The translations under genes were made by a program, and so were the position numbers. A stretch of 64,000 nucleotides of DNA from Azolla caroliniana (Eukaryota > Plantae > Polypodiophyta), in the NCBI GenBank assembly GCA_043228905.1, contig JBHGNT010000006.1, positions 18,476,001-18,540,000 of the forward strand, in the 5' to 3' direction. Each line of letters opens with the position of its first letter. Positions within the stretch are counted from its first letter, which is position 1. Of this stretch, positions 1-64,000 are shown piece by piece. The notes beneath the pieces are model-generated. The model ran no database searches. It saw only the letters and a list, made by a program, of their open reading frames with translations, and was not told the DNA's origin.

Positions 1-611
1 AGCTCTTCATCTGACTGATCATCTTGACTCAGTCGCTCATTCGGCCCACTTAGCCACAGCGAGATCGGACTCTCGTCTGGAGTACCGAATCCTTTTTCAT
101 CTTCAGCCTGGATCGTTTTGGGCTCACAAGCCTCATTGTCCGGAATCAGGTCCAAGTTGGGGCACGGAGTTGGTAGAGAGTACCAGGATGCCGATTCATC
201 AAATTAGACATCTCGGCTTACTCGCACCGTCTTTGTCCAGGGGTTGTAGCACTTATACCCTTTCTACTCATGTGAGTAGCCGACTAGTATGCATTTCTTC
301 GACTTTGGGTCTAGCTCATCTGGCACATGCACATAGGCAATGCTACCGAATATCCTAAGGTGCCTTAAATTTGGCTCCGTCCGAAATATAGCTCGTGTGT
401 TGACACCTTATCCCTGATACGGTTTTGGATGTAGACGGTCATTCGGACCGCTTCGGCCCAGTAGAACTTGGGCATGGTCTTCTCTTCTAGCATTTCCCTT
501 GCCGCCTCCACAATCGATCAGTTCATCCTTTCAGCCACACCATGTTTTTTAGATGTGTATTTAGAACTGAAATCCTTTCTACTGCAAATAACTATTGAAT
601 TGGCCAAAAAA

Positions 612-1042
612 TGTAAAGAATAGCATGCGGAAGCAAATAGAAAACCGAACACAGAAAATACGCAGGTTTAATGGAGAGCTTGAATATACACAGTACGTGG
701 GAGAGACAAAGAGAGAGCACAGGAAAAAAAATTCAAAATAATACTCAATCTGTACATAGGATGTGCTCAGTGAGCACTTTTATACAAGTCCATACGGACT
801 GACAAAAGTACTAACGCTTACTTCAATGCTCATAACTGAGCTCTACACTAACTCCCAAAATATATTCCTACGCGGAATATCTTTCCAATGGCCTCGCAGT
901 TTACACACCACTACGGCTTCTCGTTACGCACCGGTTTGTGTACTCGTTTTACGCACCGGTCCGGCCTAACCGATCAGTCCCAACCGATCCGGTTCTCGGC
1001 TTGCACAGCCAATGCGGCCAATGTTGAGCTTGTATCTCAACA
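612..1042 (-). repeat. 3' LTR of element A
   Basis: Direct repeat of 5914-6344 with scattered substitutions; followed by the rc PPT. Confidence 0.95.
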
Positions 1043-4000
1043 CTCCCCCTCAAGCTCAACTTGAGGTTCCATCCGCTCTTCCGGATCTACGCTCCAGTTC
1101 CTTCTGGCTTCGCGCCTTGCTCGCGCTCCTCGACCTATTCGATTCTGCGTGCCTCGACCCTTCCGGTCAGCTTGCGTGTCTGTGCGGCCCTTCTCAGCTC
1201 CATTGTTGTTGTGGAGTTGGCGCTTCTTCTGTTGCCCTCTCTTCCGCTTGGCCCTTAGTTGATTCGGCATATCCAAATCAAACATCTGAACCGACTCGGC
1301 TTCCTCCGATCGGTTTTCGCTCTCGTCCGAGTTGGCTGTCTCCAACTCGTCTTTGGTCTTCTCGCCCTTGATGGCTTCATCTCCCCCACGCTTGGTTGGT
1401 TTCGGCTCTTTCTTTCAACTGCTCCCCTTATGTCCGCTTTCGGAATCTTCCGCGGATCCGCCCTCGGCCTCTTCAGCCGATCCGAAATCGAATTCGTCAT
1501 CCGACTCGGCGTCGTGGTCTTCCGGAACTTGTCTCCCCCTTTCGTGGTCATTTGGGACGTCACTCCCCCTCAAGGTTGGCACGTCGGGGTGACGCAACCC
1601 AAGCGCACCCGAGAATTGCCGCAACTTGTCCAGACCAAGAGACTTGGTGAAGACGTCAGCGGTCTGCCGATCCATCGAAACATACTGAAGTTCGACTTCA
1701 CCGGAGAGGACACACTCACAGACGAAATGGTACTGCACCTCAATGTGCTTAGTCTGGGCGTGGAAGACGGGGTTCATTGCTAGTTGGATGTTGTTGAGGT
1801 TGTCACAGTAAATTGTCGTTCGATCGGATACTTTCACCTACATATCCTTAAAGTAGCCGCTTCAACTATATGGCTTCGCATGTCGCGACAACCGCTCATC
1901 TATACTCGGCTTCGGTGCTCGACAGTGCAACTGTCAGCTATTTCTTGCTACTCCACACGATCGTGGCACTCCCCAGAGAGAACGCAAAACCGGACGTGGA
2001 TCGGTGATCGGCGACGTTGCCAACCCAGTCGGTATCGGTGTAGCCGACCAACTGCAGGGTTGTACCTGTCCGATATAGTAGCCATCGGTCCTTAGTGTTG
2101 CTTACGTACCGCAGTATGCATTGCGCACACTAAAGGTGCTCCTCGGTAGCTCGCGCCATGAATTGACTAATCACCCCGACCAAGTAGCTGAGATCTGGTC
2201 GGGTGATGGTCAAGTATATAAGGCTTCCGACTATCTGTCGGAACCTCGTCGGGTCGCATACCTTTCCGGAATCGGGGCGAAGCTTGACAGTTCTATCTAG
2301 AGGAGTCGAGACAGACTTACAGTCGGCCATTCCAAATTTGAAGAGCATACTCAACAAGTAATGTCGTTGGCTGATCAGTATGCCTTGGGGGGTACAGATC
2401 ACTTCGATCCCGAGGAAGTAATGAAGGTCCCCCAGGTCCTTCATGTCAAATAATGCCACAAGCTGGAGCTTTACGCAGTCAATTTCACCAAGGTCGGCGT
2501 CGGTGATGACCAAGTCATCAACATAAAGTAAAATACTAACCGGCCCGAGTCAACCTTTCCAGATGAACAGTGAGGAGTCTGATTTTGACGTTGCAAAGCC
2601 CATCCGATGCAATCGGCACATGATCTTCGCGTTCCAGGCACGCGGGGCTTGCTTTAGTCCGTAAAGGGACTTCTTCAATCGGCACACCGCCAAAGTGTTC
2701 GTTCTGGAGTGAAATCCGAGGGGTTGTACCATGTACACATGTTCCTCAAGCTCACCTTGCAGGAACGCATTCTTTACATCCATCTGATGTAAATGCCACC
2801 CCTTAGCCACTGTTACGGCTAGTAGAACACGCATGGTAGTCATCTTCGCAATAGGCGCAAAGGTCTCATCGTAGTCTTTCGCTACTAACCGGGCCTTGTA
2901 TTAGTTGAGCAAGCCGTCGGTGTTGTACTTGACCTTGTACACCCACCTGCATCCGATCGGCTTCACACCCTTCGGTACGTCAACTAGGTCCTAGGTTTCA
3001 TTTTCAGCGAATGCGCGCATCTCTTCCTCCATTGCGGCACGCCAATTCGCGTCCTTCGCCGCTTCTGTGTAGCTCTCCAGCTCACACACTTCCGCTACAC
3101 AGGTCATGTATGCATAGTGATGCGCCATGTACTTGTTGTATTCAAACCACACAATAGGGTTCTTCTGGCGGGTAGATCGGCGTAATTGTTCATTAGCCGA
3201 TGTTGAGGCCTTCTTAGCCGATGCAGACTTCGCTCTCGAAGACCTGTCATCACTTCCCTCGGAGTCGGACTCGCGTCGATCCGACTCGTTCCTATCCGTG
3301 TCGTAATCCGACACCTTGTTCTTCCCTTTTTCCTTGCGCGTAGCCGTCTCCTCGGCTTCCTGCGCGGGGAATGCACGGCCGAGTTTCCACTACTCGCCGG
3401 CTCTTCATCGGACTGGTCGAATTGACTCAGTCGTCCATTTGGTCTGCTTAACCGAAACAAAATCAAACTCTCTTCGCGGGTCCCGATTTCAGGCTCATGC
3501 GGAGGCATCTCAGCCTCGCTGACCTCATCGTCAGAACTCGGATTGGAGGTGAGGTCTGGAGTCGGAGGCAAGTACCAGGACGCGGACTCGTCAAAAATAA
3601 CATCGCGGCTCAAGCGCGCTTGTTTGGTGTGAGGGTTATAACACTTATAACCCTTCTACTCGTTCGAATAGCTGACCAAGATACACTTCTCGGCTTTCGC
3701 GTCCAGCTTCCTCCGCTTCTCCTTCGGTACATGCACATACGCAATGCTACTGAAAACTCTTAAGTGTCGCAAATTCGTCTTTGTTCCGAAGTATAGCTCA
3801 TGCGCCGGCACTTTTTCTCCGATCCAATTCTGGATGTATACCGCGGTTCGTACTGCCTCGGCCCAATAGAACTTGGGAAAGCTCTTTTCTTCCAGCATTG
3901 CCCACACTGCTTCCACAACCGACCGATTTTTCCTTTCGGCCGCACCGTTTTGCTCCGGCGTATATCTGCAACTGAATACGCATCGAATTCCCATCTGTTG

Positions 4001-5830
4001 CGGATGCCCGTTGAATTGACCAAAGAAGTATTCTTTTCCGCCATCCGACCACAAGCACTTGATCTGCCTTCCTATTTCCCTTTCGACGAAACTCTTGAGA
4101 TCCCGGAAACAGTCGAAGACTACACTCTTCTTCTCAATGAGGTAGATCCACGTGTGCCACGTATAGTCGTCGATGAAGGAGACGAAATATCGACTCCCGC
4201 CAACTAACGTTCTGTGTCGGCCCCCATACATCGGAATGTATCAATTCGAGCTTGTTCCGGCTCCAGTTACGCTCGTTGGGGAAAGGAAGTCGGTGTTGCT
4301 TCCCTAGATGGTAGCCTTCACAAATTTGTGCCTTCCGGCCACTAAATTTGGGCAAATCCGAACACCACCTGTTTCGATTGCAGGTCCTAAAGCCGTTGAT
4401 AGTTGACGTGGCCTATCCGCTTGTGCCATAAGTCGAGATCCAACTCTACTTTTTGTCCTTTCGCAAACATTGTGGTGCCACCGTCACTAGAGTCGAGGAT
4501 AAACATCCTTCTGTCTCTACGCCCTTGCGCAATAACTCAGCCTTCTTCCTCAATGAAGCACCTGAGATGCGTGAATCGAACCTGCATCTCATGGTCGACG
4601 ATCTGTCCAACCGACACCAGGTTCTTCGTGATTGTTGGAATGTGTAACACGTTCATGAGTTTCCCTTTTTGCCCGACATGGCTCAGGGAAACTTCACCGA
4701 CATTCGCGATCGGATGCGGAGTGTCGTCTCCGGTTGCGACTACTCCCGGTTGCATCGGTTTCTCAAGGTATGAGAACTACTCCTTGTGGCACGTCATGTG
4801 GTTTGACGCGCCGAAGTCGACGTACCACACCTCGTCCGATTTCGGGGTGGACTTCTTCATCGAGTTCGCTTCGTGTCTCGACGCGAAGGCTGACCCTTTT
4901 GCAGCTTTTTCGGATCCTTCGGCGTAGTGCGATCGTTGCCGATTACCCTTGTCGGTTTGTCCGGAACCCGATCCGGATCCGGTCCTCTCCAAATCGGCGT
5001 GCTTCTTCTAGCACTCGCTCTCCTTGTGGCCTTTCTTGCCATAGTACCAACATTCCGCGATGGATTTCCCATGCCGGTTCTCATCGCCTCGACTCCCCCT
5101 GTTTCCAGAGGGTTCAAAATTGTTGTTGCCATCACTTCGGTGCCTTCTTCCTTGATCTTGTCGGCCGTCTCCATTGCGCACCGACTCACCTCGTCCGCCA
5201 CGACCACGGGGCCTATCTCCCTCCATGTACAGCATCTTGTTGTTGGCATGCATGCTCGTCGACACACCAATGTGGTTCTCCTTTGTAAGGAGCATCGATT
5301 GAAAACGACGGCGTATTTTCCCGTGTACACATAGCAGTTCAGAATGCTCTGAACTTCGACGCCAGTCCCCCGAGACAGATTTGCACCATCTCACCTTCCT
5401 CGACGTTCACATTGATAGAGGCTAAGGAGTCGCATATCTCTTTGATCTTCGAGGTGTAATTAGCCACCGACAAGTCGCATTGTCGTAGGTTGCTTAGCTC
5501 CTGTCGGAGTTGAAGCTTCCTGGCTGGAGTGCTTGCGGCGAAAATCTTCTTTAGATTTCCCCAAGCATCTTTCGGCGTTTTTGCATCCCGAATGTAGCTT
5601 AGGAGTTGTTCGCCCCCACAAGACGCGAAGCAGTACAATACTCTGCTCGCCGACTGTTCCCACGCCAGGAAATCTCTGTGTGTCGATTCGGGTGCTATGT
5701 CATTTGCTCCGTCGACATAGCTCCAATAATCATGCCTGAGCAGGTACTGGTGCATCTTGTAGCACCAAGACGCGTAATTGTTTCTGTCTAGCTTCTCCGT
5801 CGGAAGCGAGCTAGCCATGCCTCTATCCAT
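1037..5830 (-). pseudogene. gag-pol polyprotein of element A (frameshifts and stops) with a charged C-terminal extension
   Basis: ORF fragments: MDRGMASSLPTEKLDRNNYASW (gag), CWYYGKKGHKESEC, WYVDFGASNHM (PR), FIDD..EQNGAAERKN (INT), [10 protein letters not shown] and YVDD (RT), TKHIEV..ADVFTK (RH). Confidence 0.9.
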
Positions 5831-5913
5831 CAGTTTTACCTGTTCTTCTTGGTTGGTTTTCCTTTCAAGCTATGTCGGTTGCAAAGGTTCTCAACCCTCG
5901 CGCTCTGATACCA

Positions 5914-6344
5914 TGTAAAGAATAGCGTGCGGAAGCAAGTAGAAAACCGAACACAGAAAATACGCAGGTTTAATGGAGAGCTTGAATATACAGAGTACGT
6001 GGGAGAGACAAAGAGAGAGCACAGGAAAAACAATTCAAAATAATACTCAATCTGTACATAGGATGTGCTCAGTGAGCACTTTTATACAAGTCCATACGGA
6101 CTGACAAAAGTACTGACACGTACTTCAATGCTCATAACTGAGCTCTACACTAACTCCCAAAATATATTCCTACGCGGAATATCTTTCCAACGGCCTCACA
6201 GTTTACACACCGTTACGGCTTCTCGTTACGCACCGGTTTGCGTACCCGTTTTACGCACTAGTCCGGCCTAACCGATCGGTCCCAACCGATCCGGTTCTCG
6301 GCTTGCACAGCCGATCCGGCCAATGTTGAGCTTGTATCTCAACA
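5914..6344 (-). repeat. 5' LTR of element A
   Basis: Direct repeat of 612-1042; adjacent to the PBS. Confidence 0.95.
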
Positions 6345-8266
6345 AAAAAGTATTCTTTCCCGCCATCCGACCATAGGCACTTGATCTTTCTCTCTGTTTC
6401 CCGTTTGATAAGACTTTGTAGGTTCTGGAAATAGTCGAAGACTTCGCTTTTCTTCTCAATGAGATAGATCCACATGCGTCGGCTGTAGTCGTCGATGAAG
6501 GAGATGAAATATCGACTTCCACCAAGACTAGCATTCTATGCCAGTCCCCATATATCCGAATGTATCAAGTCGAGTGTGTTACGGCTCCGATCTCTTTTGA
6601 TGGGGAATGGAAGCCGGTGTTGCTTCCTGACCTAACAGGCTTCACAAATTTGGGCCTTTCGGCCACTGAATTTTGGCAAACCAAAAACAACTTGTTTCAA
6701 TTGCATATCTTGAAGCCTCTGATAGTTGACCTAACTGATCCGCTTGTGCCACAAGTCGATATCCGACTCGACTTTTTTTCCTTTTGCGAACAAAGCGGTG
6801 CCTATGTCGTCCGTGTTAAGGATGAACATCCTCCTGTCCTGGCACCCTTGCGCGATGATCCGGTTCTCTTCCTCAATGAAGCACCCGAGATGCGTAAACC
6901 GCACCTACATTCCCTGGTCAACAATCTGCCTGACCGACACCAGGTTCTTTGTGATTGTCAGGACATGAATTACATTCATAAGCTTCCCTTGTTGTCCAAC
7001 ATGACTCAAGGGAACTTCTCCGACATGCACAATCGGGTGAGGAGTGTCGTCTCCGATTTCGACAACTCCCGATTATTCTGGCTTTTCCAGATACGAGAAC
7101 CACTCTTCATGGCTTGTCATGTGGTTTGATGCTCCGGAATCAACGTATCATACTTCCTTCGATCCGGAAGTGGTCTTCTTCATTGAGTTCACCTTGTGCT
7201 TCATCACAAAGGTTGGCCCTTTTCCAGTCTTATTGGTTCTGGATCCTTCTGATCCTTCTGCGTAGTGTGAGCTTTGTCGGTTCCCTTGTCTGGTCTCACC
7301 GGATCCGGATTTATCCAAATCGGTGCGCTTCTTCCAGCACTCACTTTCTCGGTGGCCTTTCATGCCATAGTACTAGCATTCCGTCTTGGCTTTCAATTGC
7401 CGGTTTCCGGCGCCAATTTGACTCCCAATGCTTGTGGAGGGTTCAGAACTACTGTCACCACCATCTCTGTGCCTCTGATTCTGCTCTTGTCGGTTGCCGC
7501 TATTGCGTGCCGACCCACCTCATCCTCTACGCCCACAAGACCAATCAGCCTCCGTGTACAGCATCTGATTGTCCGATTGAGTGGTACTCGACTCACTCAC
7601 GTGGTTTTCTTCGACCATCAACATCGATTGCAGGTCAAAGAAAGACATTAGCTTCTCCCGGGTGCAAATTGCCTTCCAGATTGGCCTACACAGGTGTGTT
7701 ACACCACCGAGGCAGATCTGAACCATCTCGACTTCGTCCACCATCACATTGATGAACCCAAGCGCGTTGCAGATCTCCTTGATCTTGGTGGTGTAGTCGG
7801 TGACCAACATGTCCCGTTGCCGGATATTGTTGTGCTCTTGCCGGAGCTGCAACTTCCGAGCAATGGTACTTCCGGCGAAAATCTTCCAGGGATTTTCCCA
7901 GGCCTCCTTCGGTGACTTTGCGTCTCTGATGTAACCGAGCATTTGGTTGTGCACACAGGACGCGAGGCAGTACAACACTCTGCTCGCTCCTTGCTCCCAT
8001 ACCATGAAGTCCTTGTGTGTCGAATCCGGCGCTGCTACATTTGCTTCTTCCACGTAGTTCCAGTATCCGTGCCCCAGTAGGTACTAGTGCATTTTATACG
8101 ACCAGGACGCATAGTTATTCTGGTCGAGCTTTTCCATAGGAAGCGAGCTCGCCATGCTTCTATCCATATCTTCTCTCTTTCTTTTGTTCTTTACCGGTGA
8201 TTAGGATTTGTCTCTAGGGGTCGCTTGTCAGCAACAGAGGTTCTCAACCCTCACGCTCTGATAACA

Positions 8267-8711
8267 TGTAAAAGTTATTATGCGGAAGCTTAGATAAACC
8301 GACTCAGCCAGATAACAATAGTAAAATAGAAATGAAGGTTTAATGGAAGCTTAAAAATACACAGTACACGGGAGAGACAGAGAGAGAAGAATAGCATAAA
8401 CTCAATTCAAAATAATAACACTCTGTACATACAAATGTCCTACAAAACACTTCTTATACAAGTCCTTAAAATGAGTAACAAAAGTACTGACAAGTACTTC
8501 AATGCTAATAAGAGCGATTAACACTAACTCCAAGGAATATGTCTACGTACTAGGCTTGGAGTGTAGGCTCCAACGGCCTACCAGTTCTCACTATTCCGAA
8601 GTACCATCCAGCTCTCTGATCCGGCCCTAGGTTTCGGATACTAATCTGGTAAATATTCGGTTCTCCGTTCCGAATACCGATTCGAGTTCGGTTGAGCTTG
8701 CCCACTCAACA
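8267..8711 (-). repeat. 5' LTR of copia element B
   Basis: TGTAAAAG...CTCAACA termini, adjacent to the PBS, similar in layout to the element A LTRs. Confidence 0.8.
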
Positions 8712-9085
8712 ACCTTGCAGTCGACTTCTTATGGCGTCTTCACGCCTCATTCACACTCCTCGACTCGTCTGGTTCCGCGCACCTCAATCTTCTCGGTCGG
8801 CTTGTCTGCTCATAAGGCCCATCTCAATTCCTTCGTTGTTGCGACTCCAACACTTCTCGATCTGTCGGTTCCTCCATGTCGGTGTCGACTTCCGGTGCCT
8901 CCTCGTCCATTTGTCCTTCAGTTGATCCGGTTCCTCCGAATCAAACACCTCTTCTGAGCTGGGTGCCTTTGATTCGTTCCAGCTCTTATCCGAATTGACT
9001 ATCTCCAATTCTTCCTCTATCTATAGGCCCTTCAAACCATCAGACCACATTCGGGTCTTGGCCTTCTCCTTCCGGTCCTGCTTGA
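8712..9085 (-). mobile_element. Fragment of a further copia of the A family (post-RNase H tail only)
   Basis: ORF 8784-9008 EIVNSDKSWNES..EVFDSE aligns by eye with ETANSDESENRS..QMFDLD of element A. Confidence 0.65.
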
Positions 9086-9776
9086 GATATGGGAGCACTT
9101 GTTGGCAGTAGTCTGTTGCCAGTATGACAATATGCATGGTTCCCCAGAGACTGTGAGCAAGAGAAGGAAGAAGATTCTTTACTTATGGAAAAAGTTGCCC
9201 CTATTTACAAAGTCAACTCAAGGGCATCAATGGCACTATAGACTTCCATGGACCCTTTCTTGAAAAAATCATGGCAGCGTACATCAGCAAATTCCAACAA
9301 CTTCTACAAAGTCCTATCTTTGGTCTTAAGATTATTGTACATCATTGTACATAAAAAGTTGTAAGCTTCCGGGAAGACAAGTTCAAGCTATAGCCTTCGA
9401 GCATTTTTTCTTAATACTATTGAACAAAATCTTTGAAGAAAATTTTTTTAAAATGTTTCCATCTATCTATCTCAAAGCTCACTATAATCCATAATTTCGA
9501 CCTCATGTAAAACTTGTCATCTCATCGTTTTTCCCCTTTAGGACCTACCACTTAATGACAACTCATATTTACACAATAATGCTCCTGGTACTGGTGAACA
9601 GCATGACAATGCCCACAATCATAGATATTAGGTGGAATTTAGTATCATCAACCATGATTGTTAGAAAAGTTGGGTAGGCCAAAAATAGTTCCTCCCAATA
9701 GTTAGAATCTTAATTAACATTAAGAAAATTTAAAGAGGAAAATAAGGAAGAAATGGTGTCAATCCACCCGACCACA

Positions 9777-9966
9777 TCCTAGCAAAGGTGAGAGACGGAT
9801 CCAAGTCCCTCGCAAGTGTCCCATATCACCATGTTTAGACATGGATTGTACCTTGGGTTTGAAGAAACCTGACCATCTCCTAGGGAAGGTAGAAGACGGA
9901 TCCAAGTCCCCCACCAGTGTCCTATACCACCATGTTCAAACATGGATTGTACTTGGGTTTGAAAAA
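9777..9966. repeat. Two-copy ~101-bp degenerate tandem repeat
   Basis: AGACGGATCCAAGTCCC...ACCATGTT...ACATGGATTGTAC..TTGGGTTTGAA occurs twice. Confidence 0.75.
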
Positions 9967-12085
9967 GGAGGCACACATGTATGAACCTAGAGCTTTGCCA
10001 CATTTTCAAAGTCTCTATCTCAAAAAAATAAAGAAAAGAGATGCCCCTTTACGAAGGTAGCTACCCTTCTTATATAGGCTCAAACCCTAGGCCCTTGTGT
10101 GTGTTTCACAGTAGCCAAGTGATGAAACACTCTAAAGTTATATCCCACCGTAGGATTGAGATAACTCAATCATCACCCTTCATTCCATATGAATTAGCCC
10201 ACAACTACAGTTATGATTACCTTACATACAAGGTAAATGTACCCCTTGTTAATACAGTCCATATTCCAATGCTCTTAGATCTTTATAGGCCTTCATCTAC
10301 TTTATCAACTTTGTCAGAGTAGTTTTAACTTGCATTTAAGCATTCATGATCAAATATAAAGCAACCAAATTCTTGGTTATCCTCATAACACCAATGTAGA
10401 TTATGTATGAAAAATGGCTCTTTTCAAGGTCCCAAATGGTTGGTCGTGACCCAAAGCTTGGATGTATAGTAACTAGAGTTCTACCTCATATTTGTGGTCA
10501 CAAGGTTCTCCAACTAGATGGCTTACTTTTTTTGTGAGGACGACCTTTTCTTAGAGTTAACTGATTGTTTATCGACTCGGAAAGGACATAATATATATGT
10601 GCAAAGGTAACAAGACCTAGTGTCCATGTCGTCTATACCCAAAAAGTCAAACAACAAGATGGGGGATCCCCCATGGACGACCAGTTAGTGTAGAAGGATA
10701 TCAAACAAGCTTACTTGCATTACTACAAAATAAGGGTGTTATCAATGTGCCTTTTCTTGTTAAAAACACATCACTAAGTGATACAAAAAGCATTGTTGTG
10801 GCAAAGAACTTTGGATTCATTCATGGCCAAGTGGAACCACCAAGGTTCGAAACGATGATGGTTGGATTATTTTCATGGGGTAGAGTTTGTAGGATGATGA
10901 AAGAGAGGGTTCCTTATAGGCTAATTGAAAAGTTCGACTAGGATTAGTAGAATTAGGAAGTTAATTAAGACACGATGATTAAGATAGATAGAGATAAGGA
11001 TGTAAACAATATTATGTTAGATTACACTCAAGTCATATGGGAATATTTATGATGTTAGAATTAGTAAGTTAATTGAGATATAATTGTTAAAATAGAGAGA
11101 GAAAAGGATTACGTAAACAATATAACATTACATTAGACTCACAAGAACTATTTGAGACCAATCAAATAGCTCCTTGAACTTTATAGTAATACTAATCAAC
11201 AAATTGTACGATTTTCTATGCATAAGAGTTACCATCTCCTTTACAACCTTCTTCATATTGCCTAAGCAGTTCACAAAGGTATCGTCCACAAACTTTATGG
11301 ACTGTAGATATCATTTTGATGCTTCACAAAGCTATGTGGTTTTCAAATAATGCATGTGCTAGTGTCCCTAAAAGGTTCATGTATCTCAGTTTCTATAAAA
11401 AATAATTACAATTTCTGAAGTTTCTATCAAAAATAATTACAGTTATTGAAGTTGTTAACACTACTATTAAATATCAGAACATTTATAAATAGTGCCACCA
11501 AGACATACTAATGGGATTCGCCAATAGAAATTCATGTCTTACCTTCATCTGCTTTCTTCAATTTTACTGTGGTGTGTAAACTTGTTGAATTTTATTGCAC
11601 TAGTACAGCCTACCAATCATATGGTGAACTAGTGGAATTTACTGCACTGCACACATGGCCAAAATAATTCCTATTGTGTCAAGATATGTGGTCATAAGAA
11701 CCTAATTTCCATGTGTTTTGAGATAGAAATAAAAACACAACTCGTGCAAATGGTGTAGATTGTCAATGCAAAACTTTTGACCCAGTAGAAAAACCAAAAC
11801 TCTTTTTGTAGATCATGTAGATTGTCAACGTGTACAATTCTTGAATGGCATATTTTTTTAATATCATGCAGATTATCATTGAGTACAAGCCTGGGATGGC
11901 TATTCTTTTCATGCACATTATATATTTACATATAATCTTCCTTTTTGATGCAAATTGCACCATATCGGAACACAATTCAGCAGTAAAAATGCACTAAAAT
12001 TAAGATATGGTGCAACATTTAAAATGTCGTACTATTGAATGCCATCTTAGGATATTGTAGGATGCAAGAAGTGATGCTTATGCAA

Positions 12086-12256
12086 TCACTTCATCAATAA
12101 TTCCTTGCAATACTTCACAAGCTTTGGCAGCATCTCTCCAGCTGGACCACATATCATCACATCGGCAACACTGGCATTGCTAGGATTTGGATCACACATA
12201 AGAATCTTCCCCTGACTAGATTTGCACAGATCTACTACAAAGTTTGCCGGTGAAAC
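12086..12256 (-). CDS. sirtuin coding exon 6
   Basis: VSPANFVVDL...GPAGEMLPKLVKYCKELLMK*; TTTTTAAG acceptor. Confidence 0.9.
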   Translation of the reverse strand, partial: VSPANFVVDLCKSSQGKILMCDPNPSNASVADVMICGPAGEMLPKLVKYCKELLMK

Positions 12257-15200
12257 CTTAAAAACAAAAGACAAATATCATGACATATCTTGTCATTAAC
12301 ATACCCAGCACATCATTTAATAGTTGGTGCATTGAACAAAAACAGTCAATACTCTTCTTGCTTCATCTACCATTATGCTACCCCACATCAAGCCGACAAA
12401 TGCATACAACTCTTTGGACATCGAATTATGTTTCCACAGATTAGGACTAAATTACATTTATACATAACCACAAATATATGTATATATTACAGTAGGCACT
12501 CAAATGTATAGCCTACACATGCAATGCCTAATGACTATGTGTATCAATGGATACTGTTAAACGATAACTCTATATTTCTTCCCTTCTTTCCATTCGAAGC
12601 GTTAAAGTGTTTTTGGTAATGGATAATGTATAGAGAAAACATATATTTAAAATCTCTGAGATAAGAGTTAACATTATTCTGGTAGACTTCTGAAGTTAAT
12701 GAACCAACATTCAAACATAAAAATGATTCATTGACACTAATAAAAAATAACAATTCAATCAACACAAACATTTGAAGTGGTATGTATACTCAGAACACTA
12801 GATATAATTTGGTGAGTTAAGTTTTGAAATTGAAATTTTGAACACAGGACTAAAAGAGTGTTGATTATACCATAAGTGAAGTTCCAACCACAAGCAAAAC
12901 TTTTGTTTTTCTTGAGGCGAGCAGAGCATTCTGTAAAATGCCATGAGGAAGAGCCTCCCCGAAGAGTATTGCATCCATTTTAACTACGCTGCCACAATCT
13001 GGGCATATCGGCACTTTTACCATCTTTATTAAAATTTAACATAAAAATGAAGTTAAAAGCTATTAAAATACATGGTAAACACAGACCATGCAAAGCATAA
13101 CATTTTTTAATCATGAGGGTAATGGCACATCCTATAGATTTATTAAAAAATAGAAATAACTCACCTCGTCCAGCTTAAGTTTTTCCACGATTAGGTCAGT
13201 CGAAAATTTCTTTTTGCATGACATACATGTTGAAGTAGAGGCGTTCCCATGAAGTTCATAAACATGCTTACTGCCTGCAAGCTATATACAAACAAAAATA
13301 TGCTACTGTTTAGCTAGACCATCTCTTCCGTCTTGTCTCAAATTTTCCTCTGATAGTGACATAACTAGGTATTAACATGATGATCAACATGGTAGATGAA
13401 CTTTAAAGAAAAACAATTTGAAAATAATGCTTAGTGTCCCTAAAAGAGATTAGAATTAGCTCTTGTTGCCTAATAATGCTCTTAACAACTGTATCTTTTG
13501 ACAAGACAATCCAAAGCGCCATATCCTTAAAAACTCTATCATTCCATTGATGACATCATTGATTTTGCACAACATCATAATCAAACATATTATGATCATC
13601 GGGCTTCTTAGCTGACATAACTAAACTATTTTTCCACAGACATCCAAAACAATTACATCATCTTCTTGTTTACAGAAGTTCTCACTTACCCAAAAACCAG
13701 CACCTAAGAGGCATCCCTACACATTGTGTCCAGCTCAACACATATACCAAATGTCACCATTCTCATCATCACCACCATTTTCTATATCTTTATAGTCACT
13801 GGATCATGATTTTCATTTCTTTACACATCATCAGTTTCCCAAGCATTACACAAAGTTTAACCTGTCAACAAAACCTCAACAAACTCGGTGACAAACTGCA
13901 ATGTGCTCCTACTCTTTCAAAGTCTCCACCTTCATTTTCTGTAAATTGTTTCACTTTGCACTGCTTCAATTCACCCATGTGCACCTATACAAACAACTTT
14001 CTTCCTTTGCTGCCATGCATGCATAACCCTTGCCCAAATGAGCTGCACACCCATACCATAATATATATGACTGCACTTAATGCCAATATCTAGAGGAGAC
14101 GCCCCTTGTTCAAATAAATATTTCAAACCATCTATATAATACACCCAAATGACCCAATTCCATTTACCATCATTCCAACTCATAACTAAACCACCTCTTG
14201 CATGCCTGTTGTCCTTGAAACTAGAGTCTCAGGCTTCCACTTGATCCTCCAACAACTTCATTTTTTCATCTCCTCCTAGGTTTACCAACAAGGTTTTCCT
14301 TTGTGAATATATGAAATCAACACAATAAAAGCCCCACAATTGCAAACAAAATGTCTTTCCTCAGAGAGCCTTGGGAAATGATGTTTACCATTGCAAGTGT
14401 CATGATACCAAATAAATGGTATATTTTAGATAATATGGGTTCTTCCTTGATCATGCTTGGAATATATTCAAGTTGAGGTTACATCTATACTAGAGCCTTG
14501 AATATTTGAGATGCCTTCATCATCTGTCATGATGTGAAAGACAACTCCAAAATAATAGGAGTCAGCATTAATGAGATTAATATGTGACCTCTACAACAGT
14601 TTGAATAGATTTATGTACCTGGTGGAGGTTGTCAACATTTTGAGTGATTATGCAAGACAACAAACCCAGTTGCTCAAGCTCCGCTAAAGCTAGATGGGCA
14701 GGGTTTGGACAAGCTGAAATCATAGTACTATGCATCTCCACTGCCATCTCCCAAAATAGTTCAGGTCTGAAAATTGTCCAGATTCGTAACATACTTATGC
14801 AGCATTAAACATACACTCACTCACTTACTCTCTCATATTGTATTCAGGATACACCCTACTTGTAAAACATGTTTATATGTGCATGTTTAAATTATCACTG
14901 ATAAAACAGATGGCCCTGCAGAATGTAAAGGTTGAAAGCATGAACTTCTGGTCTGACCAAAACTACATCAATCTATTCTCTCTTTCTTCTTTTGTGTTTG
15001 GTTTGTTCCTAGTGGTAAGCCATGCTTTTCAATGCTTGTGTACCCCAAGTTCAAATCTAACTAACTGGAATAATTTCCTAGATGCCACAGTGGAATGTAA
15101 GGGTTGAAGGCATCACCTTCTAGTCTCGTCCAGACTATCTTACCATGTCACCAGCTACTACTAGAAGCATTCATGATGTACAAGGAAACATCCTCACCAA

Positions 15201-17230
15201 AGTGGAGTCATGACTCAAAAGAAGTCACGACAACTTCACTTTATATACACTTTAAGCCACTAGTTTTAGGAAGCCAGAGTAGAAAGCCATTTTTCTTTTG
15301 TTGCATTGAAAAGTTTAAAAATTTAGAGTAGCTTTGTCAGATCCCATAGATAATTATGGTTTTCTGGAGTTTTCATATAGAAAATGCCCTGAAAGAGGAA
15401 TCTTACCCATACACTATTTCTTTTTTGTATTTATTACCTTATGTTGTGGGACAAACCCTTGTTTGAAGATGTAGTGGTGTCACCCTCTTATTTCATAAAT
15501 GGCAAACATAATGTTCTTCTGATTCCATCCCCCTATAGCATAATTGGCAAATCCATTCTTCTGTAGAGTGGGAAATGTAAACATGGGCAGAGGTACCTAC
15601 AGATGCAAAAGTTCTAGCTCAGCATCTTGGAAAGGAATAAACGAAGATGCACCTTGGATAGTGGTGGTCAAGATGCAAAAAGGAGCACCCAATATGTGAA
15701 GATCGCAAAATTGGAAAAAGAGGTCAAAAGGAATGCTTCTGCATTGCAGAAATGAGCTGTTGCAACATGAATACCTCAGCCCATGCAACAACTCATTTGT
15801 GCAATGCAATAGTGTTCCTTTTGACTTCCTTTTCCAATGCTCACATGTTTAATCGAGCCTTGTTAGAGGGCCTTCCTAATACATGAACCATGCACAAGAA
15901 TGTACCTATCCATAAACCATGACATCTCTTCAAAATGATGAATGGAACAAGGTATTTTGCCAAGACATGTTGCAATACGATGCTCAAAAGACTTGGATCA
16001 CACCAAGGGCAGGTAAATTGACTCACTCATATTTGCAATTACGATTTATCTCATAGGACAATTTCAGTCTCTATACACCCCAGTCCAAAATTGCTTAGAT
16101 TTCCACATCTGAAAATGACTAAATTGGAAAATTAGTGTAATCAGAGGCAATATCCATTTAATTGGATAATGAAAGAATGAGAATCAGCCCCACCATATCT
16201 CTTGATAGAAAGATTGGCCCCTATAAGGCATTCTTTTTACACATATCACTTGATGGAATTAATATCAGACCTTAAATGGATATACATCTATCTCATGCAC
16301 TCTGCAGTGTGGTAAGGCAGCTCAGGACCTCGTCACAGCAGTTCGAAATTGAGATAGGCAGATTGCAAATCTATAGAAGAATGGATCTATTAAGAAAGAT
16401 ATACTAAAACCTTTCCAAACAAGGTTTTGGCCCACTATGCAAGTCAATGTAATAAAAAAACAAATCATACTTGGGACTGTTCTTGCTAGAACTAACAAAA
16501 CACAGAATTATTGGAAAATAATACCACCACAATATTCTTTAGCTTCATCCTTTTGATGCTGCTTAGTTAACCTCTTGTTTGGTCTTCTCGGGCATTTTGT
16601 CCTCTGAAAGGCCGTTAATATAGCTTTCATTCTCATACAAGTGTGTGCGCATACACAAATAGATGAGAGATAAATGTACACACAGATATACAGGGGATAT
16701 ACACACAAACATTCCTAACTTGAACATATATACATAGATCGATAGATATACAAACACACCTTTCTTGAAAGACTTGAAAGTTGCAATAAAGTGCCGGATT
16801 ATATTTAGCCCATAGCCCACCTGAACTTCTGAAATCTGGGATACCTATATTTATATGCAAAGAGAATTTTCATCTCACCTTATATACATACGTGCATACA
16901 CATGTATAGATACAAATACATACATAAATAAATGTATGCAGATTTGAACGGATGCATATCTGCATACGTATATATACCTATGTATGCGTGTACGTAGGGA
17001 TATATGCATACATATATGTATGTATGTACGCAAATAGATATTGTTCTTTGGAGTTCTAATATAGCTATACGTTTAGAAAACAGCAGGTACTTAGTTAGCT
17101 TTGCATTTCATAGATTACCTGATTCAACAGAAATACCAGCTCCTGTGAAGGCAACAATGGGTTTTTGAGAGATGATGTGATGAGCAGCTTCCTGTAGGAG
17201 GACATCTTCCTTCATTTCTGTCCCATCCAT
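12086..17230 (-). CDS. NAD-dependent protein deacylase (sirtuin, Sir2 family), 6 coding exons, 261 aa
   Basis: Exons 17119-17230, 16760-16844, 14619-14766, 13165-13281, 12871-13023 and 12086-12256. All introns are GT..AG with consistent phases; 786 nt, no internal stop. Motifs [39 protein letters not shown]..CPDC zinc site, LFGE, VVGTS. An in-frame ATG at 17248 could add 6 aa. Confidence 0.93.
12871..13023 (-). CDS. sirtuin coding exon 5
   Basis: MVKVPICPDCGSVVKMDAILFGE...VVGTSLM; ATG|GTATA donor. Confidence 0.92.
13165..13281 (-). CDS. sirtuin coding exon 4
   Basis: LAGSKHVYELHGNASTSTCMSCKKK...LDE; GAG|GTGAG donor. Confidence 0.92.
14619..14766 (-). CDS. sirtuin coding exon 3
   Basis: RPELFWEM...[16 protein letters not shown] acceptor, CAG|GTAC donor. 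Confidence 0.92.
16760..16844 (-). CDS. sirtuin coding exon 2
   Basis: [28 protein letters not shown]; TAG acceptor, AG|GTGTG donor. Confidence 0.9.
17119..17230 (-). CDS. sirtuin coding exon 1
   Basis: [37 protein letters not shown]; donor G|GTAAT. Confidence 0.88.
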
Positions 17231-17479
17231 GCTTCTATATCTCTCCATACATATAAAACTGCAGACAAAGAGCAGGAAACAATGAAAATCCAGGAGCAGC
17301 ATAAGCAGGTTTTGTGGCAAATTTTCTTTAACATTGGTCCTCCCTGTTTATTGTAATTACCAATATGTCCACTTTGGAAAATAAAATAAAATCTGTATCT
17401 CCTTGTTAGGCTACTACTCTTAAGTCTTGGTTGTCAAATGGTCTAGAGTTAATATCTCTCTCTCTCTCAAAAATCTATG

Positions 17480-19375
17480 TTTGTTATCGGAACAAGATCA
17501 TAATATAACCCTTGCTATCTCCACTACTTCATTAGCAACAATTCTCAAGGTAATCCACTCAAGTGATGTAATACAAGATAACATAAATCTAGCTCATCTT
17601 AGGACATCATCCCCATCAAACATAGTTTTGAAAATTGCCAAATCAAATAGCCTACGGAGTTGTTGTGATATGCCACAAAGTCCATCAAACAAGAACCCAT
17701 TTCCCATGGTCCAATTAAACCACATCCTCCATTACCTAACCTAGTCAAACACCACCTGATATGATGGGGTGGGTAGAGCTCGAAAACCCAGTTAGGTGAT
17801 AAAAAAACTCCCTGTTACTAATGGCCCAAATTTGTGATATGACCCAAGTGGCTTTAGCAACCAGGCGTGTAATGAACTCATGTTTATCATTTTGCTCAAC
17901 CACTATACAAAAACGTATGTCTCATTCGATATAGGTCTTCATTTTAAAGTTGTTGTCAAAGGCAACCATTGACCATCGCACACCAAAATAACACCTTTGC
18001 ACAAAATGGAATATGAGAATGTCATCCTTCGTCTAAAACTCAACATCACCACTTTACATGTCAAGCAATGTGGCATGTATCCAAAAGTTCATTTACTAAC
18101 CAAGCTCTATCTTCAACTAACTTATGATATACATCATTAGTGTGCTCCACAAATATTATTTTTTCACTTCCAAATGAACAATCTTTCCATGGTTCCTCAA
18201 CCACCAACCCTAGATTTGAGAAATTTGGACCATGCAATGCCAATATTGATAATTGATTGCCAAATATAACCATATCAATGTGGTATGTGAAACTTATCTA
18301 GGACTATCCAAAAGGCCATCATTTTCCTACACGACTCTAAGATAACATCTTCTGTAGTTACTAAGACAAGCTTTGCCATTAGATTGAATTGTGAGTTGAG
18401 ACTTCCTTTTTCATCCCAATGTAATATCCTTGAGGTTACCAACACCTCCGCTGCCAATGAACCACTATCTTTTCTGTACTCCGAGAGTGTCCAATTAAAC
18501 AATCCCAAACATCGTTGTCAAGAAAGTAGCAATTGTGAAACCATCACAGATATTGAATATTCAAATGCAAGAGTATTGTTAACAATATGTCACCATGAAC
18601 TTATAATTCTCATTTTCCCATGGTATGAACCAACCTTTTCCACAAAATGACCAATTATTTCTAACAAGGTTGAGTACCCAAGGACATACCTTTTAAAAGG
18701 TTGAATCTACAAGCCACCATATGATCTTCTAAATTTAGTAATGTAGCTCCCCCTAAATGTTTTGGGGTACATGCATTGTTTCATGAAACCTAACTCATAC
18801 CAATTTTTGAATCTTTCTTCCACAATGTATATTTAAGTGAATTAGCCAAATGATCATGTGATTTCTTTGTCCATGGTAATAATGGCAAAAAACAAGAGAT
18901 CTTTGGAATCATTATTGCTTGGACCAGTTTGAGACAATTACCAAACGGCCAGACTTGAGACTTTCAATTCATAAACTTGTCTAATATTGTGTTTGATATC
19001 CAATTCAATTGAGATGATGAGATATCAACATCTATAGGGTAACCTAAGTGCCAACACACATTCCCTTGATCTAATATTTGGGTATACCATCCAATATCAA
19101 CCAAATCATTGTTAATGCATCTAATAAGCATTGACTTTGGCATATCTATATGCAATCTTGATGCCAATGAAAAAACATTCCACACCTCCACAACTTTAGC
19201 TATATTATTAGGGACAACTTTGAGAAATGAAAACGAATTGTCTGTCAATGCTTGAGCTATCAATTGTTTCTCAGATGGGAGAGCTAAGGCCAATTGTTTC
19301 CCCACATGTTGAATCAAGTGTGTAGCAATAAAAGATAACAATGGAGTCAATGGGCATCATTGTCTAAGTGACCTT
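17480..19375 (-). mobile_element. Decayed non-LTR retrotransposon (L1-like LINE ORF2) remnant
   Basis: ORF 18964-19350 has degenerate LINE RT motifs: PLLSF, A-D-D-like LTDN, FSLASRLHI..KS, HLGYP. Boundaries are approximate. Confidence 0.6.
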
Positions 19376-19772
19376 TGTTGAGAGACAAGCTCAACATTGG
19401 GTGTGTAACCCAGTGCGTAGACTGGGTGCATAAAACCGTGTGCACAATATGGTCGTACCGGTGAGTAAACCGAGAGGCCGTTAGAATGTTATTCCTTGTA
19501 AGGAATAATTTTGGGAGTAAGTGTAGGATGCTCATTTATGAGCGGTCAAGTACTATAAGTACTTGTGTCAGCCCAATAGTCAAGGCTTGTATAAAAGGTG
19601 CTCATTGAGCATGAAGTTTGTACAAAGAACATTCAGAGAATTATTTTTTAATATAGTTTTCGGTTTCTGCTCTCTCTCTTTCTCTGTGATCTCCGTTTTA
19701 CTGAACTGTCGTACTTCCAAACCGTGTACTCTGTATCTTTCGCATACGTTTCCGCACACATATTCTTTTACA
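19376..19772 (+). repeat. 5' LTR of element D
   Basis: TGTTGAG...TTTACA, TATA-like tataaaa at ~19590, followed directly by the PBS. Confidence 0.9.
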
Positions 19773-19874
19773 TGGTATCAGAGCACGAGGGTTGAGACTC
19801 CTTTGCAGCCGACAGAAAAGATTGCGATAAAGACCGAGTTAAGTTATTGTCTTCGGAAAGGATAAGTCAGCAAT

Positions 19875-22800
19875 ATGGACAGAGGAATGGGAAGCTCAAC
19901 AGGAGCAACTACGCATCTTGGTCGTACAAGATGCACCAGTACTTGCTTGGTCATGGTTACTGGAGTTATGTCGAAGGAGCTAATGATACAACACCCAAAT
20001 CCACACACAGAGATTTTTCAGCTCGTGTTCTACGTGAGCGACCAGCTCTTGAGCTAAATTCGGGATGCTAAGACGCCAAAGGACGCGTGGACGAATCTCA
20101 AGGGGATTTTCGCCGCTAGCACAATGGCCAGGAAGCTTCAGCTCCGGCAGGAGCTCAGTAATGCCCAACAAAAAGATCTGTCTGTGGCCGATTAGACAAC
20201 CCGAATCAAGGAGATCTGCGACTCTCTCGCCTCCGTCAACGTGAACATCAAGGAGGACGAAATGGTGCAGGTTTTTCTTGGAGGGTTAGCGTCAAAGTTC
20301 GGAGCATTCCAAATAGCAGTCTGCACAAGGGAGAACACGCCTTTGTTCTTTGAGCTTCAGTTGATGTTGCTCGTGGAGGAAAATCATGCGGGTGCGTTGA
20401 TGAGTATGCATGCCAACGACAGGATGTTGTACATGGAGGAAGATAGGCCCCGTAGACGTGGCGGATCAACGCGCAATGGAGGCAACCGAAAAGAGCAGAA
20501 CGTGCGGCATAATCGAAATGTCGGAAGCAGGGGGAGTCATAGCGGCGTCGGAAGCCGACAAGAGAAGGTCGCGACAGAATGTTGGTATTGTGGCAAGAAA
20601 GGCCACACAGAGAGCAAGTACTGGAAGACAAGAACCGATTCAAACAAAGCCAGATCGAGCGGAAGAAACGTAGGAAGGCGTCAAAAATCGCACTACGCCG
20701 AGGGCTCCGAACGAGCTGGAAATGGATCGGGCCCATCCTTCGTAATGAAGCACAAGGTCAATTCGATGACCATGAACACCTCGAAATCGAGCGAGGTGTG
20801 TTATCTTGATTCCGGTGCGTCAAATTATATGACAAGTCATGAGGAATGGTTCTCGTACTTGGAGAAACCGGAAAAACAAGGAGTGGTCGAAACGGGAGAC
20901 AACACTCCGCATACCATTGAACATGTTAGTGAAGTTCCCCTCAGCCACATCGAGTAGAAAGGGAAACTCATGAACGTGTTGCACGTCCCGACAATAACCA
21001 AGAACCTGGTGTCGGTTGGTCAGATCGTCCACCAAGGGATGCAAGTTCGATTAACGCACCTCGGGTGCTACATCGAAAGGGAAGGCCAAGTTATCACGCA
21101 AGGGCGCCGTAAAGGGAGGATGTTCATCCTCGACACCAACAAAGCCGGAACCGCATTATTCACAAAAGGACAGAAGGTTGAATCGGATATCGACCTATGT
21201 TACAAGCGGTTCGGCGACGTTAACATCCCACAGCTTCGTGAAATGCAAACGAACAATAATGTTTTCAAATTGCCAAAATTTCGGAACTGTAATGGCCAAG
21301 TCTGCGAAGCTTGCCAACTCGGGAAGTAGCACGGATTTCCATTCCCCAATGCGTGTAATCGTAGTCGAAATCCGTTGTATTTGATCCATTCGGATGTGTG
21401 GGGACCGGCACAGAATGAGAGTTTCGGTGGTAGCCGTTACTTCGTAACCTTCATCGATGACTTCACTCGACATACTTGGGCATGTATGATCGTGAAGAAG
21501 AGCGAAGTCTTCGCGTGTTTCCTGAAGGTGAAAAATCTTGCGGAAAGGGAAATGGGGCGTAAGATCAAATGCCTACGGTTTGATGGCGGGAAGGATTACT
21601 TTTACGACCTGTTCAAGAGTTATCTATGGAAGGAGGGAATTCGACGTGAATTCTCGTGTAGATATATGCCGGAACAGAATGGCGTAGACGAGCGGAAGAA
21701 TCAGACAATTGAAGAAGCGGCCAGGGCAATGCTTGAAGAAAAGCATATGCCGAAGTTTTACTAGGCTGAAGTCGTAAGGACAACTGTTTATTTGCAGAAT
21801 TAGACTTCTGCTAATGGAGGAGTGTTGCCGCATGAGTTGTATTTCGGGAAGAAGCCAAACCTGGCACACTTGAGGATTTTCGGCATGTGTTGCGTATGTG
21901 CATGTGCCGAAGGAGAAGAGGAGGAAGTTGGACGCCAAAGCCGAGCAGTGTATCTTGGTTAGCTATTCAGACGAGCAGAAGGGGTATAAGTGCTATAACC
22001 CCCGAACAAAGGAAGTTCGTGTAAGCCGAGATGTCATGTTCGACGAGTCCGCTTCGTGGTACTTGCCTTCACCTCCAATACCTCATGACTCCATTCCGAA
22101 TTTTGAAGAAGAGGTCAACGAGGACGAGCTGCCTCCCCGTGATGAGGAAATCAGAGCTCTGACAGAGAGTCCGATCTCATTTTGGCTAAGTGGGTTGAAT
22201 GAGGGGTTGGGCCGAGATGGCAAACCAAATGAAGAGCCGACGAGTAGTGGAGACTCGGCTATCTTGTCCCCACGTAAAGAACCGAGGAGACAGTTTACGC
22301 GTAAAGAAAAATGGAAGAAGAAAATGTCGGAATATGATTTCAGCAGTGCGAAGTCAGATCAGAATGAATCTGACTTCGGGCCAATTGAAAAGGAATCTCC
22401 ACGGAAGAAGTCGAAATTGGCCGAAAAGGACGTGAAATCGGGTAATCACGAATTACGCCGATGTACCACCTGAAGAACCCAGTAAAAAGATACGGGTACA
22501 ATGAGTACATGGCGCATCATTATGCGTACATGACTCGAGTGGTAGAATTGCGTGAGTCGGAGAGCTACGCAGATGCGGCGAAAGACGCAAACTGGCGTGC
22601 CGCGATGGAGGAAGAGATGTGCGCATTATCGAACAACAAGACTTGGGACCTAGTTGATGCACCGAAGGGTGTGAAGATGATGGGATGCTGATGGGTGTAT
22701 AAGGTGAAATACAACACCGACAGCTCGGTCAATTGATATAATGCCCGTTTGGTGGCGAAAGGCTACACGCAGAAGCACGACGAGACATTCGCGCAAGTTG

Positions 22801-24610
22801 CGAAGATGACTACCGTGCGAGTTCTGCTAGCCGTAGTTGTGGCGAAGGGGTGGCATCTATATCAGATGGATGTAAAGAATGCGTTCCTGCAAGGTGATCT
22901 TGAGGAATAGGTGTACATGGTATAGCCCTGCGGATTTCTATCTGAACTGAACACTTCGGCCATTCACCGATTGAAGAAGTCACTATACGGACTTAAGCAA
23001 GCCCCGTGAGCTTGGAACGCGAAGATTACGTAACGGTTGCGCAGAATGGGGTTCACGATGTCCAAATTAGACTCTTCATTATTTGTTCGGCAAGGTAAAC
23101 TTGGACCAGTTAGCCTTCTACTATATGTTGACGATTTAGTCATCGCCGGTGCCGACTTGGAAGAAATCCGCCGCGTGAAGTCTCAACTTGCGGCATCATT
23201 CAACATGAAGGATCTTGGCGACCTTCATTACTTCCTCGGGATCGAAGTAATCCGTTCCCCCGAAGGTATATTGATCAGCCAATGTCATTAAACGTTGAAC
23301 ATGCTCTTCAAGTTCGGGATGGTAGATTGTAAGCCCATCTCGACCCCTTTGGACAGAAATGTAAAGCTTCGCCGAGATTTGGGAAAGGCATGCAACCTGA
23401 CACAGTTTCGATAGATTGTCGGCAACCTAATTTACTTGATAATTACTCGGCTGGATCTCAACTACCCGGTCGGCCTGATCAGTTAGTTTATGTCACAGCC
23501 TACAACCGAACACTTTCAGTGTGCGCAAAGGATATTGTGATATGTCAGTGGCACGAAAGACATGGCGTTGTTGTATCGTTCAGGCGTAGCCGAACAATCA
23601 GTTGGCTACACGGATGCCGATTGGGCCGGAAATGCCCACAATCGTAGATCCACATCCGGATACGCATTCTCATTGGGAAGTGCGGCGATCGTGTGGAGTA
23701 GTAAAAAGTAGCCGATAGTAGCGTTGTCGAGCACAAAGGCCGAATATCGAGGGGCAACTGTCGTTACGTGCGAAGTCATTTGGCTGAAACGACTATTACG
23801 GGATCTGCATGTGGAGGTCTCCGACTCGACGATGATCTATTGTGACAACCTTAGCAACATCCACCTTGCAAAAAACCCTGTATTCCACGCTCGGACCAAG
23901 CACATTGAGGTGCACTACCATTTTGTCCGCGAGCGTGTCCTTTCTGGTGAAGTCGAACTAGTGTATGTTCCCACGGGTCAGTAGATTGTCGACATCTTCA
24001 CCAAGCCCCTTGGTCTCGACAAATTGCGGCATTTCTCGGGTGAGTTGGGTTTGCGTCACCTCGACACGCCAAACTTGAGGGGGAGACAGGAACAGGAGCG
24101 TGAAAGGAGCGGTAGTGACCGCGATGCCCAATCGGATGAAGAGTTCGATTTCGGGTCGGCTGAAGAAGTAGAAGGAGACAACAAGGGCTGTAATCGCAAG
24201 GAAGAGCCAAAGACAACCGAACAAAGGGGAGATACAACCAAGAAGGGTGTAAAGGCCAAGACCAAGACGTGGTCTGCCGTTGTCAAGGGCCTGAAAACAG
24301 AAGACAAATTGGAGACAGCCAATTCGGACGTGAGCGGAAACGAGTCGGTAGTGACCGATTCAATCGAAATGTTTGATTCAGACGTTACAAATCGACTGAG
24401 GGCCAAGCGGAGGAAAGGGCACGAAAGAAACGCCAACACCGCGACAGCAAGGGACCTAAAAAGGGCCACATGAGCAGACAAGCTGATCGGAAGGGTCGAA
24501 GCGCGTAGAATCGAACGGGTCTAGGAGCATGAGCGAGGCGTGAAGCCAGGAGAGGCCGGAGCGAAGATCCGGAAAAGCAGATGGAACCTCAAGTTGAGCT
24601 TGAGGGGGAG
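19875..24610 (+). pseudogene. gag-pol of element D with a charged C-terminal extension
   Basis: CWYCGKKGH, YLDSGASNYM, HSDVWGP..FIDD, LYVDDL, RTKHIEV; many premature stops. Confidence 0.9.
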
Positions 24611-25349
24611 TGTTGAGAGACAAGCTCAACATTGGGTGCATAAACTGCCAGGCTCGTGAAGTGAACTATGTTTAGATCTCTAAATTTTATATCTCTAAAT
24701 TTGGACTTTGGTGAGGGAGATATGCTGATGAGAAGGTCTTTGTGTCATAACTAAAAATAGGAGATGAATTTTTTTTAAAAAAAAGCATGAAAAAGAAAAG
24801 AAATAAAGGAAAGGGAGGAAATTATTTGGTAGAGGATACCTTTGCAATAAGGAAGAGGGTAAGGTTGTGTTGAGGGGTTCTTTGTCTATTTCTTTGGGTG
24901 TTTTCTTTCCCATTCATATAGTGTGGTTGATTTGTTACCAATAGATCTTTGGAGATTTGGGTTTATATATATTCGTTCTCTCTTCTTTCTATCGTCATCA
25001 TTCATTTTGGCACTACAGGGAGGGCCGATCTCTTCCATATCTTGGGAAGGTTGATTGTGTCGTAGAATTGCGTGGATATGGCTTTTCAATTTGCCTTTGT
25101 AGGTGATGGCGTTTAGGATGTAGGAGCTTTTTTGGCATCCTTCGAGCATCACACGTTTTCGATTGGGAAGGTGAATGACATAGAGAAACTTCCCTTGTTG
25201 GTGGCAACTTTCTACTCAAGAGCTTAGGAGTGGTATGAATCACTACCTCCCAACCAAAAAACCAACTACCAATTGCTCATTCAACAATTTTGAAGCAAGT
25301 AAGTCCGACGTTGTAATGCGATGCGCATGTCAACATTGATGGAGTATTC

Positions 25350-27095
25350 TGTCGAGAATCGTGACTGGCCACAACCGGCTTCTCATTCGGATGTTTGGGT
25401 GCACGGAACGTAAAATAGAATGCACTCAAACAGAGTATGAAAAACAGAAATAACACAAGAGACAGAAACACACGATCTTAACGTGGAAACCCAAAATAGG
25501 AAAACCACGGGGGTCTACAAACCCCGCGAAATAGAATCACTATGCTAAAAGGAGCAGTATAACTAGAAGCTCTGAAGCAACGACCTCGAGATTCTACTTC
25601 GTCAACAGACGGCTATAGAGTTACACACTCTCTCTCACTCTCACTCACTTACTGTTACACAGTTACAGAGGCAACGAACTTCTAAGTAACCTTTTAACAA
25701 TTACTCATCATCATCGTATTATGATTTCCCTAAGTACTTATATACTAGCACACCTTTTGGGTTATTTACAAGTGTAGCCCATAAAGGCATAGACTATTTA
25801 CAAGTATAGTCTTCCGAGTTGGTTGTCTACACGATTTCAGTTTCGGCCTCTCAACTCGGCTCTTCTCTTCCCATCCGGAGGAACCCGTTTCCTAACAAAC
25901 TCCCCCTTCACTCCGGCATGGGGTACTGCACCAATCCGATCTTCCATCGGCACGCACTCAGCTTTTCGGTTGGTAGCACTTTAGTCAACATATCTGATCC
26001 ATTTTCGGCCGTGTGGACCTTCATTAGAGAAAACTCCCTTTCTTCTACCCTCTCCCGGAGCCAATGATACCTCTATTGGATGTGCTTTGTCCTCGAGTGG
26101 TAGGCGGCATTTTTTGCAAGGTGGATGACACTCTGATTATCGCAATATAGTCGGAATTCTTCCTGCCGAATTCTCAACTCATTGATAAACTCCTTCATCC
26201 ATACGATTTCCTTGCCGGCTTTTGCTACGACCATGTACTCGGCTTCCATGGTGGACAATGCCATGGCCTTCTGCAACCTCGATTGCCACGAGACAGCTCC
26301 CCCTGCATACATCATTACGTATCTGGACGTGGATCGGTTGGTATCTGCATTAACCAACATGTCTGAATCCGTGTAGCCTTCCAATGTGGGGTTACTTGAG
26401 CCGAAACGAAGGCACACGCTCGAGGTGCCTCTCAGGTACTAAAATATCCATTTCACGACAACCCAATGCTTTTTCTCACGATTGCTCATATATCGGCTAA
26501 CCACTCTGATGGCGTATCCAATGTTCGGCCTTGTACACACCATCGCGTACATCGGGCTTCCAACTGCCGAGGCATAGGGGACTTTTGACATCTCAGCCTT
26601 TTCGATTTTCGATTGCGTACATTGATCTTTATTCAACTTGCATTTTGTTGCCAGTGTCGAGCCAACCGGTTTCGCGCCTTCCATGCCGAATCTTTGGAGC
26701 AACTTTGTCACATATTTCTCCTGTGACAGCCATAGCAATTTCTTTGTTCTGTCCCGAACAATGTGCATACCCATGATTTGCTTTGTTGGACCCATATCCT
26801 TCATCGAGAATGACCCGTTCAAGGCCTTTTTCAGTGCTCGGATCATCATATGGTCCCATCTAATAATTAGCATGTCGTCCACGTACAACAAAAGGATGAG
26901 GAAATCTCCTTCATCAAACTTCTTCACAAATACGCAATGATCGGCCTGCGTTTTGTGGTACCCGTTTTCAGTCATGAAAGATTCGAAATTTCGGTACCAT
27001 TGCTGTGGAGCCTACTTCAACCCGTACATGCTCATCCTCAATCGGCATACTAGGTTTTCGTTACCTTTCATTACGAATCCTTCTGGCTGCTGCAT
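25350..27095 (-). mobile_element. 3' half of a Tnt1/Tork-like copia (RT-RH plus 3' LTR), related to the 40020-45458 element
   Basis: LLLYVDDML, SWQSRLQ, RTKHIQ, ENGSDMLTK. PPT rc at 25898-25908. LTR ~25350-25897, left edge less certain. Confidence 0.85.
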
Positions 27096-28266
27096 ATATA
27101 ACTCTGTCCACTCATCGACAAAGGTTACACCATTTTATGCTTATACGGGTTGTCACCCCCGGTGGTGTGTATATAAAACCCCAGAGTTACCCACAAATCC
27201 TTGCGCAAAGGATCGTTTGGAGAGGTTACGCAAGATACAAGAGGATTTATCTACTCATCTACAACAAGCTCAACAAACACACAAGGTTTACGCGGATCGT
27301 CATCGGCTTCCATCCAATTTTAACATTGGAGATCGGGTATGGCTACTACGACGACACATCAAGACTAATCACCCATGCGAGAAGTTGGATTATCGGCGAT
27401 TAGGTCCTTTCCGTATTATCGGAAAAATTAATGATGTCGCATTTCATCTTGATCTACCTCCACAACTTCGGATACATCCGGTGTTTCATAGTTCTCTCCT
27501 CGAACCCTATCAAGACAACACCATCCTAGGTCGTATTAAACAACCTCCACCCCCAATCGAACTTGAAGATGGACCTGAGTACGAGGTTGCCGCCATCCTC
27601 GATTCCAAGATTGTTCGCAACAAGCTCTATTATTTAGTCGATTGGGTAGGATATAGTCCCAACGAGCGTACTTGGGAACCAATAGAGAATGTGACCAATG
27701 CTCGTGCTCTTCTTGAAGACTTCCATCATCAATATCCAGACAAACAAGGTCCTCAATCCAAAACAACTCGTGACACTCGTCATTTTAAAAGGGGGATAGT
27801 GTCATGATATTGCAAGACTTGAACCCATGACCTTGTGTTACATGGGTCGAGCTCTTGACCATTAGAATATATGTCGTAATATGAAAGCTATTATTTTCAT
27901 TTAAGTTTTACTATAGAAAATTGATGTACATTCCAAATTTCTCTAGAACATTCTAGAAACTTCAGAAGTACTCCTGAGAACACTATAAAAGGAGGCACAA
28001 GGCATTATTTCGAACCAAATCAAAACCAAATCGGTTCAACGCCAGTCTTAAGCCTCCTAGCTACTATTGTATATTCTCGTAACATAATATATATCTTTTG
28101 TTATCATCATTCTCTCTCTCTCTCTCTCTCTCTCTCACTCACTCTTTCCTTATCTTGAGAGTTCTACACCTCCCTTAGTACTAATCCTCATCTTTTAGTA
28201 CTAATTCCTTCTCTGTCTTAGTACTGTTCTTGACAGTACTTCTTTGTCTTAGTACTGTTCCTGACA
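27096..28266 (+). mobile_element. 3' end of a chromovirus (Ty3/gypsy): integrase C-terminus, chromodomain, PPT and LTR
   Basis: KLDYRRLGPFRI (GPY/F), HPVFHSSLL, chromodomain YEVAAILDSK..YLVDWVGYSPNERTWEP. PPT AAAAGGGGGATAG 27787-27799; LTR TGTCA...TGACA 27800-28266. Confidence 0.9.
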
Positions 28267-30088
28267 CTAGCGAGCATACGTCAAAGTACCAATATAGTGC
28301 ACTATGCGGGGGTTGTACGAGTGACATAATGAAAGGATACCCGGCCTACTATACCAGTATCTATAAAAGGTTATATACTTAAGGATGCTTTAGTGGATAA
28401 TGGTGAATAAGTCTTATCTCAGAAGTCCTCATAAGTAAGCTTGGTATTCCCATTTGTAAAAGTTCCTCTACGAAAGTAGTTGTAGCTAATGGAGGCGTAG
28501 TACCTTGCATGGGGATTATAGAAGATGTTATCCTTGAGTGTTTTGGTATATGTATTTCTATGGATTTCCATGGTATTCCCCTTAAGGGACACTCTTATTC
28601 CTTGGTGTTGAGAAGACCTTGGATGCAAGAACTAAATGTAATTCAAGATTGGAGTAATGGTATGATGACTTTGGCAACCTCAGAGGGTATGTTATCTCTA
28701 CAACATGCGTCTTCAACGAGTGATCAAGGGTGCAAGGGAGAACAACTCATCCGATAGTAAGTATGAAGAAGGGAGTTGTGCAAGTGATAGTACTTCATCG
28801 GATTGGGAGGAGACACCATCATATGTGATATCCACAAAGGAGAAAGAAGGCAATAAAGAATAAGAAACCATTACCCTTGAAAACCAGGAGAAGATGATCT
28901 CCAAAGAGATTCAAGGAGAAGAATGACAAAGGTTTATTTCCCTAATTTCTGAGTTTCCGAGGTTATTTATAAATGACTATTCGCAAATTAGAGGAGTGGA
29001 TGTCATTAAACACCAAATCAAGTTGAAGGAGGGAAGTGAACCGGTTGCCTAAAAGCTTCCTCGCTTGGGGATGGTCCAAAAGGAGGCTCTATTAAAGGAG
29101 GTTAAAGCTTTTTTGCAAGTTGGTTTCATATACCCCGTGGAGGATTCAGAGTGGATGTCCCCAGTTGTGGTGGTTCATAAGAAGAATGACAAATGACGAA
29201 TTTGTGTTGACTTCAAACCTTTGAATGCAACTACAAAGCAAGATCACTTTCCACTTCCTTTTCAAGATGAGATTTTGGATGAAATTGTATTGCATGAGAT
29301 GTACACAGTATGTGATGGGCATTCCGGCTATTTCCAAATAAGGATCGTGGAGGAAGATCAAAGAAAGACAACCTTCATAACACCGTGAGGTTGTTTTGCT
29401 TATAAGTGTATGCCTTTTGGTTTAACCAATGTAGTGTTTATTTTCAATAATTTGGCTATACATGTTTTTCAACCTTTCTTTGGAAAGTTTGTAATGGTGT
29501 TTATAGATGATTTTCCCTTCTATAGTACAAGGATTGGTCATCTAGAGACGGTGCGTTCAACTTTCAAACGTCTTGATGAATGTAAAGGACGAGTCAACCC
29601 CAAAAAGTGTCATGTTGGAGAAAAAGAGGTGGTGAAGCTTGGACATGTGGTGTCTCTTTAAGGAATTAAGGTGGATCCCTCAAAGATCAAAGTGATTGAA
29701 AGTTTACCATATCTGAAAGATATTAAATCTTTGGAGGTTTTTGTTCAAAAGGTGCGATACTTTAAGAGATTTATCCATATGTTAGCCCAAACCCTTTATC
29801 CTTTTAGAGTCATCCTCCGCACTAATATATTTGTGTGGAATCCTTTTGTGCAAGAAACATTTGATAGAATTAGAGAGCAATTAGCCAAAACCCCCATTCC
29901 TAATCCACCAAATAGAAATTCAACATTCTTTCTTTCTCTTAGTGTTAGCACTCATGCTATTGGCTCTATTCTCATGTAACAAGATCCTCATAATAGGCAA
30001 ATGCATTCTATTTACTATATAATTAGAGCCATAAGTGATGTGGAAAAAATCTTTATGGATGTGGAAAAATGGGTGTTAGCTCTCACGT

Positions 30089-33000
30089 TGTCGCAAAAAT
30101 GCTTCGTGCATGTGCTACTTGAGCGGGACCACCGGGGTCTCAGACTAAGGAGGTCGTTAGATGACCTTAAAAGACAATGATGTGGATGTTTGAGTCGAGG
30201 AAGACACTGTCACACTTGAAAAGATTAAGAAAATTGATACACTTGAGAGAAGATGTTTAATTAGAAAAAGATAAATGAGAGTATTATATTGATGATGGTG
30301 GTGATGGTGATATCACATATTGAGCCCCCCCTTTACACAAGCCTTACGAAGGTTTTTATAGGTCTATCCATGCTTCTAACATGCACAAAACCATGGGCTT
30401 GGACCCATGGATTTTGGGCACACGGTTTTTCTTGTGGCATGCACAAAACCATGGGCTTGGAACATGGTTTTGTGCACACGGTTTTATACGGTTGTTTTCC
30501 TATGCCTTTTTAATATGAAAAGAAATACAAAATGTTTAAAGTACTTGGTAGTAGCCCTAATGGAAAGATAAATGTCTTCTATCTTGGAGGTGCAAGGTTC
30601 AAATCATGCTTGCACCCCTCTATGTGCACTCGAATGCCACTAGAACCTAGGCTAATTTTCATGTTTATAATCATTTGTGTAATGTGCGTGAAACCACACT
30701 ATTTCACAATTTCTCCCATTGGACACGCAACATCACGACATCCACCCCCACCAAACCGCACATCCTCCGGCATGTGCCAAGAAGAAAAGAGTGATGTGGC
30801 GGAGTCAAAGGTGGTTGGCCTTTGATTTCCTCCTTCCCTACGCCTTGCCCACATTGTCCTTTGTCCTCCATTTTGAGCACGTGCATTCCATCCACCCGAA
30901 CCATTGTTGCCACCCAATCAACCATATCATTCACTTGCCCTTCGCATTGCCCTTCGCATTGCTGTGACCACTTCTGATAGCCCCTTTCGCTCCTCCTAAG
31001 TGTAACCCTTCATGCATCGTACATGTGTTGCCTTTGTCTCGACCATCTCCTTGGTCATCAAACTTCCTCCGATCGTCCTTTCTTGTCTCATGCTTGCGTT
31101 TCCTCATGCTCAGCAGCCTCGACTAGGTGTTGCGGCTCCTCTGCTTCGACCTCTGGCTTGGCCGCTCAACTTTTGTCCGGATCGGTCTTGACCAATCAAC
31201 TTTTGGCTTGGTCGGTCTTCTTTCAGATTCCCATTCAGCCGAATCGGACTTAGACGATCAGCTTCCCTCCGGGTCGACGTCCATTCGGGTTTTGGTTGGG
31301 TCGGGCCTTGTTGATTAGCTCCCATCCGGGTCGGCTTCCGTTCCGGTTGTAATACCAACCACGGCATCTTCCATCCGGATTGTCTTCCGGTTCTTCCTTT
31401 CTTGCCGCTCTCTAGCTCTTCATCAAACTCTATTGTAGCTTTGTTCTTGGCCTCCTTGTTGCCCACCATTCCTCTGTATGTGATGGCTTCGACCCTCATC
31501 TCCTCGCCGCTACCTTCCATTTCTCCGGTCTTATGTTGGCTCTCATGCACAATTGCCGAAGTCGCCGGAACCGGTGTGGAGGGATCCCTTAGTCTATGGT
31601 CATTGTCCTCATCGCCGTTTCGGTCCTTCGATTTCTTGCCGTCACCTTCCATCTCTCCAGTCTCACATTGGCACTCAGGCACAACTACTGAAGTCTCAGG
31701 AACAATTGTGGAGAGAACCTTGGCACCATCGGTCACCGTCGACTCATCCATAGCCATCTTTCCCTCAATGTTATTATTCGCATTGGCTTCAATCTTTGCT
31801 TCCTCACCACTTTCCGTCTCTTGGGTCTCATGTTGGCTCTCGGATGCAACTGCCTAAGTTTCCAGATCAAGTGTTGGGAAAGTCTCGACACGGTCATCCT
31901 CCGTGGACTCTTCCATAGCCATCTCCGACTCGATGTCGTTCCTCGTGGCTACCGTCTCAATCACGTCAGCATCGCACTCTTTATCTCCCTTGATCACGCA
32001 AGCTTTGCTCATGCTTGCACCGTCATCACTTGATATTTCAGACACAACGTGTGTTCCGAAATGCTCATCCACTCCTAAAGCAGCATTTCCCACTCTCGAG
32101 TCTTCGGTCTTTCTCTTGACCTTCGTTCCTCCATAAGTCGAGAAGGTGGCTTGTTCTACACCTTCTCCCGTGGTATTGTTGTACCGAACCTAGGCCTTCG
32201 TATTGGCCGCATCATTAGTCTGCATTTGTTGGGAGGTCTTCTCTTCCTCGATCACCAATTGTCTTAGTTTTGGCTCCATTCTAGGCTTCTCTTTGGCCTT
32301 GACTTGCACCTTAAACACTCATATGCCTCCTTTATGAAGGCCTCTATGTCGAGTACCGTCGAACCTTCCATCTTCAAGCTTTCTTCTTTAGGTGGTTGTG
32401 TGTAGTCGCATCCCGTCCTCCTTTCACCATCCCTCGTGGGTTGTGTTGTTGTTGAAGAGAATCTCGTCTTCCTCTTATCATGTAGTCGACATACTCTTTC
32501 CACTTTTCTCCAATCCTCGGTGAGGTCATTTGCACCATAATCTTCTTCGAGTTTGAGTCCAATGGCCATCCTTTCCCTTTGATCGATCAACTTCATGAAC
32601 AACAAGACCTTATCCACCCCCACCAATCTTTGTTCCTGCTCCAAGAGTTGAGAAAAACGACGCTCGAAGTCTAGGAATGCTTGTGCCGCACCTTGGTGGG
32701 TCTTCACCGATGCCACCCACTGGTCGAACTCATGCCGACTTCATCCCTTCAGTCTCTCGTAGCCATATGCCTTCAATAGAGCCTCCTTGAAAGACACCCA
32801 TGAATCATGAGCTTCTCGAAGCTCTTTTACCTCTTTGTAGATCGGTTCAGCCACCACCCGACAAAAGTACTTCAGCCTCATAGCTTCGTTCAGACCTCTC
32901 GAATCAATCTCGACATTGTAGACTTTTAGAATATATTGGACTTTTGCACTGTTGAAATAGCCGACTCACTCGACCACACTCTCGACGGCTTGTTGGGCCA

Positions 33001-33773
33001 TATCTCATCTTTTCCCTTCTCTTGAAAATTCCATTATCATCTTTGACATTGCCTCCATGAGATATTCCTCGTCCATCTTCATCCTCCCCTACCACTCTTC
33101 ACGTCAGGTTCACCAAAAGATGTCGCAAAAATGCTTGCGTGCATGTGCTATTTGAGCGGGACCATTGAGGTCTCAGACTAATGAGGTTGTTAGATGACCT
33201 TAAAAGACAATGATGTGGATGTTTGAGTCAAGGAAGACACTTTCACACTTGAAAAGATTAAGAAAATTGATACACTTGAGAGAAGATGTTTAATTAGAAA
33301 AAGATAAATGAGAGTATTATATTGATGATGGTGGTGATGGTGATATCACATATTGATCCCCCCCTTTACACAAGCATTAAGAGGGTTTTTATAGGTCTAT
33401 CCATGCTTCTAACATGCACAAAACCATGGGCTTGGACCCATGGTTTTTGGGCACACGGTTTTTCTTGTGGCATGCACAAAACCATGGGCTTGGAACATGG
33501 TTTTGTGCACACGGTTTTATACGGTTGTTTTCCTATGCCTTTTTAATATGAAAAGAAATAGATAACATTTAAAGTACTTGGTAGTAGCCCTAATAGTAAG
33601 ATAAATGTCTTCTATCTTGGAGGTGCAAGGTTCAAATCATGCTTGCACCCCTCTATATGCACTCGAATGCCACTAGACCCTAGGCTAATTTTCATATTTA
33701 TAATCGTTTGTGTAATGTGTGTGAAACCACACTATTTCACAATTTCTCCCATTGCACACGCAACATCACAACA
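30089..33773 (-). mobile_element. Non-autonomous gag-only LTR element S2 (decayed)
   Basis: LTRs 30089-30740 and 33121-33773. PBS TGGTGAACCTGACGTGAA (rc 33098-33115); PPT rc 30741-30752. Internal region is capsid-like gag plus a charged tail, with no PR/RT/RH/INT. Confidence 0.93.
30838..33076 (-). pseudogene. Capsid-plus-tail ORF of S2 (frameshifted)
   Basis: Fragments 32264-32716 and 31110-31757 align with the 60840-62771 protein (QAFL.FE.RF..L.E.E.RLVG.DKVL.F; LTEDW.KVERVC; MAMDES; GWKM). Confidence 0.85.
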
Positions 33774-34914
33774 ACTATGCATGTCAAAAGTTTAGGAGCT
33801 TTTTTATCCCTCATCACTTTGTAATAATCACTAGTATGTCCTTATTCCCCTATGTATTGTAACATGTAAATGTATCATCTAGAATTACAAAGTGGGCTCT
33901 TCTATTGGTTGAGTTTGATTTTGAAGTTAAGCTTGAGTTCACTATGTGTGTAGAATTGGTGGATCTTTTCACTTATAGAGAGTCTTCATGAGGAGGATTT
34001 ATCAAAGCTAAGAGATGCCCTTCTCGAACTAGATATAGACGATGCTTTCATATTGTTCTTTGATGGTGCTTCCTGAAGAGCAACAAATTTGGCGGTTGGA
34101 GGCTTTATATTAAGAAACCCTAATGGAGAGGTGGTACATGCTGAAGGGATTTCACTTCCCAATGCCAACACCAACAATGACGCGGAATACGCAACCTTGT
34201 GCTTTGCCTTGCGACTTTGTAAAGCTAGTGGGATCAAAAGATTAATCATCAAAGGTGATTCACTATTAATTGTCAAACAAATTCAAGACGTGTGGAAATT
34301 TCAAAGTGATGGATTACGTGGCTTCTATAAAGGAGGCACTTAGTTTAATGAAGTCTTTTAATAAAGTACAAGTAAAACATGTAAGTTGTGTGGAAAATAT
34401 AGGGCTGATGGGCTTGCTCAAGAACAATTACTAACGATTAACAGGGAACCTGTATGTATTTTAGAAGAATGTAAGGGTGCAGAGTCCCTCTTAGAGATAT
34501 GAGAGCTTCTTAACGATGGTGTGTTCCCTAAGGATTTTAATAAGTTATAGAGAAGAAGGTTGGTATTGAGATCTTCTCAATATGTAGTGGTTGGTAAGGA
34601 TTTGTATCATAAAGGCAAGGATGACATTCTACGAAGGGTACCCCATAAAGAAGAGATTGTGGAGATCCTAGGGAAGATGCATGAGGAGGCTTTTGGAGGA
34701 CATTTTTCTCATGACATCATGTTGAGAAAGATTATGTTAACAAGTTTTACTTGGCCTACCATTCATAAAGACATTCATGAGTGGTGCAAATCTTGTGATG
34801 CATACCAAAAAGCGAGACACAAACATCTTCGTGTGGGTCCTTTACATCTGATTGTGGTGTTTGCTCCGTTCGAGAATTGGGGAATCGATGTGGTAGGTCC
34901 TCTTCCAATGACTC

Positions 34915-37900
34915 TACTGAGAGATCATGCTCAACTAGAGTTGGTTAGTTAGTCAACCACGTAACTTTTTAGTAACTTAGATAGAATCTAGTTAGAAGTG
35001 TTCACTATAACGCCTTAAATAGGACCTTGTACTTAAGTGGGATATTCTAGATCCTCCACTCCTAAGTACATTTAATATAGGACTTACACCTTTTAACCTA
35101 TATTCTCCTCACACATGTGCACCCTTGCACATCAGATCTATATATACCTCATTGTAGGTATTTTTGTATTTGATGATGCTAATTTAATATAGAGTTAATC
35201 ATCCCCCATCTTGTGTTATTCATAAATGTAACTTCCTCTCTTTCTTCCTCTCACACACATACACAAACATATAACATAATCTTCTGCTTAGCTTAATCAC
35301 ATAATTAGGTACTAATTAACCCAAAGTTAATTACCTAATTCTTAACATGGTATCAAAACGCGTGGTTTAGAAAATCCACTAAGCCCACCCGACTACATCA
35401 ACGATGCACAAGAAAATCCACCTGACCCAAAGAACGCCAACTACGCAACATGGGAGCAAGCGACGAGTCGAGTCATGTATTGCTTGGCAATATGTGTCCA
35501 CGAACACATGCTTATCTACAATCGAGATGCCAAGATGCCTAAAGAAGCAAATGTTCGCCGCCAACATGACCGCCCGAAAGCTTCAACTCCGACAAGAGTT
35601 GAACAACATTCGGCAGAAAGATATGTCTGTCTCGGACTACACTGCCATGATCAAGAGCAAAGAACGCCAACTACACAACATGGGAGCAAGCGGCGAGTCG
35701 AGTCATGTATTGCTTGGAAACATGTGTCCACGAACACATGCTTAGCCACAATCGAGACGCCAAGACGCCTAAAGAAGCGTGGGAGAACTGAAGAAAATGT
35801 TCGCCGCCAACACGACCGCCCGAAAGCTTCAACTCCGACAAGAGTTGAACAACATTCGGTAGAAAGATATATCTGTCTCGGACTACACCGCCATGATCAA
35901 GAGCATTTGCGACTCACTTGGCTCCATCAACATAATCGTCGATGAAGACGAGATGGTTCAAGTATGCTTGGGTGGCCTCGCACAACAATTCGACTCGTTG
36001 AGGACAACAATCTTAGCGAGGGAAAACCCTCCTTCATTCTTCGACCTTCAATCAATGCTAATGGTTGAAGAGAACCATGTCCTAACCAAGACCAAGATGT
36101 CGAAAGGACAAATGTTCTTCTCGAATTTGGATAATGGTCAAGGACGAGGTCGAGGCGGTAGAAGAGGTTGATTTGACCCATCTCACGAAGGGAACTCAAA
36201 CCTTCGACAACAAGATGGAGGCCATCGAGGAACCTTCGGAAGATGGGGGAGCTTCCATGCCGAACAAAGTTAGCAAACGTGGCCCATCACTTGCAATTAT
36301 TGCGGCAAAATCGGCCACTACGAAGAGGAGTGTTGGAAAAAGAGAAGTGAGCCAGCTTCGATAAGCCGACAACTTACAAACTACGCCAACAACTCCGAAT
36401 ACGACAACTACGGTGGTTTATTCGTAATGAGACATAGAGCAAACTCTAAGATGGCCTCTGACTCCACGAGCACCTCCAACTCAGAAGATGTGTGGTTCGT
36501 CGACTACGGTGCATCACATCATATGACGCCACACCAAGAGTGGTTTCGTGACTTACGAACACTGGATCAACCACAACTTCATAGAACGGGAGACGACACC
36601 ACACATCCCATTCGACACATCGGCAATGTTCCATTCGGGAAAGAAGGCGAGCAAACTTGCATCAAGAATGTCTTGCACATGCCCACAATAACAAAGAATT
36701 TGGTCTCGGTCGGCCAAATCGTGGAGCAAGGCATGCAAGTTTGTTTTAACAACGAAGGATGCTTTATCGAGAAAGATGGTCGACTCATAGCTAACAGATT
36801 GAGAGACAATCGAATGTTCATTCCCAATTCGAACGAGGTGAAATCGTCCATGTATGCCAAAGGTCTCAAAACTGAGACGAGCATCGAGTTGTGGCACATG
36901 CGATTCGGCCACATCAACCTCCAATGGCTCCAATTGATGCAATCCAAGGGAGTCATCATCGGACTTCCGGCATTCGAGTCAAAACGAGTGTGCGAAGCGT
37001 GTCAACTTTGAAAACAACACCGACTCCCATTCCCAAAGGAGAGATATGTCATACACTCGAATGTATGGGGACTGGCTCAAACGCCAATGATCGGTGGATG
37101 CTGATACTATGTAACCTTCATCGACGACTACTCCCCCTACACATGGATCTTTCCGATGAAGAAGAAGAGTGAAGTGTTTTCCCACTTCCAAAAGCTCAAG
37201 GGCCAAATCGAAAAAGAAACCAATCGACACATTGGATGCCTACTATCGGATGGAGGCAAGGAGTACTTCTCTGACGAGTTCACCTCCTACCTCCAAAGTG
37301 AAGGCATTTGAAGAGAATTCTCATGCCGACACACACCCTAACAAAATGGAGTCACCGAAAGGAAGAATCGGCACATATTGGAGGTAGCACGCGCCATGAT
37401 GCATGAGAAGAAAATGCCGAACTTCTATTAGGCCGAAGCGGCATCCATGGCCGTCTATCTCATGAACCGGTGCACCACCAATGGAGTGCATGTGCTAACT
37501 CCATACGAGGTCCTTGTTGGAAGGAAGCCAATCCTATCGCACCTCAAGGTGTTCGGAAGCATTGTGAATGTACATATCCCGAATGAAAACCGATAGAAGC
37601 CCAACGTGAAGTCGGAGAAATGTATCCTCGTAGGATACTCTTCCAAGAAGAAGGCATACAAGTGCTTCAACCCTTCGACCCGAACAGTTCAGATAAGTCA
37701 GGATGTAGTCTTCGACCAATCGGCATCATGGTATAAGCTTGATTTGGCACCACCCGACCCGACCGAGGAAGAGTTGAACATCAACTCGGAGGATGATATT
37801 TGGACAAGTCCTCTACCAAAGAACAACTCAAGACCACCCGAGCCTTCAAGCCTCCCAAGCACGTTGCGGCCAAGTACAACCTTGGTCAAAGGCAAAGGTA

Positions 37901-39144
37901 AAATGCTCGAATACGAAGTTGAGCACGCCACCGATGATGATTCAGATGTGTCAGGTCCCTCACTAGACAATGAGTTTGGTGTATCTATCATAGACATATG
38001 CTACGGAGAAAGTTAGGGATTGAACCCAAGACCTCATGGTGTCTATTGGGCAACCCTACCAATTGAGCTACATATGCATCATCAACTTCATGTAGTGTAG
38101 ATTGAACATTGGAAGTTCCTAGCTTGCATGCATCCTCATTTTTAGCTTGCACATATTCTCATGCATTCTCTATTGCATGCATCCTCATGCATACTCTATT
38201 TCTAGCTGGCTTAGATAGCCCTACCTTATTGTATAAATACTCAGATGCACCTTGATTCTAATCAAGGTGAACAACACCAGTTACAGATACTATTAGTTTA
38301 GTTCGTGTTCTTTTCCTCTCTGTTGTTTTCTAGTCTTGTCTTTGCTCTGCTCTATTATACTTGTCCGTGATAATACCCATCATGTGGACACCTAGAGTAA
38401 AGAAGGCGCTCACATTGGCGAGCGAAAAACTTCAACGCTCTTCTAGAGAGCAGAATCATGTCACTCGGCTCAGCTACAACGAGTATATGGCCCATCATTA
38501 TGCCTTCGCGAAGAAGGTAGCGGCTGAACAAGAGCCCAAGAACTCTATAGAAGTGGCTCGTGATCCACGATGGGTGAAAGCAGTCGACCCAAGCCTTCAT
38601 CACAAGCCTGAGGGGGAGGAAGAAAGCCGCACAGAAACTGACATCGAAAGCCAGACGACACCGAAAGCTAAACCGGATGTCAGACGCCTCTCACTTGATC
38701 TTGCAGGGGGGTGTTGAGAGATCAAGCTCAACTAGAGTTAGTTAGTTAGTCAACCATGTAACTTCGTAGTTACTTAGATAGAAGCTAGTTAGAAGTGTGG
38801 ACTATAACTCTTTAAATAGGACCTTGTACTTAAGTGGGATATTCTAGATCCTCCACTCCTAAGTACATTTAATATAGGTCTTATACCTTTGTACCTATGT
38901 TCTGCTCACACATGTGCACCCTTGCACATGAGATCTATTTATACATCATTGTAGGTATTTTTGTATTTGATGATGCTAATTTAATATAGAGTTAATCATC
39001 CCCCATCTTGTGTTGTTCACATATGTAACTTCCTCTCTCTCTTCCTCTCACACACATACACACACATATCACATAATCTTCCACTTAGCTTAATCACATA
39101 ATTAGTTACTAACTAACCTATATTTAATTACCTAATTCTTAACA
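34915..39144 (+). mobile_element. Internally deleted Ty1/copia element C (gag-PR-INT; no RT/RH)
   Basis: 433-bp LTRs 34915-35347 and 38712-39144; TSD GACTC at 34910-34914 and 39145-39149; degenerate Met PBS 35348-35359; PPT ~38706-38711. A ~230-bp duplication lies in gag (35428 and 35658). Confidence 0.92.
37999..38372 (+). repeat. Probable solo LTR inserted in element C
   Basis: Interrupts copia coding sequence. Degenerate terminal inverted repeat TGCTACGGA/TCCGTGATA, TATA-like tataaata ~38232 and a CT-rich 3' part. No clean TSD. Confidence 0.6.
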
Positions 39145-39881
39145 GACTCAACATGGTAAGGATTATATCTTGGTGGCAGTTGATTACATGACCAAGTGGG
39201 CAGAAGTAGTGGTAACTTCTTCAATGATATCTAGGGACGTGACTCAATTAATCTATTGTAATATTTGTACAAGATTTGGTGTACCATTAGGGGACGGTTA
39301 GAGATTGTATCTGATCATGGTCCAAGTTTTCGTGGTGAAGTATTGATTGACTTATTAGAGAAGTTAAAGATAAAGCATAGGTACTCTACCCGATACTATC
39401 GTAAAGCTAATGGAGCAGTAGAGAAGGTGAATGGTATTTTAGTTAAAAATCTCCAGAAACTTGTTAATGATAAAATGAGAACCGGGGATAACTTCCTTGA
39501 TGATGCTATTTGGGCATATTGTGTCTCCTTTAAGTTATCCATAGGTTTTACCCCATTCTTTTTAGTGTATGGACAAGAAGCTTTATTTCCTATTCAACTA
39601 CCTACAAGTGCGTGGCATGATGGTGAAAATGCTATGGAGGATCAGTTGGCACACAACCATGTCTTGCAATATTCAAGAGAAGAAGTTGTAGAGCACTACT
39701 TTCAACAAGTGTTGAGGAGGAAATAATATTATGACAAAATAGCAAGATTAAAAACATTTCTTAAAGGGTCACTAGTTCTTCGTTATGACAACCGTTTTGA
39801 CAACATCAAAGGTCAAAAAATCGTGAACCGATGCGAGGGACCCTGTAAAGAATCGGATATGATTATGTGCAACACAAGAGA

Positions 39882-39902
39882 TGTGTGTGTGTGTGTGTGG
39901 TC

Positions 39903-39977
<75 letters not shown>
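39882..39977. repeat. (TG)n and (AG)n microsatellites
   Basis: TG run 39882-39899; AG run 39907-39977. Confidence 0.98.
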
Positions 39978-39979
<2 letters not shown>

Positions 39980-40019
39980 ACAATATATATAGAAAACAAT
40001 TGAAAACTGTATTCACAAG

Positions 40020-43000
40020 TGTTGAACACAGTGCTCGGCCACCACCGAGGAATAGGATCAACTTACAGAAAACAGGAAATACAAAATGCACGAAGACAGT
40101 AGAGAGAAGAGTACACAGGATGTTTTACGTGGAAAACCCTAAGTGGGAAAAAACCACGGGAGTCCTCAAACTCCAACTATCCCTATAGACAGAGATGTAC
40201 AATGGTGAAGCTACAAGGCAACAACCCTGAGCTCACTGTCTTCGCCACAGGCGGCGGTAATACACAGAGGCAACGACCTCTTCGTCTCTCTCTCTCTCTC
40301 TCTCTCTCTCGGCTGCTCTCTTCACTCTTGCACACGCATAAGAGTGGCAATACTCGCTAGGCAACAACATACAGCAACAACAAACTGTTTGCCCTAAGTC
40401 ATATTTATACACATATGACTTTCGGGCTATTTACAAATATAGCCTCAAGGGCCCTTGGCAAACACATTCACAGATATGTCCCCGCATCCGGATCTCTCTC
40501 TCCGGGTACATTCGTCATCCGGCTCCGTAGCCGGGGTCTTCGTCATCCGGCTCCGTAGCCGGGGTCTTCATCATCCGGCTCCGGATACCGGGTACTCTTC
40601 ATTCGGGTCTTCATTCCCGATTCCCGGACATCCGACCATCCCATCCGGAGGGACCGTAATCCCAACAAACTCCCCCTTCACTTCGGCATGGGATGTCTTT
40701 CCAGTCCGACCCTCTTCCGGCACGCTTCCAGCTTGTCGGGTGTGAGCACTTTGGTCAGCATATTTGACCCGTTCTCGTCCGTGTGGATCTTCGTCAGCAC
40801 GAACTCCTGGTCTTCTATCCTTTCCCGGATCCAGTGATATCTTCGCTGGATGTGCTTCGTCCGGGAGTGATAGGCCGCGTTCTTCGCAAGGTGGATGGCA
40901 CTCTGACTGTCGCAGTAGAGTCGGTACTCCTCCTCCCGGATACCGAGCTCTTTAATGAAGTCCTTCATCCATATTATTTCCTTGCCGGCTTCAACAGCCG
41001 CCATGTACTCCGCCTCCGTGGTTGACAACGCAACCGTCTTCTGCAGCCTCGACTGCCACGAAACCGCTCCCCCTGCATACGTCATCACATACCCTGATGT
41101 GGACCGGCTGGTATCTGCATCAGCCGACATATCCGAATCGGTAAAGCCGTCGAGTTCGGGCTTACCGGAGCCGAATCGGAGGCACACGTTTGCCGTGCCC
41201 TTCAGGTATCGGAGTATCCACTTGACCGCGTTCCAGTGCTCTTTGCCGGGATTGCTAATGTACCGGCTCACCACTCCGACTGCATATCCTATGTCCGGTC
41301 TTGTACACACCATTGCGTACATCAAGCTTCCGACGGCAGAGGAATATGGTACTTTCATCATGTCCTCCTTCTCAGCCTTTGTCTTGGGGCTTTGCTTGCT
41401 TGACAACTTGCAGTTTGCCGGGAGGGTTGACCCGACCGGTCTTGCTTCCGACATGTTGAACCGGTGAAGCACCTTTGTCACGTACTTCTCCTGTGACAGC
41501 CACAACTGCTTCTTCTTCCGGTCCCGGATGATGTGCATCCCTAACATTTTCCTCGCCGCACCCAAGTCCTTCATTGAGAAGGTTCGGTGAAGAGCCTTCT
41601 TCAGCATCCGTATCTTGGCCTGGTCCCGTCCGACGATCAACATGTCGTCCACGTACAGGAGGAGTATTAGAAAGTCTCCTCCTTCGAACTTCTTCACAAA
41701 CACGCAGTGATCGGACTGCGTTTTGTGGTACCCTTCGTCGATCATGAAAGAGTCGAACTTCCGGTACCATTGCCGGGGAGCCTGCTTCAGTCCGTAAAGG
41801 CTCTTCTTCAACCGGCATACCAGGTGCTCCTTCCCTTTCTTCTCGAATCCTTCCGGTTGCTGCATGTAGATCTCTTCTTCGAGGTCACCGTGAAGGAATG
41901 CCGTCTTCACGTCCATCTGTTCTACCTCGAGGTCCATGCTTGCCGCTATGCTCAGCACCGTCCGGATGGAGGTCATCTTCACTACCGGGGCAAATATTTC
42001 GTCGAAGTCGACGCCCTTCTTCTGCTGGAACCCCTTCACCACGATCCTGGCTTTGTATCTTGGGGGGTTGCCGGCATCTCCCGGTTTCAGCTTGAACACC
42101 CACTTGTTTCGAAGTGCCCGTTTTCCTTTTGGCAACTCCACAAGTTCATATGTGTGGTTCTCATGCAGGGAATCCATCTCATCCTGCATGGCACTCAACC
42201 ACTTGCGGCTCTGGGTGTCATGCTTTGCTTCTTCAAAACTCTCCGGCTCACCCTCGTCAGTTAGCAGCACGTGCTCTGGTTCCGGAAATCTCCGGGGGGC
42301 CCTTCTCTCTCTTAGAGGATATCTCCGTTCCGGAGCTTCGGTAACCGGCTCCTCCGTTTCCTCTTCATCCGAATCCATTTCGGGATCGGGGCCGGTTCCG
42401 GTATCAGTTTCATCTTCCTCGGCTGGTTCTGTTTCTTCACCGTCTTCGGCCGGATCCTCGAGTGCTAACCGGTCCCTTGCCGGTCGGGACTGCTCCTCGT
42501 AGAGTTGATTCTCACCGGTCGACTTGGAGCTCTTCATCTTCTTCTCCGACTCCCAGTCGGCGAGTGTCTTGTCCTCCATGAAGATGATATCACGACTCCG
42601 GAATGTCTTTTTGTCGATCGGGTCCCATACTCGGTAGCCGAACTCGTCATCGCCGTAACCGAGGAATATGCATGGCCGGGTCTTTGGATCTAGCTTTCCT
42701 CTCCGGTCCTTTGCCACATGCACATATGCGAGACACCCGAACACCTTCAGATGCCGGTAGGATACTTCCCTACCGGTCCACACTCTCTGCGGCGTGTCTC
42801 CGTCCAAAGGTACTGAGGGTGATCTGTTTATCACGTATGTCGCTGTCGACATTGCCTCAGCCCAAAACCCCTTGGGTAATTTCGCATGTGCCAGCATACT
42901 CCGGACCCTCTCCATTATGGTCCGGTTCATCCTCTCGGCCAGCCCGTTCAGTTCCGGCGTCTTCGGCACAGTAAACTCGAGCCGGATTCCCTTCAAGCGA

Positions 43001-45458
43001 CAGTACTCCGCGAACTGCCCCCGGTATTCCCCTCCGTTATCCGCTCGTATCGCTTTCAGCTTCTTGCCGGATTCCCTTTCCACTCTCGCGTGGAGTTCTT
43101 TGAAGATGCACAACACTTGGTCCTTTGTCTTCAACGGTGCCGTCCACAGCTTCCGGCTGTGATCATCAATGAATGTCACGAAGTACTGGGCTCCGCCATG
43201 TGACTTCGTTTCTACTTGACACACGTCAGTGTGCACCAACTCCAATGGTGCGCTACGTCTCGTCGGTGGCCTTGAGTGGAAGGAGGTTCGGTTCTGCTTA
43301 CCGGCCAGGCAATCGGTGCACTTCTCCAGGTGCACATGCTTCACTGGAATAAGGTTGTCTTTTGCAAGCCTCTTCATCCCCTTCTCGCTCATGTGGCACA
43401 GTCTCTTGTGCCATAGCTCACCGGCAGTGTCAGCTGCCACGTTCAGCTCCTCCGGACATAGCCGGGAATTCATCAGGTACAGTGTGTTGACCTTCCGGGG
43501 CCGAGCCACTATCAGGCTCCCTCTGCTGAACTTCATGACACGGTTCCGGATGCTACCCGTGTAGCCTTCATCGTCTAGCCTCCCGGCCGAAATCAGGTTC
43601 AATCGAACCTCCGGAACGTGTCGGACATCCTTCAGCAGCATCTTGCATCCGGTTGATGTCATCAGCCACACGTCTCCTATGCCGGCAATCCGGCATGTAC
43701 CTTCATTTCCCATCCGGACACAGCCGTGCTCACCGGCTGTGTAGGATGAGAAGTATTTCTTCTCCGGGGTCAGGTGGAACGACGCTCCGGAATCGACCAC
43801 CCAGGTCATCTCTTCACCGGCAAGGTTCAACTCCCTCTCTTCGGTAATGAGCATTATCTCTTCTTCACTTGCCGCGAGTGCCGTCGTTCCTTTCCGGTCC
43901 TGCCCTCGCCGATCCGGACCTCTCCGGTCCGTGGCTCCCCGGTATACACCGTTTCGCTCCGGTGACTTCTTCGAATCGGTACCGTCGATTCCGTTGTCTT
44001 TCCGGTAATGCCGACAATTCTTTCGGAAGTGCCCCGGCTTCCCACAGTGGAAGCATGTGGGCCTTCCTCTTGACTGCGACCGGGTCCCCGACTTCTCCCG
44101 TCTTTGTGGACTCCGGTTCCGTTGTCTTCCCCGATCCGATTCGGCAAGCAGCATCTTCGGATCGGAGGCCGGTTCTTTATCTCTCCGACGCGCTTCTTCG
44201 TTCAAAATGCTTGTCTTTACCGTTTGTAGGGACAAGTTATCTTCGGTGCAGGAGGTGCTGAGAGTCACCACCAAGTTCTCCCAGCTTTCCGGCAATGTAC
44301 ACATCAGGATGATGGCTTGCATTGCATCCTCCAACGGGAACTTGATCGCCACAAGCTGGTTCACGAATCCCATTAACGTGCTTACGTGTTCCACCATACT
44401 CTCGCCGTCCCGGTACTTGAGGGTCACTATCTTCCTCATCAGGGAGGTCCGGTTCAACGCATTCTTCCTCTCGTAGAGGCCCGACAGCTTCCGCCACATC
44501 TCATATGCGTTGGTGTCGTTTGCCACGTGTTGTAGAACGCTCATGTCGACGTATTGCCGAATGGTTGCAACGGCTTTCCGGTTCAGAAGCCTCCATTCCG
44601 TCTCAAGTACCCCCTTGGGTATTTCCGACCTGTCGATCGGTTCATACAGGTCCCGAACAATGAGCAGATCCTCCATCTTTATCTTCCAGTCGGCGTAGTT
44701 CTGCGCATTCAGCACCATCATCCCCGGCTGCCCGCTGCTGCCGCCTTCCATTTTCTGTGTTACCGTCGCTCTGATACCACTTTGTTGAACACAGTGCTCG
44801 GCCACCACCGAGGAATAGGATCAACTTACAGAAAACAGGAAATACAAAATGCACGAAGACAGTAGAGAGAAGAGTACACAGGATGTTTTACGTGGAAAAC
44901 CCTAAGTGGGAAAAAACCACGGGAGTCCTCAAACTCCAACTATCCCTATAGACAGAGATGTACAATGGTGAAGCTACAAGGCAACAACCCTGAGCTCACT
45001 GTCTTCGCCACAGGCGGCGGTAATACACAGAGGCAACGACCTCTTCGTCTCTCTCTCTCTCTCTCTCTCTCTCGGCTGCTCTCTTCACTCTTGCACACGC
45101 ATAAGAGTGGCAATACTCGCTAGGCAACAACATACAGCAACAACAAACTGTTTGCCCTAAGTCATATTTATACACATATGACTTTCGGGCTATTTACAAA
45201 TATAGCCTCAAGGGCCCTTGGCAAACACATTCACAGATATGTCCCCGCATCCAGATCTCTCTCTCCGGGTACATTCGTCATCCGGCTCCGTAGCCGGGGT
45301 CTTCGTCATCCGGCTCCGTAGCCGGGGTCTTCGTCATCCGGCTCCGTAGCCGGGGTCTTCATCATCCGGCTCCGGATACCGGGTACTCTTCATTCGGGTC
45401 TTCATTCCCGATTCCCGGACATCCGACCATCCCATCCGGAGGGACCGTAATCCCAACA
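40020..45458 (-). mobile_element. Young full-length Ty1/copia element E (Tnt1/Tto1-like)
   Basis: LTRs 40020-40667 (648 bp) and 44783-45458 (676 bp), differing by one substitution that I could see and one 28-bp repeat unit. TSD ACAAG at 40015-40019 and 45459-45463; PBS TGGTATCAGAGC 44768-44779; PPT 40668-40678. Confidence 0.98.
40678..44751 (-). CDS. Uninterrupted copia gag-pol polyprotein (~1357 aa from MEGGSS)
   Basis: CFHCGKPGHFRKNC; WVVDSGASFH; WHKRLCH..CTDC; HTDVC, RADNGGEY, NGLAERMN; QMDVKTAFL, LYVDDML; FTDSD, TEAEY, YCDSQ, RTKHIQ. Confidence 0.97.
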   Translation of the reverse strand: MEGGSSGQPGMMVLNAQNYADWKIKMEDLLIVRDLYEPIDRSEIPKGVLETEWRLLNRKAVATIRQYVDMSVLQHVANDTNAYEMWRKLSGLYERKNALNRTSLMRKIVTLKYRDGESMVEHVSTLMGFVNQLVAIKFPLEDAMQAIILMCTLPESWENLVVTLSTSCTEDNLSLQTVKTSILNEEARRRDKEPASDPKMLLAESDRGRQRNRSPQRREKSGTRSQSRGRPTCFHCGKPGHFRKNCRHYRKDNGIDGTDSKKSPERNGVYRGATDRRGPDRRGQDRKGTTALAASEEEIMLITEERELNLAGEEMTWVVDSGASFHLTPEKKYFSSYTAGEHGCVRMGNEGTCRIAGIGDVWLMTSTGCKMLLKDVRHVPEVRLNLISAGRLDDEGYTGSIRNRVMKFSRGSLIVARPRKVNTLYLMNSRLCPEELNVAADTAGELWHKRLCHMSEKGMKRLAKDNLIPVKHVHLEKCTDCLAGKQNRTSFHSRPPTRRSAPLELVHTDVCQVETKSHGGAQYFVTFIDDHSRKLWTAPLKTKDQVLCIFKELHARVERESGKKLKAIRADNGGEYRGQFAEYCRLKGIRLEFTVPKTPELNGLAERMNRTIMERVRSMLAHAKLPKGFWAEAMSTATYVINRSPSVPLDGDTPQRVWTGREVSYRHLKVFGCLAYVHVAKDRRGKLDPKTRPCIFLGYGDDEFGYRVWDPIDKKTFRSRDIIFMEDKTLADWESEKKMKSSKSTGENQLYEEQSRPARDRLALEDPAEDGEETEPAEEDETDTGTGPDPEMDSDEEETEEPVTEAPERRYPLRERRAPRRFPEPEHVLLTDEGEPESFEEAKHDTQSRKWLSAMQDEMDSLHENHTYELVELPKGKRALRNKWVFKLKPGDAGNPPRYKARIVVKGFQQKKGVDFDEIFAPVVKMTSIRTVLSIAASMDLEVEQMDVKTAFLHGDLEEEIYMQQPEGFEKKGKEHLVCRLKKSLYGLKQAPRQWYRKFDSFMIDEGYHKTQSDHCVFVKKFEGGDFLILLLYVDDMLIVGRDQAKIRMLKKALHRTFSMKDLGAARKMLGMHIIRDRKKKQLWLSQEKYVTKVLHRFNMSEARPVGSTLPANCKLSSKQSPKTKAEKEDMMKVPYSSAVGSLMYAMVCTRPDIGYAVGVVSRYISNPGKEHWNAVKWILRYLKGTANVCLRFGSGKPELDGFTDSDMSADADTSRSTSGYVMTYAGGAVSWQSRLQKTVALSTTEAEYMAAVEAGKEIIWMKDFIKELGIREEEYRLYCDSQSAIHLAKNAAYHSRTKHIQRRYHWIRERIEDQEFVLTKIHTDENGSNMLTKVLTPDKLEACRKRVGLERHPMPK

Positions 45459-46557
45459 ACAAGAACAAGAATGAACCAACGGTTACAAATAGGGATAGAA
45501 AGGTGCTTATATTGTCACCTTCTCTCTATATAACCACCACTTACTAAAGAGAGGTGGAGACTTAACTACATTGAATATGTGTCATAGAGCTTTAAGGTTC
45601 TATGACACACTAGTTACTATATTAGGAAGTGGGATGTTCACACTTGAGCATACTAGGGTGTGTTCCCACACTAGGGATGTTGATTGTCTATCGAAAGTTC
45701 ACATCGAAAGTGTGACCATCGACTGCTTCTTATTGCTCCATGATATGACTCTACTGCCGAGGGTGAAGCCGAATCATGATGTTGATTGTCTATCGGCTTT
45801 GTAGCCTATCCAATTGGCATAGGGGTAGCCTTCGAGTCGAATAAGCGGTGTGGTTGATTTGTAAAGGATGCAAAATCCTGTGGTTGATCTGTAAAGGATG
45901 CAAAATCCATCGTCCCACCTACATAGCGCAAAACTTGCGTAACACAGTCAGGATGGATGTTGCATGGTGTCTGCATAATATGGCTGAGGAGGCCGATTGG
46001 ATAGTTGAGGACGGGCCGAGTAATGGTGAGATAGATAAGGCTTTCGACTAGCCGACGATAGAAAGTCGATTCGCACTCTTTTGTTATTCCTTAGGTCCGG
46101 ACGATGGCCTAACACAGGGTGTCTACGGAAGACACTTCACCAAAGGGGTGTTTCGGCGAGATAACTTAAGACTCAACGATTAATCAGACTTTAATTGGTT
46201 ACTTAGCAATATGGCATTAGACTTGATACACGTGTAGGATAGAGCAATTAGCACAGAACGGTAATCAACACTTAAAGATAAAACAAGAAGCTCTATTAAT
46301 TATCCGTCAAAGTTTTGCATTGTAATCGGTGCCGAGTACAAAATGGTGCCAACCGGCACCTATTCGGAACTGGTCTGGATCCGGATCGGCATACCGATTC
46401 TGGTCTGTCCGTTCACGTCTCATAAACTACTTAATTATAATAGATTCTGAATATATAATCCCTTTCACATTCTGGTTTTTAACTCTTTTGCCGGTCGGGT
46501 AACACATGGCATGCCCGTGGGATAGTACCTTGTACGTCGAATCCCACTATTCGGCCC

Positions 46558-49430
46558 TTAGCCTTCGTCCAAGATATCCAGAATACTCTGCTCCAGGGTG
46601 TCCAATGGTTCTTCGGGAATCTGTTGTTGCTACTATTGTGGCTACTATTGTTGCTTTGGCTGTTGTTGTTGTGGTTGTGGCTGTTGTTGCTGCGGCTCCG
46701 GCTCCTCCGATTGTTGCTCCTTGGATGGCGTCTGTTCGGCTCCCAGTACCGGCGGTTGTGGCGGTGATTCCTCCGTCAGCTGCTTTGCCGGATTTGACTC
46801 CGGTTGACTTGCCCCAGCCTTGTCCCCATTGGGTCCTTGCCCCGGTGATGGCTCCTCATCGCTAAGGTTGATGGTCGCCGCCTGCCTTGCTTCTTCTTGC
46901 CGTAGCCTAGTCCGCTCATAGCTTTGAAACTGGATTTGAGCATCCAGTCGATCATCGTCCAGCTGTGCTACCAGTTGCCGAACCACTGTGAGTGTTCCTC
47001 CACCAGAGTTACAAAGTCTTCTGCTAACTCATCTCTTATGGCGGTGAAGTCCTCCTTTGTTAGCATGTAGCAGTCGTCGGCATCCTTCTACCGGTTTTCC
47101 GCGTCTGCCCTTAGCAACTAGAGCTTGGCTGTGTGCTTTGCCCATTTGTCCCACCATTGCACGGAGCTTTTGTCAATCAAGCGTTTTGTCTTGTTCCTCC
47201 ATGCCTGGACAATGAACTGGATCCGCTCAAGTCCCATCTTCGATTTGTCCTCCGCGGCTTGCCGTTCTTCCTTCAATTGCTTGATCAGCTTCACCGTGTC
47301 CGCCTCCTGCTCCCGGTAACGTGACAATTGGTTTTGGTAGGTGTTTTGAAACCTCTGCAATACCATTGTCGCTCTTTCCTTTTCTTCATAATGCTGCTTA
47401 TGGAGCTCCAAACGTTCCTGCGTGGCTTCCTCCAATAGCGTTGTTCTTTCAACCCGTTCTTTAGCTAGCGTTGTCTCGGCTCGATGAACTTCCTGCCAGA
47501 GCTCTGCCATCTTCTCTTGTTGCTTCTTATGCTCCGTATCCAGGTGCTTATAGTCCCGGTGTAGGTGCTCAAAATCATCGGTCTTCTACTTCAGCTTCTA
47601 GTTGAGTTGCCGGCGAGCGCGGTCTTCCCGATCTTTCTGTTGACAGAGTTCTTCTTTAAGTCTTTCAATCTTCCTTTCCGCTATCCATCGCAGCTTATCC
47701 TTTTATTGCAGCACTTTCTCTTTCTCCTCCTTAAGTCAGTCATATGCATGATGTCCTTTCCGCAGATTCTCTTCTGCCCGGCGGAGGTTCTCAACAATCT
47801 TTCTTTGTTCTTCTTCTGCCGCTTTCTTCAAGTCCCTTTCTCAGGTGCGTAATGCTTCTTGTGCGGCCAATTCATCTTTCAATTCGGCAAGCTCTTTCGC
47901 TTGCGCTGCCACTGTCTCCAGGACTGGTTCCGTCTCCAGGGTCTTACTACTGTGTATAGGTGCTGGTGTGTCTTTATTCTGTACATCTACCGAAGTCACC
48001 AATGCTTGGATCTGTGGTCCGGTTAAGGCCATTTTGGCCAATTCCTCTATGGCCAGGTCCAAGTCTTGTTCTAGGCTCCAGATTCTCGACCGGGCCGTCT
48101 CTAGTTCTCCGGTTGTGACTAGCAACCGGTCCATCTGCGCTTTCTCTTCCGCCTCTATGTAGTGCACCACTCCGGCAATCTGTTCTCCAATCCACCGGAG
48201 CCAATGGCTACCGGTGCCCTATTGTTGCGTCTGCACGGAGAGTTGGCTGTTGGTTCTGCTAGCCAATGGTCAGTCTTGTCTGGTTGCGTCGAGCTGCAAC
48301 TCTGTCTCTAGTTGGTGACCACTTTGCCGTTTTGGTTCCGGTTGCGCCTCCGTTGGCCGCTCCGCCTCTGATTGCTCTTGACCTGTCGGTGAGGGAGGCA
48401 ACTGTACTATTGGCGCTTGAATTTCGGGTCTTGCCGTATCCTAACCCTCCGATATAGCTTGTTGTGTAGGGAGCTCTGTGACCGGTTCTGTCCGAACCGG
48501 TTCCGGTTCCACCCTTGGTGCGGGATGCTCAGTGCGGGGTAGAGGCGTTCCATCCTTCTTTGGGTCCGAACGCTCCCGGCTTGTTCTGCCGTGCTTGCCT
48601 TTTGGCGCCGCTGGAGGTGTTCTAATGGTTCCTCCTCCACTTCCTCCTCCTGAGTCCCGATGTTGATTTTTGCTACCACGGGGTCCGTCTCTTGTTGAAC
48701 CGGTTGGTGAAATATGATCTTGACTGGCCGTGCCGGTGTCTCCTCCAGCGCTCTTTTGCCGCTTCCTATTGGCGCGCTCTTTTGCCGCCTTGTCCGTGTC
48801 GACCGCCTTCCCTTTGGGTGCCTTAGAGATCAACAGCTGCTGCCGTTTCGAAGCCATTTTCGGGGTGCCTTCGGTTGTTCTCCCCCGCTTCGTGGTCTTG
48901 ACGGGCTCAATAGGTGGCGCCAATAGGGTGAGCCATTGCGCCACTGCAGTCCATATTTTCCGACCCTCCTTGCCTCTTACAGAGTCGATGGCTGCATAGA
49001 GGCTGTCCGCAATCAGTACTAGCTAGTTCACCTTCATGCCTTCATATGTTGCTATGACTAAGTCGGCTTGGTTCTGAGGCATGCACGGGGGTCGAGGGTA
49101 TACATGTCCAAATTCATGGAGCACACGGGCAATCTCTCGAAATAATGTATCTTCGCCGCCCTGTGTCCTGTAGGCCTTGCTTGGCAGAGAGTATTCGCCA
49201 AAATATTTTCGGAGCTGCTCTGGGGTATGGTTGTCGATAGTGAAGATGCCCCCCTCCGGAAGGCCAATCAAAGCATGGATGGACTCCTCCGTGATCAGTT
49301 TTGTGTCGTTTACTTTACTATCTTCTCCGCCTCCCGGTGTGGTGGCGCCTCCATGATCGTGAGGAAACCTTCTAACCCGTGTTGCCTTAGCCACTTCTTG
49401 GCTACTTCAGAGAGTGCTTAGCAGTCCATG
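46558..49430 (-). pseudogene. Extra ORF downstream of integrase (plant-transposon-like N-terminal domain, long coiled coil, Q/P/E-rich tail)
   Basis: Collinear same-strand ORF fragments 49023-49394, 48441-48944, 47841-48170, 47118-47510 and 46645-46986; E/K/Q/L-rich heptad-like sequence. Confidence 0.7.
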
Positions 49431-49814
49431 GCTTCTTTGAGGTTCGTGAGCGCTGGTGAGGGATGTGTTTGAGGAGGCTCTGTGTGCGTGGGCTCGCGTC
49501 TGATGATCTTCAATCACCTGTGTGCGGTTGTGCTCCTCTGTTTGTGAAATGTGAAGACCTCCATGCGATGGGAGTTTTCTTGCTACATGTTGGCGCCTTT
49601 TTTTCTTCCCTGCGTGTGTGCACGTCGTGTACTAGACTACTATGACGTGCCATGTGGTGGCGGTTTAATACCCTATTAATAGCCCACCACGTACCTTTTC
49701 AATGTGCATGTTCACTCCTTGTTCTTGCATGTGTCCATTCACACATTGCCCTTGCATGATTTACTTTGATTTTATTTTTTGTTTTCAATCCTAAACTGTT
49801 TGGTTAATTCGCAT

Positions 49815-52800
49815 CTAGTCCCATCGGACCCCTATTCGAATTGTGGGATGATCCACAAACGCTTTCCTTCGCCACTGCTCTAGTTCTAGGTGCATGATGC
49901 TGGCTAGCCGGTGTTCTTCCAATTTGCACAACGCAGCTAACCGGATCACTTCCGATTCCTTCTCATTTAGGCGTTCTTGAATCTGTATTCGTAAACTCAG
50001 TACCTCGAACTCAACCGGCATCACTGCCTCCAATCCAAATGCTAGGTGAAACGGTGTTGTGCGGATACTTGTCTTATATGCCGTTCGATAGGCCCAGAGT
50101 GCACTGTGTAGCTTTGTATCCCAATCCGTCCAGTTCTCATTGACAATTTTTCGAAGGATGTTCTGTAGTGTTTTATTTGTTGACTCGGCTAATCCGTTGG
50201 CTTGCGGATAATAGGGAGTGCTCCGTTTGTGCACCACCGCATAGAATGTCGTCAAAATTTCCACTACTTGCCCTAAGAAGTGCCCACCTTGGTCACTTAT
50301 TAGCTCTATCGGACATCCATACCGGCACCAGATGTATTCATATAAAAATTTTGCCGTGGATGCCGCGGTGTTGTCGCGTAGTGCTTTGGCTTCCACCCAT
50401 TTTGTGCAATAATCCGTAGCGACAATCATGTACCGGTTGCCGGTTCTCATTGCTGGTGGTTTGAATGGACCGACAAAATCCAACCCCCATTTCTGAAATG
50501 GTTCTAACGGTAGCATGGGTTGGTGAGGCATCCTGGCTTGTTCGGTTGGTTGGCCCATTCACTAACATAGGTCGCATTCTTTAGCGTATCGAATTGCATC
50601 CTTCAATGTTGTTGGCCACCATAGTCCACTTTGCCATATTTTCCTTGCCATAGCGTCTCCGGCATAATGTCCTCCAACCACTCCGCAGTGTGCTTCGCTC
50701 AATATTATGTCCTTTTTGTTGCTGCGCACTGCACGCCGCCATATGCCATCTGCGCCTTTGTGGTACATGTGTCCTATAATAGACAGAAGTGACGGCTTTG
50801 AACAACTAAGCATTTCCTCTCGTCTTTGTTCATCTCCTCTAGAGGTAAGCCGGTGCTCAGAAATTGGTGCATGTTGGTGAGCCACTTGTCTTCCTTTGCG
50901 ACCGTACCATCCGTTGCCATTTCTGCTGTGACTCTAAATAGCTCTGCATTTGGGAACTTGTCTGAGACGCCGTCACCGGTTTCGCCGGAATCTAACCGGC
51001 TCAAATAGTTTGCTACCACATGTTGTATGCCGGGTCGGTGGAATATCTTGAACTCAAATTCTTGTAATAGTAACGTCCACCGGGTCAGCTTACCGGTGAG
51101 TGATGCTTTGGACACCAAATAGAGGAGCGCCGAATGATCTATGTCAAAGGAAAATTTCCTTCCCAACAGATAGTGTCTAAACTTGGTGACACTGTAGATC
51201 ATGCCCAAGGCCTCTCTTTCCGTTGTGGAATAATTACATTCTGCTTGGGACAGCTTCCAACTGGCATAATACACTGGCCTGTACCACTTCGGTTCTGTAA
51301 GTTGCATAAGCGCGCTCCCGACTGAGATGTCGGACGCGTCAACGAACACATGGAACTCTTTAGACCAATCTGGAGGTTGCACCACCGACGCTTGTGACAA
51401 TAGTACTTTTAGTGCCCGGTAAGCCTTGTCTTCTGTGTTCGTCCATTGGAATGGTGTCCGATGTACCGCGGCATGCAATGGTGTAGCTAAGTCTGCCAGA
51501 TACCGAAGCATTCGGCTATGCCACCGAATTTGTCCTAAGAACCAGCTTAATGCCTTTGCCATGGTTGGTGCCGGTGCCTCTAAAATATCTTTGACCTTGT
51601 CTGGATCCACTACAATACCGTCCTTGCTCACGATGTGGCCAAGTAACGCTCCGTTAGCCACTCCGAACACGCATTTTGCCGGGTTCGGGCTTAGCCGGTA
51701 AACCCTACATTTCTCCAGACATAGTCGGAGGTGCTGAAGGTGATCCCCTTCCCGGCTATAAACAACAAAGTCGTCCAAGAACACCTGCATGAATGCCGGA
51801 ATGAATTCTCCGAAAATCTCCATGATGATCCGCTGGAAGGTTGCCGGCGCTGTTTTCAGTCTGAACATCATAACTATGACAACAAAGACTCCCCATTCGG
51901 TGACAAAAGCGGTTTTCTCTTGGTCGTCGGGGTGCATCCGGATCTGATTATAGCCGCTGAAACCGTCTAGAAAACTGTACAACTCATGACCGGCGACCGC
52001 ATCCAGGACTCCATCCGTGAATGGAAGTAGGAAGACGTCCATTGCCATAGCCGCATTCAATTTCCGGTAGTTGACGCAAACTCTTATCTTACCGTTCTTT
52101 TTAGGTACTATGACTATCGGACTGAGCCATGTGGCTTTCTTTACCGGTCGGATGAAGCCAACCCTTAGCAACTTGTCGATTTCTTCTTTGACTTTTACTG
52201 CGTAATTTGGGTTCATCCGGTAACGCCGTTGCGCTACCGATTTGGCGTCTTTACTCAGATGTATATGGTGTTCATACAACTAAGGATCGAGTTCCTGCAT
52301 GTCCTCATAGGACCAAGCGAACACATCGCGAAATTTTTTTAGGAGTGTGATCATTGCCGTTTTGTTCTCCGAGGTCATTTCCTTGGCGATGTGAACCGGT
52401 CTTGCCTCCTCTGTGGTACCTATGTTTACCTGTTCTAGTTGGGATGCTTTTACGCGCTGCGACATTGCCATTTCTCTTTCCAGTGCCTCCTGTGCTTGCC
52501 GTAACTCCCGGATCGCTTCTTTATCTGGTTCCTCGTCGGTCCCGTTCGGTTGCAGTATGTACGGTGATACTACTTCGGCTACATCAATTTCGAACAAAGG
52601 TATGATCTTCGGATTTTCCTGTAAGTATTGATCAACCTCTTCGTCCACCAATCCTTCCAGCATGTTGACACATTCCACATATAGCGGCGTCAATTCCTTG
52701 CTGGTACCCGACCGTGGTTGAGTCGGTACTCGCACTTTCGCTTTTCCACGCCGGAACGTAATTATATTCTTTCTCCAGTTTTGCTTGATGTGTGTTGTTT

Positions 52801-52910
52801 TTAACCAAGGGCGTCCCAACAATAGTGGGTAAGCTCCTTGAGCCTATAGCTGGAGAACTACTGCCGAAATGCGAAATGTGTGACCCCCGATGGTCACTTC
52901 CAAATCACGT
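49815..52910 (-). pseudogene. PR-RT-RH-INT of the large gypsy host
   Basis: ORFs 52280-52822, 50774-52279, 50562-50885 and 49815-50558 carry gypsy pol motifs; the integrase C-terminus is missing. Confidence 0.92.
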
Positions 52911-53629
52911 TGTCGGGATATTACGCAAGTGCGTATAGAAACGATGCGGGACCGCGGGGGTCTTGAACCGAAGAGCAAGCGAGGGTGGAGAAAGAGAGAG
53001 GCCCGGTTACGCAGGACCGGGGATACACAGGGACACGACCCTTCAACACAGAGAACGCGAATAGACGCCGACACAGGTAGACGCAAACAAATGAATATAT
53101 ATCTATATATACGAGCAAGTGTCTGATCAAGAAGCTACAACCCGCGATGGGCACAGGATGGTTACAACCGAACAGGCCGGCGAACAGATGCCTATGCCTG
53201 TTCGCTGCGTCGCACAAAAGGGAGCAGGTCGGAGGTGCTGCCGGAAGCACTCGGGCGTCCCTCGAAACAGCGCGAGCCTCCTTGAAGATCTGCACAGCAA
53301 AAGCTATCGAGAAAAAGGGAAGGAGAACAGAGAGAGAAGCGTCCCCCGAATCGGTCCGACAGCACTTCGTCCTCCTCCCTTTTATCCGTCAAGAAGGAGC
53401 CGTTCGGCATTAAATTCCTACCTACCGTATCTAACCACTTCGATCCTCCTAGGTACCTAATTCGCCTCTATGTACAACTTGGCGCGCACGTGCGTGAAGA
53501 GCCGGTTCCCACGCCTTGGTGCCCCAATTCCACCCTTGGACGGTTTTCTTCACGACATCCTCCCCCACCTAACCGCGCATCCACCGGCATGCGCCAAATT
53601 AAGTTGGGACGGAGAAAACCGGCCCGCCT

Positions 53630-56600
53630 TCACTCTTCGCCCATCGGTCCTTCCTCGGTCTCGGATCGGTCGTCGCTGCTGTCTAGGAGAACCGGGTCTG
53701 GCTCGTCGTCGTGTCGCTTCTTGAAGGCTTTGATCCTCTTTCCAGCCACGGGTATCGCCATTCTCGTGCGGTCGAGTTCCGCCAGGTGATACGTCCCGTT
53801 GTCGTTGGTGCTTTGTACTGCGTACGGCCCAAACCATCTCCGTGCGAACTTCCGTGTAGCCCAGTGCTGATTGTCAAGGCTGCTGTCGTAGACGAGCACC
53901 CAGTCACCTTCCTCGATCTTCTTCGGTCGGAGCCGGTGCGTTCGGTCGAACCTGGCTTTATTCTTTGTCCTCGCCACCCGGAGTTTCTCCGTAGCCAGCT
54001 CCACGTCCTCCGGTCTCCGCTCGAGTTGTCGTATACGCGCGGCCAACAACTCCTCCCGACTCATCTCGTCCCTCCAGTCGACCACTGCCCATGAGGAGAT
54101 CGTCCGTTCCATCGGCATGATCGGCTTCTGGCCGAACATGAGCTCCGTCGGCATGTACCCGGTTACCGAACTGTGCGTAGTCCGGTCTGCCCACAAAGCG
54201 TAAGGTAGCAGCCGCGGCCAGTTACCGACTTGGCCTCCGCATGCCCGAACCAGCGCCTTAACGATCGGCCAATGTCCGCGCTCCACCTTTCCATTCGCCT
54301 CCGGATTGTACGCAGTGGTGAGCGAGAGCTTGACTCCCAGCCGGTCGAACAGCTCCGCGGCTTCTTCGGCGTCCAACTCCCCTCGGTCAGCCACGATCTT
54401 CCCGACGCACCCGTACCGGCATATCACGTCCTCGATTAGGAATCGACATACGGCCGCGGTCGTTTTGTTCTGAAGGGCTCGGCCTTCCACCTGGTTCGTC
54501 AGATCCTCCCGTGCTAGGACCAGATACCGCATCTGTCCTACCCCCATTGGCATCGTCACCAGATCTACCATCCATTTGAAGTGGATGGTCGGAGGGTACG
54601 TAGGGTGAAGCTCGTCCCGGTGTCGGACTACGGAGTGCATCTGACAATTTTCGCAAGTCGCCACGAACCGACGCACGTCTCGGTACAATCCCGGCCACCA
54701 GTACTTCCCCTTCAGTTTCTCGAACGTGGCCCACGTTCCACGGTGTCCAGCCCAAGGGCTGTCGTGGTAGGCCGCCAGCAGCTCCTCCTGTTCTTCCTTC
54801 ATCGCCACCACCCGGAGTGGGTCGCCGCTCCTCTTCTTCGGGTGTTTCCATAGATAGCCATCCCGGAGAAAGAACCGGTACGCTTTCTTCCGGATCCGGT
54901 TGGCCTCGTCTTTCGTCCATGACGCATCCGGCGCCATTGTCCTCAAGAACCCGCCGATCCGCAGCCACTCCCCGTCGTACTTGCTCGCGTCGAAGTCGTT
55001 AAGCGCCGGAGTGCTCGTCCCGTCTGTTGTTACGTATGCTGCCTCGAAGAAGTCCACGCCGACCTCTTCGTCCTCCGAAACCATGCCGCCCTCGTCATCG
55101 AACCTCGCCCTCGAAAGCATGTCGGCCATGGCGTTGTCTTTCCCGGAAATGTGTCGTATTTCCGGGTCCAGGGACTTGATGTACGCTATCCACCTGAGCA
55201 TCGCCAGGTCCGGCGTCGCGCATCCGGAAACCATGCCGAGAATTGGCAGGCAATCCGTCTCGATAATCACTTCTGTCCCGATCAGATAGTCTTTGTCGGC
55301 TTTTACCGCCGAAACGATACCCCAGAGTTCGCGTTTAACCTGGGCGTATCCTCGCTGCCGCTCACTGAGGACTTTCGCGCCGAATCGGATCGGAAACCGA
55401 TTGCCGTCCTCGTCTTGTTGGTGGACGACCCACCCGATTCCGGTCGGACTCGTGTCAACCGTTATGTATACTGGGGTGCCCTTCTTGTAGACGGCCTTCC
55501 GGAGCGCCGGTGCTGCCGAAAGAGCCTCCTTCAGCTTCCGGACCGACTCCGTGTGCTCGTCAAGCCATTCGAACCTTCACCCTTTCTTCAGCAACCCGTA
55601 CAGCGGCTCCGCGACGTGTGCGTAATGCGGGATCCATATGTGGTAAAACGCGCATGCTCCCAAGAATCTTCGTACTTCCGTGACCGAGCTGCAGTCGGGC
55701 TTCATCGCGGAGATGGCTTCTATCTTTGCCGGAGACGGTTTCCGGCCATATGGCCCACATAAGTGTCCGACCACCATGATTTCTGACTGCCCGAAGGCTG
55801 ATTTCTCCCCCGAGAAGGTGAGCCTCGCATCCTCTAGCCTTTGCAGCACCTTCTCGCAGTCGTCGATGTGCGTCGCCACGAATCGCCGGCATCCGTCCGG
55901 CCCGATCGTCTCGTCCTTCTCTGCTACCGGGCATCCCTTGATCGGGATGTCGTCCAGAAACGGCATGGTGATGTCCGGGATGCAGTCCCTCAGAACCTTG
56001 TTCATCGCATTCACCATGTGGGCCACCGAGTTGGTCCCTCCTTGCGGCAGCGTACACATCCGCACTAGGCCGAGGGGAGTTCGCATCGTCGTAATGTCTA
56101 TGCTCTCCACGGCTAGCTGGAACTGGTCGTACCCTGAGTATAGATCACCGACCGAGTAAATCGACCTTCCGGCGAAGGCCTCCGCGAACTCGTCTATGGT
56201 CGGTCCGATCCCTGCGTTCCGAATGGTCACCCTATTGACCGGTTGCAGGTCCTGAATGAAGCGCAATGATCCGTTTTTCTTTGGTACGGTAAACCATCGG
56301 TTTGAATACGGGGCGCTCGACGGCTCGAGAATGCCCATATCAACTTTCTGCTTCAACAGCTCCATCAACTTCGGGATGTGAGCTCTCGGAACCGGAATTG
56401 GCTTGAGATTCCACGGTACATGCGGTACCGTGAATATCACCATCGGCTCTACGATCGTCGGGTCTACGCACCCGATTTCCTCCGGTGAGAATGCGAAGGC
56501 TTTCCCGTGCCTTCCGAGCATTCTCCGAAACCGGTCTTCCTCCGCCGGTAGTAGGAACCCGCCCCCACCGATTTTGAGCTCCCGGAGTGTCTCGTTGGTG

Positions 56601-57112
56601 AAGGTGTGTCCTATGCAGGCCGGATCTCGTAAGCTGGGGTCCGATGCAACCCCTTTGATTCGCGACTCGCTGCCCTCCGGTAAGGGTACCGCGACTGGCC
56701 TTACCTTCCGGTCCACAGTCTTGTACTTGGTGCTTACTCGGGCCGTCCGGTCCGACTCGAGCCCCCGACCAAAGTCCGCGATGGCTTCGTACATCTCTTC
56801 GGAACATACCGGTATCGTCCGGTCTTCGTTAAGGTCCTCTTCGACTACCTTCCCCAGCATTCCCAAGGTGTCGTCGAAGGAGACCGCCTCCACGGCTCCG
56901 TTGATTTCCTCGTCAGGGCCGAGAACTCCGCACGCTCGAAGTCTCCCCTCCGTCTTTGTCTTCTCTCGGCCGGCGATGCCGACTATCGTACATGCTCCGC
57001 TGTCGGAGAAGCAAAATTTCCTACCTATTGTACACGGTCTTATCGTACAGATGTGGGGTTTTCCCGGAGCATCCGGACTGTCGCGGCCCCACGCCTTGGC
57101 AGTCCTCTCTAA
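53630..57112 (-). pseudogene. pol (RT-RH-INT) of element H, in the -1 frame relative to gag-PR, with one in-frame TGA
   Basis: Open from 57112 to the TGA at 55577-55579, then continues in the same frame through RH (ITVDTSPTGIG, KREL, ETDC, ADMLSR) and INT (H..GH..C..C, MVDLV, VADRG, ANGKVERG, WFGPY). Confidence 0.92.
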
Positions 57113-57118
57113 AAATCC
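57053..57118 (-). promoter_or_regulatory. Putative -1 ribosomal frameshift signal
   Basis: G GAT TTT heptamer directly before the gag-PR stop, 6-nt spacer, stems GGACTG/CAGTCC and GTGGGG/CCCCAC; the -1 frame is the pol frame. Confidence 0.8.
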
Positions 57119-59235
57119 TCTCGGTTTTCGGAACCGAGGGAGTCGCGGTTACGTTCGTGGTTCGGCCGTACCGTCAGAAACTGGACCGAATGGCGCCCGT
57201 CCTGGCTTTTGACCCTTGCATAGGCCGAACCGTTATTCAGCACCTTGGTCTCCATTCGCGCCGCCGTGATGTACGGCTCTCCCAATATTACCGGATGCGA
57301 GGACGTCTCCTGTACGAAGAAGTGCTGGTCAATCTCGACGTCGCCGATCTTGACCTGCACGTTCGGGCAGGCCCCGTGTAGTTCCTCGGTGGCGCGCGTC
57401 GCCGCCCGTATCTTCCACCCGTGCTTGGTGTTGATCGGCCATTTGCCCTTCTTGTAGAAGTCCATGGACATTAGGTTGATCTCCGAACCGTGGTCCACCA
57501 AAGCTACCACCGGTTCCTGGACATCTCCGATCTTCACCGGGGTTTCCGTGGTCGCTCGGGCCCAGTGTGGCCTCGAATAGTGGCTCTCCGCCCACTCATC
57601 TTCCAGCGACATGTCGTCTAGGTGCGTCGTCCGCACCTCTACCGGTCTTTCCGGTTCTACCTCCGTTGACAGCCTCTTCCGCTTCACCAAGTCCACGATG
57701 GAGTCGTGGAACTCCTTCCTGGCGATTCCTAGCACTTCCCGTAATGACAACTCCACCTTGCTGTCGAGGATCCGTTCTTCTAGGACCTTCCGCAGGTCCG
57801 TGGTCCTCTCTATTTCCGTCCCCAGTCGGTATCCGCCCTTCCTGGGGTTATCTTGCGCACTGGACCCGCCGGCCTCGTTCCGTCGTTGCCCGAACCGGGT
57901 CTCGTATCGTTGTAAGGGCCCGGTCGTTCCGGTTTTCCCCACCCGCTTCTCTTCTACCAGAGCCTCGTAGTTCTGGCAGGCGGCTTCCACGAAGCCCGTC
58001 TTTTCCTCGACCGGGTCGCTCCACCCGGTTATCTCCCGGACCCGTTTCTCCGCGCGGTCCGCTTCGTCCCCTTTCAGCCGCGTGCCGGCGAGGCCTTCCA
58101 GCATCGCCGACCAGAATCCGGCTTTGCTTTCCTTTCGGGCCTCGCTGCCCCCGACCCGAATGCCGGCCGACGCCGAGTAGTGGACGATTTCCGCATGTCG
58201 GGCCGCCGCCTCTTCCATCAGTCTCTTCATCCCTCCTTGCCCGTCGTTTCGGTTTAGGGCCCTTCTGGTGTCGCTGGCGTGCACCCGGCCTTCCCACAGG
58301 TACACCACCCGGTTCTTCAGCGCCTCCGCGAAATCGCCGCAGTCCTTCCGAATGTGGCCGACCTCGTCGCACCACATGCATCTGTTTCCCGCTGCCGGCT
58401 GTCGGTCGCGAGCCGGCTCGCCGCCTTCCCTGCGGGCTTGTGCAATTTGGAGGTCCTTTATCGCCCTCGTCAATTCCTCCAGCGCCGCTCCTCCGGTTGA
58501 GCCTCTGATCACGCCGGTCGAAGCTGAACCGGTTTCCAGCCACTCCCGGGTCTCTCCCTTTCGCACCGGCTGCGCCGGTTCAAGCTTCCTTGCTGCGACC
58601 GAGCCCGACCCGGTCGCCCCGTTATCCGCCCATTCTCGCCGTTTGTCGAAACGGCCGCAGGCTCTCTTAACCGCCGCCCAGTCGGTCGTCAGCCCGTCTT
58701 CGGGCTCCAGCAGGGCGCCCACGTGATCCCGATCCCGCTCGTCCACCGACTTGACGAACAGTAGGACCCGGCTTGTATCCAGGATCGTTCGGTCAAGCGT
58801 CGAAAGGCACGCAAAGTTTTCCTCAAACTCCCGGAGGAGTGCCGACGCGTTTCTTCCCTTCCTGGGGGACTCCACCCATTCCATGAAGCTTCGTTTCGAA
58901 AGCCGGAGCGCGTCGTCCAGCCCGTATTTCTCTAGGAGCCGACCTTCGAACTCCTCCCAGGTACGGCTCTCCGCCCGCACCTCGAGCACCTCCGCATGGA
59001 TGCTTGGCATCGCCACTCGGGGAAATCCGGCAAGACGCGTTTCTTCCGGAATGTCCCGCATCAGCATCTCTGCACCGTAGGACGCCAAGTACTTCGTGGC
59101 ATCCTTTCCGCTGAATCGGCCGATTGTACCGACGACCGCCTCAATGGCTCTGTCGAGGGCGCCGGAGCCCTCGCGTGCGTTTACTAACCGGTCAACGGCC
59201 GAAGCCATGGCCTCTGCAAGATCCGATCCCCTCAT
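57109..59235 (-). CDS. Gag-protease ORF of element H (708 aa from MRGSDL)
   Basis: Capsid-like region, zinc knuckle CMWCDEVGHIRKDC, aspartic protease LVDHGSEIN..ILGEPY; ends EDF-TAG. Confidence 0.93.
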   Translation of the reverse strand: MRGSDLAEAMASAVDRLVNAREGSGALDRAIEAVVGTIGRFSGKDATKYLASYGAEMLMRDIPEETRLAGFPRVAMPSIHAEVLEVRAESRTWEEFEGRLLEKYGLDDALRLSKRSFMEWVESPRKGRNASALLREFEENFACLSTLDRTILDTSRVLLFVKSVDERDRDHVGALLEPEDGLTTDWAAVKRACGRFDKRREWADNGATGSGSVAARKLEPAQPVRKGETREWLETGSASTGVIRGSTGGAALEELTRAIKDLQIAQARREGGEPARDRQPAAGNRCMWCDEVGHIRKDCGDFAEALKNRVVYLWEGRVHASDTRRALNRNDGQGGMKRLMEEAAARHAEIVHYSASAGIRVGGSEARKESKAGFWSAMLEGLAGTRLKGDEADRAEKRVREITGWSDPVEEKTGFVEAACQNYEALVEEKRVGKTGTTGPLQRYETRFGQRRNEAGGSSAQDNPRKGGYRLGTEIERTTDLRKVLEERILDSKVELSLREVLGIARKEFHDSIVDLVKRKRLSTEVEPERPVEVRTTHLDDMSLEDEWAESHYSRPHWARATTETPVKIGDVQEPVVALVDHGSEINLMSMDFYKKGKWPINTKHGWKIRAATRATEELHGACPNVQVKIGDVEIDQHFFVQETSSHPVILGEPYITAARMETKVLNNGSAYARVKSQDGRHSVQFLTVRPNHERNRDSLGSENREDF

Positions 59236-60073
59236 TTCCTGCTCTTCTGCCGCCTCTTTCACGTCGGGTTCACCAAGATGTCGGGATATTACGCAAGTGC
59301 GTATAGAAACGAGGCGGGACCGCGGGGGTCTTGAACCGAAGAGCAAGCGAGGGTGGAGAAAGAGAGAGGCCCGGTTACGCAGGACCGGGGATACACAGGG
59401 ACACGGCCCTTCAACACAGAGAACGCGAATAGACGCCGACACAGGTAGACGCAAACAAATGAATATATATCTATATATACGAGCAAGTGTCTGATCAAGA
59501 AGCTACAACCCGCGATGGGCACAGGATGGTTACAACCGAACAGGCCGGCGAACAGATGCCGATGCCTGTTCGCTACGTCGCACAAAAGGGAGCAGGTCGG
59601 AGGTGCTGCCGGAAGCACTCGGGCGTCCCTCGAAACAACGCGAGCCTCCTTGAAGATCTGCACAGCAAAAGCTATCGAGAAAAAGGGAAGGAGAACAGAG
59701 AGAGAAGCGTCCCCCGAATCGGTCCGACAGCACTTCGTCCTCCTCCCTTTTATCCGTCAAGAAGGAGCCGTTCGGCATTAAATTCCTACCTACCATATCT
59801 AACCACTTCGATCCTCCTAGGTACCTAATTCGCCTCTATGTACAACTTGGCGCGCACGTGCGTGAAGAGCCGGTTCCCACGCCTTGGTGCCCCAATTCCA
59901 CCCTTGGACGGTTTTCTTCACGACAACGTATTAATCTGGTCGACTGTACTGAGTGGCAGAGCAAGCATTGGGAACGCATGGTGCATTCCAGCACCGAATG
60001 TCCGTCATTCAGGCATGTTGTACATTGAATTGCTTGTTGGAAGCGGAGGTCCTCATCTGTCGGTAGTGCACGC

Positions 60074-63000
60074 TGTCGTAGTGTATTTTGTACACTACGT
60101 GAAAAACGTATATAGTATTAGATTCAATAAAAAATGAAGAAATAGAAGAAAATAGCAAAATAAATGGAACATGCATAGGGCAAGATTTGAACCTTGCACC
60201 TCCATGTTAATAATGTAATGTCTTACCATTACACTAGCATTTCATTAGTGTTAAAGCATAGATGTCCCACATAGAAAGGTAAATTCACGCTAGGATAAAC
60301 ATTAGAAAAACGCATAACAAAAGAAAAAGCTACACATACACATCTAGCGTGCATGATAAAAAACGCACAAGTTAGAAAAAAGCATGATCACTTTAGATAA
60401 AGCATATAGTCTATCTATAGGAAAAGCATGGGGTCTATAGTTAGAGAAAAAGCATGGATTACTAAGACTTCCTCATCACTACATAAGGATGGGAAGCACA
60501 ATGTAATTGTGTGTGAAAAATATTTGGAAACTGGATATGTTTCTAAAAAACACCAATTAATAAACTATACTCGTGGGATTCACGAGAATTCTATATCATT
60601 CTCTTTCAACCGAAGTTTATATTCTTATATTCATATTGATTAATCTAATACAATACACTCGTGGGATTCACGAGTTTGCTATAACTCTTTCTTACAACAT
60701 ATTTATATTCTTATTAGCCTTAAAACTCTCCTCTTCCTAGTCCAAAACCCCAGCGGTTCCCACCCGACTCACGCAACGATCCGGAGCCGAAAGGCACGAC
60801 ACAGTTGGTGAACCCGACGTCAAGGCGGGTGGCAAGGAGATGGAGAATCAACAAGAGGCGATGAGCATAACGATGATGATGATGTTCGAGCGGATGCTAC
60901 AAGAACAACGAGTGATGTCGGAGATCACGGGGGCAGTAAAGCGGCTCGTACAACGAAACGGACAATTCAACGGAAACGATGTGTCACGCTATCTACGTGA
61001 CTACAAGGCGGAGATGATACGATGTGGGATACCGGAAGGATTGCAAGTGACATCCTTCAATCGGGTGGCCACGGATGAGCTACAAGAGAGAATCCACAAG
61101 ATACGGCAACAAAACTCGACATGGGGGTCATTTGAAGAAGCTTTACGGGAGGCATATGACTATGAGAGATGGACGGGACGAGATCGACGAGAATTCGACG
61201 AATGGGTGGCGTCGGAGAAGACTCACCGAAGTGCAACGCAAGCGTTCCTAGAGTTCGAGCATCGTTTTGCTCGACTCTCGGAGCGGGAACGAAGATTGGT
61301 GGGAGGAGATAAAGTCTTAATGTTCGTAAGATCGATCGATCGGAAAGAAAGGATGGACATTGGGATCGAACTCGAAGATGATGACGGTGCGAACGGCCTT
61401 ACCGAGGATTGGGCTAAAGTCGAAAGGGTATGCCGAAGACATGATGAAAGGAAGCTGAGAATCTCGTCAACAACGACATGGCCCATGAAGGATGGTCGAT
61501 TGAGGAAAAATGATGAAGCCAATATGAAGGCCGAAATACAACATGATGGTACCACGGGAGAAAGAGTGGAACAAGACACCCACTCGTCTTGTGAAAGAAC
61601 GATGGCGAAGGATAAGGCCGATAATTCAAGTGTAGAAGGAAATTTCGGGATACAAGTGCCCGAGACATCGGGTCAAAAAGGGGTAAGCATAATAGATGTT
61701 TGCATAATTGATGCAGATAAAGAGTGTGAAGCGGATGTGATTAAGGAGGTAGCCACAAAAGACGAAATCGAATCGGAGGTGGCTATGGACGAATCAATGG
61801 CGGATTGCCATATCGAGACTTCCCCACCACTGATTCCAGAGACTCCGGCGGTTGCGATCGAAAGGCAACGTGAGACCGAAGAGACGGAAGGTGGCGGAGA
61901 GAAAACGAATGTCGAAGCCGACGAATATGATGAAGAAATAGCCGAGAAGAATGCTAAGGGTGAAACTACGAAAGAAGGTAATACCGAGGATTCATGCCAA
62001 CAATATCTAGAGACTTCGGCGGTTGTGTCCGAGAACCAACGTGAGACCGGAGAGACGGGAGATGGCGGCGAGGAAGGTAAAGTCGGAAGTCGGTTCGGAT
62101 GGAAAATGATTCATCCGAAATTCCAATCTAAAAGAAAGTGCGACAATGCGGAGGTCGGGTCTACGACGGGAGAAGCGCGTAATACAGAGCACGCTCTACG
62201 GCGAATAAAGAAATGCGTGTTATGGCGAATAAAGAAGCACGCGCTACGGCGAGAAAAGAAGCATGCATTACAACCACACGAGGACCGAACAACGAGCACA
62301 TATCGGAGGACCTACGTAGAGAACAACGGAAAGAAGTGCCGAAAGTCGAACCGGACAAGGCAGGTGAAAACGAAGAAAAGAAAGCAAATCCGGACGAAAA
62401 GAAAAGAAAAGAAACCGACCCGAAAGAGCACTGAATCGGTAAAAACTGATCAACCGAGTCCGGATCGACCGAATACAAATCGGAAAGGAAGCCGAACTAA
62501 ACGAAAGACGATCCGACGAGACCGAATTGGAAGTAAGCTAATCCGACTAAACCGAAAATCCGAAAAGAAGTCGAGATTGATGAAGAAAAGAAAGAGGGCA
62601 AGAAAAGATACTACCGCGGATGACAAGGACCAAGCGGGCCATGCAAAAAGCGAACGAAGACTATGGTGGATCGGATGGCGACAATGGTTCGGGTGGAAAG
62701 AATGGGTCTACTCAAAATGGAGAGACAAAGTTGACATAGCGGGACAAACGGAGGATGAAGGAGGAGACTAACAAACACCAACAACTTCGGCACATACCGG
62801 AGGATGTGCGGGTTTGGAGGGGGTGAGTGTCGTAGTGTATTTTGTACACTACGTGAAAAACGTATATAGTATTAGATTCAATAAAAAATGAAGAAATAGA
62901 AGAAAATAGCAAAATAAATGGAACATGCATAGGGCAAGATTCGAACCTTGCACCTCCATGTTAATAATGTAATGTCTTACCATTACACTAGCATTTCATT

Positions 63001-63555
63001 AGTGTTAAAGCATAGATGTCCCACATAGAAAGGTAAATTCACGCTAGGATAAACATTAGAAAAACGCATAACAAAAGAAAAAGCTACACATACACATCTA
63101 GCGTGCATGATAAAAAACGCACAAGTTAGAAAAAAGCATGATCACTTTAGATAAAGCATATAGTCTATCTATAGGAAAAGCATGGGGTCTATAGTTAGAG
63201 AAAAAGCATGGATTACTAAGACTTCCTCATCACTACATAAGGATGGGAAGCACAATGTAATTGTGTGTGAAAAATATTTGGAAACTGGATATGTTTCTAA
63301 AAAACACCAATTAATAAACTATACTCGTGGGATTCACGAGAATTCTATATCATTCCCTTTCAACCGAAGTTTATATTCTTATATTCATATTGATTAATCT
63401 AATACAATACACTCGTGGGATTCACGAGTTTGCTATAACTCTTTCTTACAACATATTTATATTCTTATTAGCCTTAAAACTCTCCTCTTCCTAGTCCAAA
63501 ACCCCAGCGGTTCCCACCCGACTCACGCAACGATCCGGAGCCGAAAGGCACGACA
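60074..63555 (+). mobile_element. Young non-autonomous gag-only LTR element S1
   Basis: 728-bp LTRs 60074-60801 and 62828-63555 (I see 2 differences); 4-bp TSD ACGC; PBS TGGTGAACCCGACGT 60806-60820; PPT 62816-62827; single ORF, no pol. Confidence 0.97.
60840..62771 (+). CDS. Capsid-like Gag fused to an acidic, then basic, then Trp-rich tail (643 aa, intact)
   Basis: The first ~200 aa align by eye with element H gag (G.F.G.D...YL..Y.AEM; TW..FE..L.E.Y; F.EWV.S; VL.FV.S.D; LT.DWA.V.R.C). No zinc knuckle or protease motif. Confidence 0.92.
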   Translation: MENQQEAMSITMMMMFERMLQEQRVMSEITGAVKRLVQRNGQFNGNDVSRYLRDYKAEMIRCGIPEGLQVTSFNRVATDELQERIHKIRQQNSTWGSFEEALREAYDYERWTGRDRREFDEWVASEKTHRSATQAFLEFEHRFARLSERERRLVGGDKVLMFVRSIDRKERMDIGIELEDDDGANGLTEDWAKVERVCRRHDERKLRISSTTTWPMKDGRLRKNDEANMKAEIQHDGTTGERVEQDTHSSCERTMAKDKADNSSVEGNFGIQVPETSGQKGVSIIDVCIIDADKECEADVIKEVATKDEIESEVAMDESMADCHIETSPPLIPETPAVAIERQRETEETEGGGEKTNVEADEYDEEIAEKNAKGETTKEGNTEDSCQQYLETSAVVSENQRETGETGDGGEEGKVGSRFGWKMIHPKFQSKRKCDNAEVGSTTGEARNTEHALRRIKKCVLWRIKKHALRREKKHALQPHEDRTTSTYRRTYVENNGKKCRKSNRTRQVKTKKRKQIRTKRKEKKPTRKSTESVKTDQPSPDRPNTNRKGSRTKRKTIRRDRIGSKLIRLNRKSEKKSRLMKKRKRARKDTTADDKDQAGHAKSERRLWWIGWRQWFGWKEWVYSKWRDKVDIAGQTEDEGGD

Positions 63556-64000
63556 ACGCTGAAGTGCGCCCATGGTTAGCCATGAACTTGATTTTTCCAT
63601 TTCCCGAACTCGGTCGATCACTTGATCTATGCTACTGGTGTGGAAATCAATGACGGTGCACACTGTTCGGAAGGGTTCCCGGAGTGTTGCTAAGAATATG
63701 GCCTTTGTTTCTTCCTCCGGTGGTGCCCGGCTGAGCTGATTGTGTATCTGCTGGAATCGCATGATAAACTGTTGAAGTTCTCCGTTGGTTCCTGCCGAAT
63801 AATGTAAAATAGGCCTACCATTTCCTGTTGTTCCATCTCCTTGTGAAAGAAATGCAAGAATTTGTTCTTTAATGCTTCAAACGTGGGGATGGTGCTGGGA
63901 TCTTGTGTTTGGTGCCATCTAGCGGCCGGTCCCTCCTGGGTCATGCCGAACTCTGCCATTTTTTAGCATTCCTCTTCGGCCGCATTTAAGCGTTGGGACA

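Follow-up and report, generated by a model that had tools for sequence, protein, structure and literature searches.

A gag-only satellite among Phygy-like retrotransposons that has probably recombined with an autonomous lineage

The window (the whole stretch of 64 kb that we analysed) contains three related LTR retrotransposons, one bearing pol (H) and two that are gag-only (S1 and S2). Judged from sequence comparisons, S1 is a recombinant, in which an S cassette (about 61130-62760) lies inside the LTR, PBS, leader, capsid N-lobe and hairpin/PPT of an autonomous type, here called A1, because four contigs of pol-bearing elements share these parts. The explanation as a whole, to which we give a probability of about 0.72, is that the three elements belong to a Phygy-like clade, that the S cassette is under selection, that S1 has recombined with A1 and that a helper acts in trans. 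The pol-bearing element of the window is organized as follows.

52911-59925, reverse strand: element H, Phygy-like Ty3/gypsy LTR retrotransposon of 7015 bp; flanking 4-bp TSD ACGT at 52907-52910 and 59926-59929
59279-59925, reverse strand: H 5′ LTR, 647 bp, GC 54%; U5 motif at 59309-59336
52911-53557, reverse strand: H 3′ LTR, 6 mismatches in 647 nt with the 5′ LTR (self-blastn)
59258-59275, reverse strand: H PBS, TGGTGAACCCGACGTGAA, complementary to the CCA-ended plant small RNA TTCACGTCGGGTTCACCA; fits tRNA-Trp
57112-59235, reverse strand: H gag-DUF4100-protease ORF; gag has a bilobed CA and a CCHC knuckle, and the ORF ends in the conserved GGAUUUUUAG
53633-57148, reverse strand: H pol in the -1 frame, with RT, RNase H and integrase; one in-frame TGA at 55579-55577
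53558-53594, reverse strand: H pre-PPT hairpin (53575-53594) and polypurine tract (53558-53574)

The gag-PR and pol frames of H overlap, in the order gag, DUF4100, PR, -1 frameshift, RT, RNase H and INT, and the frameshift site, GGAUUUUUAG, is kept in four autonomous elements. Pfam searches of the H ORFs matched RVT_1, RT_RNaseH_2, Integrase_H2C2 and rve, as well as DUF4100 and, weakly, Asp_protease in the first ORF; they returned neither a Chromo domain nor an additional RNase H. The two gag-only elements have the following features.

60074-63555, forward strand: element S1, gag-only and non-autonomous, 3482 bp; TSD ACGC at 60070-60073 and 63556-63559
60074-60801, forward strand: S1 5′ LTR, 728 bp, GC 34%; U5 motif at 60740-60767; homologous over its full length to the LTR of autonomous L002 (61-77%)
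62828-63555, forward strand: S1 3′ LTR, 2 mismatches in 728 nt with the 5′ LTR (self-blastn)
60806-60823, forward strand: S1 PBS, TGGTGAACCCGACGTCAA, one mismatch with the H PBS
60840-62771, forward strand: S1 ORF, 643 aa, intact; capsid-like domain (aa 1-205) and S-specific tail (aa 206-643)
60840-61130, forward strand: S1 capsid N-lobe, about aa 1-95; amino acid identity 72-78% to autonomous L002/L005 and 29-39% to other S elements
61131-61454, forward strand: S1 capsid C-lobe, about aa 96-205, of the S clade; amino acid identity 56-78% to the L001/S2 type and 35-38% to L002/L005
61455-62768, forward strand: S tail in S1, an acidic segment, then a K/R-rich one (37% K+R), then the Trp-rich C-terminal motif RRLWWIGWRQWFGWKEW (62655-62741)
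62790-62827, forward strand: S1 pre-PPT hairpin (62790-62809) and PPT (62810-62827); 98% identity to L002 over 62780-62820
30089-33773, reverse strand: element S2, an older, dead gag-only element, 3685 bp
30089-30740 and 33121-33773, reverse strand: S2 LTRs, 95.9% identical (26 mismatches and 1 gap in 653 nt), GC 38%
33098-33115, reverse strand: S2 PBS, one mismatch with the H PBS
30741-30777, reverse strand: S2 hairpin and PPT

The boundaries of all three elements, as proposed in an earlier note on this DNA, were reproduced by self-blastn, and most of what that note had read from the letters held. S1 is a recent insertion, as it had proposed, because the two LTRs show 2 mismatches and the TSD and the ORF are both intact. 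The S1 capsid is, as claimed, homologous to H gag yet strongly diverged from it (aa 8-205 against aa 79-273 of H gag, 34% identity, E = 3e-34). S1 and S2 gave no Pfam match at all, hence neither a protease nor a pol domain, which agrees with the description of both as lacking PR, RT, RNase H and INT; the single ORF also ascribed to both is disrupted in S2, an old and decayed copy, by at least 2 frameshifts as well as 3 in-frame stops. For H, described as a full gag-PR/pol element, the domains are present but pol is not open, owing to its in-frame TGA.

The three elements share LTR termini (TGTCG..CGACA), an 18-nt PBS, a U5 motif (GTYCAAGACCCCnGnGGTYCC) located 40-65 nt upstream of the LTR end and a pre-PPT hairpin, all as previously noted, while the LTR bodies are indeed GC-rich in H and AT-rich in S1 and S2. 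The hairpin folds as a 6-bp stem, and the H form (GCGCAT..ATGCGC) differs from that of S1 and S2 (GCACAT..ATGTGC) by one compensatory pair. The 18-nt PBS is an exact complement of the small RNA TTCACGTCGGGTTCACCA, presumably the 3′ end of tRNA-Trp, an assignment that draws on this small RNA and on the sequence of the tRNA and not on a tRNA gene of the host. This CCA-ended plant RNA is a published one, and its sequence was taken from there (PMC5846777). Neither the 64-kb window nor a scan of the viral contigs yielded a tRNA gene. The TSDs are ACGT/ACGT for H, ACGC/ACGC for S1 and ACGG for L002, preceded by T in H and by C in S1; the supported target motif is therefore ACGN, which holds in all three, and not C followed by ACGY. 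In sense orientation the flanks of S2 are TAGT/ACGT, and therefore its TSD is not intact. The 4-bp duplication that the earlier note had assigned to all three elements thus stands for H and S1 and fails for S2, and the leading C fails in H. A copia element of the window displays the empty site of L002.

By their TSDs, putative tRNA-Trp PBS, lack of a chromodomain and -1 frameshift, H, S1 and S2 would constitute one clade of bryophyte Ty3/gypsy elements that is Phygy-like, Phygy being a non-chromovirus Ty3/gypsy lineage of REXdb whose definition is based solely on Physcomitrella elements, 7.7-10 kb long (Neumann et al. 2019, PMC6317226). Phygy elements have a 4-bp NCGN TSD and, in 81% of cases, a tRNA-Trp PBS (PMC6317226 and supplement file 5). 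The ACGT, ACGC and ACGG duplications found here are of that type, as are the GAG-PROT-RT-RH-INT order in H with neither chromodomain nor extra RNase H, and an internal region that is mostly coding; the PBS, if it does pair with tRNA-Trp, would be so too. We also counted as a likeness the bryophyte hosts, the named relatives here being Riccia and Physcomitrium: the nearest named relatives of H are in Riccia liverworts, L002 pol is at most 61% identical to Riccia proteins, and gag relatives include Physcomitrium patens A9U5C3. H differs in being shorter (7.0 kb against 7.7-10 kb). In the literature that we located, no gag-only derivatives of Phygy were described.

Within this clade S1 and S2 can be classed as non-autonomous members of the TR-GAG type, that is, terminal-repeat retrotransposons with a GAG domain (Chaparro et al. 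2015, PMC4350172), in line with the earlier assignment. Both have LTRs, PBS and PPT, with the 4-bp TSD intact in S1 and degraded in S2; both are shorter than 4 kb; and S1 has a lone gag-like ORF of 643 aa. They resemble the published elements in these respects as well as in their signs of recent activity and presumed mobilisation in trans. However, those are angiosperm elements, and the type element, TR-GAG1, resembles copia and has a zinc knuckle and a gag domain of the UBN2 type (PMC4350172), whereas the S elements have a Phygy-like gypsy origin, a conserved and selected tail of about 440 aa, and a mapped swap of a capsid lobe with an autonomous partner. They also lack the zinc knuckle, which belongs to the type element and not to the published definition.

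The A1 lineage comprises four independent contigs from four ENA samples (L002, L005, L038 and L039) that encode gag-PR and pol; it was seen only in public metagenome assemblies and is absent from the window. The S1 capsid N-lobe is 60-78% identical to theirs. Three of them (L002, L005 and L039) carry the hairpin/PPT and LTR start of S1, where S1 and L002 are 85-98% identical, and L002 also has the S1 PBS and an LTR homologous from end to end. Over the U5 end, PBS and leader, S1 is 84-90% identical to L002 and L039. The A1 gags are not near-identical to that of S1, and the A1 C-lobe and downstream regions are unrelated to S. Sliding windows placed the S1 breakpoints at about 61100-61160 (5′) and 62740-62780 (3′). 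In the C-lobe tree S1 falls within the S clade (support 100), while in the N-lobe tree it groups with the autonomous proteins P0172-P0174 (support 98), and the AU test on the N-lobe rejected S monophyly (p = 0.0003). S1 and its 96% copy L004 have a synonymous divergence of 0.25 in the N-lobe, compared with 0.03-0.05 in the other parts. Which way the exchange went, from A1 to S or from S to A1, is a matter of parsimony. Short-read repeat assemblies can be chimeric, and the LTR-internal-LTR-internal tandems of L001, L003 and L006 may be assembly joins.

Because the putative mosaic carries A1 ends and an A1 N-lobe, the helper of S1 is most likely to be found among elements of the A1 type and not in the adjacent H copy. 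The earlier note had looked to the H clade for the helper and had taken S1 and S2 for a long-independent satellite lineage. H is the sole pol-bearing relative in the window and has the PBS, termini, U5 motif, hairpin and ACGN in common with S1 and S2; in the C-lobe tree it is the autonomous entry nearest the S clade (support 82), and in contig L003 the gag-only elements resemble H in their hairpin loop, PPT and LTR start. We nevertheless consider it unlikely that the helper is H or another member of its family and that S1 and S2 form one lineage independent over its full length, since the LTR, leader, N-lobe and hairpin/PPT of S1 are nearer to A1 (60-98%) than to H (20-70%, the capsid being at 20-44% and the hairpin/PPT at about 70%), one common S lineage is rejected for the N-lobe half of the capsid by both the tree and the AU test, and the H copy in the window has a stop in pol. 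Long independence would then apply to the cassette of C-lobe and tail but not to the ends and N-lobe of S1, so that S1 would not be long-independent as a whole. That note had also named a finding that would reduce the S elements to deletions, namely pol-bearing elements with S1-type LTRs and a near-identical gag: such LTRs exist in L002, but such a gag was not found.

The N-terminal 205 aa of S1 are predicted to adopt a retroelement capsid fold. An AlphaFold model of aa 1-215 (pLDDT 89) gave as top Foldseek matches the capsids of dArc1, Arc, Copia, Ty1, Ty3 and PEG10, with probabilities of at most 0.98 and weak E-values (0.07 or higher). The tail, of about 440 aa, acidic then basic and ending in WWIGW, occupies the place of NC, PR and pol, and has homologues in S2 and 24 further gag-only proteins. 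The two types of protein are distinct: the 25 gag-only S proteins of public assemblies have the S tail and no CX2CX4HX4C zinc knuckle (0 of 25), while autonomous-type gags, with the knuckle found in H and A1, have DUF4100 and PR. The last 438 codons of the S1 ORF are free of stops (0), whereas dinucleotide shuffles lead one to expect 21 and the other frames have 25-27. S ORFs of 566-719 aa are still intact at dS values of about 0.7-1.2, and their pN/pS is 0.27-0.57, which speaks against neutral evolution in the dN/dS check that had been proposed, here run as pN/pS. By region, pN/pS is 0.27-0.34 in the capsid and 0.37-0.76 in the tail (binomial P from 0.014 to 8e-8), the tail values of distant pairs being soft as the tail is of low complexity and its alignments are uncertain at high divergence. 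In the C-lobe tree 18 gag-only proteins form one clade on a long stem (SH-aLRT 100). The S cassette, capsid C-lobe plus tail, thus appears to be an old lineage under purifying selection. Of the claim that the satellites keep their own capsid under selection, the part concerning C-lobe and tail is upheld, while the N-lobe sides with the autonomous lineage.

These data bear on whether S1 and S2 are plain internal-deletion derivatives of autonomous elements, their long ORF being a leftover that is not maintained. In its favour, LTR ends and an N-terminal gag of the S1 type occur in pol-bearing elements, and the S2 ORF has decayed; we nonetheless find this reading barely credible. As the earlier note had maintained, the contrary is supported, because comparison of the tail with H, L002 and L006 in every frame detected no similarity, while it is homologous, down to its conserved WWIGW end, among the gag-only proteins, whose ORFs remain open at dS of about 1 with pN/pS significantly below 1. 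The best 150 of 398 matches from a search against 1.84 billion representative proteins included no S-clade C-lobe in a protein of the autonomous type.

The S protein might instead be dispensable for S mobility and act on the helper or host, by interference of the p22/Drt2 kind or through a GW-rich end that would bind Argonaute and blunt silencing. GW motifs are linked to AGO, and the most conserved block of the S proteins, ERRIWWIGWRxWFGWKEW, holds two GW dipeptides; the S protein has no NC or PR, and the Ty1 p22 and Drt2 CA-CTD restriction factors (structures 7nlg and 9rxy), likewise gag or capsid fragments made without pol, are among the fold matches of the S1 capsid model. The repeated match of the N-lobe to the local autonomous partner fits as well, but co-assembly and interference would both need such matching. 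We regard such a role as quite improbable: p22 and Drt2, whether truncated products or host genes, act to block their parent element, whereas S proteins have both capsid lobes, are located between LTRs and multiply with them, and their LTRs, TSDs and many copies indicate an ORF that moves with a mobile element and not a host gene. The basic segment could simply stand in for NC.

Returning to the explanation that we favour, S1 and S2 would keep every cis-signal that the RT and integrase of the clade need (LTR termini, PBS, U5 motif, hairpin and PPT), and their protein would consist of a bilobed capsid domain followed by a disordered S-specific tail replacing NC, PR and pol. Copying and integration would be carried out in trans by the PR-RT-RNase H-IN of autonomous relatives, and for the clade as a whole such borrowing of RT and INT is plausible. 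In the rice pair RIRE2/Dasheng and the barley pair BARE1/BARE2, the non-autonomous member has its partner's LTR ends, PBS and PPT and is thought to use its proteins, and chimeras between such partners arise via template switching. S1 is similar in having the LTR ends, PBS and PPT of the pol-bearing L002 and L039. Dasheng has no coding capacity, and BARE2, without a working gag, takes gag from BARE1; the division of labour is opposite in the S elements, where the parasite keeps, under selection, its own C-lobe and tail. The S1 mosaic may have arisen through template switching between co-packaged RNAs, which yields this structure. Template switching and tandem copies are common among non-autonomous LTR elements (PMC13570524).

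The S elements would be satellites, parasites of a parasite, of a kind already known, in which the swap of the ends and of half a capsid is unusual. We tentatively suggest, as a possibility short of even odds, that the lasting satellite unit is only the cassette of C-lobe and Trp-rich tail, or the tail alone, repeatedly re-equipped by recombination from whichever Phygy-type lineage is active. It would regain in this way its LTRs, PBS, leader, packaging region and capsid N-lobe; this would have occurred at least twice, in the S1 type with A1, and in P0176 and P0179 (the latter on contig L006) with the lineage to which the autonomous L006 element belongs. If so, the tail would be a new selected protein module specific to retrotransposon parasites, which might replace NC, steer co-assembly with the helper capsid or engage silencing factors of the host via its GW motifs.

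A nest of eukaryotic LTR retrotransposons fills the window, and self-comparison resolved five LTR pairs. Three of these match exactly the boundaries given in the earlier note for the full-length Ty3/gypsy element H and for the gag-only elements S1 and S2. H and S1 lie head to head with a gap of 148 bp, and an older Ty3/gypsy element of an unrelated lineage, read on the minus strand (46000-52910, 59926-60073 and 63556-64000), hosts both.

LTRs of H, S1 and S2, and parts of the older gypsy element
52911-53557 and 59279-59925, minus, LTRs of H (6 differences in 647)
60074-60801 and 62828-63555, plus, LTRs of S1 (2 differences in 728)
30089-30740 and 33121-33773, minus, LTRs of S2 (26 differences and one gap in 653)
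63556-64000, minus, gag of the older gypsy element
59926-60073, minus, its CCHC knuckles
52280-52910, minus, its protease end
50774-52279, minus, its RT-RNase H
49815-50558, minus, its integrase

Also present is a minus-strand Ty1/copia element (40020-45459) with an intact gag-pol ORF of 1376 aa, LTRs that are 95.7% identical and a 28-bp indel between them; the best database relative of its polyprotein is only 68% identical (JGI metagenome), and angiosperm matches reach about 55%. A 4.2-kb element at 34918-39144, between LTRs of 430 bp that are 92% identical, contains only copia-type Pol_BBD and gag_pre-integrs fragments and internal tandem repeats of 230-246 bp (35428-35905), and is probably another degraded or non-autonomous element. 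Positions 1-25000, where GC ranges from 34% to 51%, hold large diverged inverted and direct repeats (1563-4933 against 24085-20687, 74%; 4021-6157 against 6343-8531, 73%), which indicate older copies of further repeat families.

H has two open frames. From the first (59502-57112, probably starting at 59235) comes a gag that has a CCHC knuckle, together with matches to DUF4100, on which a literature search returned no paper, and, weakly, to an aspartic protease. The second (57148-53633), in the -1 frame with a 36-nt overlap, covers RT, RNase H and, with its H2C2 and rve domains, integrase, and has no chromodomain. The gag-PR stop sits inside GGAUUUUUAG (57109-57125). All four autonomous elements (H and, from public metagenome assemblies, L002 at ~2245-2256, L005 at ~2918-2929 and L006 at ~2644-2655) keep GGAUUUUUAG/A at this stop and have pol open in an overlapping -1 frame. 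This conservation makes a programmed -1 frameshift likely, with the stop codon of gag-PR as its site. H had been credited with full gag-PR and pol; all the domains are indeed there, but a single in-frame TGA interrupts pol between RT and RNase H (55579-55577), on either side of which pol was queried as separate pieces. This copy is domain-complete, yet probably not autonomous as it stands.

All the cis-signals that had been listed for H, S1 and S2 were found in the three elements, as were their unlike LTR bodies (GC 54%, 34% and 38%, respectively). They have in common TGTCG..CGACA termini, an 18-nt PBS, TGGTGAACCCGACGTGAA, with one mismatch in S1 and one in S2 (H 59258-59275, S1 60806-60823, S2 33098-33115), and a U5 block, GTYCAAGACCCCnGnGGTYCC, 40-65 nt upstream of the LTR end. 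A 20-nt hairpin directly before the PPT is GCGCAT-8 nt-ATGCGC in H; S1 and S2 have GCACAT-8 nt-ATGTGC, with one compensatory pair. It folds with a 6-bp stem in every element tested. The 4-bp target site duplication, claimed at ACGY after a C in all three, was present in H (ACGT) and S1 (ACGC), but the flanks of S2 are mismatched. The L002 element sits at ACGG in an 89% copy of the copia element of the window, whose uninterrupted site reads CAA/ACGG/TAAAG (~44224), so that together with the duplications of H and S1 a target of ACGN is supported. A further block of ~50 nt in U3, with 73-78% identity, recurs in several gag-only elements whose LTRs otherwise have little in common (S1 LTR 60180-60231, LTR positions 107-158; S2 LTR positions 132-183; the 3′ LTRs of L001 and L006); it could be a regulatory motif.

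The CCA-ended plant small RNA 'miR894' (TTCACGTCGGGTTCACCA), which we take to be the 3′ end of tRNA-Trp, exactly complements the PBS. Land plants contain this small RNA in abundance, and in Cryptomeria it maps to gypsy elements (PMC5846777). The fit suggests that 'miR894' may derive from the 3′ end of a tRNA and correspond to the PBS used by the H/S gypsy clade. There were no tRNA genes in the 64-kb window and none among the 31 loci at which the PBS 15-mer occurs in viral contigs, and a literature search on 'miR894' with tRNA-Trp gave nothing informative.

As had been described, S1 carries a single, intact ORF of 643 aa between near-identical LTRs. A chance ORF on a T-poor sense strand was ruled out, the last 438 codons containing no stop against 21 expected from dinucleotide shuffles and 25-27 in the other two frames. 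The capsid proved homologous to that of H but diverged, in line with the earlier note (34% identity to H gag over S1 aa 8-205, E = 3e-34). An AlphaFold model of aa 1-215, built with 36 homologues, is all-helical with a pLDDT of 89, and its top structural matches were the dArc1, Arc, dArc2, PNMA2, Copia, Ty1 CA-CTD, Ty3 and PEG10 capsids, with weak E-values (0.07 or higher) and probabilities up to 0.98. Since its best matches are retroelement capsids, the model supports a capsid by predicted fold as well as by homology. A profile search of this domain against PDB sequences returned nothing meaningful, and Pfam searches with the S1 ORF, the S tail and larger S proteins found no match at E up to 1.

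The remaining 438 residues of S1 (the S tail, aa 206-643) are acidic and then very basic (37% K+R over aa 431-600), with the C-terminal end RRLWWIGWRQWFGWKEW and no zinc knuckle in the protein. An NC, PR or pol read in another frame was ruled out as the source of the tail, as tblastx against H, L002 and L006 gave no match in any frame; against the rest of the window, S2 was its sole match apart from two weak, isolated ones. The best-conserved block of S proteins is a Trp-rich end, ERRIWWIGWRxWFGWKEWxxSKW, with two GW dipeptides, which lies just upstream of the hairpin and PPT (62655-62741) and recurs at the C-termini of the retrieved proteins P0002, P0158-P0162, P0164, P0165, P0169, P0170, P0176 and P0178-P0180. 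Over the whole ORF, S2 aligns to S1 in three blocks (49%, 44% and 51% identity) in three frames, with three stops in the capsid part, and is therefore dead.

HMMER with the S1 capsid domain as query gave 398 matches in 1.84 billion representative proteins, and 25 came from a word-based search with the complete ORF. The retrieved proteins split cleanly into two kinds. Autonomous-type gags have CCHC, DUF4100 and PR, and are ~50% identical to the rest of the H ORF. The 25 S-type proteins (374-893 aa) are without CCHC and have a tail homologous to that of S1, in most cases with the WWIGW end. Gag-only elements with the same PBS and hairpin were found in other samples (L001, L003, L004 and L006), L004 being a 96% copy of S1. 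The contigs L001 (1-5560), L003 (1-9269) and L006 (1-10615) read LTR-internal-LTR-internal, two different internals sharing one LTR, and L006 links an autonomous element to a gag-only one in this manner; these arrays may be real tandems, or the assembly may have joined elements via a common LTR.

S ORFs show a significant shortage of nonsynonymous changes (pairwise pN/pS, binomial test). The earlier claim that the S capsid is kept under selection was borne out and neutral evolution of the S ORF was not, with pN/pS of 0.27-0.57 and P of 0.004 or less.

Pairwise pN/pS in S ORFs; values are upper bounds, since comparisons between copies include neutral decay after insertion, and tail alignments are less reliable at high divergence
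S1 and L004, C-lobe and tail: 0.34 (P 0.004)
L001a and L001b, capsid: 0.34 (P 5e-7)
L001a and L001b, tail: 0.55 (P 8e-8)
S1 and L001a, C-lobe: 0.27 (P 9e-9)
S1 and L001a, tail: 0.57 (P 2e-6)

The closest ends to those of S1 belong to an autonomous lineage, A1, known from metagenome assemblies only. Its element in L002 (7350 bp) has a gag-PR ORF of 679 aa and a pol ORF of 1155 aa with RT, RNase H and INT, the pol being 69-75% identical to that of H at the nucleotide level. From the U5 region through the PBS and leader to the first ~100 gag codons it is 80.6% identical to S1 over 413 nt; hairpin, PPT and LTR start are 85-98% identical, and the LTRs are homologous end to end (61-77%). An assembly chimera is unlikely, since L005, L038 and L039, which add three samples and come from two assemblers, contain the same kind of element. 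A pol-bearing element with S1-type LTRs and a near-identical gag, which would make the S elements mere deletions, thus exists as far as the LTRs go, but its capsid is only 35-38% identical to S1 over aa 96-205.

The resemblance changes partner within the capsid. Over aa 1-95 (the N-lobe), S1 is 72-78% identical to autonomous L002 and L005 against 29-39% to gag-only L001; over aa 96-205 (the C-lobe), the values are 35-38% and 56-78%, respectively. Sliding windows placed the switch points at ~61100-61160 and ~62740-62780. The C-lobe tree unites 18 S rows, S1 and S2 among them, in a single clade (SH-aLRT 100, stem 0.91) whose nearest autonomous row is H. In the N-lobe tree, S1 and its kin group with the autonomous P0172-P0174 (support 98), away from the S2/L001 clade (support 99), and a single S clade is rejected (AU test, p = 0.0003). 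S1 is therefore a mosaic, an S cassette of C-lobe and tail within the ends of the A1 lineage. In the model, the 5′ breakpoint (~aa 95-102) separates helix 79-91 from helix 95-124, and so lies roughly where one lobe gives way to the other. The view of S1 and S2 as long-independent rather than simple deletions holds for their S-clade C-lobe and a tail unlike H, L002 and L006, but not for the ends and N-lobe of S1, which belong with A1.

S1 and L004 are 100% identical downstream of 61160 and 78-97% upstream, with a synonymous divergence of 0.25 in the N-lobe against 0.03-0.05 elsewhere, and in P0176 and P0179 the S tail goes with a capsid that resembles the autonomous one of L006; both observations point to repeated exchange between S and autonomous lineages. 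On parsimony alone, the simplest direction would be that an older S element took up A1 ends, since no autonomous protein with an S-clade C-lobe occurs in the best 150 of the 398 matches and no autonomous partner with an S2/L001-type N-lobe among 180 retrieved proteins.

Phygy, a non-chromovirus lineage of the REXdb survey, is described there as duplicating 4 bp at the target in 100% of its elements, with the motif NCGN; a PBS for tRNA-Trp occurs in 81%, additional domains are absent, and coding sequence takes up the internal region (PMC6317226 and supplement file 5). The named gag and pol relatives in our searches are from Physcomitrium patens, Riccia sorocarpa and Riccia fluitans. H fits each of the listed traits, the tRNA-Trp part through our presumed identity of the small RNA. 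By structural traits and named relatives, the source lineage of S1 and S2 would be a Phygy-like bryophyte gypsy clade.

Beyond the observed element structures and shared signals, the selected S-specific protein, the mosaic S1 and its matching autonomous lineage, we propose that S RNA is packaged and reverse transcribed from a tRNA-Trp primer and the PPT, and that the copies would integrate at ACGN sites with PR, RT, RNase H and IN supplied by autonomous members of the clade. The basic part of the tail would stand in for NC, the match of the capsid N-lobe to the partner would matter for co-assembly, and mosaics could arise when reverse transcription switches template between S and A1 RNAs packaged together. 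The earlier note sought the helper in the H clade; S1 is closer to A1 than to H, and its helper is likely of A1 type, but H-like lineages may serve other S families, given the H-like PPT and LTR start in the L003 elements.

S1 and S2 fall within the published definition of TR-GAG elements (PMC4350172), and earlier work on non-autonomous LTR elements has documented tandem copies, chimeras and template switching (PMC13570524). They differ from TR-GAG in their putative Phygy-like source, and from known non-autonomous LTR elements in that a conserved, selected tail replaces NC and that a lobe-level capsid swap links one satellite family, that of S1, to one particular autonomous lineage. With its preference for ACGN, the Phygy-type clade would now reach beyond Physcomitrella to liverwort relatives.

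Non-autonomous LTR retrotransposons are mostly viewed as derivatives in decay, kept going by a handful of cis-signals. The S lineage, by contrast, has a protein module of its own that stays under selection between deeply diverged copies, and a mapped recombination footprint with an autonomous lineage. The S/A1 pair is a testable system for how packaging, capsid co-assembly and integrase ends of a retrotransposon parasite are matched to those of its helper, whether a disordered basic tail can replace the nucleocapsid, and how frequently helpers are switched.
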